Shown: positions 1 to 40,125 of the stretch, in pieces | How the letters are laid out: every line of letters starts with the position of its first letter | Numbering within the stretch: position 1 is the stretch's first letter | Assembly: GCA_032119875.1 (NCBI GenBank) | Contig: JAUMFK010000005.1 | Coordinates: 1 to 40,125 of the forward strand | Direction of reading: 5' to 3' | From: Rickettsiales bacterium | Lineage (GTDB): Bacteria; Pseudomonadota; Alphaproteobacteria; Rickettsiales; UBA1997 | Length of the DNA: 40,125 bases | The notes under the pieces: model-generated | Told to the model about the DNA's origin: nothing | Database searches by the model: none | The model's input: only the letters and a program-made list of their open reading frames with translations | Program-made: the position numbers and the translations under genes

Positions 1-501
1 AGAGAGCTAGATCTTGTTTTAGGGCAATCTTTTTTATTTAGCAATAAAGAGCAAGATATTAAAATAAGAGGTTTTAACAACAGTAATAAATCTAATATTG
101 TCGGACAAATTGGTATGGCAAAAAATAAATATTTTAATTTTACTTATAATTTTCAACTGCAAGAATCTAATTTAAGAAACGATGTAAATCAGCTTAATAC
201 TTATATCAATTATAAAAAATTTTTCTTAAATAATGAATTTTTATTAATTCGCAAAACTATAACTAATCAAAATAGAATCTCGCAATTTAATACTAATTTA
301 GGTTTTTCGCAAAAAAAATGGCAGTATCAAGTTAATTTTATACAAGATCTTGTTCAAAGAAGAATAATACAAAGAGGATTTAGCATTATTAATAAAGGTT
401 GTTGTGTTGATTTTGGCTTTTCTGTTTCAGAAGTGAATCAGAGTAATTTAATAAAACCGCAGCGAACTTTTAATCTTAATATTGCTTTTAAAAATTTATA
501 A
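1..501 (+). CDS. lptD: LptD/OstA-like outer-membrane LPS-assembly protein, C-terminal fragment (5' end lies outside the window)
   Basis: Frame 1 is open from base 1 to the TAA at 499-501, so tracked ORF 115..501 is only the tail of a longer CDS. Composition is N/Y/F/Q-rich and beta-strand-like. An adjacent Cys-Cys pair ('NKGCCVDFGFSV') lies near the C-terminus, as I recall for LptD. Confidence 0.5.
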   Translation, partial: RELDLVLGQSFLFSNKEQDIKIRGFNNSNKSNIVGQIGMAKNKYFNFTYNFQLQESNLRNDVNQLNTYINYKKFFLNNEFLLIRKTITNQNRISQFNTNLGFSQKKWQYQVNFIQDLVQRRIIQRGFSIINKGCCVDFGFSVSEVNQSNLIKPQRTFNLNIAFKNL

Positions 502-562
502 TACCAATATCTTTAATAATATTATTATCTTTTTTTTGTAAAAATATCTTGCTTTTTATCAT

Positions 563-1810
563 GTGCTTATTAATATTTTTGTGTTAATTAAATTATTATC
601 AATTGTAATGCCTATTATAAAATCTGTTTTTTCTTATATTTTTTTTGCTTTTGTTGCTTTTAAAAATGTTTTTTTTAAAAATTTAGGGCAGAAGTTTTAT
701 TTGCAAGATCCTTGGGGTAGTTCTTGGCAACCGCCAAAAAACACTCAATCTGCATCTCAAAACAATCAAAATCTTGGCAATAACCAGCAGAATAATCAGC
801 AAAAAAAACCGCCAAAAAATTCTAAAGATCCCTTATTTTCAAGCAATATAGATGATATTTTACAGAAAATAATCAAAAAATTTTACCATAATAATCAGCC
901 AAACTATCGCAATATTGTGATAGCTGTTTTATTTTTGTGGCTCTCGCTAGGTGTTTATAAGGTAAATCCTAGTGAAAATGCAGTTGTGTTATATTTTGGT
1001 AAATTTTCACAAGTAGCAAATCCGGGTTTAAATTATTATATACCATATCCCGTTGGTCAGATGATTAAAAAAAATGTAACAGCAGTAAATATTGAAGAAT
1101 TTGGCTTTTCTTCTCTTGAAAACAAATATCTAAATCGTAATCTTAATGCTGAAAGCTTAATGCTTACAGGTGACGAAAACATTGTCGATGTACAGTTTCA
1201 AATACAATGGCAAATTTCTGATATCAAAGATTTTATTTTTAATATCGTTGATCCTTATCAATCAATTAGGCAGTCTGCCGAAAGTGCTATGCGTGAAATT
1301 ATTGCACGTAACCCCATTGCTAATGCCCTTTCTGATGGTAAATTACAAATAGAAGATGATGCTAAAAATTTATTGCAAGAAGTTCTTAATTCTTATACTT
1401 CTGGTGTTAGAATTGTTAAGGTGCAGTTAAGAAGGGTTGATCCTCCTTCGCAAGTTCGTGATGCTTTTTTAGATGTGCAAACTGCTAAAGCCGATAAAGA
1501 AAAAGAAATTAACCAGGCACAAGCTTATTCTAACGATGTTATTCCTAGAGCTAAAGGCTTGGCATCTCAAATGAAAGAAGAGGCCGAAGCATATGCTAAA
1601 CAAGTTGTTGCAAATGCACAAGGTGAAGCATCTAGATTTTTAGCTGTTTATAATCAATATGCTAAATCTAAACAAGTTACTAAAAAAAGAATTTATCTTG
1701 AAACAATGGAAAAAATCTATAGTCAAAACGAAAAAATATATGTTGATAAAAACATTAGTAAAAATATGGTTATGCCTTATTTTTTTGATAATCAAAGTTT
1801 AAAAAAATAA
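563..1810 (+). CDS. hflK: HflK, SPFH/band-7 membrane protease modulator
   Basis: N-terminal 'DPWGSSWQPP' motif, one TM segment, then an SPFH domain ('NPSENAVVLYFGKFSQVANPGLNYYIPYP') and a coiled-coil tail. hflC follows 1 nt later. The start is uncertain: GTG 563, ATG 608, or TTG 701 just before DPWG. Confidence 0.85.
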   Translation: MLINIFVLIKLLSIVMPIIKSVFSYIFFAFVAFKNVFFKNLGQKFYLQDPWGSSWQPPKNTQSASQNNQNLGNNQQNNQQKKPPKNSKDPLFSSNIDDILQKIIKKFYHNNQPNYRNIVIAVLFLWLSLGVYKVNPSENAVVLYFGKFSQVANPGLNYYIPYPVGQMIKKNVTAVNIEEFGFSSLENKYLNRNLNAESLMLTGDENIVDVQFQIQWQISDIKDFIFNIVDPYQSIRQSAESAMREIIARNPIANALSDGKLQIEDDAKNLLQEVLNSYTSGVRIVKVQLRRVDPPSQVRDAFLDVQTAKADKEKEINQAQAYSNDVIPRAKGLASQMKEEAEAYAKQVVANAQGEASRFLAVYNQYAKSKQVTKKRIYLETMEKIYSQNEKIYVDKNISKNMVMPYFFDNQSLKK

Positions 1811-1811
1811 T

Positions 1812-2663
1812 ATGTCTAGTTTGCAAATAAAAGTTATTGTTTTTACTTTTTTCTTTTTAATTTTTAACACTTTTTTTGTTGTTGATCAAAGAAAACAAGC
1901 TCTTGTTTTGCAGTTTGGTAAAGTGATTAAAACTATTAATGTATCTGGTATTGCTTATAAAATTCCGCTAGTGCAGAATGCTATATTTTTTGATAAACGA
2001 ATTATAGATTTAGCTCTGCCAGAACAAGAAGTTATTGCTTCTGATCAAAAAAGATTGTTAATTAATGCTTTTGCAAAATATAAAATTATCGATCCTGTTA
2101 AATTTTATACCACAGTTGCAAATAATCAGGGTTTAGCAAATAAACTTGCAGGTATTCTTGATTCTAGTTTACGTCAGGTGATTGGTGAAATTTCTTTAAA
2201 CGAACTTCTTACCGAAAATCGTGGCGATATTATGAAAAATATTAAAAATGTAGTGAGTGCTTCTTCAGAAATTTTTGGCATCGAAATTGTAGATGTGCGA
2301 ATCATGAGAACTGATTTACCAAAAGAAAATTCCGATGCTATTTATGGTCGAATGCAAACCGAACGCGAAAAAGAAGCCAAAGAAATTAGGGCAAAAGGTG
2401 CTCAGGAAGCTCAAAAAATTAAAGCTGAAGCCGATAAACAAAAAACTATCATCGAAGCCGAAGCTAAAAAAGATTCTGATATTGTAAGGGGTGCGGCCGA
2501 AGCTGAAGCTAATAAAGTTTATGCCAACTCTTTTGAAAGAGATCCCGAATTTGCCGATTTTTATCGTTCAATGCAAGCTTATCAAAAAGCAATGTTAAAC
2601 GATAAAACAAAAATGATTATTTCTTCTGAAGGTGAATTTTTTAAATATTTTGGTAATAAATGA
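1812..2663 (+). CDS. hflC: HflC, SPFH/band-7 membrane protease modulator
   Basis: N-terminal TM segment, 'VVDQRKQALVLQFGKV' SPFH core, and an E/K/A-rich coiled coil. Positioned immediately after hflK. Confidence 0.85.
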   Translation: MSSLQIKVIVFTFFFLIFNTFFVVDQRKQALVLQFGKVIKTINVSGIAYKIPLVQNAIFFDKRIIDLALPEQEVIASDQKRLLINAFAKYKIIDPVKFYTTVANNQGLANKLAGILDSSLRQVIGEISLNELLTENRGDIMKNIKNVVSASSEIFGIEIVDVRIMRTDLPKENSDAIYGRMQTEREKEAKEIRAKGAQEAQKIKAEADKQKTIIEAEAKKDSDIVRGAAEAEANKVYANSFERDPEFADFYRSMQAYQKAMLNDKTKMIISSEGEFFKYFGNK

Positions 2664-4135
2664 TCTTTTTTTATAAAGTATTATTTTTAATCTGTTTAAC
2701 TGTTTTTCGTTTTAATTTCGCTTTTTGTCAAGAAAATAATAAAATTGAAAACAATAAATTAAGCACATCAGAAGAATTACCAAATAAATCTCAAATAATA
2801 TTTGGTTTTGCCGAATTAATTGAAACTTTACTTCCTGCTGTTGCTAATATTTCTGCTGTGCAAGGCTCTAAAAATCAACATTCCACAGTGCTTGATAGTA
2901 ATATGTTAGGTAGTTTTCCACCTACTCCAATTTTTGAAGAATTAAAAAAGCAACTCGATCAACAAATTACCGATAAAAAAAAGATAATTTCAATCGGTTC
3001 TGGTTTTTTAATTTCAAAAGATGGCTACATTGCCACTAATTACCATGTGATAGAAGATGCTTTTGAAATAAATGTTAGTCTACACGATAAATCTACTTAT
3101 AAAGCTAGTTTGGTTGCCTTCGATAAAAAATCTGATCTAGCTTTGTTAAAAATTGCCTCTAATAAAGAGCTAAAATTTGCTCGATTTGGCGATTCTTCTA
3201 GAATGAAAATTGGTGATTGGCTTATTGCTATTGGCAATCCTTATGGTTTTGGTAGCTCGGTTTCGCTTGGTATTTTATCTGCACGTGGGCGAGATGTTGG
3301 CAATTTGCAAACCGATGAATATTTACAAACCGATGCCTCTATTAATAAAGGCAATTCTGGAGGCCCTTTATTTAATAGTAAGGGCGAAGTTGTTGGTATT
3401 AGCACTTCTATTTTTTCACCTTCTGGCGGTAATGTTGGCATTGCTTTTGCCACACCTTCTAACAATGCTTTTCAAATTTTAAAACAATTAAAAGAGCAAG
3501 GTGAGGTAGTGAGAGGTTGGATTGGGGTTATGGTGCAAGATTTAAGCCAAGATTTGGCTAATTCTATTAAGTTAAATTCTTTAAAGGGTGCTTTTGTGAG
3601 TGATATTACTAAAAATGGCCCTGCAGATAAGGCAGGAATTATTCCTTCTGATGTTATTTTGCAGTTTGATGATCAAGAAATCACCGACACTAAAACTTTG
3701 CCAAAAGTAGTTAATAAATTACCAGTTGGTAAAAATGTTAAAGTAGTAGTGTTTCGTTATGGAAAAACTCAAACTTTAACTTTAACTATCGAAAAAAATC
3801 TTGCTGAAAATAATAAAAATACTAGCAAAACAAGTGCAATAAAATCAATAACTATTGGCAAGTTGCTGGGTATTAGTTTTGCCGAAGAAAAAATAACTAA
3901 TAAATCTGGTATCGATAATTATTTGATAGTGAACGGAGTTGACTCTCGCTACGATGCTTATTATAAAGGAATTGCTCTTGGCGATATTGTGGTGAGTGTT
4001 AATCAGCAAATTGTTACTAATTTTGCTCAAATGCAAAAAATAATTAAAAAAGCCCAAGAAAGTGAAAAAAACATCACTTTATTGTTAAAAAGAGAAAATA
4101 ATTTGTTACCAATTGTAATTTCTTTATCAAAATAA
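2660..4135 (+). CDS. degP: DegP/HtrA-family periplasmic serine protease with PDZ domains
   Basis: Signal-like N-terminus. Catalytic contexts are 'TNYHVIE' (His), 'DLALLK' (Asp) and 'GNSGGPLF' (Ser). Two PDZ-like segments are present. ATGA overlap with the hflC stop (2660-2663). Confidence 0.85.
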   Translation: MIFFYKVLFLICLTVFRFNFAFCQENNKIENNKLSTSEELPNKSQIIFGFAELIETLLPAVANISAVQGSKNQHSTVLDSNMLGSFPPTPIFEELKKQLDQQITDKKKIISIGSGFLISKDGYIATNYHVIEDAFEINVSLHDKSTYKASLVAFDKKSDLALLKIASNKELKFARFGDSSRMKIGDWLIAIGNPYGFGSSVSLGILSARGRDVGNLQTDEYLQTDASINKGNSGGPLFNSKGEVVGISTSIFSPSGGNVGIAFATPSNNAFQILKQLKEQGEVVRGWIGVMVQDLSQDLANSIKLNSLKGAFVSDITKNGPADKAGIIPSDVILQFDDQEITDTKTLPKVVNKLPVGKNVKVVVFRYGKTQTLTLTIEKNLAENNKNTSKTSAIKSITIGKLLGISFAEEKITNKSGIDNYLIVNGVDSRYDAYYKGIALGDIVVSVNQQIVTNFAQMQKIIKKAQESEKNITLLLKRENNLLPIVISLSK

Positions 4136-4157
4136 CTGCACCAAGTTTTTTTATCTA

Positions 4158-4180
4158 ATGCCGTTTCAACTTTAAAATTA
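4158..4180. repeat. Half-copy (single arm) of the 59-nt palindromic element family
   Basis: 'atgccgtttcaactttaaaatta' matches 21/23 with the left arm at 14618-14640. No inverted partner follows it. Confidence 0.5.
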
Positions 4181-4209
4181 AAACAAATTTGGAATTCAAC
4201 ACTGTCATT
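4180..4209 (+). repeat. 30-nt motif, copy 1 (overlaps the stop codon of the giant gene)
   Basis: 'aaaacaaatttggaattcaacactgtcatt' matches 25/30 with copy 2 at 34702-34731. Confidence 0.55.
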
Positions 4210-7200
4210 CTTGAATGCACCCCATAGGATCTATATTTATATTATAGCCGTTTGAATTAGTATTCCAGCAGTTATATGCACCAGAACACATACCAGGACC
4301 GTTGAAACAACCCCAGTAATTAGTTGTGCAAGGCACATTAGGAGAAAAATAATAAACATAACTTAAATTATTTAGATTAGGAACTGTTGCTGGCAATCCG
4401 ACATATCCAGTTATTTGATTTACATTGCAACTATTCCATCTGCAATTTGCGCTCCAAGTTCCATTTGCCTGACAAACTGGATTAGATCCCGGATTGCTCG
4501 AACCATAACCAGAACTACCATTGCAAATTGCTGTGTTGCCATATACTCCTTCAAGAGAAGAATAATTACTGTTAGCAAGAGTGCCACAACGATTTATATT
4601 ACAACTGCCATTCCAGCTTCCGTTATTGCAAGTAGGATTAGTTGGTGTAATGCTAGAGCTATAACCAGTGTTACAAGTTGCGGTTTCGCCACTGAAATAA
4701 AATATTTTACCTCCATGGTTGGCATTTGAAATGTTAGAGGCAGAGCAACCGCTGGCAATATTCCATTTTGCTTTAAGGTAATTTTCGACTGCTGTTCTTT
4801 GAGTATCGGTAAGTGCTTGTTTATAAAGAATAACTTCGGCTATTTTGCCGTTTAAACTCCAAGCGATATCTAATTTTAGTTTATCTGAAGCATCTCCATC
4901 TGAAATAGTGTCAGATCCTGGTGTTTGTATTAATGATTGTGAATTTTGATAAATATATAAATTGTTAACATCTTTTTTAAGTGATACAATGATCGGATTA
5001 TATGTTGGGCTATATATGCCAATTCTAGAGCTGTTATAATTGCAACATGACCCAAAATCAAAGTATAAATTACCGCCCCAATATGCAGAAAATAAAAATC
5101 TTTGACTAAGTTTATTACCATGAAACACCACAGATCCAGAGTCTGTTATGGTGTCTACTTTTTGCACAACAAAAAGAGTGGCGGTATTTTTTGCAGATCC
5201 AACATTACCAAGTAGATTATTAATGTTTATTGCACCACGATCAAGATATACATCAGAAGATAACCAATCATTGCCATCTAATTGCAAAGTAGGATAACCA
5301 TTGATACCACTTGATGAATATCGTGGTTGATTAGCTGATAATGTTTGATTTACCTCAATTGCACTACCGCCTAAAGCATCGGGAGATTGACTTTTCCATT
5401 TAGAAATTGCGGCCCCATTTGCAGGAGCAGAACTGCCTCCAAAAGCCGCAATTGGATTATCTTTGGTTTCAAGCCATAGCGATGGAGTGAGTTGCTGTGG
5501 AAAATTAGCGGTAAGATTAGTGATAGATGACCAATTAGAGTTATCTGCACTTTCAAAAAAATTAAAAACAGCTCCGCCACCGTTTTCATAATACCATATA
5601 TCAACTGATGCCACATCTCCGATATTTAAATAAACTGGGCTAGATGAGTTTCTTAATTCATATCCTCTATCACCCCACCAAGAAAAAACTGTATTTCCAT
5701 TGATTGTAATTTGCACTCCATCATCTGTTCCTGCATTAAAATAATGATTTCCTGTTCGGGTTGCTTTATAATAACCAGTAAAATGAATCATCACATTATC
5801 GCTTCTGCCTGTATCTAATACATTGCCACTTCCCCAATTGTTAAGCATAGTTGTGATAATACCAGAGGTTAATTTAGTGCCAGAAGATGTGCTTGGAGAT
5901 GGTCCAGAAGAATATGAAAATGTTTCGTATTGTAAAGATGGAGAGATTGAAACATTAGCGGTAAGATTAGCGGTAGGTGACCAATTAGAATTATCTGCAC
6001 TTTCGTAAAATGCAAAATAAGCTCCGCCACCGTTTTGATAATACCATATATCAACTGGCACCACATCGCCGATATTTAAATAAATCGGGCTAGATGGAGC
6101 GCTAAATCCTTCTGGTCTATCGAACCAATCATTAATGATTAACTGATTATTAACAACAATTCTTACTCCATCATCTGTTGTTGCACCAAAATAATGGTTT
6201 CCTGTTCGGGTTGCTTTATAATAACCAGTAAAATGAATTACCACATTACTGGTTCTGCCTGTATCTAAAATAAAGTTTCCTGACCAATTATAAACCATAT
6301 TTGTGGTAATGCCAGAGGTGAGTCTACTGCCAAGCGAATATGTATTAGGACTCGATCCTAAAGATGCAAATGTTTCATAGTATAATCCCGATAATACAGC
6401 AGAAACATTAGAAGAAACATTAGGATAGCAACCGCTTAATGCAAGAGTGCCGTTGTTGCAAGTATATTGTGGGGCTCCTGCATAACCAGTGTTGCAATAA
6501 ACACCTGCAGCAGAGCTTGATGTTGTGTTGTGAATAAGTGATAAAGAAGTGCCAGAATATACTTTGTAAGATCCCCAATTAGTGATAGAGCCATCAGATT
6601 TTAAAACAACATTGCAGTTACTATTGCAATCGCTAGAAGATGAAATTGTGGCAGTAGTTGAGCTACCGCTTGTGTTATTGCAAGTATAAGTTGCAGTGGC
6701 GGTGCCGCTATAACCAGCAGCACAAGATAAACCTATTGCTTGCGGAGTTGATCCTGTGTAGTTATAGGTAAAGACACTTGGTAAAGTATAGCCAGCAGGT
6801 ATTACACTTGGGGCAATGCAGGTGTTGATGGCACAACTTCCGACAGTAATATTTGTGGTGCCAGAATTTGTGCAAAGAGCAGTGCCAGAGCCAGTTGTGG
6901 TTAAAGAATAACCAGTGCCACACGATAAACCAGAAATAGTAGTTGGTAATATTTGACCTGTTGTAATGGAATTTATTTTTGATGTTGTGGCACCTGCTCC
7001 AAAACTACCGCTTAATGATGCAGTGCAAGTATTGGCAGTGCAACCGCTTAATGTTGCTTGTGTTGACGATCCTACACTGCCAGAAAAACATGTATAAACA
7101 GGAGTGCCAGTATAGCCAGTAGCACAAGATGCTCCTGTAATTGGTTGCGAAGTTGCGGTATAATTAACATTTGCAGGCAGATTGCTATAGCCAGTAGTTG

Positions 7201-10200
7201 CAGGAACTGTGCAAGTGTTGATGGCACAACTTCCGACAGTAATATTTGTGGTAGGATTTGTGCAAATAGCAGTGCCAGAGCCAGTCCAAGTTTTGCTATA
7301 ACCAGTGCCACACAATAATGAGTTTGCAAGAGTTGTATTGGTTGATGCTAAACTAGTTGCTGTGGTTATAGATGTTGATGTTACGGCACCTGTTCCAAAA
7401 CTACCGCTTAATGATGCAGTGCAAGTGTTGGCAGTGCAGTTTCCGTTAATGGTTGCAGTTGAGCCATATCTAGTGCAGTTAACGGTAATAGTTCCGCTAT
7501 ATCCAGTATTGCAAGTAAGTGATTGATTATGGGTAAAAGATCCTGCAACACCTGTGTAGCCTGTGGCACTAGTTGTGCCATTGCATACTTTTGGTAAACT
7601 CCATTTTTCGGCTAAATAATTTTGTATGCCATTGATTTGTGCTTGATTAAGTGCATTGTTGTATATTAGCAGTTCAGCTATGTGTCCGCTATATGGTTCG
7701 GCATTGTTAAATTTTCTACCAACAACAAAATATGTATTGCCAGTTGATAATGATGATAAATCTTGTGAATTTGCGTTTGGAGCAAGATTGTTTGGAGAAG
7801 GTGAATTATTATAAAAAGAGAATGGAAGAGAAATTGTTTTATTAACTACAATTGCGGTGATGTATGGGTTGTTATTGGTTATTGATGGATAGCCGCTAGT
7901 ATTATCTAATCTATCTATATTTTGGCCACTAAAATTTGGATTACTGTTAACAATCATCATACCTGCTCTTGTGCCTGTTGTGAGTGTAGAAGAAGATGAG
8001 TTCTGCTCCATGATTACATAATATCCAGATGTTGCTGTTGGTTTATAAACTGCAATGAGAGTGTATTGCCCAGAGCCATTGGTTATTGGCATTGTATTTG
8101 TTATATCAGTGAATAATGAATTATTTGTTGTAAGAGTTCCATCAAAACTTAATGAAGGTTTGCTGATACCATCAAAACCAGTGGCATTATAGGTTGGTTG
8201 ATTAGCTGATGTTGATTGTTTTACTATTGTAGCACTGCCATTAGCACTAGTTACTTTACTACTCCAAGCCGAAACTTTATTGCTAGAATCTTTGGTGATG
8301 GTATCAAGATCTGAAGCATCAAGCCATAAAGTGAGTTGATTTCCTGTAATAGTAATATCGGTAGGTAAGCAAGTGCCAATACGATAAGTGGTGCTAGAAT
8401 TTGGGCAGTTGATATTATTGCTTTCGGTATAACAAACTTGATATGGATCATTAGTATTAATACAGGCAGGTATGGTATAAATAGGGTTTGGAGCAGTGAG
8501 AGGCCCTGCACCATCGGGATCGTTGCAAGTTAAAGTGCCATAGCTATTGCCTGTGCTGATGTTATTAATAGTGTTGCCAGCAAATAAAGCTACACTACAA
8601 CTATTAGCAGAGCAAGAGCCAACATTTACTTGTGTGTTTAAATCAATACACAATGCAGTTGTGCCACCTCTGGTAAGATTGCCATAACCTTTATTGCATA
8701 AAAAATGATTTGAAAAAGGTTCGGCAAAAATTGCATTGGTTTGACCTGTTGCTATAGTTTTAGCAATGCCGTTATATGTGCCGTTGCTTATAGAAGCATT
8801 ACAAATATTGGCATTGCAGTTGCTGGCATTGATTGTGGCATCGATTGGGTCATTGTTAGAAGATGTGTTATCGCAAGTGTAATTTACAGTGGCGGTGCCA
8901 TTATAACCAGTGGTGCAAGATGCTGATATAGATCCCGATCCATAATTAACAGGGTTGGTAGAATAGCTATAGCCAGTTGTTGCAGGAACTGTGCAGGTAT
9001 TGATGGTGCAACCGCTAGCAGATTGAATTGTAGCGGAGGTTGGATTGCTGTTTGTTTTATTGCAAAAATAATTTATTACAGGAGTTCCTCTATAACCAGT
9101 AGCACAAGATGCTCCTGTAATTTCTCGTGAAGTAACTAACCCTGTATAACTATATGTAAAACCACTTGGTAAAGTATAGCCAGTAGGTATTACACTTGGG
9201 GCAGTGCAGATGTTAAGAGTGCAACTTGCACTCCAGATTCCGTTATTGCAAGTAGGATTAGTTGGAGCAGTGCTAGAGCTATAACCAGTGTTACAAGTTG
9301 CAGTTTCGCCACTCATGTAGATTGTTTTGACTCCATGGTTGCCATTTAAAAGAGTAGAGGCAGAGCAACCGCTGGCAATATTCCATTTTGCTTTAAGATA
9401 GTTTTCAACTGCTGTTATTTGAGGATCGGTAAGGGCTTCTTTATAAACAAGAACTTCGGATATTTTGCCGTCAAAAACACTAGCAATATTTAAAGCTGTT
9501 GACACAGTGGGATCGATTGTAATAGTTGAAGTTGCAGCATTTGCTGTTGATTGCACTAATAATTGTGAATTTTGATAAGCATATAAATTGTTACCTTGTT
9601 TTTTGACTGATAAAATTGTTGGTTGATTTGTGAAGGCAGTTTTGTTAATTGAAGAAGAAGATGAATCACAACAAACTCCAAAATCAAAAAATAAACTATT
9701 GCTATCATATGCCCTAAGTGCAAATTGTTGATCAGAATAATATAATTTAAATGATTTAGAATTGGTGTTATTATTGACTTGTTGCACAACAAAAAGAGTG
9801 GCAGTATTTTTTGAGGCAAGATTACCAAGTAATTTATCAACACTAATATTGAGATTAGATAGATTATCACTACTATCAAATTGTAATGTAGGGAAAGAAT
9901 TGATACCATTTGATATATAGACTGGTCTGTTAGTTTCTGATGCTTGATTTACCTCAATTGCATTACCGCCCAAAGCATCGGGAGATTGGCTTTTCCACCT
10001 ATCAATTAAAGCCCTATTTGCAGGAGCGGCACTGCCTCCAAAAGCCGCCAGTGGATTATCTTTGGCTTCAAGCCATAGTGATGGAGTGAGTTGAGTTGAG
10101 CCAGTGTTAGGGTAACAACCGCTTAATGCAAGAAAATTATTTTGTCCTTGCTCTGTTTTACAAGTGTATTTTGGAGTGCCAGCATAACCAGTATTGCAAC

Positions 10201-13200
10201 TAATGTTTGAATTTATGGTAGGTATATTTATACGCAATAATGTAACATTTACTGTTGCTTTGTAAGCCTGCCAATTTGGTATAGTGCCAAGATTAACAGG
10301 GCAACCCATGAAACCAGGGCAATATCCTGGAAGACCACCCAAGCTATTACCGCAATCTACTTTACTTACACCTATATTTTGTTGTAATATTCCGCTAGGA
10401 CATTGAATTATCTTTTTTAAATAAGCATAATCAGCATTATGTAAAATATGTTCGCCTTCTATTATAGTGCCACCAGAAATACTGGCAGTAGCATTGCAAG
10501 TTTTACCAGAGCCACCACCACCGCCACCTGCCACTACAAGTGGTAAAATTGTTTTTGTAGCTGGTTTTACCAAAGCAATCACACTTGCCTCACCGCCGCC
10601 GCCTGCATAGCCAAATTCTTTTTTATAAACATTATAATCTTGGCTTTCACGATGCGAGCCCCCAGCAAAAAATCTATAAGGATTAACCTCGGTAGAATTT
10701 TTTCCACCAGCTCCCACAATAATTTTCAAGGTATAAAAATCGGGGCTTGTATAATAAGCTGAATTAGCACTAATTTTAAAACCATTTGCATTTGTAATAG
10801 TAAGTTCTGTAGCATTTCTACCATCGATATTATAATCTAGCGATGCAGGAGTATAATTATATGAAGCACCGCCACCTCCACCAATAATTGTGATTTTAGT
10901 AATTTTGCTATCTTTTTGAATTGTTAGATGATAAACTCCTTGATTATCATATGTTAATGATTGCCCATCTAAAAACTCAATAACAACTTTACCTTGCTTG
11001 CCATTTTCAGGAATTTGTGCTGGTTTTGTTAGATCTAATTCAGCCTGCTGACCGCCACAACCATTTGTATCGCTTGGGCAAATGATTGGCGTTTCTATTT
11101 TTGTGAGGGGAGTAGCACCAACATCAAAACAATTATCGCAAACTTCATTAATACCGTTAGTGCCTTGCAAATTATATTCTGCGATACGACCAGAACTTTG
11201 TGATGGATCATAAGAAGCATAATATTCTCCTCCAGTTGCTTTGTTTATTCTATATTTTTTAGGATAACTTTTATTATTATTTACTACCCTTGCCGCTTTT
11301 TGTAAAGAACAAGCATTTTGAGTATTAAATTTTACAAAACCAGATTGAGTAGCGGTAAACAAAACAAAAGGATGAACAGTGTATTTTAAGCCATTGCAGT
11401 TTACTGTTGTTTTTGTTGTTATTTTTAATGTTGTATTTGGATATATTATTAAATTGTCATTACCATCTTTTACAACAGGATAGTTTGATTTGTTAAAATC
11501 GGTAAGAGAAATATTAATCATACATGCAGCAGGAGTACCAACAGGAATAATAAGTTTTACATACAAAGGTATTAAAGTTGAATCATCTTTATATGGAGAT
11601 CCAGTAACATCATAGTTTGTTATTTTTTCTCTTAGTTTATCATATGTTAATGCAACAACATAATTACCCGAATCAGAAGTAAATGAAACATCTTGTGGTT
11701 CAGATGCAGTATTATTGCTAAAAACGAGTTGTTCTGTTTTTGGTGGCGAAACAGCGGCAACAACAACTCTTCTGGTATAGTTAGCAATTTTCACTTGCTC
11801 TTTTTCAGATTCGTATTTTGTTGTTATGTCAAATCTATTATCAGATTGATTCTTATATTGACATTGAAGAGGTGCAGAGGAAGTTTCGCAAGCAAAATCT
11901 GTTTGCGATATTGTTGTTTGTGGATGTATTTTTATATAACATGAATTTTGACATTGTTCATCATCATCAGATGGAACACCGGCAATGGCAGCTTTTTCTG
12001 AATTCTTAAGTGGGCGATAGAAGTTTATTTTAGTTCTATTAGGCTCAGAAACACTTGCAATGTCTAAAGAGACATTTGGTTTATATTGAGTTTTTTGTTT
12101 TAAAGACATAGTCTTTGATGTTGCACAATCCTCGCCGAGCAATGAAAAACCATAAATATGTTTATCAGGTAAAGAAGTGTTAGAAACAAGATGACAAAGA
12201 CTAGTGGTTGAGGTGCCTAAAGTAATCTCACCAGTTGCCTGAATTTCTACTTTTGAGCCAGCAGATATTTGCAAACCGCCACTTGAATTTGGAGAAAATT
12301 TTAAAGTAGTAGACTTCCAAGGTGGCATAAATTTATCTTGCCAATCTATATCTTCTACCGATGGTATCAAAAAACAATTTTCTCCTGATTGTTCGCACAA
12401 AGCTTTGATACTTAAAATTTGTGGAGGAGAATTAATATCTTCGTAAATAAAAGATTGGCTATTAGTAATTTGTTTTACTTTGATTTTATATTCATTACTC
12501 GAACTAACTATTTCTAAATTAGAATTAGTGCCAAAATGATGTTGAGTATCGGTTGTTATTGTTCTGTCGTTAGTATTAATTCCGCCCTGCTGCTTGATTT
12601 TAACATAATCAAATATCGCTATTGCCTTAGCATCATTTATTACTGTTGATGTTGAGGTTGGTGCTGTTATAAAAAAATTTTTAAATTCAGCCTTATCAAT
12701 AAGATCTGATACCTTAATTTGACAAGTAAATGTATCTCTTGATAAATTACAACTATCAAAATTATCTATCAATATTTGTTTTTTTAATATTTTGCCTTCT
12801 CCTTCATCAATGGCAATGGCAATTGCCAGAGCTAATTTTTTTGTGTAAGCAGGATTTTGCAATTTACTAAATATCGTCTTTAATTCACTACCGCTATCAT
12901 CCCAACTAAAAGTGTAGATAAAATCGTCTTGTACAACATCCTTTTTAGCATTAAGAGAAGAGTTGACAATAAATAAATTACCATCTAGGTCATGTTTTAA
13001 AATAGATTTGCCAGTGTAAGGGTTAAATATATCGTATTCATCAAAAGAATCACGAGCAGAAGAAATAGCGACATCTGTTGCTCCATTTTTTATTTGTAAT
13101 CGGCTTGCAACATGGCTACAAGCTCTATGCTTTCTGCATCGTTGCACACAACTATCTATACATTGATTTTGAACATCAACAAGATTTAAAGGATTACTTG

Positions 13201-13813
13201 GTGGTGTGGGTGGTTGTTGCCAAGTAGAAGAACTAGAAAACAAATACTCATTAGTTGCTAGGATAATTGGTTGAGCTGCTTCAGATTTAGTTTTAAAGTT
13301 ACAGCCTTTATTTTTATAGTTTGTATCATTAGGTTTTACACAGCTTAATTCATCTAAGGTAAGTTCATTTGCAATATCATTATTCAAAAAACGACAATTT
13401 TTATTTTGTCCTTGTATATTTATATAGCCATCGTAAGATTCTTCGCAATGTTCTACTCCTTGAGCTCCGTTTAAACAATAAAGTAAATCTTTGTTAAAAC
13501 TAGAAAAACCACCTGTTTCTAATATTTTATATGAACATTCATCGGTTTGATCGTTTGCAGATCTAAACGATAATACATCAAATCTTTCGATATCTTCAAA
13601 ACCAAAATCATCTGCCTCAATGCAAATACCTTTTCTATTATCGCAAGCACACAAAATAAAAAGGCAAACAAGCAAAAATATTTTTAATGAATAAATTTTA
13701 ATATTATTAAACAAGATACCAAATTGATTATTGTTGCAGAAAGTGTTTTTATAATAAAATTTTATCGTAATTATAAAAAAGTAATTTAGCAAGAGAAATT
13801 TGCTAGTTTTCAT
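4205..13813 (-). CDS. Giant (3,202 aa) mosaic secreted or lipoprotein-like adhesin candidate: glycine-rich block, 3 LamG-like, 2 PA14 and about 15 CCP/Sushi-like four-Cys modules
   Basis: Uninterrupted 9,609-nt ORF. Its ATG overlaps the znuC stop by 11 nt. Domain motifs were read from the translation (see sub-features). Opposite-strand ORFs inside it are short and low-complexity. Confidence 0.85.
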   Translation of the reverse strand: MKTSKFLLLNYFFIITIKFYYKNTFCNNNQFGILFNNIKIYSLKIFLLVCLFILCACDNRKGICIEADDFGFEDIERFDVLSFRSANDQTDECSYKILETGGFSSFNKDLLYCLNGAQGVEHCEESYDGYINIQGQNKNCRFLNNDIANELTLDELSCVKPNDTNYKNKGCNFKTKSEAAQPIILATNEYLFSSSSTWQQPPTPPSNPLNLVDVQNQCIDSCVQRCRKHRACSHVASRLQIKNGATDVAISSARDSFDEYDIFNPYTGKSILKHDLDGNLFIVNSSLNAKKDVVQDDFIYTFSWDDSGSELKTIFSKLQNPAYTKKLALAIAIAIDEGEGKILKKQILIDNFDSCNLSRDTFTCQIKVSDLIDKAEFKNFFITAPTSTSTVINDAKAIAIFDYVKIKQQGGINTNDRTITTDTQHHFGTNSNLEIVSSSNEYKIKVKQITNSQSFIYEDINSPPQILSIKALCEQSGENCFLIPSVEDIDWQDKFMPPWKSTTLKFSPNSSGGLQISAGSKVEIQATGEITLGTSTTSLCHLVSNTSLPDKHIYGFSLLGEDCATSKTMSLKQKTQYKPNVSLDIASVSEPNRTKINFYRPLKNSEKAAIAGVPSDDDEQCQNSCYIKIHPQTTISQTDFACETSSAPLQCQYKNQSDNRFDITTKYESEKEQVKIANYTRRVVVAAVSPPKTEQLVFSNNTASEPQDVSFTSDSGNYVVALTYDKLREKITNYDVTGSPYKDDSTLIPLYVKLIIPVGTPAACMINISLTDFNKSNYPVVKDGNDNLIIYPNTTLKITTKTTVNCNGLKYTVHPFVLFTATQSGFVKFNTQNACSLQKAARVVNNNKSYPKKYRINKATGGEYYASYDPSQSSGRIAEYNLQGTNGINEVCDNCFDVGATPLTKIETPIICPSDTNGCGGQQAELDLTKPAQIPENGKQGKVVIEFLDGQSLTYDNQGVYHLTIQKDSKITKITIIGGGGGASYNYTPASLDYNIDGRNATELTITNANGFKISANSAYYTSPDFYTLKIIVGAGGKNSTEVNPYRFFAGGSHRESQDYNVYKKEFGYAGGGGEASVIALVKPATKTILPLVVAGGGGGGSGKTCNATASISGGTIIEGEHILHNADYAYLKKIIQCPSGILQQNIGVSKVDCGNSLGGLPGYCPGFMGCPVNLGTIPNWQAYKATVNVTLLRINIPTINSNISCNTGYAGTPKYTCKTEQGQNNFLALSGCYPNTGSTQLTPSLWLEAKDNPLAAFGGSAAPANRALIDRWKSQSPDALGGNAIEVNQASETNRPVYISNGINSFPTLQFDSSDNLSNLNISVDKLLGNLASKNTATLFVVQQVNNNTNSKSFKLYYSDQQFALRAYDSNSLFFDFGVCCDSSSSSINKTAFTNQPTILSVKKQGNNLYAYQNSQLLVQSTANAATSTITIDPTVSTALNIASVFDGKISEVLVYKEALTDPQITAVENYLKAKWNIASGCSASTLLNGNHGVKTIYMSGETATCNTGYSSSTAPTNPTCNNGIWSASCTLNICTAPSVIPTGYTLPSGFTYSYTGLVTSREITGASCATGYRGTPVINYFCNKTNSNPTSATIQSASGCTINTCTVPATTGYSYSTNPVNYGSGSISASCTTGYNGTATVNYTCDNTSSNNDPIDATINASNCNANICNASISNGTYNGIAKTIATGQTNAIFAEPFSNHFLCNKGYGNLTRGGTTALCIDLNTQVNVGSCSANSCSVALFAGNTINNISTGNSYGTLTCNDPDGAGPLTAPNPIYTIPACINTNDPYQVCYTESNNINCPNSSTTYRIGTCLPTDITITGNQLTLWLDASDLDTITKDSSNKVSAWSSKVTSANGSATIVKQSTSANQPTYNATGFDGISKPSLSFDGTLTTNNSLFTDITNTMPITNGSGQYTLIAVYKPTATSGYYVIMEQNSSSSTLTTGTRAGMMIVNSNPNFSGQNIDRLDNTSGYPSITNNNPYITAIVVNKTISLPFSFYNNSPSPNNLAPNANSQDLSSLSTGNTYFVVGRKFNNAEPYSGHIAELLIYNNALNQAQINGIQNYLAEKWSLPKVCNGTTSATGYTGVAGSFTHNQSLTCNTGYSGTITVNCTRYGSTATINGNCTANTCTASLSGSFGTGAVTSTSITTATSLASTNTTLANSLLCGTGYSKTWTGSGTAICTNPTTNITVGSCAINTCTVPATTGYSNLPANVNYTATSQPITGASCATGYTGTPVYTCFSGSVGSSTQATLSGCTANTCTASLSGSFGAGATTSKINSITTGQILPTTISGLSCGTGYSLTTTGSGTALCTNSGTTNITVGSCAINTCIAPSVIPAGYTLPSVFTYNYTGSTPQAIGLSCAAGYSGTATATYTCNNTSGSSTTATISSSSDCNSNCNVVLKSDGSITNWGSYKVYSGTSLSLIHNTTSSSAAGVYCNTGYAGAPQYTCNNGTLALSGCYPNVSSNVSAVLSGLYYETFASLGSSPNTYSLGSRLTSGITTNMVYNWSGNFILDTGRTSNVVIHFTGYYKATRTGNHYFGATTDDGVRIVVNNQLIINDWFDRPEGFSAPSSPIYLNIGDVVPVDIWYYQNGGGAYFAFYESADNSNWSPTANLTANVSISPSLQYETFSYSSGPSPSTSSGTKLTSGIITTMLNNWGSGNVLDTGRSDNVMIHFTGYYKATRTGNHYFNAGTDDGVQITINGNTVFSWWGDRGYELRNSSSPVYLNIGDVASVDIWYYENGGGAVFNFFESADNSNWSSITNLTANFPQQLTPSLWLETKDNPIAAFGGSSAPANGAAISKWKSQSPDALGGSAIEVNQTLSANQPRYSSSGINGYPTLQLDGNDWLSSDVYLDRGAININNLLGNVGSAKNTATLFVVQKVDTITDSGSVVFHGNKLSQRFLFSAYWGGNLYFDFGSCCNYNSSRIGIYSPTYNPIIVSLKKDVNNLYIYQNSQSLIQTPGSDTISDGDASDKLKLDIAWSLNGKIAEVILYKQALTDTQRTAVENYLKAKWNIASGCSASNISNANHGGKIFYFSGETATCNTGYSSSITPTNPTCNNGSWNGSCNINRCGTLANSNYSSLEGVYGNTAICNGSSGYGSSNPGSNPVCQANGTWSANCRWNSCNVNQITGYVGLPATVPNLNNLSYVYYFSPNVPCTTNYWGCFNGPGMCSGAYNCWNTNSNGYNINIDPMGCIQE
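4208..4756 (-). repeat. C-terminal array of about 3 CCP/Sushi-like modules (giant protein)
   Basis: 'ATCNTGYSSSITPTNPTCNNGSWNGSC' and 'AICNGSSGYGSSNPGSNPVCQANGTWSANC', followed by a Cys/Trp/Asn-rich tail ending 'MGCIQE'. Confidence 0.5.
4757..5502 (-). other. LamG-like module 3 of the giant protein (close paralogue of module 1)
   Basis: Runs from 'LTPSLWLETKDNPIAAFGGSSAPANGAAISKWKSQSPDALGGSAIEVNQ' to 'GKIAEVILYKQALTDTQRTAVENYLKAKWNI'. The DNA is highly similar to 9377-10110. Confidence 0.7.
5503..5935 (-). other. PA14-like module 2 of the giant protein (tandem with module 1)
   Basis: 'LQYETF..MIHFTGYYKATRTGNHYFNAGTDDGVQITINGNTVFSWW..VYLNIGDVASVDIWYYENGGGAVFNF'. Confidence 0.65.
5936..6388 (-). 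other. PA14-like module 1 of the giant protein
   Basis: 'GLYYETF..VIHFTGYYKATRTGNHYFGATTDDGVRIVVNNQLIINDW..IYLNIGDVVPVDIWYYQNGGGAYFAF'. This shows the PA14 pattern G.YY, G.Y.F, DDG, Y.enGG.a. Confidence 0.65.
6389..7597 (-). repeat. Array of about 6 four-Cys CCP/Sushi-like modules (giant protein), including a 396-nt tandem duplication (7043-7438 / about 6647-7042)
   Basis: 'LTCNTGYSGTITVNCTRYG', 'ASCATGYTGTPVYTCFSG..LSGC', 'LSCAAGYSGTATATYTCNNT' and 'VYCNTGYAGAPQYTCNNGTLALSGC'. An identical 33-mer lies at 7394-7426 and 6998-7030. An identical 38-mer lies at 7215-7252 and 6832-6869. Confidence 0.5.
7598..8345 (-). other. LamG-like module 2 of the giant protein
   Basis: Runs from 'LTLWLDASDLDTITKDSSNKVSAWSSKV..NQPTYNATGFDGISKPSLSFDG' to 'GHIAELLIYNNALNQAQINGIQNYLAEKWSL'. 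Confidence 0.7.
8346..9376 (-). repeat. Array of about 5 four-Cys CCP/Sushi-like modules (giant protein)
   Basis: Modules of 55-85 aa. Examples: 'ATCNTGYSSSTAPTNPTCNNGIWSASC', 'ASCATGYRGTPVINYFCNKT..SASGC', 'ASCTTGYNGTATVNYTCDNT..NASNC'. Confidence 0.5.
9377..10110 (-). other. LamG-like (concanavalin-A-like jelly roll) module 1 of the giant protein
   Basis: Runs from 'LTPSLWLEAKDNP..IDRWKSQSPDALGGNAIEVNQ..NRPVY..NGINSFPTLQFD' to 'GKISEVLVYKEALTDPQITAVENYLKAKWNI'. This is the pattern I associate with bacterial Laminin_G_3-type modules. Confidence 0.7.
10450..10900 (-). other. Glycine-rich domain of the giant protein (four strand + poly-Gly units)
   Basis: 'ITIIGGGGGASYNY', 'KIIVGAGGKNS', 'FGYAGGGGEASVIALV' and 'LVVAGGGGGGSGKTC', spaced about 35-50 aa apart. 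Confidence 0.5.
13643..13813 (-). other. N-terminal export signal of the giant protein with a lipobox-like 'LFILCAC'
   Basis: Two hydrophobic stretches in aa 1-57: 'FLLLNYFFIITI' and 'IFLLVCLFILCAC'. These are followed by polar 'DNRKG'. L-x-[A/G]-C resembles a lipoprotein box, but Cys at position -2 is atypical. Confidence 0.4.
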
Positions 13814-14552
13814 GCTTATGATAATGCATATGCTGATATAAAGCTATTTCAAGATGCTGTTTTGCTAAATCTACCCCAAATAAATTAAGATATTCTGGAT
13901 GCTTACTAATATCTTGCGGGCTACCATGGCAACAAATATGCTGATTAATACAAAAAACATGATCTGTTTTTTGCATTACCAAATTAAGATCGTGAGAAAC
14001 TAGCAAAATAGAGCATTTCCAAATGTTTTTAATATAATTTAACAGATAGTAAAATCGGTTAATTGCTATAATATCCATAAATTGAGTTGGCTCATCTAAA
14101 ACTAACAAAGTATTTTGTTTGTTAACAACCTCTACTTGGCTTGCGATTGCCCTTAATAACATAATTTTTTGCAACTGCCCACCAGAAAGTTGTGCCAGTT
14201 GCTTTGTTAGCAAATCGGAGATTTGCATTTGGTTTATGAGATCGAGAAAGAAAGTATCGTTTAAAGCTTTTTTATTAGTTAAATTTAGCAAATCAAGAGA
14301 AGTCATGGGAATATGATAGTCTAGATTTATTTTTTGAGGCATATAGCCAAAATATATGTTTTTTTGCCGAATAATATTGCCAGATGTTGGTTTAATAAGT
14401 TGCAAAATAATTTTTAGCAACGAAGTTTTGCCCCCGCCATTTGGACCAATAACAGTGGTGATTTGTTCTTGTTTGATATTTAGAGATATATTGTTTAAAA
14501 TTTTTTGCTTATTTGATTTTAAACTAATATTTTCTAAAGTAATTAATGCCAT
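13803..14552 (-). CDS. znuC: Zinc-import ABC transporter ATP-binding protein ZnuC
   Basis: Walker A 'GPNGGGKTS', signature 'LSGGQLQK', Walker B 'LLVLDEPT'. ZnuC-like 'VSHDLNLVMQKTDHVFCINQHICCHG' and a His-rich tail 'YQHMHYHKHEN'. Confidence 0.75.
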   Translation of the reverse strand: MALITLENISLKSNKQKILNNISLNIKQEQITTVIGPNGGGKTSLLKIILQLIKPTSGNIIRQKNIYFGYMPQKINLDYHIPMTSLDLLNLTNKKALNDTFFLDLINQMQISDLLTKQLAQLSGGQLQKIMLLRAIASQVEVVNKQNTLLVLDEPTQFMDIIAINRFYYLLNYIKNIWKCSILLVSHDLNLVMQKTDHVFCINQHICCHGSPQDISKHPEYLNLFGVDLAKQHLEIALYQHMHYHKHEN

Positions 14553-14617
14553 AAATAAAAAAATTTTGTTTAAAAAAGATAAAACTAGATTTAGAATTAT
14601 AAATGCAATTTGGTATT

Positions 14618-14676
14618 ATACCATTTCAACTTTAAAATTAATCAATCTAACAATGTATTTTAAGTTGAAATGGTAT
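14618..14676. repeat. 59-nt palindromic element, copy A (between the panC stop and the znuC start)
   Basis: Arms are 'ataccatttcaactttaaaa' and 'attttaagttgaaatggtat'. The reverse complement matches copy B (32455-32513) at 57/59. Confidence 0.75.
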
Positions 14677-15512
14677 TAATTAGTAAAAATTAGATTATCA
14701 ATTAATCGAACATTTTCTAAAACAGCGGCAATAAAAATTCGAGCTTGTGTTTTGTTGTATAAAGAAATTTCATTTGGATTTATAAGAGAAAGATCTTGGC
14801 TATCACGAATCTCAAGGTATTCTACTTTGCTAAAACCTTTTGTTAAAAGATTATCAGAAATATTGTTAATGTGGGTTGGATTTTGTGCCACACACAATAA
14901 AGCTTGATGAATATTACTAGCAATAAGCAAACCATTTTCTGAAAGTAAAGCATTACGCGAAGAAAGTGCTAAACCATTGTTATTTCTTATGGTTGGGCTA
15001 GCAATAATTTGCAAATCAAAATTAAAATATTCTACTATTTTTTTGATGATGGTAAGTTGTTGAAAATCTTTTTCGCCAAAAATTGCAAAATTAGGCTTAA
15101 CAATATTAAAAAGCTTAATAATAATCAAACAAACTCCGGCAAAATGTTTTGGGCGAAACTTACCGCACAAGCAATTTTCTAGGTTTTCAGCAGGCAAAAT
15201 GGTAAAATAATCTTGATTTTCTGGCAATATTTCTAGATCATTGGGGGCAAAAACCACATCAACATTTTGCTCTTGTAATAATTTTAAATCGGCAGATAAA
15301 TTTTTAGGATAAGATTGATAATCTTGTAAATTATTAAATTGTTTTTTATTTACAAAAATACTTACCACCGCAATTTCGGCTATTTCTTTTGCATGTTTTA
15401 CTAAAGAAAGATGGCCAAAATGCAATGATCCCATTGTTGGAACCAAGGCAACAGTTTTGTTTTGTGTAGCTAAAAAAGTTTTTAATTGTTTGATAGTGGT
15501 AAAAATTAGCAT
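14676..15512 (-). CDS. panC: Pantoate--beta-alanine ligase
   Basis: 'ALVPTMGSLHFGHLSLV' (PTMG.LH.GH motif). The length of 278 aa is typical. Confidence 0.85.
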   Translation of the reverse strand: MLIFTTIKQLKTFLATQNKTVALVPTMGSLHFGHLSLVKHAKEIAEIAVVSIFVNKKQFNNLQDYQSYPKNLSADLKLLQEQNVDVVFAPNDLEILPENQDYFTILPAENLENCLCGKFRPKHFAGVCLIIIKLFNIVKPNFAIFGEKDFQQLTIIKKIVEYFNFDLQIIASPTIRNNNGLALSSRNALLSENGLLIASNIHQALLCVAQNPTHINNISDNLLTKGFSKVEYLEIRDSQDLSLINPNEISLYNKTQARIFIAAVLENVRLIDNLIFTN

Positions 15513-15517
15513 AGATT

Positions 15518-16759
15518 TTATCTATCGATCTCTCCAAATACAATATCTTGTGTTGAAATTATGGTTACAACATCAGCTAATAAATGACCTTTTGTCATGA
15601 ATTCTAAACCCTGCAAATGTGCAAAACCCGGAGCGCGTAAACGACATCGATAGGGCTTGCTAGTGCCATCTGCCACTATATAAACCCCAAATTCGCCTTT
15701 TGGAGCCTCAACTGCTGCATAAACTTCGCCAGCAGGAACTTTATAACCTTCGGTAAAAAGTTTAAAATGGGCAATTAAACTTTCCATTGATTGTTTCATG
15801 TTATCGCGACTTGGTGGAGCAATTTTAGGATCTTGACAAAACACTATTCCGTCAGGCATTTTATTTAAACATTGTGTAATTATTTTTAGAGATTCTCGCA
15901 TTTCTTGCACTCTAATTAAATAACGATCGTAAGAATCGCCGTTTTTGCCAATAGGAATATCAAAATCTAGCTCGTTATAAACTTCGTAAGGTTGGTTTTT
16001 GCGCAAATCCCAAGCAACACCAGAGCCTCTTAACATTGGCCCAGAAAAGCCCCAATCAAGAGCCTGCTCTACAGAAACAACACCAATATCAACTAGGCGT
16101 TGTTTGAAAATACGGTTATCATTTAGTAAATTTTCGAGATTATCAATTTTTGCTTCGAATTGCTCAACAAAAATTTTTATTTCGTCAAGCAAACCAATAG
16201 GCAAATCAAGAGCCACACCTCCTGGCCTTATATAAGCCGAATGCATTCGAGAACCAGAAACTTTTTCGTAAAAAATCATTATTTTTTCTCTTTCTTCAAA
16301 TAGCCATAAAAGAGGAGTCATGGCACCAACATCGAGAGCTTGAGTAGTGATGTTCATGATATGATTTAAAATTCTGGTAAGCTCCGAGAACAAAACTCTA
16401 ATAAAACTCGCCCTTCTTGGAACTTGGCAGTTTAAAAGCTTTTCAACAGCCAAAGCAAAAGCATGCTCTTGACACATTGGCGAAACATAATCGAGCCTAT
16501 CAAAATAAGGCACAGCTTGTAAATAGGTTTTGTATTCAATTAATTTTTCAGTTCCACGATGCAACAAGCCAATGTGAGGATCGGCTCTAGTTACAACTTC
16601 ACCATCAAGCTCAAGTATTAGCCTTAATACACCGTGAGCGGCGGGATGTTGCGGGCCAAAATTAATAGTGATATTTTTAGAATTTGCTTGATTTTGCAAC
16701 ATAAATAAAGAGAAAATTTGATTTTTTATGGCACTGTTGAAAATAGTATAAATTAGCAA
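15518..16759 (-). CDS. nuoD: NADH-quinone oxidoreductase subunit D
   Basis: '[15 protein letters not shown]', 'RLDYVS', and C-terminal '[10 protein letters not shown]'. The likely true start is the internal ATG at 16702 ('MLQNQANSK'). Confidence 0.9.
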
Positions 16760-16797
16760 TTCTGTTTTTGCAATGATATTATTTATTAGAAATAAGA

Positions 16798-18021
16798 TTA
16801 TTCATAAGTAATTGCTAAACTAGAAATTTGAGCAATTAGTTTTGTCACCAAATTTAAATCACTATCATTTTGTTGTAAAAAGTGTTGTTTTGGTAATTGT
16901 AAGAGCGATAAAAACTCCGATCCTACCGCATTTAAACTATTATTAGAATTACGATTTTTATTTATTCTTAAAAAACTATCAATAATTTTTCCACACATTA
17001 AATACAACACTATTTCACTAGGGGCAGAATCAACAAAATCAGCAGTTATAACTCCTTCTTGCAAGATAATAGTATGATTTTCAACCGAATTTTTTAGCAT
17101 ATGCATTTTATTTCGTTCTTTTTTATTAATATGCAAAATTTCTTCTGGCTCAAAAACTGACCACACCGCCATACCATAAGTGCCGTTATCGGCTTTTAAA
17201 TAACAATAAGGTTGCTCATTAATATTGTATTGCTGATATTTTTGCTTAATTTTATTTAACAACACTTCGGTTTTTTTTGCTAAATCTTTCAGCCCTAATT
17301 TATGTTTAAAATCAACATTTATAGCAAAATCGTGATAAGTTGAAAACAACCAAGCGTCAATATTAAGAATTTCGGCAACTTGTTGAGCTAATAAATTATA
17401 ATGATTAAAATGATTATTTTTGCTTCGCTGATACCAACCAAGATTTTGGCTAGGCACAATTGACTGTTGAATATTAGTGAGTATTTTTGGCAAACCAGCA
17501 GTAAGATCGTTGTTTAAAATTACAAGATTTGGTGTAAAATTAAGAGCTGGAATAGTTAAAAAATTATCAATAACTAGCAAAGGCCAAATGTTAAGATTTT
17601 TTTCTAATGCAAGATTTGGCAAAGTAACAGTAAAATTCTGTTCTTGTTGCAATTGCCAATTTGCCATATAAACCTGACCATAAGCAGAAAGTAAATGCTC
17701 TAAAACCGCCAGATTTTCAAAGTAATGAGTGTTTCTAGAATGGTTTTCGGTGATAATTAAAATTTTTGAATAATCCTGCTGTTGAGAAAAGAATATATCA
17801 AGCACTTTTTTAGCTTCACACAAACCCTGCTTACTTAAATTATTAAAACCAGCTGGAAAACAATTAGCATCAACAGGAGCAATTTTAAAACTCGATCGAC
17901 GAACATCAAGAGAGCTGTAAAAAATTTCTGAATTATTATGAAATTTTTGAGTGAAAAAATTAAGCAAATTATCTTGATTTTTTCTAATGGCAGAGGCAAT
18001 AATTTGAATAATATTTGACAT
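16798..18021 (-). CDS. Putative glutamate--cysteine ligase of the rare Thiobacillus-ferrooxidans type (GshA, Pfam PF08886-like)
   Basis: '[25 protein letters not shown]' and '[16 protein letters not shown]...IILQEGV' match my recollection of that about 400-aa family. This needs HMM confirmation. Confidence 0.45.
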
Positions 18022-18031
18022 TTAACAAGTT

Positions 18032-19180
18032 TTAAAAATTTATGTGTGTTTTTAGATGATATTTTTTTTTAGTAAAAGCCAAAATAAGCCCAAAAGCAAT
18101 TCCGGTAGCAAGCATTGAAGAACCGCCATAGCTAATAAATGGTAAAGTCATGCCCTTGGTTGGAAACAATCCTAAACTTACTCCAATATTCACAATTATT
18201 TGCATAGTAAATTGCACCATTAAACCGCATAAAGAAAGATAAATAAAGTAATCTTTTTCACTCAATGCTTTATAAACTATTCTAGAAATTAAATAAATAA
18301 ATAACAATATAATAAAAATGCAAAATAAGATACCAAATTCTTCGGCAATAGAAGCAAAAATAAAATCAGTATGCACATCTGGCACAAATTTTTTTACCAC
18401 TCCGTTTCCCATTCCTTTACCTAAAAAAGAGCCGTTTTGAAAGGCGTCAAGCGATCTTTCTACCTGATAGTTTTTTTGACTTGCATCAAGAAAACGATTA
18501 ATACGATCTTCAACATGGGGCAAGGTAAGATAAATAATTATCGAACCTAAAATAAATAAAATAAACAACGAAAAAACTAAAAATAACGGAATACCATATA
18601 AAAAAAGTTGAGTTGCCCAAATTGCTACAAAAGAAATAATCATGCCAAAATCTGGCTGCAAATATAGTAAAGACACAAAAATTGCCAACAAAAAAAACGA
18701 GCAAAAATACTGCATTTTAGCACTATATACACTTAATCTAGCAAAACAATAAGAATGAAAAATAATAAAAAAAGTTTTAGCAAATTCGGATGGTTGTAAA
18801 TTAAAACCAGCAAAATTAAGCCAACGCGTTGCTCCTTTAATTTTTGAACCAACTAACAAAACTAATAACAATAAAAATACAGAGCAACCAATGCCTAAAA
18901 TTGCTAAAAACCTAATTTGTTCTTTTTGCAAAAAAGAAATAACAATCACTAAACACAAAGATAGGCAGGCAAAAACCAATTGTTTTTTGATAAAAAATAA
19001 TCTATCAACATCGATTTTTTTAGCAACCACAGGGCTAGAGGTGGTAGTAAAAATTAAGCCTAAAGCAATCAAAATAACCACAATAGTAAAATTAATTTTA
19101 TCTATATCTAGCCACCAAGATTTAAGAAAGTTAAGGTTTCTTCGATCAAAGAAATTATATTTGCTGTTGGAGTTGTTCAT
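18032..19180 (-). CDS. SEDS-family peptidoglycan glycosyltransferase (FtsW/RodA/SpoVE)
   Basis: About 10 TM segments. 'TDFIFASIAEEFG' and 'MTLPFISYGGSSMLA' are hallmarks of FtsW/RodA. Confidence 0.8.
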   Translation of the reverse strand: MNNSNSKYNFFDRRNLNFLKSWWLDIDKINFTIVVILIALGLIFTTTSSPVVAKKIDVDRLFFIKKQLVFACLSLCLVIVISFLQKEQIRFLAILGIGCSVFLLLLVLLVGSKIKGATRWLNFAGFNLQPSEFAKTFFIIFHSYCFARLSVYSAKMQYFCSFFLLAIFVSLLYLQPDFGMIISFVAIWATQLFLYGIPLFLVFSLFILFILGSIIIYLTLPHVEDRINRFLDASQKNYQVERSLDAFQNGSFLGKGMGNGVVKKFVPDVHTDFIFASIAEEFGILFCIFIILLFIYLISRIVYKALSEKDYFIYLSLCGLMVQFTMQIIVNIGVSLGLFPTKGMTLPFISYGGSSMLATGIAFGLILAFTKKKYHLKTHINF

Positions 19181-19186
19181 AAAAAA

Positions 19187-19263
19187 TGGTGGGTGGTAGA
19201 AGATTTGAACTTCCGACCTTTACGATGTCAACGTAACACTCTAACCAACTGAGCTAACCACCC
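19187..19263 (-). tRNA. tRNA-Val (anticodon GAC), CCA encoded
   Basis: Hand-folded reverse complement: GGGTGGT-TA-GCTC-AGTTGGTTA-GAGT-G-TTACG-TTGACAT-CGTAA-AGGTC-GGAAG-TTCAAAT-CTTCT-ACCACCC-A-CCA. 7-bp acceptor stem, U33, GAC anticodon, A37, TTCAAAT T-loop. Confidence 0.85.
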
Positions 19264-19347
19264 AAAAAAGAATAACAAAAACTAAATTTTTACTCATTTT
19301 ATTTAATTTTGCAAGCAAAAATTATAAAGTGTATATCCTAGCAAAAT

Positions 19348-21927
19348 CTATTGCATAAAGTTTTTAACTTTCAAAAATTCTAGGTTATTATCTTCTATTT
19401 TTTCATCTGTATAAATAACGATATACTTAAATTTATTCTCCTGAATTCCTTCAAGATAACTTATAGCTTTTTTCTTGTTTAAAACTTGCTTATCTTTATT
19501 TTTATCTTTAGCTTTGATTTCAACAATTAAAAACTCACCATTTTGTTTAGTTATAATAAAATCTGGAAAATAATTATGATATTTGCCATCTTCGCCTTTG
19601 TATGCAAAATAAAAATCAGTTTTCTTGGTATCTTTTATTGAGCCAGTAAAATAAACATCATCTATATCTTTTTTATCAAGTTGCAGAATATTTAAAATTT
19701 TCGTAAAAAAATTCTTTTCTGGCTTTGAATCAAAATCATAAACACTTAGATGAAAGCCTAGATTTTCGTCTTTATGCTCAACTAATAATTTTTCTCGCTC
19801 ACTTCCTTCTTTAAACTTTATTGTATGATAAAAAACTCCATTTTCATCTTTTTGAAAATTATAATTACCATCTTTGTCTTGAATTTTAATAATTGCCAAA
19901 ACTTCTTTAATTTTTTCTTTGGTTATTTTATATTCGCTAAACTGTTTTTCTGTTTGCTCAAATAAATGTTGCAAATCAATTGCTGGTAATGTTTTATTTG
20001 GATAAATTTTTATCAATTCGTTAAATATTTCTTGATAACTAATATGATAATTTTGTGCAATTTTAACAGTAGCATTAAAAATGCCGATGTCATTTTGTAT
20101 ATTTTTAACTTTATTGGCAAAGCTAGATTCTTTTAATTCGCCATTTTCAAGGCGATATGAAGTTTTGTGCAATTGATTTTCAAAAGCAACTGGCTTGGTT
20201 AAAACAAGCGATTTTTTATTTTGCACCTCATTTCTGACGATTTTACTAATTTCTTTAATAATTTCTAATTTTGGCATTTGATATTTTCTAATTATCGCTT
20301 TTTTTTCGATTATTTTATTGGCATCTGGCTTGCTAAAATCATCAATAGAAATATTAAAATTTTCGCGCAGTTCTCTATCTAAAATTTCAATATTTTTGCT
20401 AGATAAATAAATTTTTGCTCTTGCTTTATTTTCTTTTACTTGTCTTAAACATCTGGTGCTGGCTTGTAAGATGAAATTATTCGAAGAAGATGCCTCTCTA
20501 ATTAAGGCGGTAGCGAAAAGACTAGGGCAGTTCCAACCTTCTTTGCCTTTGTCAATCAACAAAATTATTCTTTTTTGCGAATCTGGTTTATTGAGATTAT
20601 TAAAATCTTCGATTTCGTTTTTGTTAGATTCTTGAGTATTGACCAAAATCAAGGTTAAGCTCTGTGAAATATTGCCCAAAGTTTTTTCGATCAAAAATTT
20701 ACAATGTTGTAAATGCTGTTCGTTTTTAAAGTAAAAAGCAATTTTTGCCATTTGTCCAGAATAGAGCCTTAATTCGCCATAATTTAGAAAAAAATCTTCA
20801 ATAATATCTTTAATAATTCTTTCTTCATTTTCTTCGTTAAAATCGTAAGAAATAATATTATCTTTAACCGATTTTAAAATATTATCTCTGATTCCTTCTT
20901 CTAAAGAATACCAAAAAACCACTTCTTTTAACGGTTCTTTTTTAAAATAAGGAGTGCCAGTTGTGTTAATAACACAAACCAAATCTTTGTTTTTATGAAT
21001 ATGATTTATAGTTTCCCTCACTCTTTTTAAACTATCGCCAAGATTGTTACCATAAGTGTTGTGAGCTTCATCAGAGAAGATGCCAAGCCCATCAAGATTA
21101 GTTATTTTTTGTAATCTTAAATTTTCGGTTAATTTTTTTTCTTCAGTTTTTTGATTAAATAAATCATTTTTTAAAGTGGTATTTTTTAAAATAATTTTTT
21201 CAGAATTAGTAACCAAAATATTATAAATTCCTCTTTCTTCAACTCCATCAAACCTTTTATCACCGTCTTTGGTGTAATTTATTTTTAAATTAGGGGCGAG
21301 TTTTTTAAATAATCTTGCTGGCAAAATTTTATCAAAAGCAATGTCAGAAATTTCATGTAGTGATTCGATAATAGTTTTACCGGGGGCAAATATCAAGGCA
21401 TTTTGCATAAATTTAAAATCAGCAGGTTTTTCTTGCTCATCAAAATCAATAGCAATAGCAAATTCAATGGCAATTATTGAGCCAATTAAAATTGTTTTGC
21501 CTGTTCCCATTGCCAAAGCTAAAATATAGCTAGCATAATCAAGGTTTAGGGCTTCGTGCAGAGTTTGATATTTATATTTTTTTACAAATTCTAAATCAGT
21601 TTTAATTTTTTCTAAAATTTTATCTAAATCAACATCGTCAATTGCATCTTTATTAACATGGGTTATGCCAAGAGTTTTAAAAAGAGCAATTTTATCATCT
21701 GCAAAAAGTGTTTTGTAAAGCTCAATTGTTTGCGGAGTTTTTAAAATAAATCGCAAATATAAATAGCTTTCAATTGCTTCAAATTGTGGTTTGCGAAGAA
21801 ACTTAAAAGAGCCATCTTCTAATTTATTATAATTTAAAATTTCTTTAATTTGTGAAAATTCTGTGCTGTAATAATTTTGTTGTCTCCAAGCGGTTATTTT
21901 TTCTTGTAATTTTGTAAATAAAGTCAT
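19348..21927 (-). CDS. res: Type III restriction enzyme Res subunit-like (SF2 DEAH helicase with C-terminal PD-(D/E)xK nuclease)
   Basis: Motif I 'LAMGTGKT', motif II 'IFSDEAHN', motif III 'INTTGTP'. C-terminal 'YFPDFIITKQNGEFLIVEIKAK' (PD...ExK). ATGA overlap with the upstream gene. Confidence 0.75.
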   Translation of the reverse strand: MTLFTKLQEKITAWRQQNYYSTEFSQIKEILNYNKLEDGSFKFLRKPQFEAIESYLYLRFILKTPQTIELYKTLFADDKIALFKTLGITHVNKDAIDDVDLDKILEKIKTDLEFVKKYKYQTLHEALNLDYASYILALAMGTGKTILIGSIIAIEFAIAIDFDEQEKPADFKFMQNALIFAPGKTIIESLHEISDIAFDKILPARLFKKLAPNLKINYTKDGDKRFDGVEERGIYNILVTNSEKIILKNTTLKNDLFNQKTEEKKLTENLRLQKITNLDGLGIFSDEAHNTYGNNLGDSLKRVRETINHIHKNKDLVCVINTTGTPYFKKEPLKEVVFWYSLEEGIRDNILKSVKDNIISYDFNEENEERIIKDIIEDFFLNYGELRLYSGQMAKIAFYFKNEQHLQHCKFLIEKTLGNISQSLTLILVNTQESNKNEIEDFNNLNKPDSQKRIILLIDKGKEGWNCPSLFATALIREASSSNNFILQASTRCLRQVKENKARAKIYLSSKNIEILDRELRENFNISIDDFSKPDANKIIEKKAIIRKYQMPKLEIIKEISKIVRNEVQNKKSLVLTKPVAFENQLHKTSYRLENGELKESSFANKVKNIQNDIGIFNATVKIAQNYHISYQEIFNELIKIYPNKTLPAIDLQHLFEQTEKQFSEYKITKEKIKEVLAIIKIQDKDGNYNFQKDENGVFYHTIKFKEGSEREKLLVEHKDENLGFHLSVYDFDSKPEKNFFTKILNILQLDKKDIDDVYFTGSIKDTKKTDFYFAYKGEDGKYHNYFPDFIITKQNGEFLIVEIKAKDKNKDKQVLNKKKAISYLEGIQENKFKYIVIYTDEKIEDNNLEFLKVKNFMQ

Positions 21928-22817
21928 GTTAATTTTTTATCGTTTTTTTTAAGTTTTGTTAACCGATTTTTTAGCGATTCTTTTGGTGGTAAAAAATTTG
22001 ATTCATCAACAATTTTTTTGTGAGTTTTTTCTTCAAGAGCAATTCTGGCATCAAGGGCAATTTTACCGCCTTTTTTAGCAGGAATTTTATTTTGCTCAAA
22101 ACCCTTACTTTGCAAATTTTCGGCAATTTGTCTTGTTGCAAGTTCTGCTAAAGCTGTAAAAATCAACTCTGCCTCGTTCATATGATCTCTTAAATTATGT
22201 TGTTTTAAATTTTTTAATTTTTTATGTTGAGATACACTTATACCTGACCATTCTTGATGAATAATGTTAGTTAATGTTACAAATTCTTGACCCTCTTTAA
22301 CATCATTATTTTTCCAATAATCGGTGAGTTTATTTCGAGTTTCTTGACCAGTCATTCTTTGAGCAATCCATTTTTCACTTCTGCCTAATTTTTGCCAATT
22401 TTGTCTTGCTCGTTGTAATGAAATTTCAGGATCGGCAATTTCATTGATTCTTTCATTGCCAATTTTGGCTAACCACATTTTTATTGGCTCGGCTTTTGGG
22501 CTTGGAATTAATTGAATAAGACGAAAAATATTTTCTAAATCAGTAACATCAGTGTTATAAAATTTACCATCTTTGGCGATCATTTTCAGTTGGTTACAAT
22601 TTGTAACCAACTTACTTCCTTCTTTTGATAATCGATGTTTTAAAACTTTCCAATAATTTTTAGCTAGAGAGTAATCATTCTGATTTGTTAGCACTGCAAC
22701 AATATCAATAATTGAAAAAAACCATTTTTGTTTTTCTTCGTCAAAATGTTTTCTGATTGAGAAATTTTCAAAAATTTCTAATTTATTTAGTTGATTATTT
22801 GTAGATTTTTTATTCAT
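21924..22817 (-). CDS. Bro-N domain / DinD-like (DNA-damage-inducible protein D-like) protein embedded in the R-M operon
   Basis: The N-terminus 'FENFSIRKHFDEEKQKWFFSIIDIVAVLT' is Bro-N-like. The C-terminal half ('LRDHMNEAELIFTALAELATRQIAE..GGKIALDARIALEEKT') aligns by eye with E. coli DinD ('LDHMGSTELAANLFRATQTEEKL..VGRKVRQTIQELGG'). Confidence 0.55.
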   Translation of the reverse strand: MNKKSTNNQLNKLEIFENFSIRKHFDEEKQKWFFSIIDIVAVLTNQNDYSLAKNYWKVLKHRLSKEGSKLVTNCNQLKMIAKDGKFYNTDVTDLENIFRLIQLIPSPKAEPIKMWLAKIGNERINEIADPEISLQRARQNWQKLGRSEKWIAQRMTGQETRNKLTDYWKNNDVKEGQEFVTLTNIIHQEWSGISVSQHKKLKNLKQHNLRDHMNEAELIFTALAELATRQIAENLQSKGFEQNKIPAKKGGKIALDARIALEEKTHKKIVDESNFLPPKESLKNRLTKLKKNDKKLT

Positions 22818-22843
22818 AGGAATTTTATTTGTGGTTAATAAAT

Positions 22844-24664
22844 TTATTCTATAATTAAAGTTTCTTCGCCAAGCATATCAATAATTTTGACCGCAATTTT
22901 ATTGCTGGTTTCAAATTCGTATTTGCCTTTAATAAAATCTTTTTTCTTGGCAGGGATATCGCTTTCGCAAATATTAAAAACTTCGCCATTGTAATTAAAA
23001 TCAAATAAAATCATGTCAATTTGGCTTTTAAAATCAATAATCTGCTCTTCAAAAAGATTTTTATCAATTTCTAATCTTTTTAAAATTGTTGGCGATAAAT
23101 AATTTTTGATTTCAACAATTTTTTTATTTTGCTTTTGAGCAATCAAAACATCGGCAATTGCTGGTTCAAAGGCAATTAAACCATCTTTTTGAATATCTCT
23201 TATTTTAATTTTATTGATCGGTGAAATTTTATTATGTTTGGCAATTTCGCTTTCTAAAATCACTTCTTGCCCCAAACAAATTATAATAATATTTCGCTCT
23301 TCTTCTCTTCTAATATTTTTTAATTCATCTTTAATTTCTTGAATTTCTAGGCTAGTTAAAGGTTTGTTAAATTCGGCAATTTTTACCAACTCATCACCTA
23401 AAATGCCATCAAAAAAACTATCATTAATTTTTTCAATGCCATATTTTTCAAAAATAATTTCATGCAGGGCAAAACGAGTTTGAAAATCGTAATTATTGAC
23501 ACGAAAATGCAAAATATCTGGGGTTTTTTGACCCTCCACCACACCATTTGCAGAGCTTTGACTTGCCTTAAAATTTGGAGTGATTAGATCGAGTTGCGCT
23601 TGGTTATTTTGTTTTATTTTTGAAAGCCTTTTGATAGTGGTTTGGATTGCTCCTTTGTTGCAATCAACTCCAATCCATCTGCGATTTAATTTTTCGGCAA
23701 CCGCTAAAGTGGTGCCAGAGCCTGCAAAGCAATCAAGGATGATTGAATTTTCGTTAGATGATAATTCAATTAATAGTTCAAGCAATCCCTCGGGTTTTTG
23801 AGTTGGATAACTTTCTCGTTCTGCGGATAGATTTAATACAGCTCTTGTGTTATAAGTTTTAATTTTTTCATTTTTTTCTACAACATTTATAACATCTGAA
23901 AAAATATCTCTTAAAATAGTATCTACATAAAATCTTCCATTATCATCTTGCTTTGATTCCATAAAAGATTTTTCTAAATATTGTCTTTCTTTGAAAGTTT
24001 TTATTTTAAACAAATCTCCTTTTTTGTAATGAATGATAACATCATGTTTTCTTGCTAAGCTATTATCTTTTGAAGCTCCACCACTTCTATATGCCCACAC
24101 TACTTCATTCACAAAATTATCCTCGCCAAAAACTTCATCTAATAAAAATCTTAAATGATGTGATTTGTGCCAATCGCAATGCAAATAAATTGAACCTTGT
24201 TCACTTAAAAGTTGGCGAAGCAAAATTAATCTTTCATACATAAATTGCAAATATTCGTCATTTTTCCACAAATCAGTATATTGCACTTGCTCAAAAAAAC
24301 TTTGCTCTTCGCCAGTTAGCTTTTTATCAATGCCACGAAGCTCAATTTTTTTAACATAATCGGCTTTAGAATCAAAAGGCGGATCGATATAAATTAAATC
24401 AACCTTGCCTCTAAAACCAGAAGTTAAAAGGGTAGAAAGGCATTCTTTATTGTCGCCATGAAATAATAAATTATGCCAATTTTCTTGTAAAATTGCATAA
24501 TTTAGTTTAGCAATTTCTGTTGTATTTGCAAAATTATTGCCAATTTTTTCAACCAATTGTGCAGGGTAATTTTTTATCACTCCAAGCGGTTTTTTGCCGG
24601 CCCAATACAGCATCGGCCTGCCCTGAATTTGTTGTTTAATATTAATTTGTTGTTGGTTTGTCAT
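22844..24664 (-). CDS. mod: Beta-class N6-adenine/N4-cytosine DNA methyltransferase, Type III Mod-like, with an uncharacterised C-terminal region of about 260 aa
   Basis: N-terminal 'LYWAGKKP'. Motif IV 'DLIYIDPPF' (aa 89-97) precedes motif I '[11 protein letters not shown]' (aa 309-319). 'RRWIGVD' is present. The gene sits upstream of res on the same strand. Confidence 0.75.
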
Positions 24665-24835
24665 ACATTTAATATCGTTTTAATTATGGAGATAGTTTTA
24701 TTATGGCAATAAAAACATAGGAGTTTGTTTTTGCCGCAGCAGAAATTAACATAACGATGCATTTTTTGTGTAATGCAAGCAAAGAGGTGGGTAAATTTGA
24801 GATTATGAGAGTTGATCATGTTTTGGTGTGGTTGA

Positions 24836-24867
24836 GCCATAATCTAAAAGATTTTTTAGATTATGGC
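24836..24867 (-). terminator. Perfect 14-bp stem / 4-nt loop hairpin 19 nt downstream of the fusA stop
   Basis: 'gccataatctaaaa-gatt-ttttagattatggc'. No clear U-tract follows on the fusA strand, so a terminator role is tentative. Confidence 0.4.
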
Positions 24868-24886
24868 TTAGATTTTGGCAAGTAAA

Positions 24887-26968
24887 CTAGCCTTTTTTTG
24901 CTTTAATTTCTTCGGCAATGTGTGCTGGCACAGGTTCGTAGCACTCAAACTCCATGCTATAACTTGCTCTGCCTTGCGATAAAGATCGTAGGTTATTAAC
25001 ATAACCAAACATTGATGAAAGCGGAATTTTGGCAGTAATAACATGAGCAACATCTCGAGCTTCGAGGTTTTGAATTTGCCCGCGTCGAGAATTAATATCG
25101 CCGATAACATCGCCCATATAGTCTTCGGGAGTTACAACCTCAACCTTCATTATTGGTTCAAGAATAATGGCACCAGCTCTTTCCATTGCTTCACGAAAAG
25201 CAGATCTTGCGGCAATTTCAAAGGCCAATACACTAGAATCGACATCATGATAGGCACCGTCAATTAAACGAGCTTTAAGACGCACCACAGGATAACCAGC
25301 TAAAATACCAGTTTCTTTTGCCGATGTTAAACCTTTTTCAACTCCGGGGATATATTCTTTTGGCACTCTACCGCCAACAATTTCGCTTTCAAAAATAAAG
25401 TTTTCTTTGTTATCGGCTGGAAGTGGCTCAAAAATAATTTTAACTTTGGCAAATTGACCAGCACCACCAGATTGCTTTTTATGAGTGTAATCTATTTCGG
25501 TTTGTTTAGTGATGGCTTCGCGGTAAGCAACTTTTGGCTGACCAATATTTGCATCAACTTTAAATTCGCGTTTCATACGATCTACAATAATTTCGAGATG
25601 CAACTCACCCATGCCTTTTAAAATTGTTTGACCTGATTCTTTATCAGATTCAATGCGAAGAGAAGGATCTTCGGAAGCTAATCTTGATAAGGCCATACCC
25701 ATTTTTTCTTGATCTGCAGTTGATTTTGGCTCAACCGAAACTTCAATTACAGGTTCAGGAAATATCATTCTTTCTAAAATGATATTGTTATCTGGTTCAA
25801 CCAAAGTATCGCCAGTAGTGGTATTTTTTAAACCCGCCAAAGCAACAATATCGCCAGCAAAAGCCTCTTTTATATCTTCACGATTATTGGCATGCATAAG
25901 CAATATACGCCCGATTCTTTCTTTGTTGTTGTTTTTGGTAGTATTGATAACACCTGTGCCACCTGTGAGTGTTCCTGCATAAATACGCACAAAAGTAAGA
26001 GAACCAACAAAAGGATCGGTCATGATTTTAAAGGCCAAACCTGCAAATTTTTGATTATCGCAATTAATAACGATTGGTTGCTCATCTTTTAAATTAATAG
26101 CAGGAATTTCTTTGATATCGCTTGGGCTTGGTAAATAATCGATTACAGCATCAAGCAGAGTTTGCACACCTTTATTTTTAAAAGCAGTGCCATTAATAAC
26201 AGGCACAAAAGCACCAGAGATAGTTGCCTTTCTGATGCATTTTTTTAAATCTTCTTCGGTAATTTCTTTGCCATTAAGATAGTTGTCCATTAGAAGATCG
26301 TCTTGCTCTACCGCCGCCTCAACTAATTGTTCGCGATATTGTTTAGCTTTTTCTTGTAAATCTTGCGGAATTTCTTCATAAGTGTAATTGGCACCCATAG
26401 TTTCGTCTTTCCAAACTACGGCTTTCATTTTAATAAGATCGATTAAACCACCATAATTTTCGGCTTCATTTATTGGCAATTGAATAGGTATTGGCCTAGC
26501 TCCAAGCCTAGTTTTCATCATGTCGACACAACGATAAAAATTAGCACCGACTCTATCCATTTTGTTGACAAAACAAATTCTTGGCACCTTATATTTATTG
26601 GCTTGTCTCCATACAGTTTCAGATTGTGGCTCAACACCAGCAACCGAATCAAACACTGCAACGGCACCATCAAGAACTCTTAATGATCTTTCAACTTCAA
26701 TAGTAAAATCAACGTGACCGGGAGTATCGATGATGTTAATACGATGATCTTTCCAAAAACAAGTGGTAGCAGCAGAAGTGATTGTTATGCCTCTTTCTTG
26801 CTCTTGCTCCATCCAATCCATAGTGGCGGCGCCATCGTGCACTTCGCCAATTTTGTGAGATTTTCCTGTGTAAAATAAGATTCTTTCAGTAGTAGTGGTT
26901 TTGCCAGCATCGATATGAGCCATAATGCCAATATTACGATATTTTTCGATTTCAATTTGACGAGCCAT
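24887..26968 (-). CDS. fusA: Elongation factor G
   Basis: '[15 protein letters not shown]', 'DTPGHVDF', 'NKMDR'. 693 aa, apparently full length. Confidence 0.95.
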
Positions 26969-27103
26969 AGTTGTTTGTTTATAATGATTTATAATTAAAA
27001 AATTTTCGCCCCCTAAATTAACTTAACATTAATTTTGCAAAAACAAGTTGGCAATATTTTAATTAAAATAATCTTAGTTAGCAAGATTTTTTTATAAAAT
27101 TAT

Positions 27104-27132
27104 TTGCATTATAAAAATTATTGCTTTATAAT
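27104..27132 (+). promoter_or_regulatory. Candidate sigma-70 promoter upstream of rpmI-rplT (TTGCAT-N17-TATAAT)
   Basis: TTGCAT at 27104-27109 and TATAAT at 27127-27132. In AT-rich DNA such matches occur by chance. Confidence 0.3.
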
Positions 27133-27277
27133 TATTTTCAAAAAAATTTATGGTTAGAATTTTTTGTGTTTTTCAATACAAAAAATCTTTGTAAATTTTT
27201 ATTGATTTATAGGTTAAAAAATATTTAGCTGTTTCGTTAAATTACCTATTTTTCTGCAATTAAAATAACATAAAAAT

Positions 27278-27481
27278 ATGCCAAAAGTTAAAACAAACAG
27301 TGGTGCCAAAAAGCGATTTCGCATTACAGCTACTGGTAAAATATCTCATAAACAAGCAGGTAAAAGGCACAATCTTAATAAAAAAAGCCAAAGCCAAATT
27401 CGCAAACTACGAAAGTCTGCTATTTTATCAGAAGGTCATTCTGCTAGCATTTTAAAATTTAAAATGCCTTACAATCGTTAA
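27278..27481 (+). CDS. rpmI: 50S ribosomal protein L35
   Basis: 'MPKVKTNSGAKKRFRITATGKI'. 67 aa, basic, and followed by rplT. Confidence 0.9.
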   Translation: MPKVKTNSGAKKRFRITATGKISHKQAGKRHNLNKKSQSQIRKLRKSAILSEGHSASILKFKMPYNR

Positions 27482-27505
27482 TTTCAATTTATTATTTTTT
27501 AGTTT

Positions 27506-27868
27506 ATGAGTAGAGTAAAAAGAGGTGTTGCCAAAAAAGCCAGACACAAAAAAATCTTAAAAATGGCAAAAGGTTATCGCGGAAGAGCAAAAAATTGTTT
27601 TCGTGTAGCCATTGAAAAAGTCGAAAAAGCATTGCAATATGCCTATCGCGATCGTAAAGTTAGAAAAAGAGATATGCGAGGCTTATGGATTCAACGTATC
27701 AATGCTGCGGTGCGTCAACAAGATTTAATTTATTCGCAATTTATTAATGGCTTAAAACTTGCTAAAATCGATCTCGATCGCAAAGTATTGGCCGATCTAG
27801 CTGTGCATCAACCAGAAACTTTTACAAATATTATAGAAAAAGTTAAAAAGGCTTTAGCCACATCTTAA
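27506..27868 (+). CDS. rplT: 50S ribosomal protein L20
   Basis: '[26 protein letters not shown]' and 'YAYRDRK'. Confidence 0.92.
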
Positions 27869-27874
27869 TTTAAA

Positions 27875-28312
27875 ATGATAGCTTATAATGCTTTATTAAA
27901 ACAAAATAACTACGGTAAAGTAGAAGAATTTTTACTTATCAAAGAAAGCTCTTTTTCTTGGTCAGCTTTCTTTTTTGGTTTTTTTTGGTTTTTATATCAA
28001 AAAATGTGGCAAGAAAGCTTACTTTACCTTGTTAATATTTGCATTATATTGCTATTGTGTCAGGTTTTAAAAATCAATCATTTCTGCTTGTTAATGCTTT
28101 TTCAGATAATGGCAAGTTTAAATGCCAATAACTGGAAATGTAATTATTTGCAAAATAAATTACACTACCATTATGCTGGTTTATTTTTTGCAAACAATGA
28201 TTTTGAAGCATTGCAAATGGCTATAAATAGCAAAACAACAACTAAACAATTTGATTTTTCTTTTAACAAATCTCAAAACTTTCAAAAAATTAAATTCTTC
28301 CACAAGAAATGA
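27875..28312 (+). CDS. Small membrane protein, DUF2628-like
   Basis: 'SFSWSAFFFGFFWFLYQKMW' followed by a second TM segment. This pattern is recalled from DUF2628 proteins of alphaproteobacteria. Confidence 0.45.
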   Translation: MIAYNALLKQNNYGKVEEFLLIKESSFSWSAFFFGFFWFLYQKMWQESLLYLVNICIILLLCQVLKINHFCLLMLFQIMASLNANNWKCNYLQNKLHYHYAGLFFANNDFEALQMAINSKTTTKQFDFSFNKSQNFQKIKFFHKK

Positions 28313-28944
28313 AATTAACCATCCTAGATTACGGTGCTGGCAATGTTGAATCGGTATTTAATGCCTTAACAACTGTTTCATCTAACAATAGCATCGAAAT
28401 TGTTGTTTCTAATAAAATTTCCGATTTGAAATCGTCTAGTTATTTTTTATTGCCTGGTGTTGGTGCATTTGGTGATTGTATGCAGGGTTTACGCAATATC
28501 GAAGGATTTGTTTTAGAATTGCGAAATCAAGTTTTGAATTTTAAAAAACCTTTCTTGGCAATTTGTGTTGGTATGCAAGTTTTAGCTTCGGTTGGCTTTG
28601 AAAACGGCGAACATCAAGGTTTAAATTTTATCAATGGGCGAGTTGAAAAAATCATCGAACCTAACCTAAAAGTTCCGCATATGGGCTGGAACAACCTAAT
28701 TATCAAAAACAATAAACATCCTATTTTAAAAAATATTAATAATGGTAGTGATTTTTATTTTGCAAATTCTTTTCATTTTACTTGCCAAAACGAAAATAAT
28801 TTACTGGCTTATGTTGAGTATGGCAACACTAAAATTACCGCAGTTGTTGCCAAAGATAACATCATTGGTGCTCAATTTCATCCAGAAAAAAGTGGTGAAA
28901 TTGGTTTGCAATTTTTAAATAATTTTTTGAATTGGCGACCATAA
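28309..28944 (+). CDS. hisH: Imidazole glycerol phosphate synthase glutaminase subunit HisH-like (class I amidotransferase)
   Basis: 'LLPGVGAFGDCM', nucleophile elbow 'LAICVGMQVL', 'VPHMGWN', 'GAQFHPEKS'. Confidence 0.8.
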   Translation: MKLTILDYGAGNVESVFNALTTVSSNNSIEIVVSNKISDLKSSSYFLLPGVGAFGDCMQGLRNIEGFVLELRNQVLNFKKPFLAICVGMQVLASVGFENGEHQGLNFINGRVEKIIEPNLKVPHMGWNNLIIKNNKHPILKNINNGSDFYFANSFHFTCQNENNLLAYVEYGNTKITAVVAKDNIIGAQFHPEKSGEIGLQFLNNFLNWRP

Positions 28945-29906
28945 TTTTTATGATAACCTTTCCTTACAATCTAAAACAAGCTATACTAGATTTAAAAAAA
29001 CAAAACAACAGCATAATTCTTGCGCATTTTTATCAAAATAGCGAAATACAAGATATTGCCGATTTTGTTGGCGATTCTCTTGATTTATCAAGAAAAGCTC
29101 TCAATAATAATGCTAATCAAATTGTTTTTTGTGGAGTAAAATTTATGGCAGAAGTGGCAAAAATTCTTTCTCCTCATAAACAAGTTTTAATTCCAGACAT
29201 TAAAGCAGGTTGCAGTCTTGAAGACTCTTGCAAACCAGTTGATTTTGCTTATTTTCGCTCTCTGCATCCTAAAGCAATTGCTCTTACCTACATTAACTGC
29301 TCTGCCGAAATCAAGGCACTTTCTGATATTATTGTTACTTCTACTAATGCAAAAAAAATTATCGAGCAGATTCCTCTCGATCAAGAAATTATCTTTGCTC
29401 CCGACCAACATTTAGGCAGGTTTATTGCCAAACAAACCAAGCGAAACTTAATTTTATGGCAAGGTAGTTGTTTGGTGCATGAAAGATTTAGCGAAAAAGA
29501 GCTTGTTAAACTTGCCACAAAACATCCTCTTGCCAAAATTATTGCCCACCCCGAATGCCCTGAAAGCTTATTAAATTATGCCCATCATATTGGCTCTACC
29601 TCTTCATTGCTTAATTATGTTTGCCAAAATAAAGGGGCAGAATTTATTGTTTTAACCGAGCCAAATATTATTCATCAAATGAAAATAGCCAACCCTTCTG
29701 CTACTTTTTATGATTGTCCTTTTGTTAATAATACTGGTTGCTCTGCTTGTAATACCTGCCCTTATATGCAACTAAACAGCCTAGAAAAAATTTATTTGGC
29801 AATGAAAGATATCAAGCAATCAACTTTTGGAGCCGAAATAAATTTATCACCACAATTAATTGCTTCTGCAAAAAAACCTTTAGAAAAAATGCTAGAAATG
29901 TCGTAA
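28932..29906 (+). CDS. nadA: Quinolinate synthase
   Basis: 'ILAHFYQNSEIQDIADFVGDSLDLS', 'VTSTNA', 'AHPECP'. The in-frame ATG at 28950 would remove the overlap with hisH. Confidence 0.85.
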   Translation: MATIIFMITFPYNLKQAILDLKKQNNSIILAHFYQNSEIQDIADFVGDSLDLSRKALNNNANQIVFCGVKFMAEVAKILSPHKQVLIPDIKAGCSLEDSCKPVDFAYFRSLHPKAIALTYINCSAEIKALSDIIVTSTNAKKIIEQIPLDQEIIFAPDQHLGRFIAKQTKRNLILWQGSCLVHERFSEKELVKLATKHPLAKIIAHPECPESLLNYAHHIGSTSSLLNYVCQNKGAEFIVLTEPNIIHQMKIANPSATFYDCPFVNNTGCSACNTCPYMQLNSLEKIYLAMKDIKQSTFGAEINLSPQLIASAKKPLEKMLEMS

Positions 29907-29909
29907 AAA

Positions 29910-30110
29910 ATGCAAATAATTTTAAACGGTGAAAAAACAATCATCCACAACAACATCAGCATTGGCAATTTGTTGCAACAATTTGGGCTAGATCGCACTA
30001 AAGTTGCGGTAGAACTCAATCAAAATTTAGTTTTACATCATAATTTTGATAACACTATCATTTCTCAAAACGATATTATTGAAATAGTTCATTTTATTGG
30101 CGGAGGTTAA
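29910..30110 (+). CDS. thiS: Sulfur-carrier protein ThiS
   Basis: 66 aa. 'MQIILNGEK..VAVELNQNLV..DIIEIVHFIGGG' ends in Gly-Gly. Confidence 0.8.
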   Translation: MQIILNGEKTIIHNNISIGNLLQQFGLDRTKVAVELNQNLVLHHNFDNTIISQNDIIEIVHFIGGG

Positions 30111-30115
30111 AAATA

Positions 30116-30775
30116 TTGACTATTCTTACAAAAAAATATTTTGATAATAAAATTGCCGAAACATTTAAAAACTATCGTTTACCAAATAGGCAAATCAAAA
30201 TAGTTGCAGTAAGCAAAACTGTTTCAAAAGAGCAGATTTTGCAAGCAATAAATGAAGGTTATAATTGTTTTGGTGAAAATTATTGTCAAGAAGCCAAGCA
30301 AAAATGGCCCTCAATTTTAGCTCAATTTCCCCATCTTGAATTACAATTTATTGGCAATTTACAAAGCAATAAAATTAAAGAAATTGTTAGTTTATTTAGC
30401 ACTATTGCCACTTTGCACAGCCAAAAAAATGCCTTGTTATTAAAACAAGAAATTGAAAAACAACAAAAAAAACTGGCTATTTTTATTCAGGTAAATATTG
30501 GTTCTGAACCACAAAAAGGCGGTATTTTACCAACCGAAGTTGCTGATTTTTATAACTTTTGCCAAGAAATATCGTTGCCAATTAATGGCCTTATGTGCAT
30601 TCCCCCGCACAACACTCAACAGCCAGGCCCTTATTTTGCCTTGATGCAAAAAATAGCCAACCAACTTAATTTATTAGAGCTTTCTATGGGTATGTCTGCC
30701 GATTTTTGCCATGCTTTGCCACTTGGTGCAACTCAAATTAGGCTTGGTTCGGCTATTTTTGGTGAACGAAAATAA
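30116..30775 (+). CDS. yggS: YggS-family pyridoxal-phosphate homeostasis protein
   Basis: 'KIVAVSKTVSKEQILQAINEGYNCFGENYCQE' and 'LSMGMSADF'. TTG start lies 9 nt after a GGAGG at 30102-30106. Confidence 0.8.
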   Translation: MTILTKKYFDNKIAETFKNYRLPNRQIKIVAVSKTVSKEQILQAINEGYNCFGENYCQEAKQKWPSILAQFPHLELQFIGNLQSNKIKEIVSLFSTIATLHSQKNALLLKQEIEKQQKKLAIFIQVNIGSEPQKGGILPTEVADFYNFCQEISLPINGLMCIPPHNTQQPGPYFALMQKIANQLNLLELSMGMSADFCHALPLGATQIRLGSAIFGERK

Positions 30776-30777
30776 TT

Positions 30778-31521
30778 TTATTTTTTTTGCACAACAACAT
30801 AACCACGATATTTTTTGCCATCCAAGGTGTTCATGGCAGAAACAATATCGGCAACCGCAACCCATTGCCACTGATTTTTATGCAAAGCAACATCTAAAAC
30901 CAAAACTTCATCGGTATCTTGCTGATAGGCAGCTATCAAAGACATATGACCTCTGGTTTTATTTTTTAAAACTAAACCATCAAAATTGATGACTAAAAAA
31001 GAGTTGCTATCGGTTGTTACTGTTTTTACAATTTCAAGAAATTTATTAGCATCAGAATTATTTTGATAATAAATTTTAGTTTTTAACGAATAAGCTTGTT
31101 CTAAAATTTTAGCAAAATCGCCCAAGCTCATACCGGAATCGTATTCATTGTTTTTATTAGGTTTTTTAAATTCAATGATATCTTGATGTTTGATTTGATT
31201 GGTTTTATCATTAAAAAAATTATCTTGACTAAACAAAGGAAAAGCAACAACTTCGCCATTAGGTTTGGTTATTTGATGATTAATATTACTAGGAATATCG
31301 GGGTAATTAAAAACATTTAACAATGTGGCAGCAACCGCAACGGCACAATAAATAGGGTTATTTTGTGACTGATAAAAATTTACTAGTTGGTAAAAATCAT
31401 TTTTATATTGACTAGTTTCAAATTTTTTAATACCATTAGCAGAATTCCAAACTTCGGAAGCGAAAGAATTTTTAAAACTAAATAAAACCACAAAAAACAA
31501 AATTTTTATAGCATGTTTCAT
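30778..31521 (-). CDS. Signal-peptide-bearing phytochelatin-synthase-like (papain-fold, PF05023-like) protein
   Basis: Signal 'MKHAIKILFFVVLFSFKNSFA|SE'. Cys context 'QNNPIYCAVAVAATLLN'. 'RGHMSLIAAYQQDTDEVLVLDVA' places His and Asp 18 residues apart, as in the PCS Cys-His-Asp triad. C-terminal 'AMNTLDGKKYRGY'. Confidence 0.65.
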   Translation of the reverse strand: MKHAIKILFFVVLFSFKNSFASEVWNSANGIKKFETSQYKNDFYQLVNFYQSQNNPIYCAVAVAATLLNVFNYPDIPSNINHQITKPNGEVVAFPLFSQDNFFNDKTNQIKHQDIIEFKKPNKNNEYDSGMSLGDFAKILEQAYSLKTKIYYQNNSDANKFLEIVKTVTTDSNSFLVINFDGLVLKNKTRGHMSLIAAYQQDTDEVLVLDVALHKNQWQWVAVADIVSAMNTLDGKKYRGYVVVQKK

Positions 31522-32448
31522 AAATTAAAAGATAATATTTGCGATTTAGATGTAATAAAACTACTAAACTCTTTTGTTAATTTTTTAGAGAAAGAAAAAA
31601 AATTTAGCCAAAATACTATTGAAGCATATCAAAATGATTTATATAATTTTATTGAATATATTTTTATAAGTAAAGATAAAATTATTACCTATAAAAATAT
31701 TAACAATTTAAATATTTATGATTATCGAAACTGGTTTGGCAACAGAATAAACAATGGCTACAGCAATACTTCTAATGCTAGAGCTGTTGCGGTATTAAGG
31801 TGTTTTTTTAATTTTTTGCAACAACACAAAATAATGGTGAACCAAGAGATTTTTAAATTAAAAATCCCTAAAATTGCCAAAACTATTCCAAAACCACTAG
31901 AACATTGTCAAATAGAAAATATTTTAAATAATGTAGATGATTTATTTAAACAAGAATGGCAAAGAAATCGAGAAAAATTAATTATTTTACTGGCTTACGG
32001 TTGCGGGCTACGAATTTCAGAAATATTATCGCTTACTAAAACTGATTTTGAAAATCAAGAACATTTAATTATTTGCGGCAAAGGCTCTAAACAGCGGTTA
32101 GTGCCAATACTGCCAATCATTAATATTTATGCTCAAAAATATTTTGCATCTTGCCCATTTTTATTAAAGCAAGATTCTAAAATATTTATGAATTTACAAG
32201 GAAAAATTTATAACAGAAGATCGTTTGCCAATACAATGATAAAACTCAAGATAAAACTGAATTTACCTGCAAAATCTTCGGCTCATAGCCTCCGCCACTC
32301 TTTTGCTACTGTGCTACTTGAAAATAATGCCGATTTACGAGCTATACAGCAACTTCTTGGCCATAGTAATTTATCAACCACCGAGAGATATACCAAGGTT
32401 AACAAGCAAAAACTACTTGCCGATTTTCATAAATTTAGTGAAAGGTAA
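31513..32448 (+). CDS. XerC/XerD-family tyrosine site-specific recombinase
   Basis: 'FSQNTIEAYQNDL', 'GLRISE', 'HSLRHSFATVLLENNADLRAIQQLLGHSNLSTTERYTKV' (R-H-R-H-Y catalytic set). Confidence 0.85.
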   Translation: MFHKLKDNICDLDVIKLLNSFVNFLEKEKKFSQNTIEAYQNDLYNFIEYIFISKDKIITYKNINNLNIYDYRNWFGNRINNGYSNTSNARAVAVLRCFFNFLQQHKIMVNQEIFKLKIPKIAKTIPKPLEHCQIENILNNVDDLFKQEWQRNREKLIILLAYGCGLRISEILSLTKTDFENQEHLIICGKGSKQRLVPILPIINIYAQKYFASCPFLLKQDSKIFMNLQGKIYNRRSFANTMIKLKIKLNLPAKSSAHSLRHSFATVLLENNADLRAIQQLLGHSNLSTTERYTKVNKQKLLADFHKFSER

Positions 32449-32454
32449 AAATTT

Positions 32455-32513
32455 ATACCATTTCAACTTAAAATACATTGCTAGATTAATTAATTTTAAA
32501 GTTGAAATGGTAT
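32455..32513. repeat. 59-nt palindromic element, copy B (between the convergent xer and TonB-receptor genes)
   Basis: 'ataccatttcaacttaaaat...ttttaaagttgaaatggtat'. A perfect 13-bp stem core extends to about 19 bp with one bulge. It could act as a bidirectional terminator. Confidence 0.75.
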
Positions 32514-32521
32514 TATACAAC

Positions 32522-34624
32522 TTAAAAACTACCTAACCAACTTAATTTTATAGCCAGTGGTGAGCCGGGTTGTAAATTGTTATTATTGTGAGCGGTAATT
32601 GTGTAATGCTTATTTAAGGCATTTTCAATATTTAATTGCAATTGATGATTTTCGTTAAGTTGATAATAAGTTGCTAAATCAAGCCTAGTAAAACCTTTTA
32701 ATTTTACAGTGTTGTCGGCTCCTGCAAATTGCGAACCTTGTTTTATCACTCCAGCTGCTGCACTAAATTTTTTGGTTAATTGATATTTGTTCCATACAGC
32801 AAGTATTTGCGAAGGAAACAAGGCAACCAAAGCTCCTTTATGAGCAGAAGAAGTGCTTGAAACCACTCTTGCTTGTTGCCAACTTTGCGAAACAATGGTT
32901 TGCCAGTTTTTGTTAATATTGCCATTTAGCGAAAGTTCTAATCCTTTGGTGGTGGTTTGCCCTGTGGCAATCATCATGCCAGCATTGTTAGGATCATTTG
33001 CCCTAGTATTTTTACGATCTAACTGATAAATTGCCGAAGTAAAATTTAGATTTTTATTGAGATCGAATTTTGCTCCAAGTTCGTAGTTGTGTAGTTTTTC
33101 TGGTTTGAGCATTTTTGCCACAGAATCTAGGCTAGAAAATTGATCGCCAGCACTTGGTAAATAACTAGTTGAATAGCTAGTATAAATAGAAAGTTCTTCT
33201 TGTGGCTTAAAAACTATTCCAAATCTGGGTGAAATTAAGTTATCAGCCCTGCTAAATTGCTGATTGTTGACTTGGTTATTAGTTTTGGCTAAAAATCGAT
33301 CAAAACGAATACCTGCCAATATTTGCCAATATTGATTGAGATCGATTTTATTTTGAGCATAAATTCCTAAAATTTGGTTGTTTGATTGACTATTAATATC
33401 GGAGTTGGCAAATTTATAGGTAATGGCGGTATTACTGAGGGGATTATTAATATTTAAGCTAGAAATAGTATTTGTGTTATTAAAAAAGCCAGTTTTTCTT
33501 ATGTTTTCGGTTTGCTGTTTTGTAATTTCAAAACCTAATAAAGCGGTGTTTAAAACATTAAAAGCTTTAAATTTATAAATTGCATCGGTTTGATTAGTTA
33601 TGGTGTTGCGATTTTGCTTGATGTTATAGGCAGAAATATTAAAATTACCAAAATTATTTATAGAGCTAGAAGCATAAACATTTTGATAAAATTTATTGCC
33701 ATGGCTAAATCTGGTGTGGTTTTTGATTTGCAAATTTTGATTAGCATCATATAAAACCAAGGCAGAAATACTGTTAATTTCGGCATCGGAGGTGTTTTCA
33801 TTAAAGTTGCCAACAAATAATTTTGGGTTAACTTTTAAAGCCAAATTATTTTGCGAGGGCAAGCCTCTGTCGTTAAAGCGATTATCATAAAAATATTCGT
33901 AGCCAAGCCTAATTTCGGTTTTTTGATTAGGATTAAAAGTAAAAGTAGGATTAATACCATGGCGATTTAAATAGCCATAATTACGAAAAGTATTAGATTT
34001 TTCATAGATCGAGTTAACACGAAAAGCAGATGTTTTGCTGATTTTATCGGCTAAATCTAGGCTTATTCTTTGCTGATTAAACGAACCAACAGTAGTGGTA
34101 AAATTTCGTTTTTGCTTACCATCGGCATATTTACTCACTCGGTTCACTACTCCGCCACTACCACCTCTGCCAAAAGCCAAAGCATTAGGGCCTTTTAAAA
34201 ATTCAATATTTTCGATATTATAAAAATCGCGAAAATATTGCAGATCGTCTCTGGCTTGATCAACAAAAAAATCGGCCGTGGTGTTATTGCCCCTGATGTT
34301 TATTTGATCTCTATTGCTTTCGCCTTGTAAAACCGATATCCCTGGCACATATTGTGAAGCAGAAGCTAAATTGGTAATTTGCTGATCGGCAATTTGTGTG
34401 GCAGAAACCACCGAAATGGCTTGCGGAGTATCAAGCAACGGCATATTAATTTTAGTTGCCGAATTGCTTTTGGAAATAAAATAGCCAGAATCTGCTTTTT
34501 CACTTTCGCCAATTACATTAACAGTGGGGAGTTTTTTGAGATTTTTTGTAGATTGAGCAAAAGTTTGGCAAGAAACAAAAAACAACAAAAATAATAAGAA
34601 AGGAATTTGTTTGATATTAAGCAT
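32522..34624 (-). CDS. TonB-dependent outer-membrane receptor (siderophore-receptor-like)
   Basis: Signal 'FVSCQTFAQS', TonB-box-like 'LPTVNVIGE', plug 'FGRGGSGGVVNRVSK'. Long beta-barrel ending in a terminal Phe ('LSWLGSF'). Confidence 0.85.
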   Translation of the reverse strand: MLNIKQIPFLLFLLFFVSCQTFAQSTKNLKKLPTVNVIGESEKADSGYFISKSNSATKINMPLLDTPQAISVVSATQIADQQITNLASASQYVPGISVLQGESNRDQINIRGNNTTADFFVDQARDDLQYFRDFYNIENIEFLKGPNALAFGRGGSGGVVNRVSKYADGKQKRNFTTTVGSFNQQRISLDLADKISKTSAFRVNSIYEKSNTFRNYGYLNRHGINPTFTFNPNQKTEIRLGYEYFYDNRFNDRGLPSQNNLALKVNPKLFVGNFNENTSDAEINSISALVLYDANQNLQIKNHTRFSHGNKFYQNVYASSSINNFGNFNISAYNIKQNRNTITNQTDAIYKFKAFNVLNTALLGFEITKQQTENIRKTGFFNNTNTISSLNINNPLSNTAITYKFANSDINSQSNNQILGIYAQNKIDLNQYWQILAGIRFDRFLAKTNNQVNNQQFSRADNLISPRFGIVFKPQEELSIYTSYSTSYLPSAGDQFSSLDSVAKMLKPEKLHNYELGAKFDLNKNLNFTSAIYQLDRKNTRANDPNNAGMMIATGQTTTKGLELSLNGNINKNWQTIVSQSWQQARVVSSTSSAHKGALVALFPSQILAVWNKYQLTKKFSAAAGVIKQGSQFAGADNTVKLKGFTRLDLATYYQLNENHQLQLNIENALNKHYTITAHNNNNLQPGSPLAIKLSWLGSF

Positions 34625-34647
34625 TTTTGTTTAGTAAAAATTAAAAT

Positions 34648-34666
34648 GAAAATGATTATCAATTTT
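34648..34666. promoter_or_regulatory. Fur-box-like sequence 24-42 nt upstream of the TonB-dependent receptor start
   Basis: 'gaaaatgattatcaatttt' matches 14/19 to GATAATGATAATCATTATC. The AT-rich background weakens the call. Confidence 0.3.
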
Positions 34667-34701
34667 AATTATCAAAAATATTTTTGTCAATAACTTTATG
34701 T

Positions 34702-34731
34702 AAAACAAATTTGCGATGCAACAGTGCCATT
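34702..34731 (+). repeat. 30-nt motif, copy 2 (overlaps the stop codon of the 473-aa orphan gene)
   Basis: 'aaaacaaatttgcgatgcaacagtgccatt'. Confidence 0.6.
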
Positions 34732-36151
34732 AATGAGATCGTATAGATGATATTAATAAATTTGCTCCTAGAGGTGTAATTTTACTTGATGACTCTGATT
34801 GTTCTGTTGCAACCGCATTTTTACTTGATTCCGATTCTGTTAGAGGTGGTATTGAAGAAGGTTTATTTTTTTTCTCTATATCTTGCAGCTCGCGAACTAA
34901 TGGCATGCTATCAACCACACAGTCTTTTTCACCAAATGTAACTCTAATAAAAAATTTTTCACCCCATGGCAGTCCTGAACTTTTTATTTCATTTAATAAT
35001 AACCAATCTGACAATCCTATAAGACCATGATTGGTTTCATTTAATATTTCTTTTAACTCAACTTTTATGTTGTTTTTCTTAATATATTCACACTGCTTTT
35101 TATAATTAAATTTCAAAAGAAACTTGGCAATACCAAAACTTTTACCATTTTTTTGAGTGCAAGGAGGTGCATTACATGAAGATATTAATTTAATTTCTTG
35201 TAAATTGTTCGCAGATAATTTGTCTTTTACTTCTGGTGATAAGAAATATTTCGATACCAATTCTATTGTTTTTTTATTTTTGATATTATTTTTTTCTAAG
35301 AATGCTTCAATAGTCTCTTTTAATTTTGCTTCTGTAATAAGTGCTGATTGCGAGTCTTTCGTTGCTTCTATAAGATCTGCTCTTAATTCATGAAAGGCGA
35401 TAGCTACTTTAAATGCAATTGCCCCACCAAAACTAAAACCTGATATAAGTGATTTTTGTTCTTCACCCTCTTTTTTATCTAATAAAAATACTTTTAATAA
35501 TCGACAAGCTTCTATGGTTGCTATTTTATCAAGACTTTCTTCTCTTATAAAAAAATTTAAAAGATTAAATGTAGCTTTTTTACTAAGTTGTTTTATTATC
35601 TTTTTATAATTTTTTTCTTCTTGTACTTCTTTTCCTTGTAAAAGTTTTTTTACCTCTTTCAAATCATTAAAAGAATGAGGTAAGCCATTATAAGTAAAGC
35701 CTGTTCCAAGTTCACATAAAAGATTGAATTTTTCAATATTTTCAATAATATCAAGTACATATTCATCATGTTGTTTTTCATCATACTTTACTTCCGATAT
35801 AAAATTAGCAATATCATATGCTTTTTTAAAATTATTAATATCTTTAGGAAGATCCAATTTTTTTAATGATGTTTTAAATTTGCCATATAATTCTTGAAGA
35901 GGTGTTTTAATTTCTAAATCATTAATGCCTTCTAATAATTTATCTAATGAAGAAAAATCTTGTTTTTCTACAATTTTCATTAGATCAGGGGTTGGACCTT
36001 CTATTTTTGTTAATTGATTATAAAAATTTTTGTATGCAAGTATAAATTCTTTGTGCTGTGGTTCTTGAAGATTCGCAACGGCTTCATTATATTGCTGTTT
36101 TAATACTTGGAATTGTGCTGGATGAAAAGAGCATTGATATTTTTTGACCAT
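34730..36151 (-). CDS. Orphan 473-aa protein with a serine-hydrolase-like GxSxG motif; no signal peptide
   Basis: Long ORF with a K/E-rich helical N-terminal half. 'KSLISGFSFGGAIAFKVA' is a nucleophile-elbow-like G-F-S-F-G-G after a hydrophobic strand. Later 'FGEKDCVVDS'. Ser/Glu-rich tail. No family recognised. Confidence 0.6.
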   Translation of the reverse strand: MVKKYQCSFHPAQFQVLKQQYNEAVANLQEPQHKEFILAYKNFYNQLTKIEGPTPDLMKIVEKQDFSSLDKLLEGINDLEIKTPLQELYGKFKTSLKKLDLPKDINNFKKAYDIANFISEVKYDEKQHDEYVLDIIENIEKFNLLCELGTGFTYNGLPHSFNDLKEVKKLLQGKEVQEEKNYKKIIKQLSKKATFNLLNFFIREESLDKIATIEACRLLKVFLLDKKEGEEQKSLISGFSFGGAIAFKVAIAFHELRADLIEATKDSQSALITEAKLKETIEAFLEKNNIKNKKTIELVSKYFLSPEVKDKLSANNLQEIKLISSCNAPPCTQKNGKSFGIAKFLLKFNYKKQCEYIKKNNIKVELKEILNETNHGLIGLSDWLLLNEIKSSGLPWGEKFFIRVTFGEKDCVVDSMPLVRELQDIEKKNKPSSIPPLTESESSKNAVATEQSESSSKITPLGANLLISSIRSH

Positions 36152-36260
36152 AATAGTATAAATTAGAAAATAAAAAAATTTATAAAAAGCATATAAGATA
36201 ATTATATAAATTGCAATACTTTAATTTATATTAAAAAAATATATATTGTTTTTTATTCCT

Positions 36261-36290
36261 AAAACAAATTTGCGATGTAACAGTGGCAAT
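36261..36290 (+). repeat. 30-nt motif, copy 3 (109 nt upstream of the orphan gene start)
   Basis: 'aaaacaaatttgcgatgtaacagtggcaat' matches 27/30 with copy 2. Confidence 0.6.
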
Positions 36291-36448
36291 ATTGTTTTAA
36301 GCAACAACAAGTGTTCCCTAAATGATACATGTGTATTATTTTGAAAATAGGCTATTGTAATTTAAAAAAAATCAATAATAATAAGTTTTTTCAAGAGACT
36401 TATTGTAATTAAAGGCACTTTTGAATTTCAAATTTATTTTAATTTTTT

Positions 36449-36543
36449 GCCATTTTTGGTATAAATTTTACCTATTTTTAGCCTCATATTAAACATAGTG
36501 TGTTGCTTACGTTAGCACAACTGTAATTTATACCAAAAATGGC
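36449..36543. repeat. Perfect 19-bp inverted repeat with a 57-nt spacer in the 547-bp intergenic region
   Basis: 'gccatttttggtataaatt' (36449-36467) and 'aatttataccaaaaatggc' (36525-36543). Confidence 0.7.
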
Positions 36544-36547
36544 TACT

Positions 36548-36577
36548 AAAATATAATTTGGGATGCAACAGTGCCTT
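36548..36577 (+). repeat. 30-nt motif, copy 4 (variant with a 1-nt indel)
   Basis: 'aaaatataatttgggatgcaacagtgcctt'. The core 'atttg.gatgcaacagtgcc' is shared with copy 2. Confidence 0.5.
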
Positions 36578-36698
36578 ACAGTGCTATAATATAATTTCTG
36601 TTAATTAAAACTACATGCTAACTAACTATAATGTGGTTTTAATTAATAAAAATTAGATTGCTGTATATCAAATTTGTTTTAATCTTTTAAATTGGGGC

Positions 36699-38141
36699 AT
36701 GACTAAAAAAAATATTTTAATTGTTGATGATGAGCTTACACAGTGTAAAATTATCAGTCGATTTATTGAAAATTTAGGACATAATTATCTAGTAATAAAT
36801 AGCGGTTTGCAGGTTGTTGATTTTTTTATGAACAAAAAATTAATTAACGATATTTCCTATAAAGATATTGATATTATGTTGCTTGATCTTTCTATGGCAG
36901 ATCTCGATGGCTTAACTATTTTAAAACAAATTAATTCTATTCGAGGTGAGTTGCAAGTGATTGTGCTTACCGCCAATCAAGATATTAATTCTGCAATTGC
37001 AGCTATAAATTGCGGAGCGATTGATTATATTGTTAAAGGTGAATCTGATATTTTTGCTAGAATTACTGCTTCTATTAATAATGCTATTGATAAACGTAAT
37101 TTAAAATATCAAATTTCATATCTTACTAGAAAAATTAAAGATCAAGTTTCGTTCTCCGATGTTTTGGGTCAGAGTGAAATTATTAATCAGGCCGTAAAAA
37201 TGGCAAAAAAAGTGGCGAACTCTAATATTTCGGTGTTGTTAGAGGGGGCGAAAGGCTCTGGTAAAGAGTTGTTTGCTTCGGCAATTCATGGCTCTAGCCA
37301 GAGATCGGGCAAGCCTTTTGTGATTGTTGATTGTGAAATGTTAAAATATGGCAATGGTGAAGAAGAATTATTTGGTTCAGAAAAAATTTTGTTAGATAAT
37401 AGTTTCAAAAAAATCAGTAAACTGCAAGAAGCTAATAACGGCACTATTTATTTAAATAAAATTGATGCATTAAGGCCAGAGTTGCAAGTAAGATTGCTGC
37501 GTTTTATGCAACAAGGAGGGCTTACTTTTAATAATAATAAACCACCTTCTCGTTATAATGTGCGCATCATAGCTTCAACCACCAAAGATTTGCTAGAGTT
37601 AATTAAGCAAAAAAAATTTCGCGAAGATTTATATTATCGTATTAATACTTTTTCTATTAAAATACCTAGTTTAAAAGAGATGGGCGAAAAAGATATTGGC
37701 TTGTTAATTGAAAATTTTTATCGTAATTTTGCTGTGCACGAAAATAAAAAAATTAAAAATATTTCAACAGAGGCAATTTATTTATTGCAAAATTATGAAT
37801 GGGAAGATAATATTCGTCAATTAAAAAACAGTATTTTTCGTGCAGTGGTATTGTGCGATGGCGAAATTATTAAGCCAGAGCATTTTCCTAATTTGGTCTA
37901 CAAAGAAAATAATAATATCATCAAGGCAAAAGCTAATATCAAAAAAAGCTCCGACATGAGTAGTGAGCTTGTTGATATTTTCGATGATGATGGCGGTTGT
38001 AAATCTCTTGATTTTTTAGAAGAAGAAATTATTAAAAGATTAGTAAATATTTATAACGGTAATTTATCAGAAGTGGCAAAGCAGTTAAATATTGGCAGAT
38101 CAACCATTTATCGTAAATTAAAAATATCAGAAAATGCCTAA
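36699..38141 (+). CDS. Orphan NtrC-family response regulator (receiver + degenerate AAA+ + Fis-type HTH), NtrX-like
   Basis: Receiver: 'ILIVDDE', 'MLLDLSMADLDG', 'VLTA', 'YIVKG'. AAA+: Walker A 'GAKGSGKE' and 'FREDLYYRIN'. 'ELFGSEKILLDNS' replaces GAFTGA, and 'IYLNKID' replaces the Walker B 'LFLDEI'. HTH: 'GNLSEVAKQLNIGRSTIYRKLK'. Confidence 0.8.
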   Translation: MTKKNILIVDDELTQCKIISRFIENLGHNYLVINSGLQVVDFFMNKKLINDISYKDIDIMLLDLSMADLDGLTILKQINSIRGELQVIVLTANQDINSAIAAINCGAIDYIVKGESDIFARITASINNAIDKRNLKYQISYLTRKIKDQVSFSDVLGQSEIINQAVKMAKKVANSNISVLLEGAKGSGKELFASAIHGSSQRSGKPFVIVDCEMLKYGNGEEELFGSEKILLDNSFKKISKLQEANNGTIYLNKIDALRPELQVRLLRFMQQGGLTFNNNKPPSRYNVRIIASTTKDLLELIKQKKFREDLYYRINTFSIKIPSLKEMGEKDIGLLIENFYRNFAVHENKKIKNISTEAIYLLQNYEWEDNIRQLKNSIFRAVVLCDGEIIKPEHFPNLVYKENNNIIKAKANIKKSSDMSSELVDIFDDDGGCKSLDFLEEEIIKRLVNIYNGNLSEVAKQLNIGRSTIYRKLKISENA

Positions 38142-39009
38142 AATTACTACAGCAGTTTTTCCAGTTGGTGGGCTAGGAACCAGATTTTTACCCGCCACAA
38201 AGGCAATGCCTAAAGAAATGCTTCCTATTGCAAACAAGCCAATTATTCAATATGCTTATGAAGAGGCAAAACAAGCTGGTATCGAAAAATTTATTTTTAT
38301 TACAGGGCGTAATAAAAATACTATTAATAATCATTTTGACCATGCTTATGAACTTGAAAATACTTTACACGATTTTGGCAAAGAGCAAGAGCTAGCTAAT
38401 GTGATGGGCTGGATGCCTCAAGCAGGGCAAATTTGTTTTGTTAGACAACAAAAACCTTTAGGTTTAGGCCATGCAGTGAGTTGTGCCAAAGGATTTTTGC
38501 CAAAAGACGAGCCTTTTGTAGTAATTTTAGCCGATGAATTATTGATGCCAAGCCAAGATAGATCTGAAAATTTTTTAGCGAAAATGCTTGATTTTTATTA
38601 TCAGCAAAACAATAATTGTAGTGTTGTGGGGGTTGATGTGGTTGAAAAATCACAAACTAATAAATATGGCATTATTGCTACTGGCAATGATAATTTAATT
38701 GTTAATATGGTTGAAAAACCAAATCCCGATCTTGCCCCTTCATGCTTGGCAATTATTGGTCGATACATTTTACAGCCTCAAATTTTTGAGTATTTAGCAA
38801 AAGTAAAGCAGGGTAAAGGCAACGAAATTCAGCTTACCGATGCTATGCAACAAATGTGTCAAGATTATCCTTTTTATTATCAGCAAATAATAAACTCTCG
38901 TTTTGATTGCGGTAGTGTTTTGGGCTATATTGAGGCAAATATTGCTTTTGCTGTTCATGATAAATCTATTTGCCATGAAGTAAAAAAAATTATTACTAAA
39001 TATTTATAA
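38134..39009 (+). CDS. galU: UTP--glucose-1-phosphate uridylyltransferase
   Basis: 'AVFPVGGLGTRFLPATKAMPKEMLPI', 'GLGHAV', 'EKP'. Confidence 0.88.
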   Translation: MPKITTAVFPVGGLGTRFLPATKAMPKEMLPIANKPIIQYAYEEAKQAGIEKFIFITGRNKNTINNHFDHAYELENTLHDFGKEQELANVMGWMPQAGQICFVRQQKPLGLGHAVSCAKGFLPKDEPFVVILADELLMPSQDRSENFLAKMLDFYYQQNNNCSVVGVDVVEKSQTNKYGIIATGNDNLIVNMVEKPNPDLAPSCLAIIGRYILQPQIFEYLAKVKQGKGNEIQLTDAMQQMCQDYPFYYQQIINSRFDCGSVLGYIEANIAFAVHDKSICHEVKKIITKYL

Positions 39010-39013
39010 AATT

Positions 39014-39961
39014 ATGTTAAAGAAAACTGCTATTGTTTTTCCAGGTCAAGGCTCGCAAATTGTTGGTATGGGCTTTGATTTGGCTCAAAATTTTTCGGTG
39101 GCAAAACATTTATTCAATGAAATTGATGAGCAGTTAAAATTTAAACTTAGCACTTTAATGCATGAAGGCCCTGCTGATGAACTCACTAAAACTCAATATG
39201 CTCAGCCTGCTTTAATGGCGGTTTCAATGGCAATTGTGCAAATTTTACTGCACGAAACTAAATTACCGTTTAGCTCTTTTGCTTGCCTTACCGCCGGGCA
39301 TTCATTGGGCGAATATTCTGCATTATGTGCTAGTGGAGTTTTTGATGTTAAAACTACCTCTTTTTTATTGCAAACAAGAGGCTTGGCTATGGCAAAATGT
39401 GGTGAAAAAACTCAAGGTGCAATGGCGGCACTTTTAGGGGGCGAGCAAAAACAAATACAAGATCTTGTCAAAAAAGCTAGTAGTTTTGGGGTGTGTCAAA
39501 TTGCCAACGATAATGCGGTGGGGCAGGTGGTGATTTCTGGTGAAAAAAAAGCCATCGATTATGCTATTTTAATTGCTAAAGAATTTGGCATTAAAAGAGC
39601 TATTTTATTGCCAGTGAGTGGTGCTTTTCATAGCGAACTTATGCTTGATGCTAAACAAAAAATGAGTGAAGCCTTGCAAAATGTGGTTTATCATCGGTAT
39701 CAAGTGCCAGTTGTTGCTAATGTTACTGCCTTGCCAATTGATGATGTTTCGCAGGTTTCGCAATTGCTTACTAGCCAAATTACTGGCTCGGTTTTATGGC
39801 GACAAACTAATCTTTATTTTGCTAATCAACAAATTGAAAGAATAATCGAAATTGGTTCAGGCAAAGTTTTGTGTGGTTTAATTAGTAAAACATGCCCACA
39901 AATAGAAGCTTTATCTTTACAAAACAGCCAAGATGTTGCCAACTTTTTAACAACATTATAA
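39014..39961 (+). CDS. fabD: Malonyl-CoA:ACP transacylase
   Basis: 'VFPGQGSQIVGMG', 'GHSLGEYSAL', 'VSGAFHS'. Confidence 0.9.
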   Translation: MLKKTAIVFPGQGSQIVGMGFDLAQNFSVAKHLFNEIDEQLKFKLSTLMHEGPADELTKTQYAQPALMAVSMAIVQILLHETKLPFSSFACLTAGHSLGEYSALCASGVFDVKTTSFLLQTRGLAMAKCGEKTQGAMAALLGGEQKQIQDLVKKASSFGVCQIANDNAVGQVVISGEKKAIDYAILIAKEFGIKRAILLPVSGAFHSELMLDAKQKMSEALQNVVYHRYQVPVVANVTALPIDDVSQVSQLLTSQITGSVLWRQTNLYFANQQIERIIEIGSGKVLCGLISKTCPQIEALSLQNSQDVANFLTTL

Positions 39962-39967
39962 AAATAC

Positions 39968-39995
39968 TTGACAATAAAAAAATTAATAATATAAT
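39968..39995 (+). promoter_or_regulatory. Consensus sigma-70-type promoter TTGACA-N16-TATAAT
   Basis: TTGACA at 39968-39973 and TATAAT at 39990-39995. It overlaps the left arm of the 26-bp palindrome and lies about 57 nt upstream of the next ATG. Confidence 0.4.
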
Positions 39996-40043
39996 TTATC
40001 AAATATATTATTAATTGTAATATATTTGATAAATTATATTATT
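39985..40043. repeat. Perfect 26-bp inverted repeat with a 7-nt loop (terminator, operator or 5'-UTR hairpin)
   Basis: 'aataatataatttatcaaatatatta'-ttaattg-'taatatatttgataaattatattatt'. The stem is almost pure A/T and is followed by 'cttttat'. Confidence 0.7.
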
Positions 40044-40051
40044 ATTCTTTT

Positions 40052-40125
40052 ATGCCATTTTTAAATCAACAAGAAAGAATAACAATTATTGAAGTTGCTG
40101 GTGTTTGTGCACTATCTGCTCTTCC
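40052..40125 (+). CDS. 5' end of an unidentified ORF running off the window ('MPFLNQQERITIIEVAGVCALSAL')
   Basis: ATG at 40052 with an open frame to the window end. Only 24 codons are visible and they are not FabG-like. Confidence 0.3.
   Translation, partial: MPFLNQQERITIIEVAGVCALSAL

Follow-up and report, generated by a model that had tools for sequence, protein, structure and literature searches.

A candidate lipid-anchored, fibre-like lectin adhesin of giant size encoded in a Rickettsiales genome

Introduction

Giant RTX adhesins have been described in Marinomonas primoryensis (MpIBP) and Marinobacter hydrocarbonoclasticus (Lap) (PMC5550230, PMC6650083, PMC8092209). The protein reported here, encoded in a 40,125-nt stretch of Rickettsiales DNA (the window), resembles adhesins of the LapA/MpIBP type in being giant and modular, with a cell-proximal N-terminus, small β-rich extenders and distal PA14 domains of the Ca2+-dependent, sugar-binding kind, and its PA14 domains match the Lap and MpIBP structures and keep their D-D motif. 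It differs in having neither RTX nonapeptides nor a C-terminal T1SS signal, in carrying a lipobox anchor instead of an N-terminal retention plug, and in being extended by CCP-like modules with predicted disulfides rather than by Ca2+-stiffened BIg repeats; it is not a member of the RTX LapA/MpIBP family.

The extenders have their counterpart in the CCP (Sushi, PF00084) arrays of the complement proteins factor H, DAF/CD55, C4BP and CR1/CR2 and of poxviral VCP/SPICE, with which they share tandem modules of about 50-75 residues, four invariant Cys, the C-x-x-G-Y element after Cys2, linkers of 3-4 residues and, in part of the modules, a Trp ahead of Cys4. In contrast to these, the present array belongs to a bacterial protein predicted to be lipid-anchored, most of its modules lack the Trp, and they score below the Pfam threshold. 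An N-terminal lipobox with Asp at +2 on a large carbohydrate-interacting protein is known from Klebsiella pullulanase PulA, which however shows no sequence similarity to the protein described here, and no type II secretion genes occur within the 40 kb of this locus. PulA-type lipoproteins with Asp+2 depend on a dedicated pathway for release from the inner membrane, and they reach the surface via the type II secretion system. Finally, the fungal adhesins Epa of Candida glabrata and Flo5 of yeast (cited in PMC6650083) also display a D-cis-D PA14 lectin on a long Ser/Thr-rich stalk; these eukaryotic proteins have a C-terminal GPI anchor and PA14 at the N-terminal tip, whereas the present protein has its predicted anchor at the N-terminus and PA14 in an internal position.

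The locus is best read as encoding a giant, N-terminally lipid-anchored, fibre-like lectin adhesin, a reading to which an even chance of being correct is assigned.

Results

The gene and its start codon

The maximal ORF spans 9,609 nt (3,202 codons and a stop), corresponding to 24% of the window, and the single uninterrupted frame of about a quarter of the window that a sequence-only reading had noted is intact. At the local base composition a stop-free run of this length would arise by chance with p ~1e-111, and the GC3 value of 0.21 is similar to that of neighbouring genes. The gene is intact and genuine, with native codon usage. Its source is a metagenome-assembled contig. The internal DNA repeats are diverged, with 74-85% identity over >100 nt, and there is no sign that repeats were collapsed in assembly.

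Translation probably begins not at the ATG at 13813, which overlaps the last part of znuC, but at the TTG at 13712-13714: the 33 codons in between show no conservation as coding sequence, the relatives L001 and L002 have an in-frame stop 7 codons ahead of the homologous TTG, and P0002 and P0003 are called as genes from the position homologous to TTG 13714. Only translation from this TTG gives a match to the PROSITE-style lipobox pattern. The lipobox-like LFILCAC noticed earlier then fits the pattern, which was matched with Cys24 in all five family members tested. Of the N-terminal hydrophobic segments previously reported, the one ending in LFILCAC was upheld, while the first is probably untranslated, given the TTG start. 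By hydropathy the signal is the sole strongly hydrophobic stretch of the protein. The lipobox Cys is directly followed by a conserved DNRK, whose Asp at +2 is invariant in all family members. In E. coli, Asp at this position is an inner-membrane retention signal, a rule that is not universal outside Enterobacteria.

Table 1. Features of the giant gene and its predicted product (positions refer to the window)
Feature	Residues	Position	Strand	Remarks
Maximal ORF		4205..13813	(-)	stop codon at 4205-4207
Candidate start TTG		13712..13714	(-)	codon 34 of maximal ORF; precursor 3,169 aa
Predicted lipoprotein signal peptide		13643..13714	(-)	MFNNIKIYSLKIFLLVCLFILCA followed by C; PROSITE-type lipobox, 23-residue signal, cut between LCA and C
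Lipid-modified Cys (predicted)	57	13643-13645	(-)	ORF residue 57 = Cys24 from TTG
Clade-restricted orphan region	58-921	11051..13642	(-)	26 Cys; no match in Pfam, NCBIfam, PDB or PADLOC
Conserved glycine-rich domain	922-1170	10304..11050	(-)	invariant columns in family alignment
CCP/Sushi-like module 0	1171-1233	10115..10303	(-)	four-Cys pattern
LamG-1	1234-1482	9368..10114	(-)	Laminin_G_3-like, Pfam E 1.3e-4, below threshold
CCP/Sushi-like modules 1-5	1483-1815	8369..9367	(-)	module 5 has 6 Cys
LamG-2	1816-2076	7586..8368	(-)	Laminin_G_3-like, Pfam E 3.6e-5 to 3.9e-5
CCP/Sushi-like modules 6-11	2077-2462	6428..7585	(-)	four-Cys pattern
Tandem PA14 x2	about 2463-2618, 2619-2770	5504..6427	(-)	Pfam E 1.8e-19, 2 stretches
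LamG-3	2771-3022	4748..5503	(-)	LamG-1 paralogue, 56% identity, BLASTP E 2e-90
CCP/Sushi-like modules 12-14	3023-3199	4217..4747	(-)	module 14 = C-terminus, 6 Cys

Neither RTX nonapeptides, LPXTG nor further transmembrane segments were found in the protein by regular expressions and hydropathy, and neither an autotransporter barrel nor a T9SS domain by Pfam or NCBIfam, in agreement with the earlier account.

The locus and its relatives

No secretion genes were seen in the 40 kb window, as had been noted for the flanks of the giant gene, or in L006. The neighbours in the window include htrA, which is convergent with the giant gene at a distance of 69 nt, hflKC and ftsW, all genes of envelope quality or envelope synthesis; MltA and DsbD genes lie near L006. 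The orthologues of L001, L003 and L004 share the ftsW-gshA-nuoD-panC-znuC surroundings, and the locus is syntenic in related Rickettsiales-labelled metagenome-assembled genomes (MAGs). The relatives of the giant protein come from environmental metagenomes and MAGs. The bacterium is an environmental, Rickettsiales-affiliated and probably host-associated one, and the environmental origin of the relatives suggests a protist host rather than an animal with complement.

The N-terminal base

The orphan region makes up the first ~860 mature residues and matched nothing in Pfam, NCBIfam, PDB or PADLOC, which bears out the earlier remark that some 900 N-terminal residues show no recognisable motif. An exhaustive profile search of 1.84 billion representatives returned nine matches, all of them family members or their fragments, and this base domain, found nowhere else among them, appears to be clade-restricted. 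Its AF2 model had a pLDDT of 34, too low for interpretation. Within the family, conservation is highest over these 860 residues, which contain the invariant polar motifs QHHFGTNS, DKFMPPWK and GGLQISAGSK; over the N-terminal half, family members are 45-59% identical, with hundreds of invariant columns.

In the glycine-rich domain that follows, β-strand segments alternate with GGGGG runs (residues 978-982, 1071-1074 and 1096-1101) and lead into a Cys-containing tail. The block is present and conserved, as read from the sequence, while the Gly_rich family PF12810 named as possible for it was not found; a weak match to Gly_rich_2 (PF21722, E about 0.1) was obtained in three of four members. It had no match in PDB, and no relatives were found outside the family.

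The CCP-like, LamG and PA14 modules

The order of modules proposed from the sequence, from the glycine-rich block, CCP and LamG-1 through to the final three CCP-like modules, was reproduced, and the approximate counts of CCP-like modules held, 15 four-Cys modules being arranged as 1+5+6+3. Within modules 1-5 the linkers are 4 residues long. A comparison of 48 modules showed no variation in any of the four Cys, and at least 90% of the modules have the G and the Y that follow Cys2. The Sushi-type Trp is present in modules 12 and 13, most of the modules being without Trp and very rich in Thr, Ser, Gly and Asn. Three independent, weak-to-moderate lines support a Sushi/CCP-like fold, as suggested earlier. 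A module profile searched against PDB gave 34 CCP proteins among 36 matches. The 51-residue module 1 was modelled by AF2 with a pLDDT of 95.8, and all 50 of the PDB matches listed by Foldseek were CCP, the best E-value of 0.058 not being individually significant for a module of this length. A module of P0004, ~50% identical to module 1 of the window protein, reached 25.8 bits with Pfam Sushi (cutoff 20.7). None of the window protein's own modules reaches this threshold; only modules 12-13, scanned as a pair, score (E 0.0054, 17.6 bits against 20.7).

The assignment of three LamG modules (Laminin_G_3, PF13385) is moderately supported by marginal but consistent matches. The score of the whole protein, 27.8 bits, lies above the cutoff of 27.6, and five of six LamG modules in the family matched, with E-values down to 3.9e-5; each single module was below threshold and LamG-3 had no direct Pfam match. 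According to the alignment, LamG-2 represents a second subtype, common to P0003 and L002.

The call of two PA14 domains (PF07691) is solid, judged from the Pfam score and from PDB matches to the closest solved relatives, which are RsgI3 and the sugar-binding PA14 modules of Marinobacter Lap and MpIBP. One PDB entry is deposited as 'Antifreeze protein', which we take to be MpIBP. The tandem has a 450-nt period with 77% nucleotide identity (TRF). Both copies have D-D at the positions aligned to D136/D137 of MhPA14; at the positions of D181/Q182/G183, copy 1 has Q-N-G and copy 2 has E-N-G. The Ca2+/sugar D-D(G) motif is kept in both copies, which may bind sugars.

Comparison between strains

The N-terminal ~1,100 residues are common to the orthologues, whereas the distal array is reshuffled among them and the C-terminal tips differ. 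L003, an independent assembly of a 95%-identical strain, is 96% identical at the protein level, is in frame over 1,432 codons and differs by 59 non-synonymous and 14 synonymous changes (dN/dS about 1.2); between strains as close as these, values near 1 may equally arise from relaxed constraint or from slightly deleterious changes that are still segregating. The replacements are clustered in the orphan region in patches at residues 153-165, 186-204 and 244-247, and residues 100-299 show a 25:1 ratio of non-synonymous to synonymous changes (binomial p = 0.014, for a window chosen post hoc). For znuC of the same strain pair dN/dS was 0.12, from only 3 differences.

Discussion

In the proposed adhesin, translation would start at TTG 13714, and the 23-residue signal, whose motif is evident, would direct export by Sec, cleavage by signal peptidase II and lipidation of Cys24. 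This leaves an even number of Cys, 100, which would form disulfides in an oxidising compartment. The conserved orphan region and glycine-rich domain, ~1,100 residues in all, may act as a membrane-proximal base, and the 15 CCP/Sushi-like modules, joined by 4-residue linkers, may form an extended beads-on-a-string stalk like that of complement regulators. The three LamG and two PA14 domains inserted in this stalk could recognise glycans or proteins, either on a eukaryotic host or on some other surface, with PA14 acting through Ca2+ held by the D-cis-D motif. It is tempting to speculate that the reshuffling of the distal array on a constant base serves to tune specificity. That a symbiont might use the protein to bind a host surface or matrix, as suggested earlier from domain content, gains some support from the conservation of the PA14 Ca2+/sugar motif, the shuffling of the distal array and the excess of clustered replacements between strains; surface exposure of the protein is presumed. 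The adhesin reading is weakest on export: no secretion genes were seen in the window or in L006, and the conserved Asp+2 would mean inner-membrane retention under the E. coli rule.

The same two features, with the envelope-related neighbours in the window and near L006, are what would be expected of a periplasmic inner-membrane lipoprotein that serves not host adhesion but the structure or spacing of the envelope, its lectin-like modules binding peptidoglycan, LPS or periplasmic glycans of the same cell. Such a function is considered unlikely, since a 3,100-residue array of ~20 extended modules, when stretched out, would be far longer than the periplasm could hold, rapid distal reshuffling and clustered replacements are typical of exposed proteins with external partners, and the +2 rule has exceptions such as the surface-exposed PulA-type lipoproteins.

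It is distinctly unlikely that the protein acts as an effector after release or cleavage, or as a delivery protein of the polymorphic kind, with a functional, possibly enzymatic or toxic N-terminal part that the array merely targets to the host. The high conservation of the orphan 860 residues, whose invariant polar motifs could form an active site, and the variable C-terminal tips are consistent with this, but searches of Pfam, NCBIfam, PADLOC and PDB found no catalytic or toxin family, a lipobox speaks for tethering of the protein, and polymorphic toxins have a variable C-terminal toxin with an adjacent immunity gene, none of which was seen here, the gene being followed by convergent htrA.

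Among the matches listed, complement regulators come closest in sequence and fold, vaccinia VCP, SPICE and MPXV B6 being among them, and the CCP array might bind complement-like or thioester proteins of the host in the manner of VCP/SPICE and factor H. Such mimicry is very improbable: the likeness concerns the generic CCP scaffold (Cys frame, G-Y, occasional Trp) and not C3b-binding surfaces, most modules lack Trp and are Thr/Ser/Gly-rich like spacers, and the environmental relatives point to a protist host more than to a complement-bearing animal.

An assembly artefact or decaying pseudogene, as a MAG-type contig with internal repeats and dN/dS about 1 between close strains might suggest, is barely credible against the stop-free frame, the divergence of the repeats, the in-frame L003 assembly and the conserved N-terminal half.

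If the adhesin reading is true, the family would represent bacterial attachment fibres built to a new plan, in which a lipid anchor and an orphan base carry a CCP stalk with modules of sugar-binding type.

The giant gene and its surroundings

The window is the entire contig (40,125 bp), and one ORF covers 24% of it, much as the sequence-only reading had estimated (about a quarter); the second-longest ORF encodes 859 aa. The product has no protein name in its NCBI record. At the base composition of the window the chance of 3,202 stop-free codons is about 1e-111. The DNA repeats within the gene are diverged, and no sign of repeat collapse or chimeric assembly was found in it: the block formed by LamG-1 and its CCP-like modules is 74-85% identical to that formed by LamG-3 and its CCP-like modules, the PA14 copies are 77% identical, and only stretches of 43-64 nt reach 94-98% identity. 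GC3 is 0.21, compared to 0.17-0.27 in the neighbouring housekeeping genes, and the higher overall GC of the giant gene is due to the second codon positions, that is to a Gly/Ala/Thr/Ser/Cys-rich composition. Scans for promoters and terminators at both gene ends gave signals no higher than the level expected from shuffled sequence.

The neighbours of the gene are hflK, hflC, htrA (convergent), znuC, panC, nuoD, gshA and ftsW; farther along the window lie a small restriction-modification/defence block, fusA, rplT, nadA and genes for a TonB-dependent receptor and a sigma-54 activator. One gene of the block encodes 859 aa weakly similar to the BPTD_3080 restriction endonuclease, another a Bro-N protein with a match (E 9e-115) to PDC-S13, a candidate defence family of PADLOC, and the third an N6/N4 DNA methylase; lying between ftsW/tRNA-Val and fusA, the block has the look of a small defence islet. 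The phytochelatin-synthase-like gene, the TonB-dependent receptor and the sigma-54-dependent regulator are unusual for strongly reduced Rickettsiaceae, which suggests that the source bacterium is less reduced in its lifestyle, possibly facultative or extracellular. Besides the phytochelatin-synthase-like gene, gshA is present elsewhere in the window.

Coordinates of the features discussed in the text (residues are numbered from the ATG)
Feature	Position (nt)	Strand	Remarks
Giant ORF	4205..13813	-	3,202 codons; single in the window
ATG start of the maximal ORF	13813	-	11-nt overlap with the end of znuC
TTG, probable start	13712-13714	-	33 codons inside the ATG; matches homologue starts
Replacement clusters, window versus L003	13000-13360	-	residues 153-165, 186-204, 244-247; Cys-rich start of the orphan region
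tRNA-Val(GAC)	19187-19263		followed by the three-gene (-) block; whole region 19187-24664
Phytochelatin-synthase-like gene	30778-31521		
TonB-dependent receptor	32522-34624		
Sigma-54-dependent response regulator	36699-38141		
ORF	34730-36151	-	473 aa; no Pfam family match
ORF	115-501	+	128 aa; no Pfam family match

The protein family

Only three other matching clusters were found among 5.8 billion clustered proteins, namely P0002 (1,945 aa), P0003 (2,053 aa) and P0004 (1,762 aa), and the few cluster members that have a source name are called 'hypothetical protein'. Scans of genomes and metagenomes added the homologous loci L001, L002, L003, L004 and L006, L002 being labelled 'Rickettsiales bacterium' and L006, which encodes a 1,687-aa member, lying on a 297-kb contig. 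L001 (CAMAWV010000003.1) is titled 'MAG: Rickettsia typhi' yet carries the giant family and the synteny of the window; this label is almost certainly a taxonomic mis-assignment.

The gene order ftsW-gshA-nuoD-panC-znuC-giant recurs in L001, as judged from ORF order and sizes, and partly in L003 and L004, so that the giant gene is native to the lineage and vertically inherited. Recent horizontal acquisition of the whole gene was rejected, because its GC3 matches that of its neighbours and the locus is syntenic in relatives. The gene context in L006 is different, likewise housekeeping, and includes DsbD and MltA. The DsbD-type thiol:disulfide interchange protein (L006, 4166-5989) is encoded about 4 kb upstream of the Cys-rich giant orthologue, possibly by coincidence.

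The signal and the ~1,100 residues at the N-terminus are common to all members, with 45-59% identity and hundreds of invariant columns; in L003, a strain close to that of the window, the N-terminal region is 95-96% identical to that of the window protein. The distal arrays are wholly different among members, and the C-terminal tips also differ. The arrays of P0004 and L006 contain no modules other than CCP-like ones, there is one LamG in each of P0002, P0003 and L002, and three LamG together with two PA14 occur, among family members, in the window protein only. Four to five near-identical tandem copies of a ~65-residue CCP-like module are present in L002 (705-6755, residues ~1523-1786) and L006 (9932-14995), pointing to recent module amplification; copy-number errors are a risk for such regions in short-read assemblies.

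Start codon and lipoprotein signal

The homologues begin 33 codons downstream of the window ATG, with MF(N/Y)(N/C)IK..., and in both L001 and L002 an in-frame stop precedes the equivalent Leu codon by 7 codons. Upstream of the start the DNA of these two loci is similar to that of the window yet out of frame, and in neither of them is the 33-codon extension (13712-13813) conserved as coding sequence. Annotation pipelines that choose the longest ORF will mis-start the giant gene and lose the lipoprotein signal.

The N-terminus of the TTG-start precursor reads MFNNIKIYSLKIFLLVCLFILCA and then, from the lipid Cys onwards, CDNRKG. The lipoprotein rule applied was of the PROSITE PS51257 type: a K or R in the n-region, no charge in the h-region, then [LIVMFWSTAG]2-[LIVMFYSTAGCQ]-[AGS]-C, with the Cys no further in than residue 35. 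With the TTG start the window protein conforms to it at Cys24, as do the four other family members analysed (5/5); with the ATG start, which places the Cys at position 57, it does not. The giant protein is accordingly a predicted SPase II-type lipoprotein by this sequence rule. The N-terminus had been described beforehand as hydrophobic segments ending in a lipobox; the lipobox stands, given the TTG start, and the first of those segments is then probably untranslated. The signal is the only strongly hydrophobic segment in the giant protein. The residue following the lipid Cys is Asp in every family member. Exactly 100 Cys residues come after the lipid Cys, so that all could be paired.

The orphan region and the Gly-rich domain

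The sequence-only reading had recognised no motif in the N-terminal ~900 aa, and residues 58-921 had no counterpart in Pfam, NCBIfam, PDB or PADLOC. When 1.84 billion representative proteins were searched exhaustively with a HMMER profile of this region, nine matches were obtained, all of them full-length members of the family or their fragments; the region is a clade-restricted orphan. The AF2 model of residues 57-1170, built from four homologous sequences, had a mean pLDDT of 34 and was unusable.

The adjoining Gly-rich domain (residues ~922-1170) is strongly conserved across the family and shows strand-like segments between GGGGG runs, namely IIGGGGGASY, KIIVGAGGKNSTE, FGYAGGGGEASV and VVAGGGGGGSGKTC. 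The glycine-rich block of the sequence-only reading is real and conserved; the match to PF12810 (Gly_rich) that this reading had put forward as possible was not obtained in Pfam searches. PF21722 (Gly_rich_2) was matched in three of four members with 13 bits (E ~0.1), which fails the cutoff of 24.3. Neither the single sequence nor a four-sequence profile of the domain matched any PDB entry, and the profile retrieved one family fragment, and nothing else, from 5.8 billion proteins.

Comparison of the window gene with that of L003 over 1,432 aligned codons revealed 59 non-synonymous and 14 synonymous changes and three one- or two-codon indels, giving a dN/dS of ~1.2; the value for the adjacent znuC was 0.12, from 3 differences only. 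In residues 100-299 there were 25 non-synonymous changes to 1 synonymous (binomial p = 0.014 versus neutral expectation, the region having been chosen post hoc), and the replacement patches fall on those columns of the family alignment that are rich in indels and the least conserved. This distribution would fit exposed loops under diversifying selection, and it argues that the N-terminal region, too, may face something selecting for change; the changes are few, and relaxed constraint has to be kept in view as an alternative explanation of the dN/dS. A diversity-generating retroelement behind the variable patches was rejected, no adenine-specific substitution pattern having been noticed and no reverse-transcriptase match having been obtained among the window ORFs scanned.

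The CCP-like modules of the proposed stalk

From the Cys pattern 15 modules can be delimited, each 49-77 residues long and grouped exactly as 1 + 5 + 6 + 3, which upholds the count and arrangement proposed earlier, and the linkers from Cys4 to the next Cys1 are 3-4 residues long. The motif C-x-x-G-Y, with G-Y two residues past Cys2, is found in 12 of the 15 window modules; when 48 distinct modules of five members are compared, all four Cys are invariant, and the conservation of G and Y is at least 90%. The Sushi-type Trp between Cys3 and Cys4 is present in four window modules (4/15), and the Trp-less ones are divergent, Thr/Ser/Gly/Asn-rich paralogues with the same Cys framework.

The tentative assignment to Sushi (PF00084) did not reach the Pfam threshold (20.7 bits) in the window protein: the whole protein and long segments gave no match, and the pair of modules 12-13 scored 17.6 bits (E 0.0054). 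It did so in the P0004 module that shares about 50% identity with module 1 of the window protein (25.8 bits, E 1.4e-5), and the Cys framework and the predicted fold also favour it. The 48-module profile gave 36 matches at E up to 10 among all PDB sequences (best E 0.016), 34 of which were CCP proteins, including vaccinia VCP, DAF, factor H, MASP-1, C4BP, beta2-GPI and complement-receptor-related protein; the exceptions were an antibody Fab and a regulator of the TetR family. For module 1 an AF2 model, computed from an alignment of 38 paralogous modules, had a mean pLDDT of 95.8, and all 50 matches listed by Foldseek in the PDB for this 51-residue model were CCP (TMq 0.38-0.59, best E 0.058). 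The module profile retrieved nothing from 5.8 billion proteins and missed the family itself, which we take to reflect a limitation of the prefilter and do not count as evidence. No single line is decisive alone. Taken together, the Pfam, PDB-profile and predicted-fold lines make a CCP fold, with homology to Sushi probable as well, the clear best reading of the modules, at least of the Trp-bearing subtype. A literature search on bacterial Sushi domains and giant Rickettsiales proteins found nothing specific.

Probable LamG modules and the PA14 pair

Three Laminin_G_3 (PF13385) modules had been expected, and the whole protein scored 27.8 bits against a cutoff of 27.6. As single modules LamG-1 (22.6 bits, E 1.3e-4) and LamG-2 (24.4 bits, E 3.6e-5) fell below the cutoff, and LamG-3, which is 56% identical to LamG-1 (E 2e-90), had no match alone. 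Across the family, five of six LamG-type modules match Laminin_G_3, no other family being matched consistently, and a C-terminal motif, G-x-I-(A/S)-E-(L/V)-(L/I)-(I/V/L)-Y-x-x-A-L-(T/N)...NYL..KW, is common to them. Searches of the PDB with the single sequence and the profile gave non-significant matches only; in one of these (E 0.51) the arabinanase 5HON is matched at its LamG-like module through the motif (G-x-I-x-E-L-x-I-Y-x-x-A-L-T). Three LamG modules in two subtypes are likely from these comparisons.

PA14 (PF07691) was matched in two stretches, as had been called, with 70.5 bits (E 1.8e-19), above the Pfam gathering threshold of 24. Matches to PA14 in the PDB had E values from 1.6e-10 to 1e-7. 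Among solved structures the closest are the anti-sigma factor RsgI3, with its tandem PA14, and two sugar-binding PA14 proteins, the Marinobacter Lap adhesin (6M8M) and MpIBP; the matched chains deposited as 'Antifreeze protein' we take to be MpIBP. MhPA14 binds sugar via a Ca2+ held by the D-cis-D pair Asp136-Asp137 together with Asp181, Gln182, Gly183 and Ala185 (PMC6650083). In HMMER alignments TDDG, present in both window copies, aligns to D136-D137 of MhPA14, and E-N-G-G (copy 2) and Q-N-G-G (copy 1) align to D181-Q182-G183-G184. Because of this correspondence a lectin-type Ca2+/sugar site is plausibly retained, best in copy 2.

Export, localisation and alternative readings

The absences remarked on previously were confirmed by pattern scans, Pfam and NCBIfam. 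The giant protein contains no RTX nonapeptides GGxGxDxUx, even with a loosened pattern, no HemolysinCabind or haemolysin-type Ca-binding domain (Pfam), no autotransporter (T5SS) barrel or T9SS C-terminal domain (Pfam, NCBIfam), and no LPXTG or extra TM segment. It ends in a 6-Cys CCP-like module, the last residues being ...GCIQE. Secretion genes, reported as missing from the flanks, are absent from the whole 40-kb window.

RTX adhesins have an N-terminal anchor, an extension of small beta-modules and a sugar-binding PA14 tip (PMC5550230, PMC6650083, PMC8092209). The giant protein resembles them in its predicted tethered-fibre layout, and differs in having neither RTX nonapeptides nor a C-terminal secretion signal. 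Because every defining feature of the RTX family is absent, it would be an RTX-adhesin analogue on a different chassis. A lipid anchor would tether the fibre at its N-terminus, a conserved base would be followed by a beads-on-a-string CCP stalk, and lectin-type modules would be inserted toward the distal end of the stalk. We give this reading, a surface adhesin, about an even chance.

Localisation is its weakest link: under the E. coli rule a lipoprotein with Asp at +2 is retained in the inner membrane, and no surface-export system is visible in the available DNA. The same two points would suit a role internal to the envelope, which we regard as unlikely. The conservation of the N-terminal region beneath wholly different arrays might speak for an effector or targeting role of that region; the lipobox speaks for a tethered protein, and such a role seems to us more doubtful still. 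Complement-like mimicry could be read from the complement proteins among the profile matches; most window modules, however, are Trp-less paralogues, and it is very improbable. An artefact or pseudogene, for which the internal repeats might be cited, is scarcely credible for an intact frame with diverged repeats.

Every identifiable fold is already known, as are giant modular adhesins as a kind. What is new is that a lipobox, an orphan 860-residue base, a Gly-rich domain, a CCP stalk, LamG and PA14 are combined, that Sushi-type modules serve as repeating unit in a bacterial protein, and that the family is confined to a few uncultured genomes, in which it is unnamed or called hypothetical. It is tempting to speculate, as a possibility short of a probable one, that an undescribed class of giant adhesins exists in one environmental Rickettsiales-like lineage only. 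It would use an N-terminal lipid tether instead of type I/V secretion and a stalk of true eukaryotic Sushi/CCP homologues, probably captured from a host and then amplified; its ~860-residue base, without counterpart in the databases searched, would have a new fold and a part in anchoring, contact with the host or export to the surface, with diversifying selection in discrete patches.

Little is known about host attachment by environmental, probably protist-associated Rickettsiales-like bacteria. Since a compact genome spends a quarter of this 40-kb contig on the gene, the product is costly and presumably important. For structure determination the orphan N-terminal domain, in which patches vary between strains, offers a concrete target, and the PA14 and LamG modules are open to direct glycan-array testing. 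If the protein is a surface adhesin, a yet-unidentified route must exist by which a lipoprotein of 3,100 residues crosses the outer membrane, complement-type CCP arrays can act as bacterial stalks, and lectin modules of the RTX-adhesin type have been recombined onto a lipid-anchored chassis.

What the first reader, a model, noticed from the sequence alone, without database searches (positions are those of the whole stretch)
6389..9376. About 15 four-cysteine modules resembling complement-control-protein (Sushi/SCR) repeats in a bacterial protein
The modules are 55-70 aa each and follow the pattern C-x(20-35)-C-x-[TK]-G-Y-x-G-x(5-10)-C-x(8-16)-C. Examples are 'ASCATGYRGTPVINYFCNKTNSNPTSATIQSASGC', 'VYCNTGYAGAPQYTCNNGTLALSGC' and 'LTCNTGYSGTITVNCTRYGSTATINGNC'.

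Three modules also keep a Trp between Cys3 and Cys4: 'TCNNGIWSASC' (about 9230-9350), and 'TCNNGSWNGSC' and 'VCQANGTWSANC' (both in 4208-4756). That matches the canonical CCP signature C..GY.L.G...C...G.W....P.C. One more module lies at about 10111-10449.

CCP domains are overwhelmingly metazoan or viral. Bacterial cases are rare and are usually read as host mimicry or horizontal transfer. The alternative is a distinct bacterial disulfide-rich repeat that converged on the same Cys spacing.
Basis: partly seen in the sequence, partly recalled or inferred. Interest (0 to 1): 0.65.

Follow-up and report, generated by a model that had tools for sequence, protein, structure and literature searches.

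The report
Divergent Sushi/CCP-like repeats in bacterial giant protein
A 3,200-residue predicted lipoprotein of a low-GC Rickettsiales-type bacterium carries 15 small four-cysteine modules that are most likely very divergent relatives of the Sushi/complement-control-protein domain of animals and protists, strung between lectin-like domains as expected for a giant host-attachment protein.

Summary
The modules are real. One ORF (window 4205-13813, minus strand, 3202 aa) holds 13 clear and 2 degenerate four-Cys modules of 49-71 aa. Ten clear ones plus one degenerate lie in the reported span, not about 15. Most linkers are four residues (C-x-x-N-x-C).

Pfam's Sushi model (PF00084) does not detect them, even at E<=10. 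Four other tests point to CCP:
- A profile of the modules against all PDB sequences returns 37 CCP proteins among 38 hits.
- The same profile against 1.84 billion proteins returns 264 hits. 52 of 85 scanned are Pfam Sushi.
- Profile-profile comparison gives 91-95% probability with all four Cys aligned. Permuted controls score far lower.
- AlphaFold models are confident and all-beta. Foldseek's top 18 PDB hits and top 6 viral hits are all CCP proteins, at weak E-values (0.01-1).

Only 3 of 15 modules keep the hallmark Trp. Disulfide topology could not be checked.

The arrays alternate with three LamG-like and two PA14 domains behind a lipoprotein signal. The gene is syntenic in related Rickettsiales MAGs but evolves much faster than its neighbours. 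Best reading: a giant envelope adhesin with a divergent, mostly Trp-less CCP variant as its stalk. Complement mimicry is unsupported, and the origin (gene transfer or ancient) is unresolved.

The parts
4205..13813 (-). Giant ORF of 3202 aa as listed. The real start is probably the TTG at nt 13714, giving about 3169 aa.
   Evidence: ORF list and translation. Three homologues begin at the position equivalent to aa 34, 'MFNNIKIYSLKIF...'. The codon there is TTG.
13643..13714 (-). Predicted lipoprotein signal peptide, (M)FNNIKIYSLKIFLLVCLFILCA|C, with lipobox L-C-A-C and Asp at +2.
   Evidence: Read from the sequence. C57-D58-N59-R60-K61 are invariant in 4 homologues. No signal-peptide predictor was run.
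10304..13642 (-). Conserved N-terminal region (aa 58-1170) of unknown fold. It includes a Cys-rich start and a poly-Gly segment (aa 975-1105).
   Evidence: No Pfam or PDB match apart from a sub-threshold Gly_rich_2 hit, E=0.04. It is the best-conserved part among homologues.
10115..10303 (-). Module M0 (aa 1171-1233), an isolated CCP-like module.
9368..10108 (-). LamG/ConA-like lectin domain 1 (aa 1236-1482).
   Evidence: Pfam Laminin_G_3, E=1.7e-4, 22.2 bits, below the 27.6-bit cut-off. 59% identical to LamG3+M12.
8612..9367 (-). Array 1, modules M1-M4 (aa 1483-1734): M1 9221-9367, M2 9008-9208, M3 8816-8995, M4 8612-8803. Linkers CTLNIC, CTINTC, CNANIC.
   Evidence: AlphaFold model of M1-M2, pLDDT 84. 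Foldseek top hits are CCP.
8369..8599 (-). Degenerate module M5 plus two further Cys (aa 1739-1815). It lacks the G-Y motif.
   Evidence: Not matched by the module HMM.
7586..8368 (-). LamG/ConA-like lectin domain 2 (aa 1816-2076).
   Evidence: Pfam Laminin_G_3: whole-protein score 27.8 bits against a 27.6-bit cut-off, with the best stretch at aa 1914-2061. The segment alone scores 24.3 bits.
6428..7585 (-). Array 2, modules M6-M11 (aa 2077-2462): M6 7436-7585, M7 7226-7423, M8 7040-7213, M9 6833-7027, M10 6626-6820, M11 6428-6616. Linkers CTANTC, CAINTC, CTANTC, CAINTC, CNSNC.
   Evidence: AlphaFold model of M8, pLDDT 87.
5519..6427 (-). Two tandem PA14 domains (aa 2463-2765).
   Evidence: Pfam PA14, 2.2e-22, two stretches. 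PDB sequence matches to PA14 domains of RsgI3 and a Lap adhesin. The two copies are 59% identical.
4748..5518 (-). LamG-like domain 3 (aa 2766-3022), a paralogue of domain 1.
   Evidence: 59% aa and 74.5% nt identity to LamG1+M1. No Pfam hit of its own.
4217..4747 (-). Array 3, modules M12-M14 (aa 3023-3199): M12 4601-4747 and M13 4442-4588, both with Trp, and M14 4217-4429 with six Cys.
13803..14552 (-). Upstream neighbour, a ZnuC-like ABC ATPase. It overlaps the listed ORF start. Probably unrelated to the giant protein's function but syntenic with it in relatives.
   Evidence: NCBIfam ZnuC, 4e-66, below cut-off. The znuC-giant gene order is kept in L001-L004.

Best explanation
The span encodes two tandem arrays of small disulfide-type modules, each with four invariant Cys and an all-beta predicted fold. 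They are highly divergent, mostly Trp-less members of the CCP/Sushi/SCR fold superfamily. Four more modules lie elsewhere in the same protein.

The protein is a giant (about 3,170-3,200 aa) predicted lipoprotein of a low-GC bacterium. Database records label its closest relatives Rickettsiales. The arrays alternate with three ConA-like/LamG domains and two PA14 domains, both carbohydrate-binding folds.

Most likely mechanism (inferred, not shown):
- The protein is exported by Sec and lipid-anchored in the envelope.
- Its Cys pairs are oxidised in the periplasm.
- The CCP-like arrays form elongated beads-on-a-string stalks joined by fixed four-residue linkers. The stalks space and project the lectin-like domains, and may bind ligands themselves.
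- The whole protein thus acts as an adhesin towards a eukaryotic host or prey surface.

The gene grew by internal duplication and evolves much faster than its neighbours, as expected for an exposed interaction protein.
For: Shown:
1. The repeat is real. Four Cys are invariant over 40 modules, G-Y is nearly invariant, and linkers follow C-x-x-N-x-C. Shuffles give about 0 matches.
2. A profile of 13 modules against 177,635 PDB sequences gave 38 hits at E<=10. 37 are CCP proteins: factor H (8e-5), CD55, vaccinia VCP, OPG190, CR1, FHR.
3. A profile of 40 modules against 1.84 billion proteins gave 264 hits at E<=1e-3. The top hit is a Branchiostoma multi-CCP protein (9e-64). 52 of 85 scanned hits are Pfam Sushi, including LamG_3+Sushi proteins with the same domain pairing.
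4. hhalign against canonical Trp-type modules gives probability 91%, P=9e-7, with Cys1-4 on CCP Cys I-IV. Against Trp-less modules it gives 95%, P=5e-8. 150 column-permuted controls scored 7.2 +/- 1.5 (max 13.2), against 29.3 observed.
5. AlphaFold: M8 has pLDDT 87 and M1-M2 has pLDDT 84, both all-beta. Foldseek against the PDB puts 18 CCP-containing structures on top (1vvc E=0.021, prob 0.94). Single-module superpositions on factor H CCP7 give rmsd 3.0-3.1 A and TM 0.48-0.53. In BFVD the top 6 are all pox- or herpesvirus CCP proteins.
6. A canonical-type Sushi HMM puts 13 weak hits on 13 of the 15 modules (M0-M4, M6-M13) and none elsewhere in the 3202 aa.
7. Architecture: PA14 x2 is strong. 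Laminin_G_3 is at or below threshold.
8. The lipobox is invariant in homologues.
9. Neighbouring proteins ZnuC, NuoD, FtsW, GshA and PanC are 87-96% identical to L001 with the same gene order. The giant protein is only about 47% identical and differs by more than 1,000 aa in length.
10. Internal paralogy: LamG1+M1 vs LamG3+M12 59%, PA14a vs PA14b 59%, M7 vs M9 68%.
Against: - Pfam PF00084 gives no hit for the whole protein or for 10 single modules at E<=10.
- Every single-domain score is weak. The best is 11 bits in the PDB search and at most 15.7 bits with a canonical HMM. The significant E-values come from summing repeats, and HMMER sums are inflated on repetitive, biased sequences. Spurious hits such as Thiolase_C on a repeat protein show this.
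- The canonical sets used for hhalign and for the forward HMM were drawn from hits to the module profile. That favours similarity.
- In the forward search the whole-protein score is only 13.6 bits after bias correction, against a shuffled maximum of 10.0.
- Foldseek E-values are 0.01-1, and the single-module model gave no hit at all.
- 12 of 15 modules lack the Trp, and the Pro residues flanking Cys1 and Cys4 are mostly absent.
- Disulfide connectivity was not examined because no coordinates were available.
- The adhesin function, surface exposure and carbohydrate binding are inferences from domain content only. Asp at +2 would mean inner-membrane retention under E. coli rules.
Confidence: 0.72

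Rival explanations
1. Convergence. The modules are an independent bacterial disulfide-rich beta repeat. They share only the C-x-x-G-Y...C motif and the Cys spacing with CCP and have no common ancestry.
For: No PF00084 signal. The high-confidence hhalign core covers only Cys2-Cys4, 26-29 columns. The N-terminal half aligns only at low confidence. Trp is missing in 12 of 15 modules. Foldseek E-values are not significant on their own.
Against: - The hit lists are essentially pure CCP in three unrelated libraries.
- Pfam-certified Sushi proteins match the module profile over its full length, positions 1-58: P0013, P0015, P0016, P0017.
- Those Sushi proteins share extra traits with the window's protein. 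P0017 has C-x-x-N-x-C linkers and P0016 pairs the modules with LamG_3.
- The three short modules carry N-G after Cys1, G-Y after Cys2 and G-x-W after Cys3 in canonical register.
- Permuted controls exclude a composition effect.
Confidence: 0.13
2. Recent horizontal acquisition from a eukaryotic host, used for molecular mimicry. In the strongest form the modules mimic regulators of complement activation to evade host immunity.
For: - CCP is far commoner in eukaryotes.
- Trp-less modules of similar pattern (C-x-A-P-x-x-x-x-G-Y...C-A-x-G-Y-x-G-T...L-S-G-C) occur in dinoflagellates. The P0007 cluster includes Symbiodinium CAE7221278.1.
- Protist proteins combine LamG_3 with Sushi.
- GC3 of the arrays (0.27-0.29) is above that of the rest of the gene (0.17-0.21).
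Against: - The GC3 of the arrays is within the range of housekeeping genes in the window (EF-G 0.27, NuoD 0.26).
- The gene is vertically syntenic in at least four related loci, and other proteobacterial MAGs carry the modules (P0082, NBR95660.1). Any transfer is therefore old.
- No module is close to a particular eukaryotic sequence. The best non-family BLAST hits are other MAG proteins.
- The contig names of the related loci and metagenome hits look like environmental metagenome samples. Hosts with complement are therefore unlikely. This is an inference, and sample metadata were not read.
Confidence: 0.1
3. The protein is not an adhesin. It could be a periplasmic or envelope structural protein, or an enzyme or toxin carrier whose active part is the uncharacterised N-terminal 1,100 residues. 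The CCP-like arrays would then be mere spacers.
For: - The N-terminal region is the most conserved part and has no detectable family.
- Asp at +2 of the lipobox signals inner-membrane retention in E. coli. This rests on established Lol-sorting knowledge, not on a test here.
Against: - PA14 and LamG folds are typical of ligand-binding tips of large adhesins. The PDB matches include a Lap adhesin PA14 domain.
- Fast divergence and length variation among close relatives fit an exposed, selected surface.
- The +2 rule is not general outside Enterobacteria. This is from the reporter's own knowledge.
Confidence: 0.2

Closest known systems
CCP / Sushi / SCR domain (Pfam PF00084; e.g. factor H, CD55/DAF, CD46, vaccinia VCP)
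   Same: - Module of about 50-65 residues with four invariant Cys.
- G-[YF] three residues after Cys2.
- G-x-W after Cys3 in 3 modules.
- Tandem arrays joined by 4-residue linkers.
- All-beta predicted fold.
- CCP structures are the best, and almost the only, structural and PDB-sequence matches.
   Different: - Below every Pfam threshold.
- Trp is absent in 12 of 15 modules.
- Pro after Cys1 and before Cys4 is mostly absent.
- Many modules have long Thr/Ser/Asn/Gly-rich insertions between Cys1 and Cys2.
- The linker carries an invariant Asn.
- The host is a bacterium and the partner domains are LamG_3 and PA14.
Trp-less CCP-like repeats of protists (e.g. Symbiodinium proteins in the cluster of P0007, CAE7221278.1 'PNC1')
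   Same: The pattern C-x-A-P-x(3-4)-G-Y...C-A-x-G-Y-x-G-T-A...L-S-G-C resembles the window's long modules M2, M3, M8 and M10. These repeats are also missed by Pfam Sushi. hhalign of the module profile against Trp-less modules gives 95%.
   Different: Eukaryotic origin, different linkers and acidic rather than Thr/Asn-rich loops. No LamG or PA14 partners were seen in the sequences read.
LamG_3 + Sushi proteins from unassigned metagenome contigs (P0016) and Sushi arrays with C-x-x-N-x-C linkers (P0017)
   Same: P0016 has a Laminin_G_3 domain followed by a CCP array. P0017 has linkers CNINSC, CIANTC and the like. Both are Pfam Sushi-positive and match the module profile end to end.
   Different: Their modules keep the Trp and pass Pfam. 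Their source organisms are unknown.
Giant repetitive bacterial adhesins with PA14 or lectin tips (e.g. Lap/RTX-type adhesins; PDB 6m8m PA14 domain)
   Same: A very long protein made of a repetitive stalk plus PA14 sugar-binding-type domains. One search matches the PA14 region to a 'large adhesion protein (Lap)'.
   Different: Those adhesins use Ig-like (BIg) stalk repeats, RTX/T1SS secretion signals and no disulfides (reporter's own knowledge). Here the stalk is Cys-rich and CCP-like, entry is by a lipoprotein signal, and no T1SS genes are adjacent.

Membership tests
CCP/Sushi/SCR (PF00084, SM00032) | Scores above the curated Pfam gathering threshold (20.7 bits) | tested here: not met
   No PF00084 hit at E<=10 for the whole protein or for 10 single modules. 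A canonical-type HMM built here gives at most 15.7 bits per module.
CCP/Sushi/SCR (PF00084, SM00032) | About 60-residue module with four invariant Cys in CCP-like spacing | tested here: met
   Modules are 49-71 aa. The four Cys are invariant in 40 modules and align with Cys I-IV of canonical modules in hhalign.
CCP/Sushi/SCR (PF00084, SM00032) | Disulfides Cys1-Cys3 and Cys2-Cys4 | not testable with these tools
   Model coordinates are not returned by structure prediction, so no SG-SG distances could be measured.
CCP/Sushi/SCR (PF00084, SM00032) | Near-invariant Trp between Cys3 and Cys4 | tested here: not met
   Present in M1, M12 and M13 only, 3 of 15.
CCP/Sushi/SCR (PF00084, SM00032) | Conserved G-[YF] after Cys2 (C-x-x-G-Y) | tested here: met
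   G and Y are conserved in at least 90% of 40 modules. They are present in 13 of the window's 15 modules and absent in M5 and M14.
CCP/Sushi/SCR (PF00084, SM00032) | Tandem modules joined by short (3-8 residue) linkers | tested here: met
   Nine of the ten listed linkers in the window's three arrays have exactly 4 residues between Cys4 and the next Cys1, and one has 3.
CCP/Sushi/SCR (PF00084, SM00032) | Compact beta-sandwich fold superposable on solved CCP modules | tested here: inconclusive
   The models are all-beta with pLDDT 84-87. The top 18 PDB and top 6 BFVD Foldseek hits are all CCP (best prob 0.94, single-module rmsd about 3 A, TM about 0.5). However, E-values are 0.01-1 and the single-module query found nothing.
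CCP/Sushi/SCR (PF00084, SM00032) | Detectable sequence homology to certified members (reverse profile and profile-profile) | tested here: met
   PDB: 37 of 38 hits are CCP. 52 of 85 library hits are Pfam Sushi. hhalign 91-95% against a permuted-control maximum score of 13.2. Caveat: the scores are sums of weak repeats, and the target sets were chosen from hits.
PA14 domain (PF07691) | Pfam score above threshold | tested here: met
   79.9 bits against a 24-bit cut-off, two copies at aa 2476-2750. PDB PA14 matches.
ConA-like lectin / Laminin_G_3 (PF13385) | Pfam score above threshold (27.6 bits) | tested here: inconclusive
   The whole protein scores 27.8 bits, just above the cut-off. Single domains score 22-24 bits and the third has no hit.
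Bacterial lipoprotein | Signal peptide ending in a lipobox [LVI][ASTVI][GAS]C | tested here: inconclusive
   The sequence 'IFLLVCLFILCA|C' is read directly and is conserved in 4 homologues. Position -2 is Cys, which is atypical. No predictor such as SignalP or LipoP was available.

The most novel reading that the evidence does not exclude
The modules would define a previously unrecognised, mostly Trp-less branch of the CCP fold. It would be shared by environmental Rickettsiales-type bacteria, other proteobacterial MAGs and protists such as dinoflagellates, and be invisible to current domain models. This would mean either old interdomain transfer between protists and their bacterial associates, or a pre-metazoan (possibly prokaryotic) history for the 'complement' module. 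The giant LamG/PA14/CCP lipoprotein would then be the host-attachment device of a host-associated Rickettsiales lineage whose lifestyle (extracellular or intracellular) was not established here.
Probability: 0.3. Interest if true: 0.65.

Novelty: new variant of a known kind. Interest (0 to 1): 0.45.

Why it matters
The CCP/Sushi module is usually taught as an animal (and animal-virus) extracellular module. A bacterial lineage with arrays of a divergent form would have several consequences:
- It shows that current domain libraries miss a whole branch of the fold. The same modules go unannotated in other MAG proteins and in dinoflagellate proteins.
- It gives a handle on how host-associated Rickettsiales-type bacteria attach to their hosts. 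Little is known about adhesins of the environmental lineages.
- It offers material for asking whether CCP modules moved between protists and bacteria.

It does not overturn anything. Eukaryote-like extracellular domains in host-associated bacteria are a familiar theme.

Tried and rejected
- Direct Pfam and NCBIfam scans of the whole protein and of single modules gave no Sushi hit.
- Foldseek with the single-module model returned 0 matches at E<=10. This was judged uninformative because the query has only 60 residues.
- Word-indexed homologue search with array 2 found only one fragment.
- Alignment A4 (overlapping triple modules) came out staggered. Alignment A6 (single modules against a pair) tore modules apart. 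Both were discarded. The in-register pair alignment A7 was used instead.
- The upstream ABC ATPase was tested as a possible secretion or Lol partner. It is ZnuC-like, so the idea was dropped.
- An HGT signal from composition was sought. GC3 of the arrays is raised but stays within the genome's range.
- PDB profile and Pfam segment scans of the N-terminal 1,100 aa gave nothing usable.
- Literature searches for Sushi/CCP in Rickettsiales or bacteria found no relevant paper.
- Complement mimicry was considered and rejected for lack of any support.

Full report
**What is there.** The finding lies inside a single minus-strand ORF, window 4205-13813, of 3202 aa.
- Three homologues begin at the equivalent of residue 34, and that codon is TTG. 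The true start is therefore probably nt 13714.
- The new N-terminus, MFNNIKIYSLKIFLLVCLFILCA|CDNRKG, looks like a lipoprotein signal with lipobox L-C-A-C. The residues C-D-N-R-K after it are invariant in all four full-length proteins.
- The flanking genes are ordinary bacterial genes: HflK/C, DegP, a ZnuC-like ATPase, PanC, NuoD, GshA, FtsW, EF-G, L20, NadA, a TonB-dependent receptor and an NtrC-type regulator.
- The DNA has about 30% G+C. The gene is bacterial and not a eukaryotic contaminant.

**The modules.** Cys mapping and a self-built HMM define 15 modules.
- M0: aa 1171-1233.
- M1-M4: aa 1483-1734.
- M5: a degenerate module, aa 1739-1815.
- M6-M11: aa 2077-2462.
- M12-M14: aa 3023-3199.

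The reported span (aa 1480-2475) holds 10 clear modules plus M5, not about 15, and a 260-aa LamG-like domain splits it. A relaxed form fits 13, against 0.08 on average (maximum 2) in 2000 shuffles. Across 40 modules from five related proteins the four Cys are invariant and G-Y after Cys2 is at least 90% conserved. Nine of the ten listed linkers in the window's arrays have exactly four residues, consensus C-T-[AI]-N-T-C. The Asn is invariant in 20 aligned module pairs.

**Is it CCP? Direct test.** Pfam finds only PA14 and Laminin_G_3 in the protein. PF00084 gives nothing at E<=10, whether the whole protein or ten single modules are scanned.

**Is it CCP? Reverse and structural tests.**
1. A profile of 13 modules searched against all 177,635 distinct PDB sequences gave 38 hits at E<=10. 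37 are CCP proteins: factor H (8e-5), CD55, vaccinia VCP, OPG190, CR1 and FHRs. The other is an antibody chain.
2. A profile of 40 modules was scored against 1.84 billion representative proteins with no word filter. It gave 264 proteins at E<=1e-3 and 60 at E<=1e-10.
   - The best outsider is a Branchiostoma protein with about 50 textbook CCPs.
   - Of 85 hits scanned with Pfam, 52 are Sushi.
   - Certified Sushi proteins matched over the full module length include P0017, whose linkers are CNINSC/CIANTC like those here, and P0016, which pairs Laminin_G_3 with a CCP array as here.
3. hhalign of the module alignment against canonical Trp-type modules gives probability 91% (P=9e-7). Against Trp-less modules it gives 95% (P=5e-8). 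With a permissive alignment the four Cys fall on CCP Cys I-IV. 150 column-permuted controls scored 7.2 +/- 1.5 (maximum 13.2), against 29.3 observed. Cys-rich composition is therefore not the cause.
4. A canonical-type HMM run forwards puts 13 weak hits (at most 15.7 bits) on 13 of the 15 modules and none elsewhere in 3202 residues. This explains why Pfam's 20.7-bit cut-off is never reached.
5. AlphaFold gives confident all-beta models: M8 at pLDDT 87 and M1-M2 at pLDDT 84.
   - The 60-residue model was too small for Foldseek and gave no hits.
   - For the two-module model, the top 18 PDB matches all contain CCP modules: VCP 1vvc (E=0.021, prob 0.94), CD55, CD46, factor H, CR2, FHR1, MPXV B6, PAPP-A, MASP-2 and C5b6.
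   - Single-module superpositions on factor H CCP7 give rmsd 3.0-3.1 A, TM 0.48-0.53 and 27-29% identity.
   - In BFVD the top six are all poxvirus or herpesvirus CCP proteins.

**Weaknesses of this evidence.**
- Each single-domain match is weak, and significance comes from summing repeats.
- HMMER sums on repetitive, biased proteins can be inflated. Spurious Pfam hits on such proteins are visible.
- The canonical sets for hhalign and the forward HMM were taken from proteins already selected by the module profile.
- Foldseek E-values are not significant individually.
- Only 3 of 15 modules keep the Trp.
- The 1-3/2-4 disulfide pattern could not be checked because coordinates are not returned.

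I put the probability that these are true, highly divergent CCP-superfamily modules at about 0.8, and convergence at about 0.13.

**Protein context.** The order along the protein is:
- signal and lipobox;
- a conserved region of about 1,100 aa with no recognisable family, containing only a sub-threshold Gly_rich_2 hit in a poly-Gly segment;
- M0, then LamG-like domain 1, then M1-M5;
- LamG-like domain 2, then M6-M11;
- two PA14 domains at 2.2e-22, which also match PDB PA14 domains including a Lap adhesin;
- LamG-like domain 3, then M12-M14.

Internal paralogy is clear: LamG1+M1 vs LamG3+M12 are 59% identical in aa and 74.5% in nt, the two PA14 copies 59%, and M7 vs M9 68%. The homologues are 1,762-2,053 aa and cover only 35-51% of the query. 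The window's copy therefore grew by internal duplication.

**Distribution and evolution.**
- Only a handful of relatives exist. Three full-length proteins and one fragment turned up in 5.8 billion clusters.
- Two loci come from species-representative genomes. Their records are titled 'Rickettsiales bacterium' and, implausibly, 'Rickettsia typhi' MAG.
- Four metagenome loci were found, one of them 96% identical.
- In L001-L004 the gene follows znuC, as in the window. In L001 the neighbouring proteins are 87-96% identical, while the giant protein is about 47% identical. It is vertically inherited in this clade but evolves very fast.
- Related modules with the same LamG junction (...LWLEAKDN...) occur in another proteobacterial MAG protein, P0082 / NBR95660.1. 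They also occur in several metagenome fragments, none of them Pfam Sushi-positive.
- Trp-less modules with a similar pattern occur in dinoflagellates, in the Symbiodinium cluster of P0007.
- GC3 of the arrays (0.27-0.29) exceeds that of the rest of the gene (0.17-0.21). It stays within the range of housekeeping genes here, so there is no sign of recent transfer.

**Function (inference).** The following together point to an envelope-anchored adhesin:
- a lipid-anchor signal;
- two kinds of carbohydrate-binding folds (PA14, ConA-like);
- long arrays of small disulfide modules with fixed short linkers;
- rapid divergence and length variation.

In this reading the CCP-like arrays are semi-rigid stalks or spacers, and possibly binding sites themselves. 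Extracellular, host-attached Rickettsiales with putative adhesins are discussed in PMC10847448. No paper in the library links Sushi domains to Rickettsiales.

Surface exposure is not shown. Asp at +2 would argue for inner-membrane retention under E. coli rules. The adjacent ABC ATPase is ZnuC-like and gives no clue to export. Mimicry of complement regulators has no support.

**Verdict.** The CCP-like interpretation is supported as a divergent, mostly Trp-less bacterial variant that current Pfam models miss. Novelty is moderate: a new variant of a known kind. Interest is about 0.45.

Noticed in passing
window 19348-24664 (- strand): Three adjacent genes sit between ftsW and fusA. They look like an inserted restriction-modification or mobile islet, in DNA of low G+C (0.27-0.30):
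- an 859-aa protein with ResIII helicase and TnsA-like endonuclease domains, and a weak BPTD_3080 restriction-endonuclease hit;
- a 297-aa Bro-N domain protein;
- a 606-aa N6/N4 DNA methylase.

In relative L001 the ORF upstream of ftsW is a different size, but it was not identified.
   Followed up: partly
window 13714 (- strand): The giant ORF as listed starts at the ATG at 13813 and overlaps the stop of the upstream znuC-like gene. Homologues and the signal-peptide logic indicate the real start is the TTG 33 codons downstream.
   Followed up: yes
window 34730-36151 (- strand): A 473-aa ORF next to a TonB-dependent receptor has no Pfam or NCBIfam match. It has the lowest GC3 in the window, 0.14.
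   Followed up: no
window 10800-10900 approx. (aa 975-1105 of the giant protein): A segment carries several poly-Gly runs (IIGGGGGAS, GYAGGGGEAS, VVAGGGGGGSGKT) separated by beta-like stretches. It gives only a sub-threshold Pfam Gly_rich_2 hit (E=0.04). It is conserved in all homologues and may be a glycine-rich domain of the kind seen in phage fibre proteins.
   Followed up: partly
L001 (CAMAWV010000003.1): The record title calls this MAG 'Rickettsia typhi'. The contig carries gshA, panC and a giant LamG/CCP-like lipoprotein, and it is syntenic with the window. The species label looks wrong; 'Rickettsiales' at most.
   Followed up: no
linkers between modules, e.g. window 7214-7225, 7028-7039, 8996-9007: The residue two positions before Cys1 of the next module is an invariant Asn (C-x-x-N-x-C) in 20 aligned module pairs. 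The same linker Asn is seen in the Pfam-positive Sushi array P0017. Its role (inter-module packing, or a modification site) is unknown.
   Followed up: no
P0007, P0009, P0014, P0023, P0045, P0116, P0130 (library hits): A large set of protist proteins consists of tandem Trp-less four-Cys modules that Pfam does not annotate as Sushi. At least one cluster contains Symbiodinium sequences. Pfam instead gave a spurious Thiolase_C hit on P0007.
   Followed up: partly
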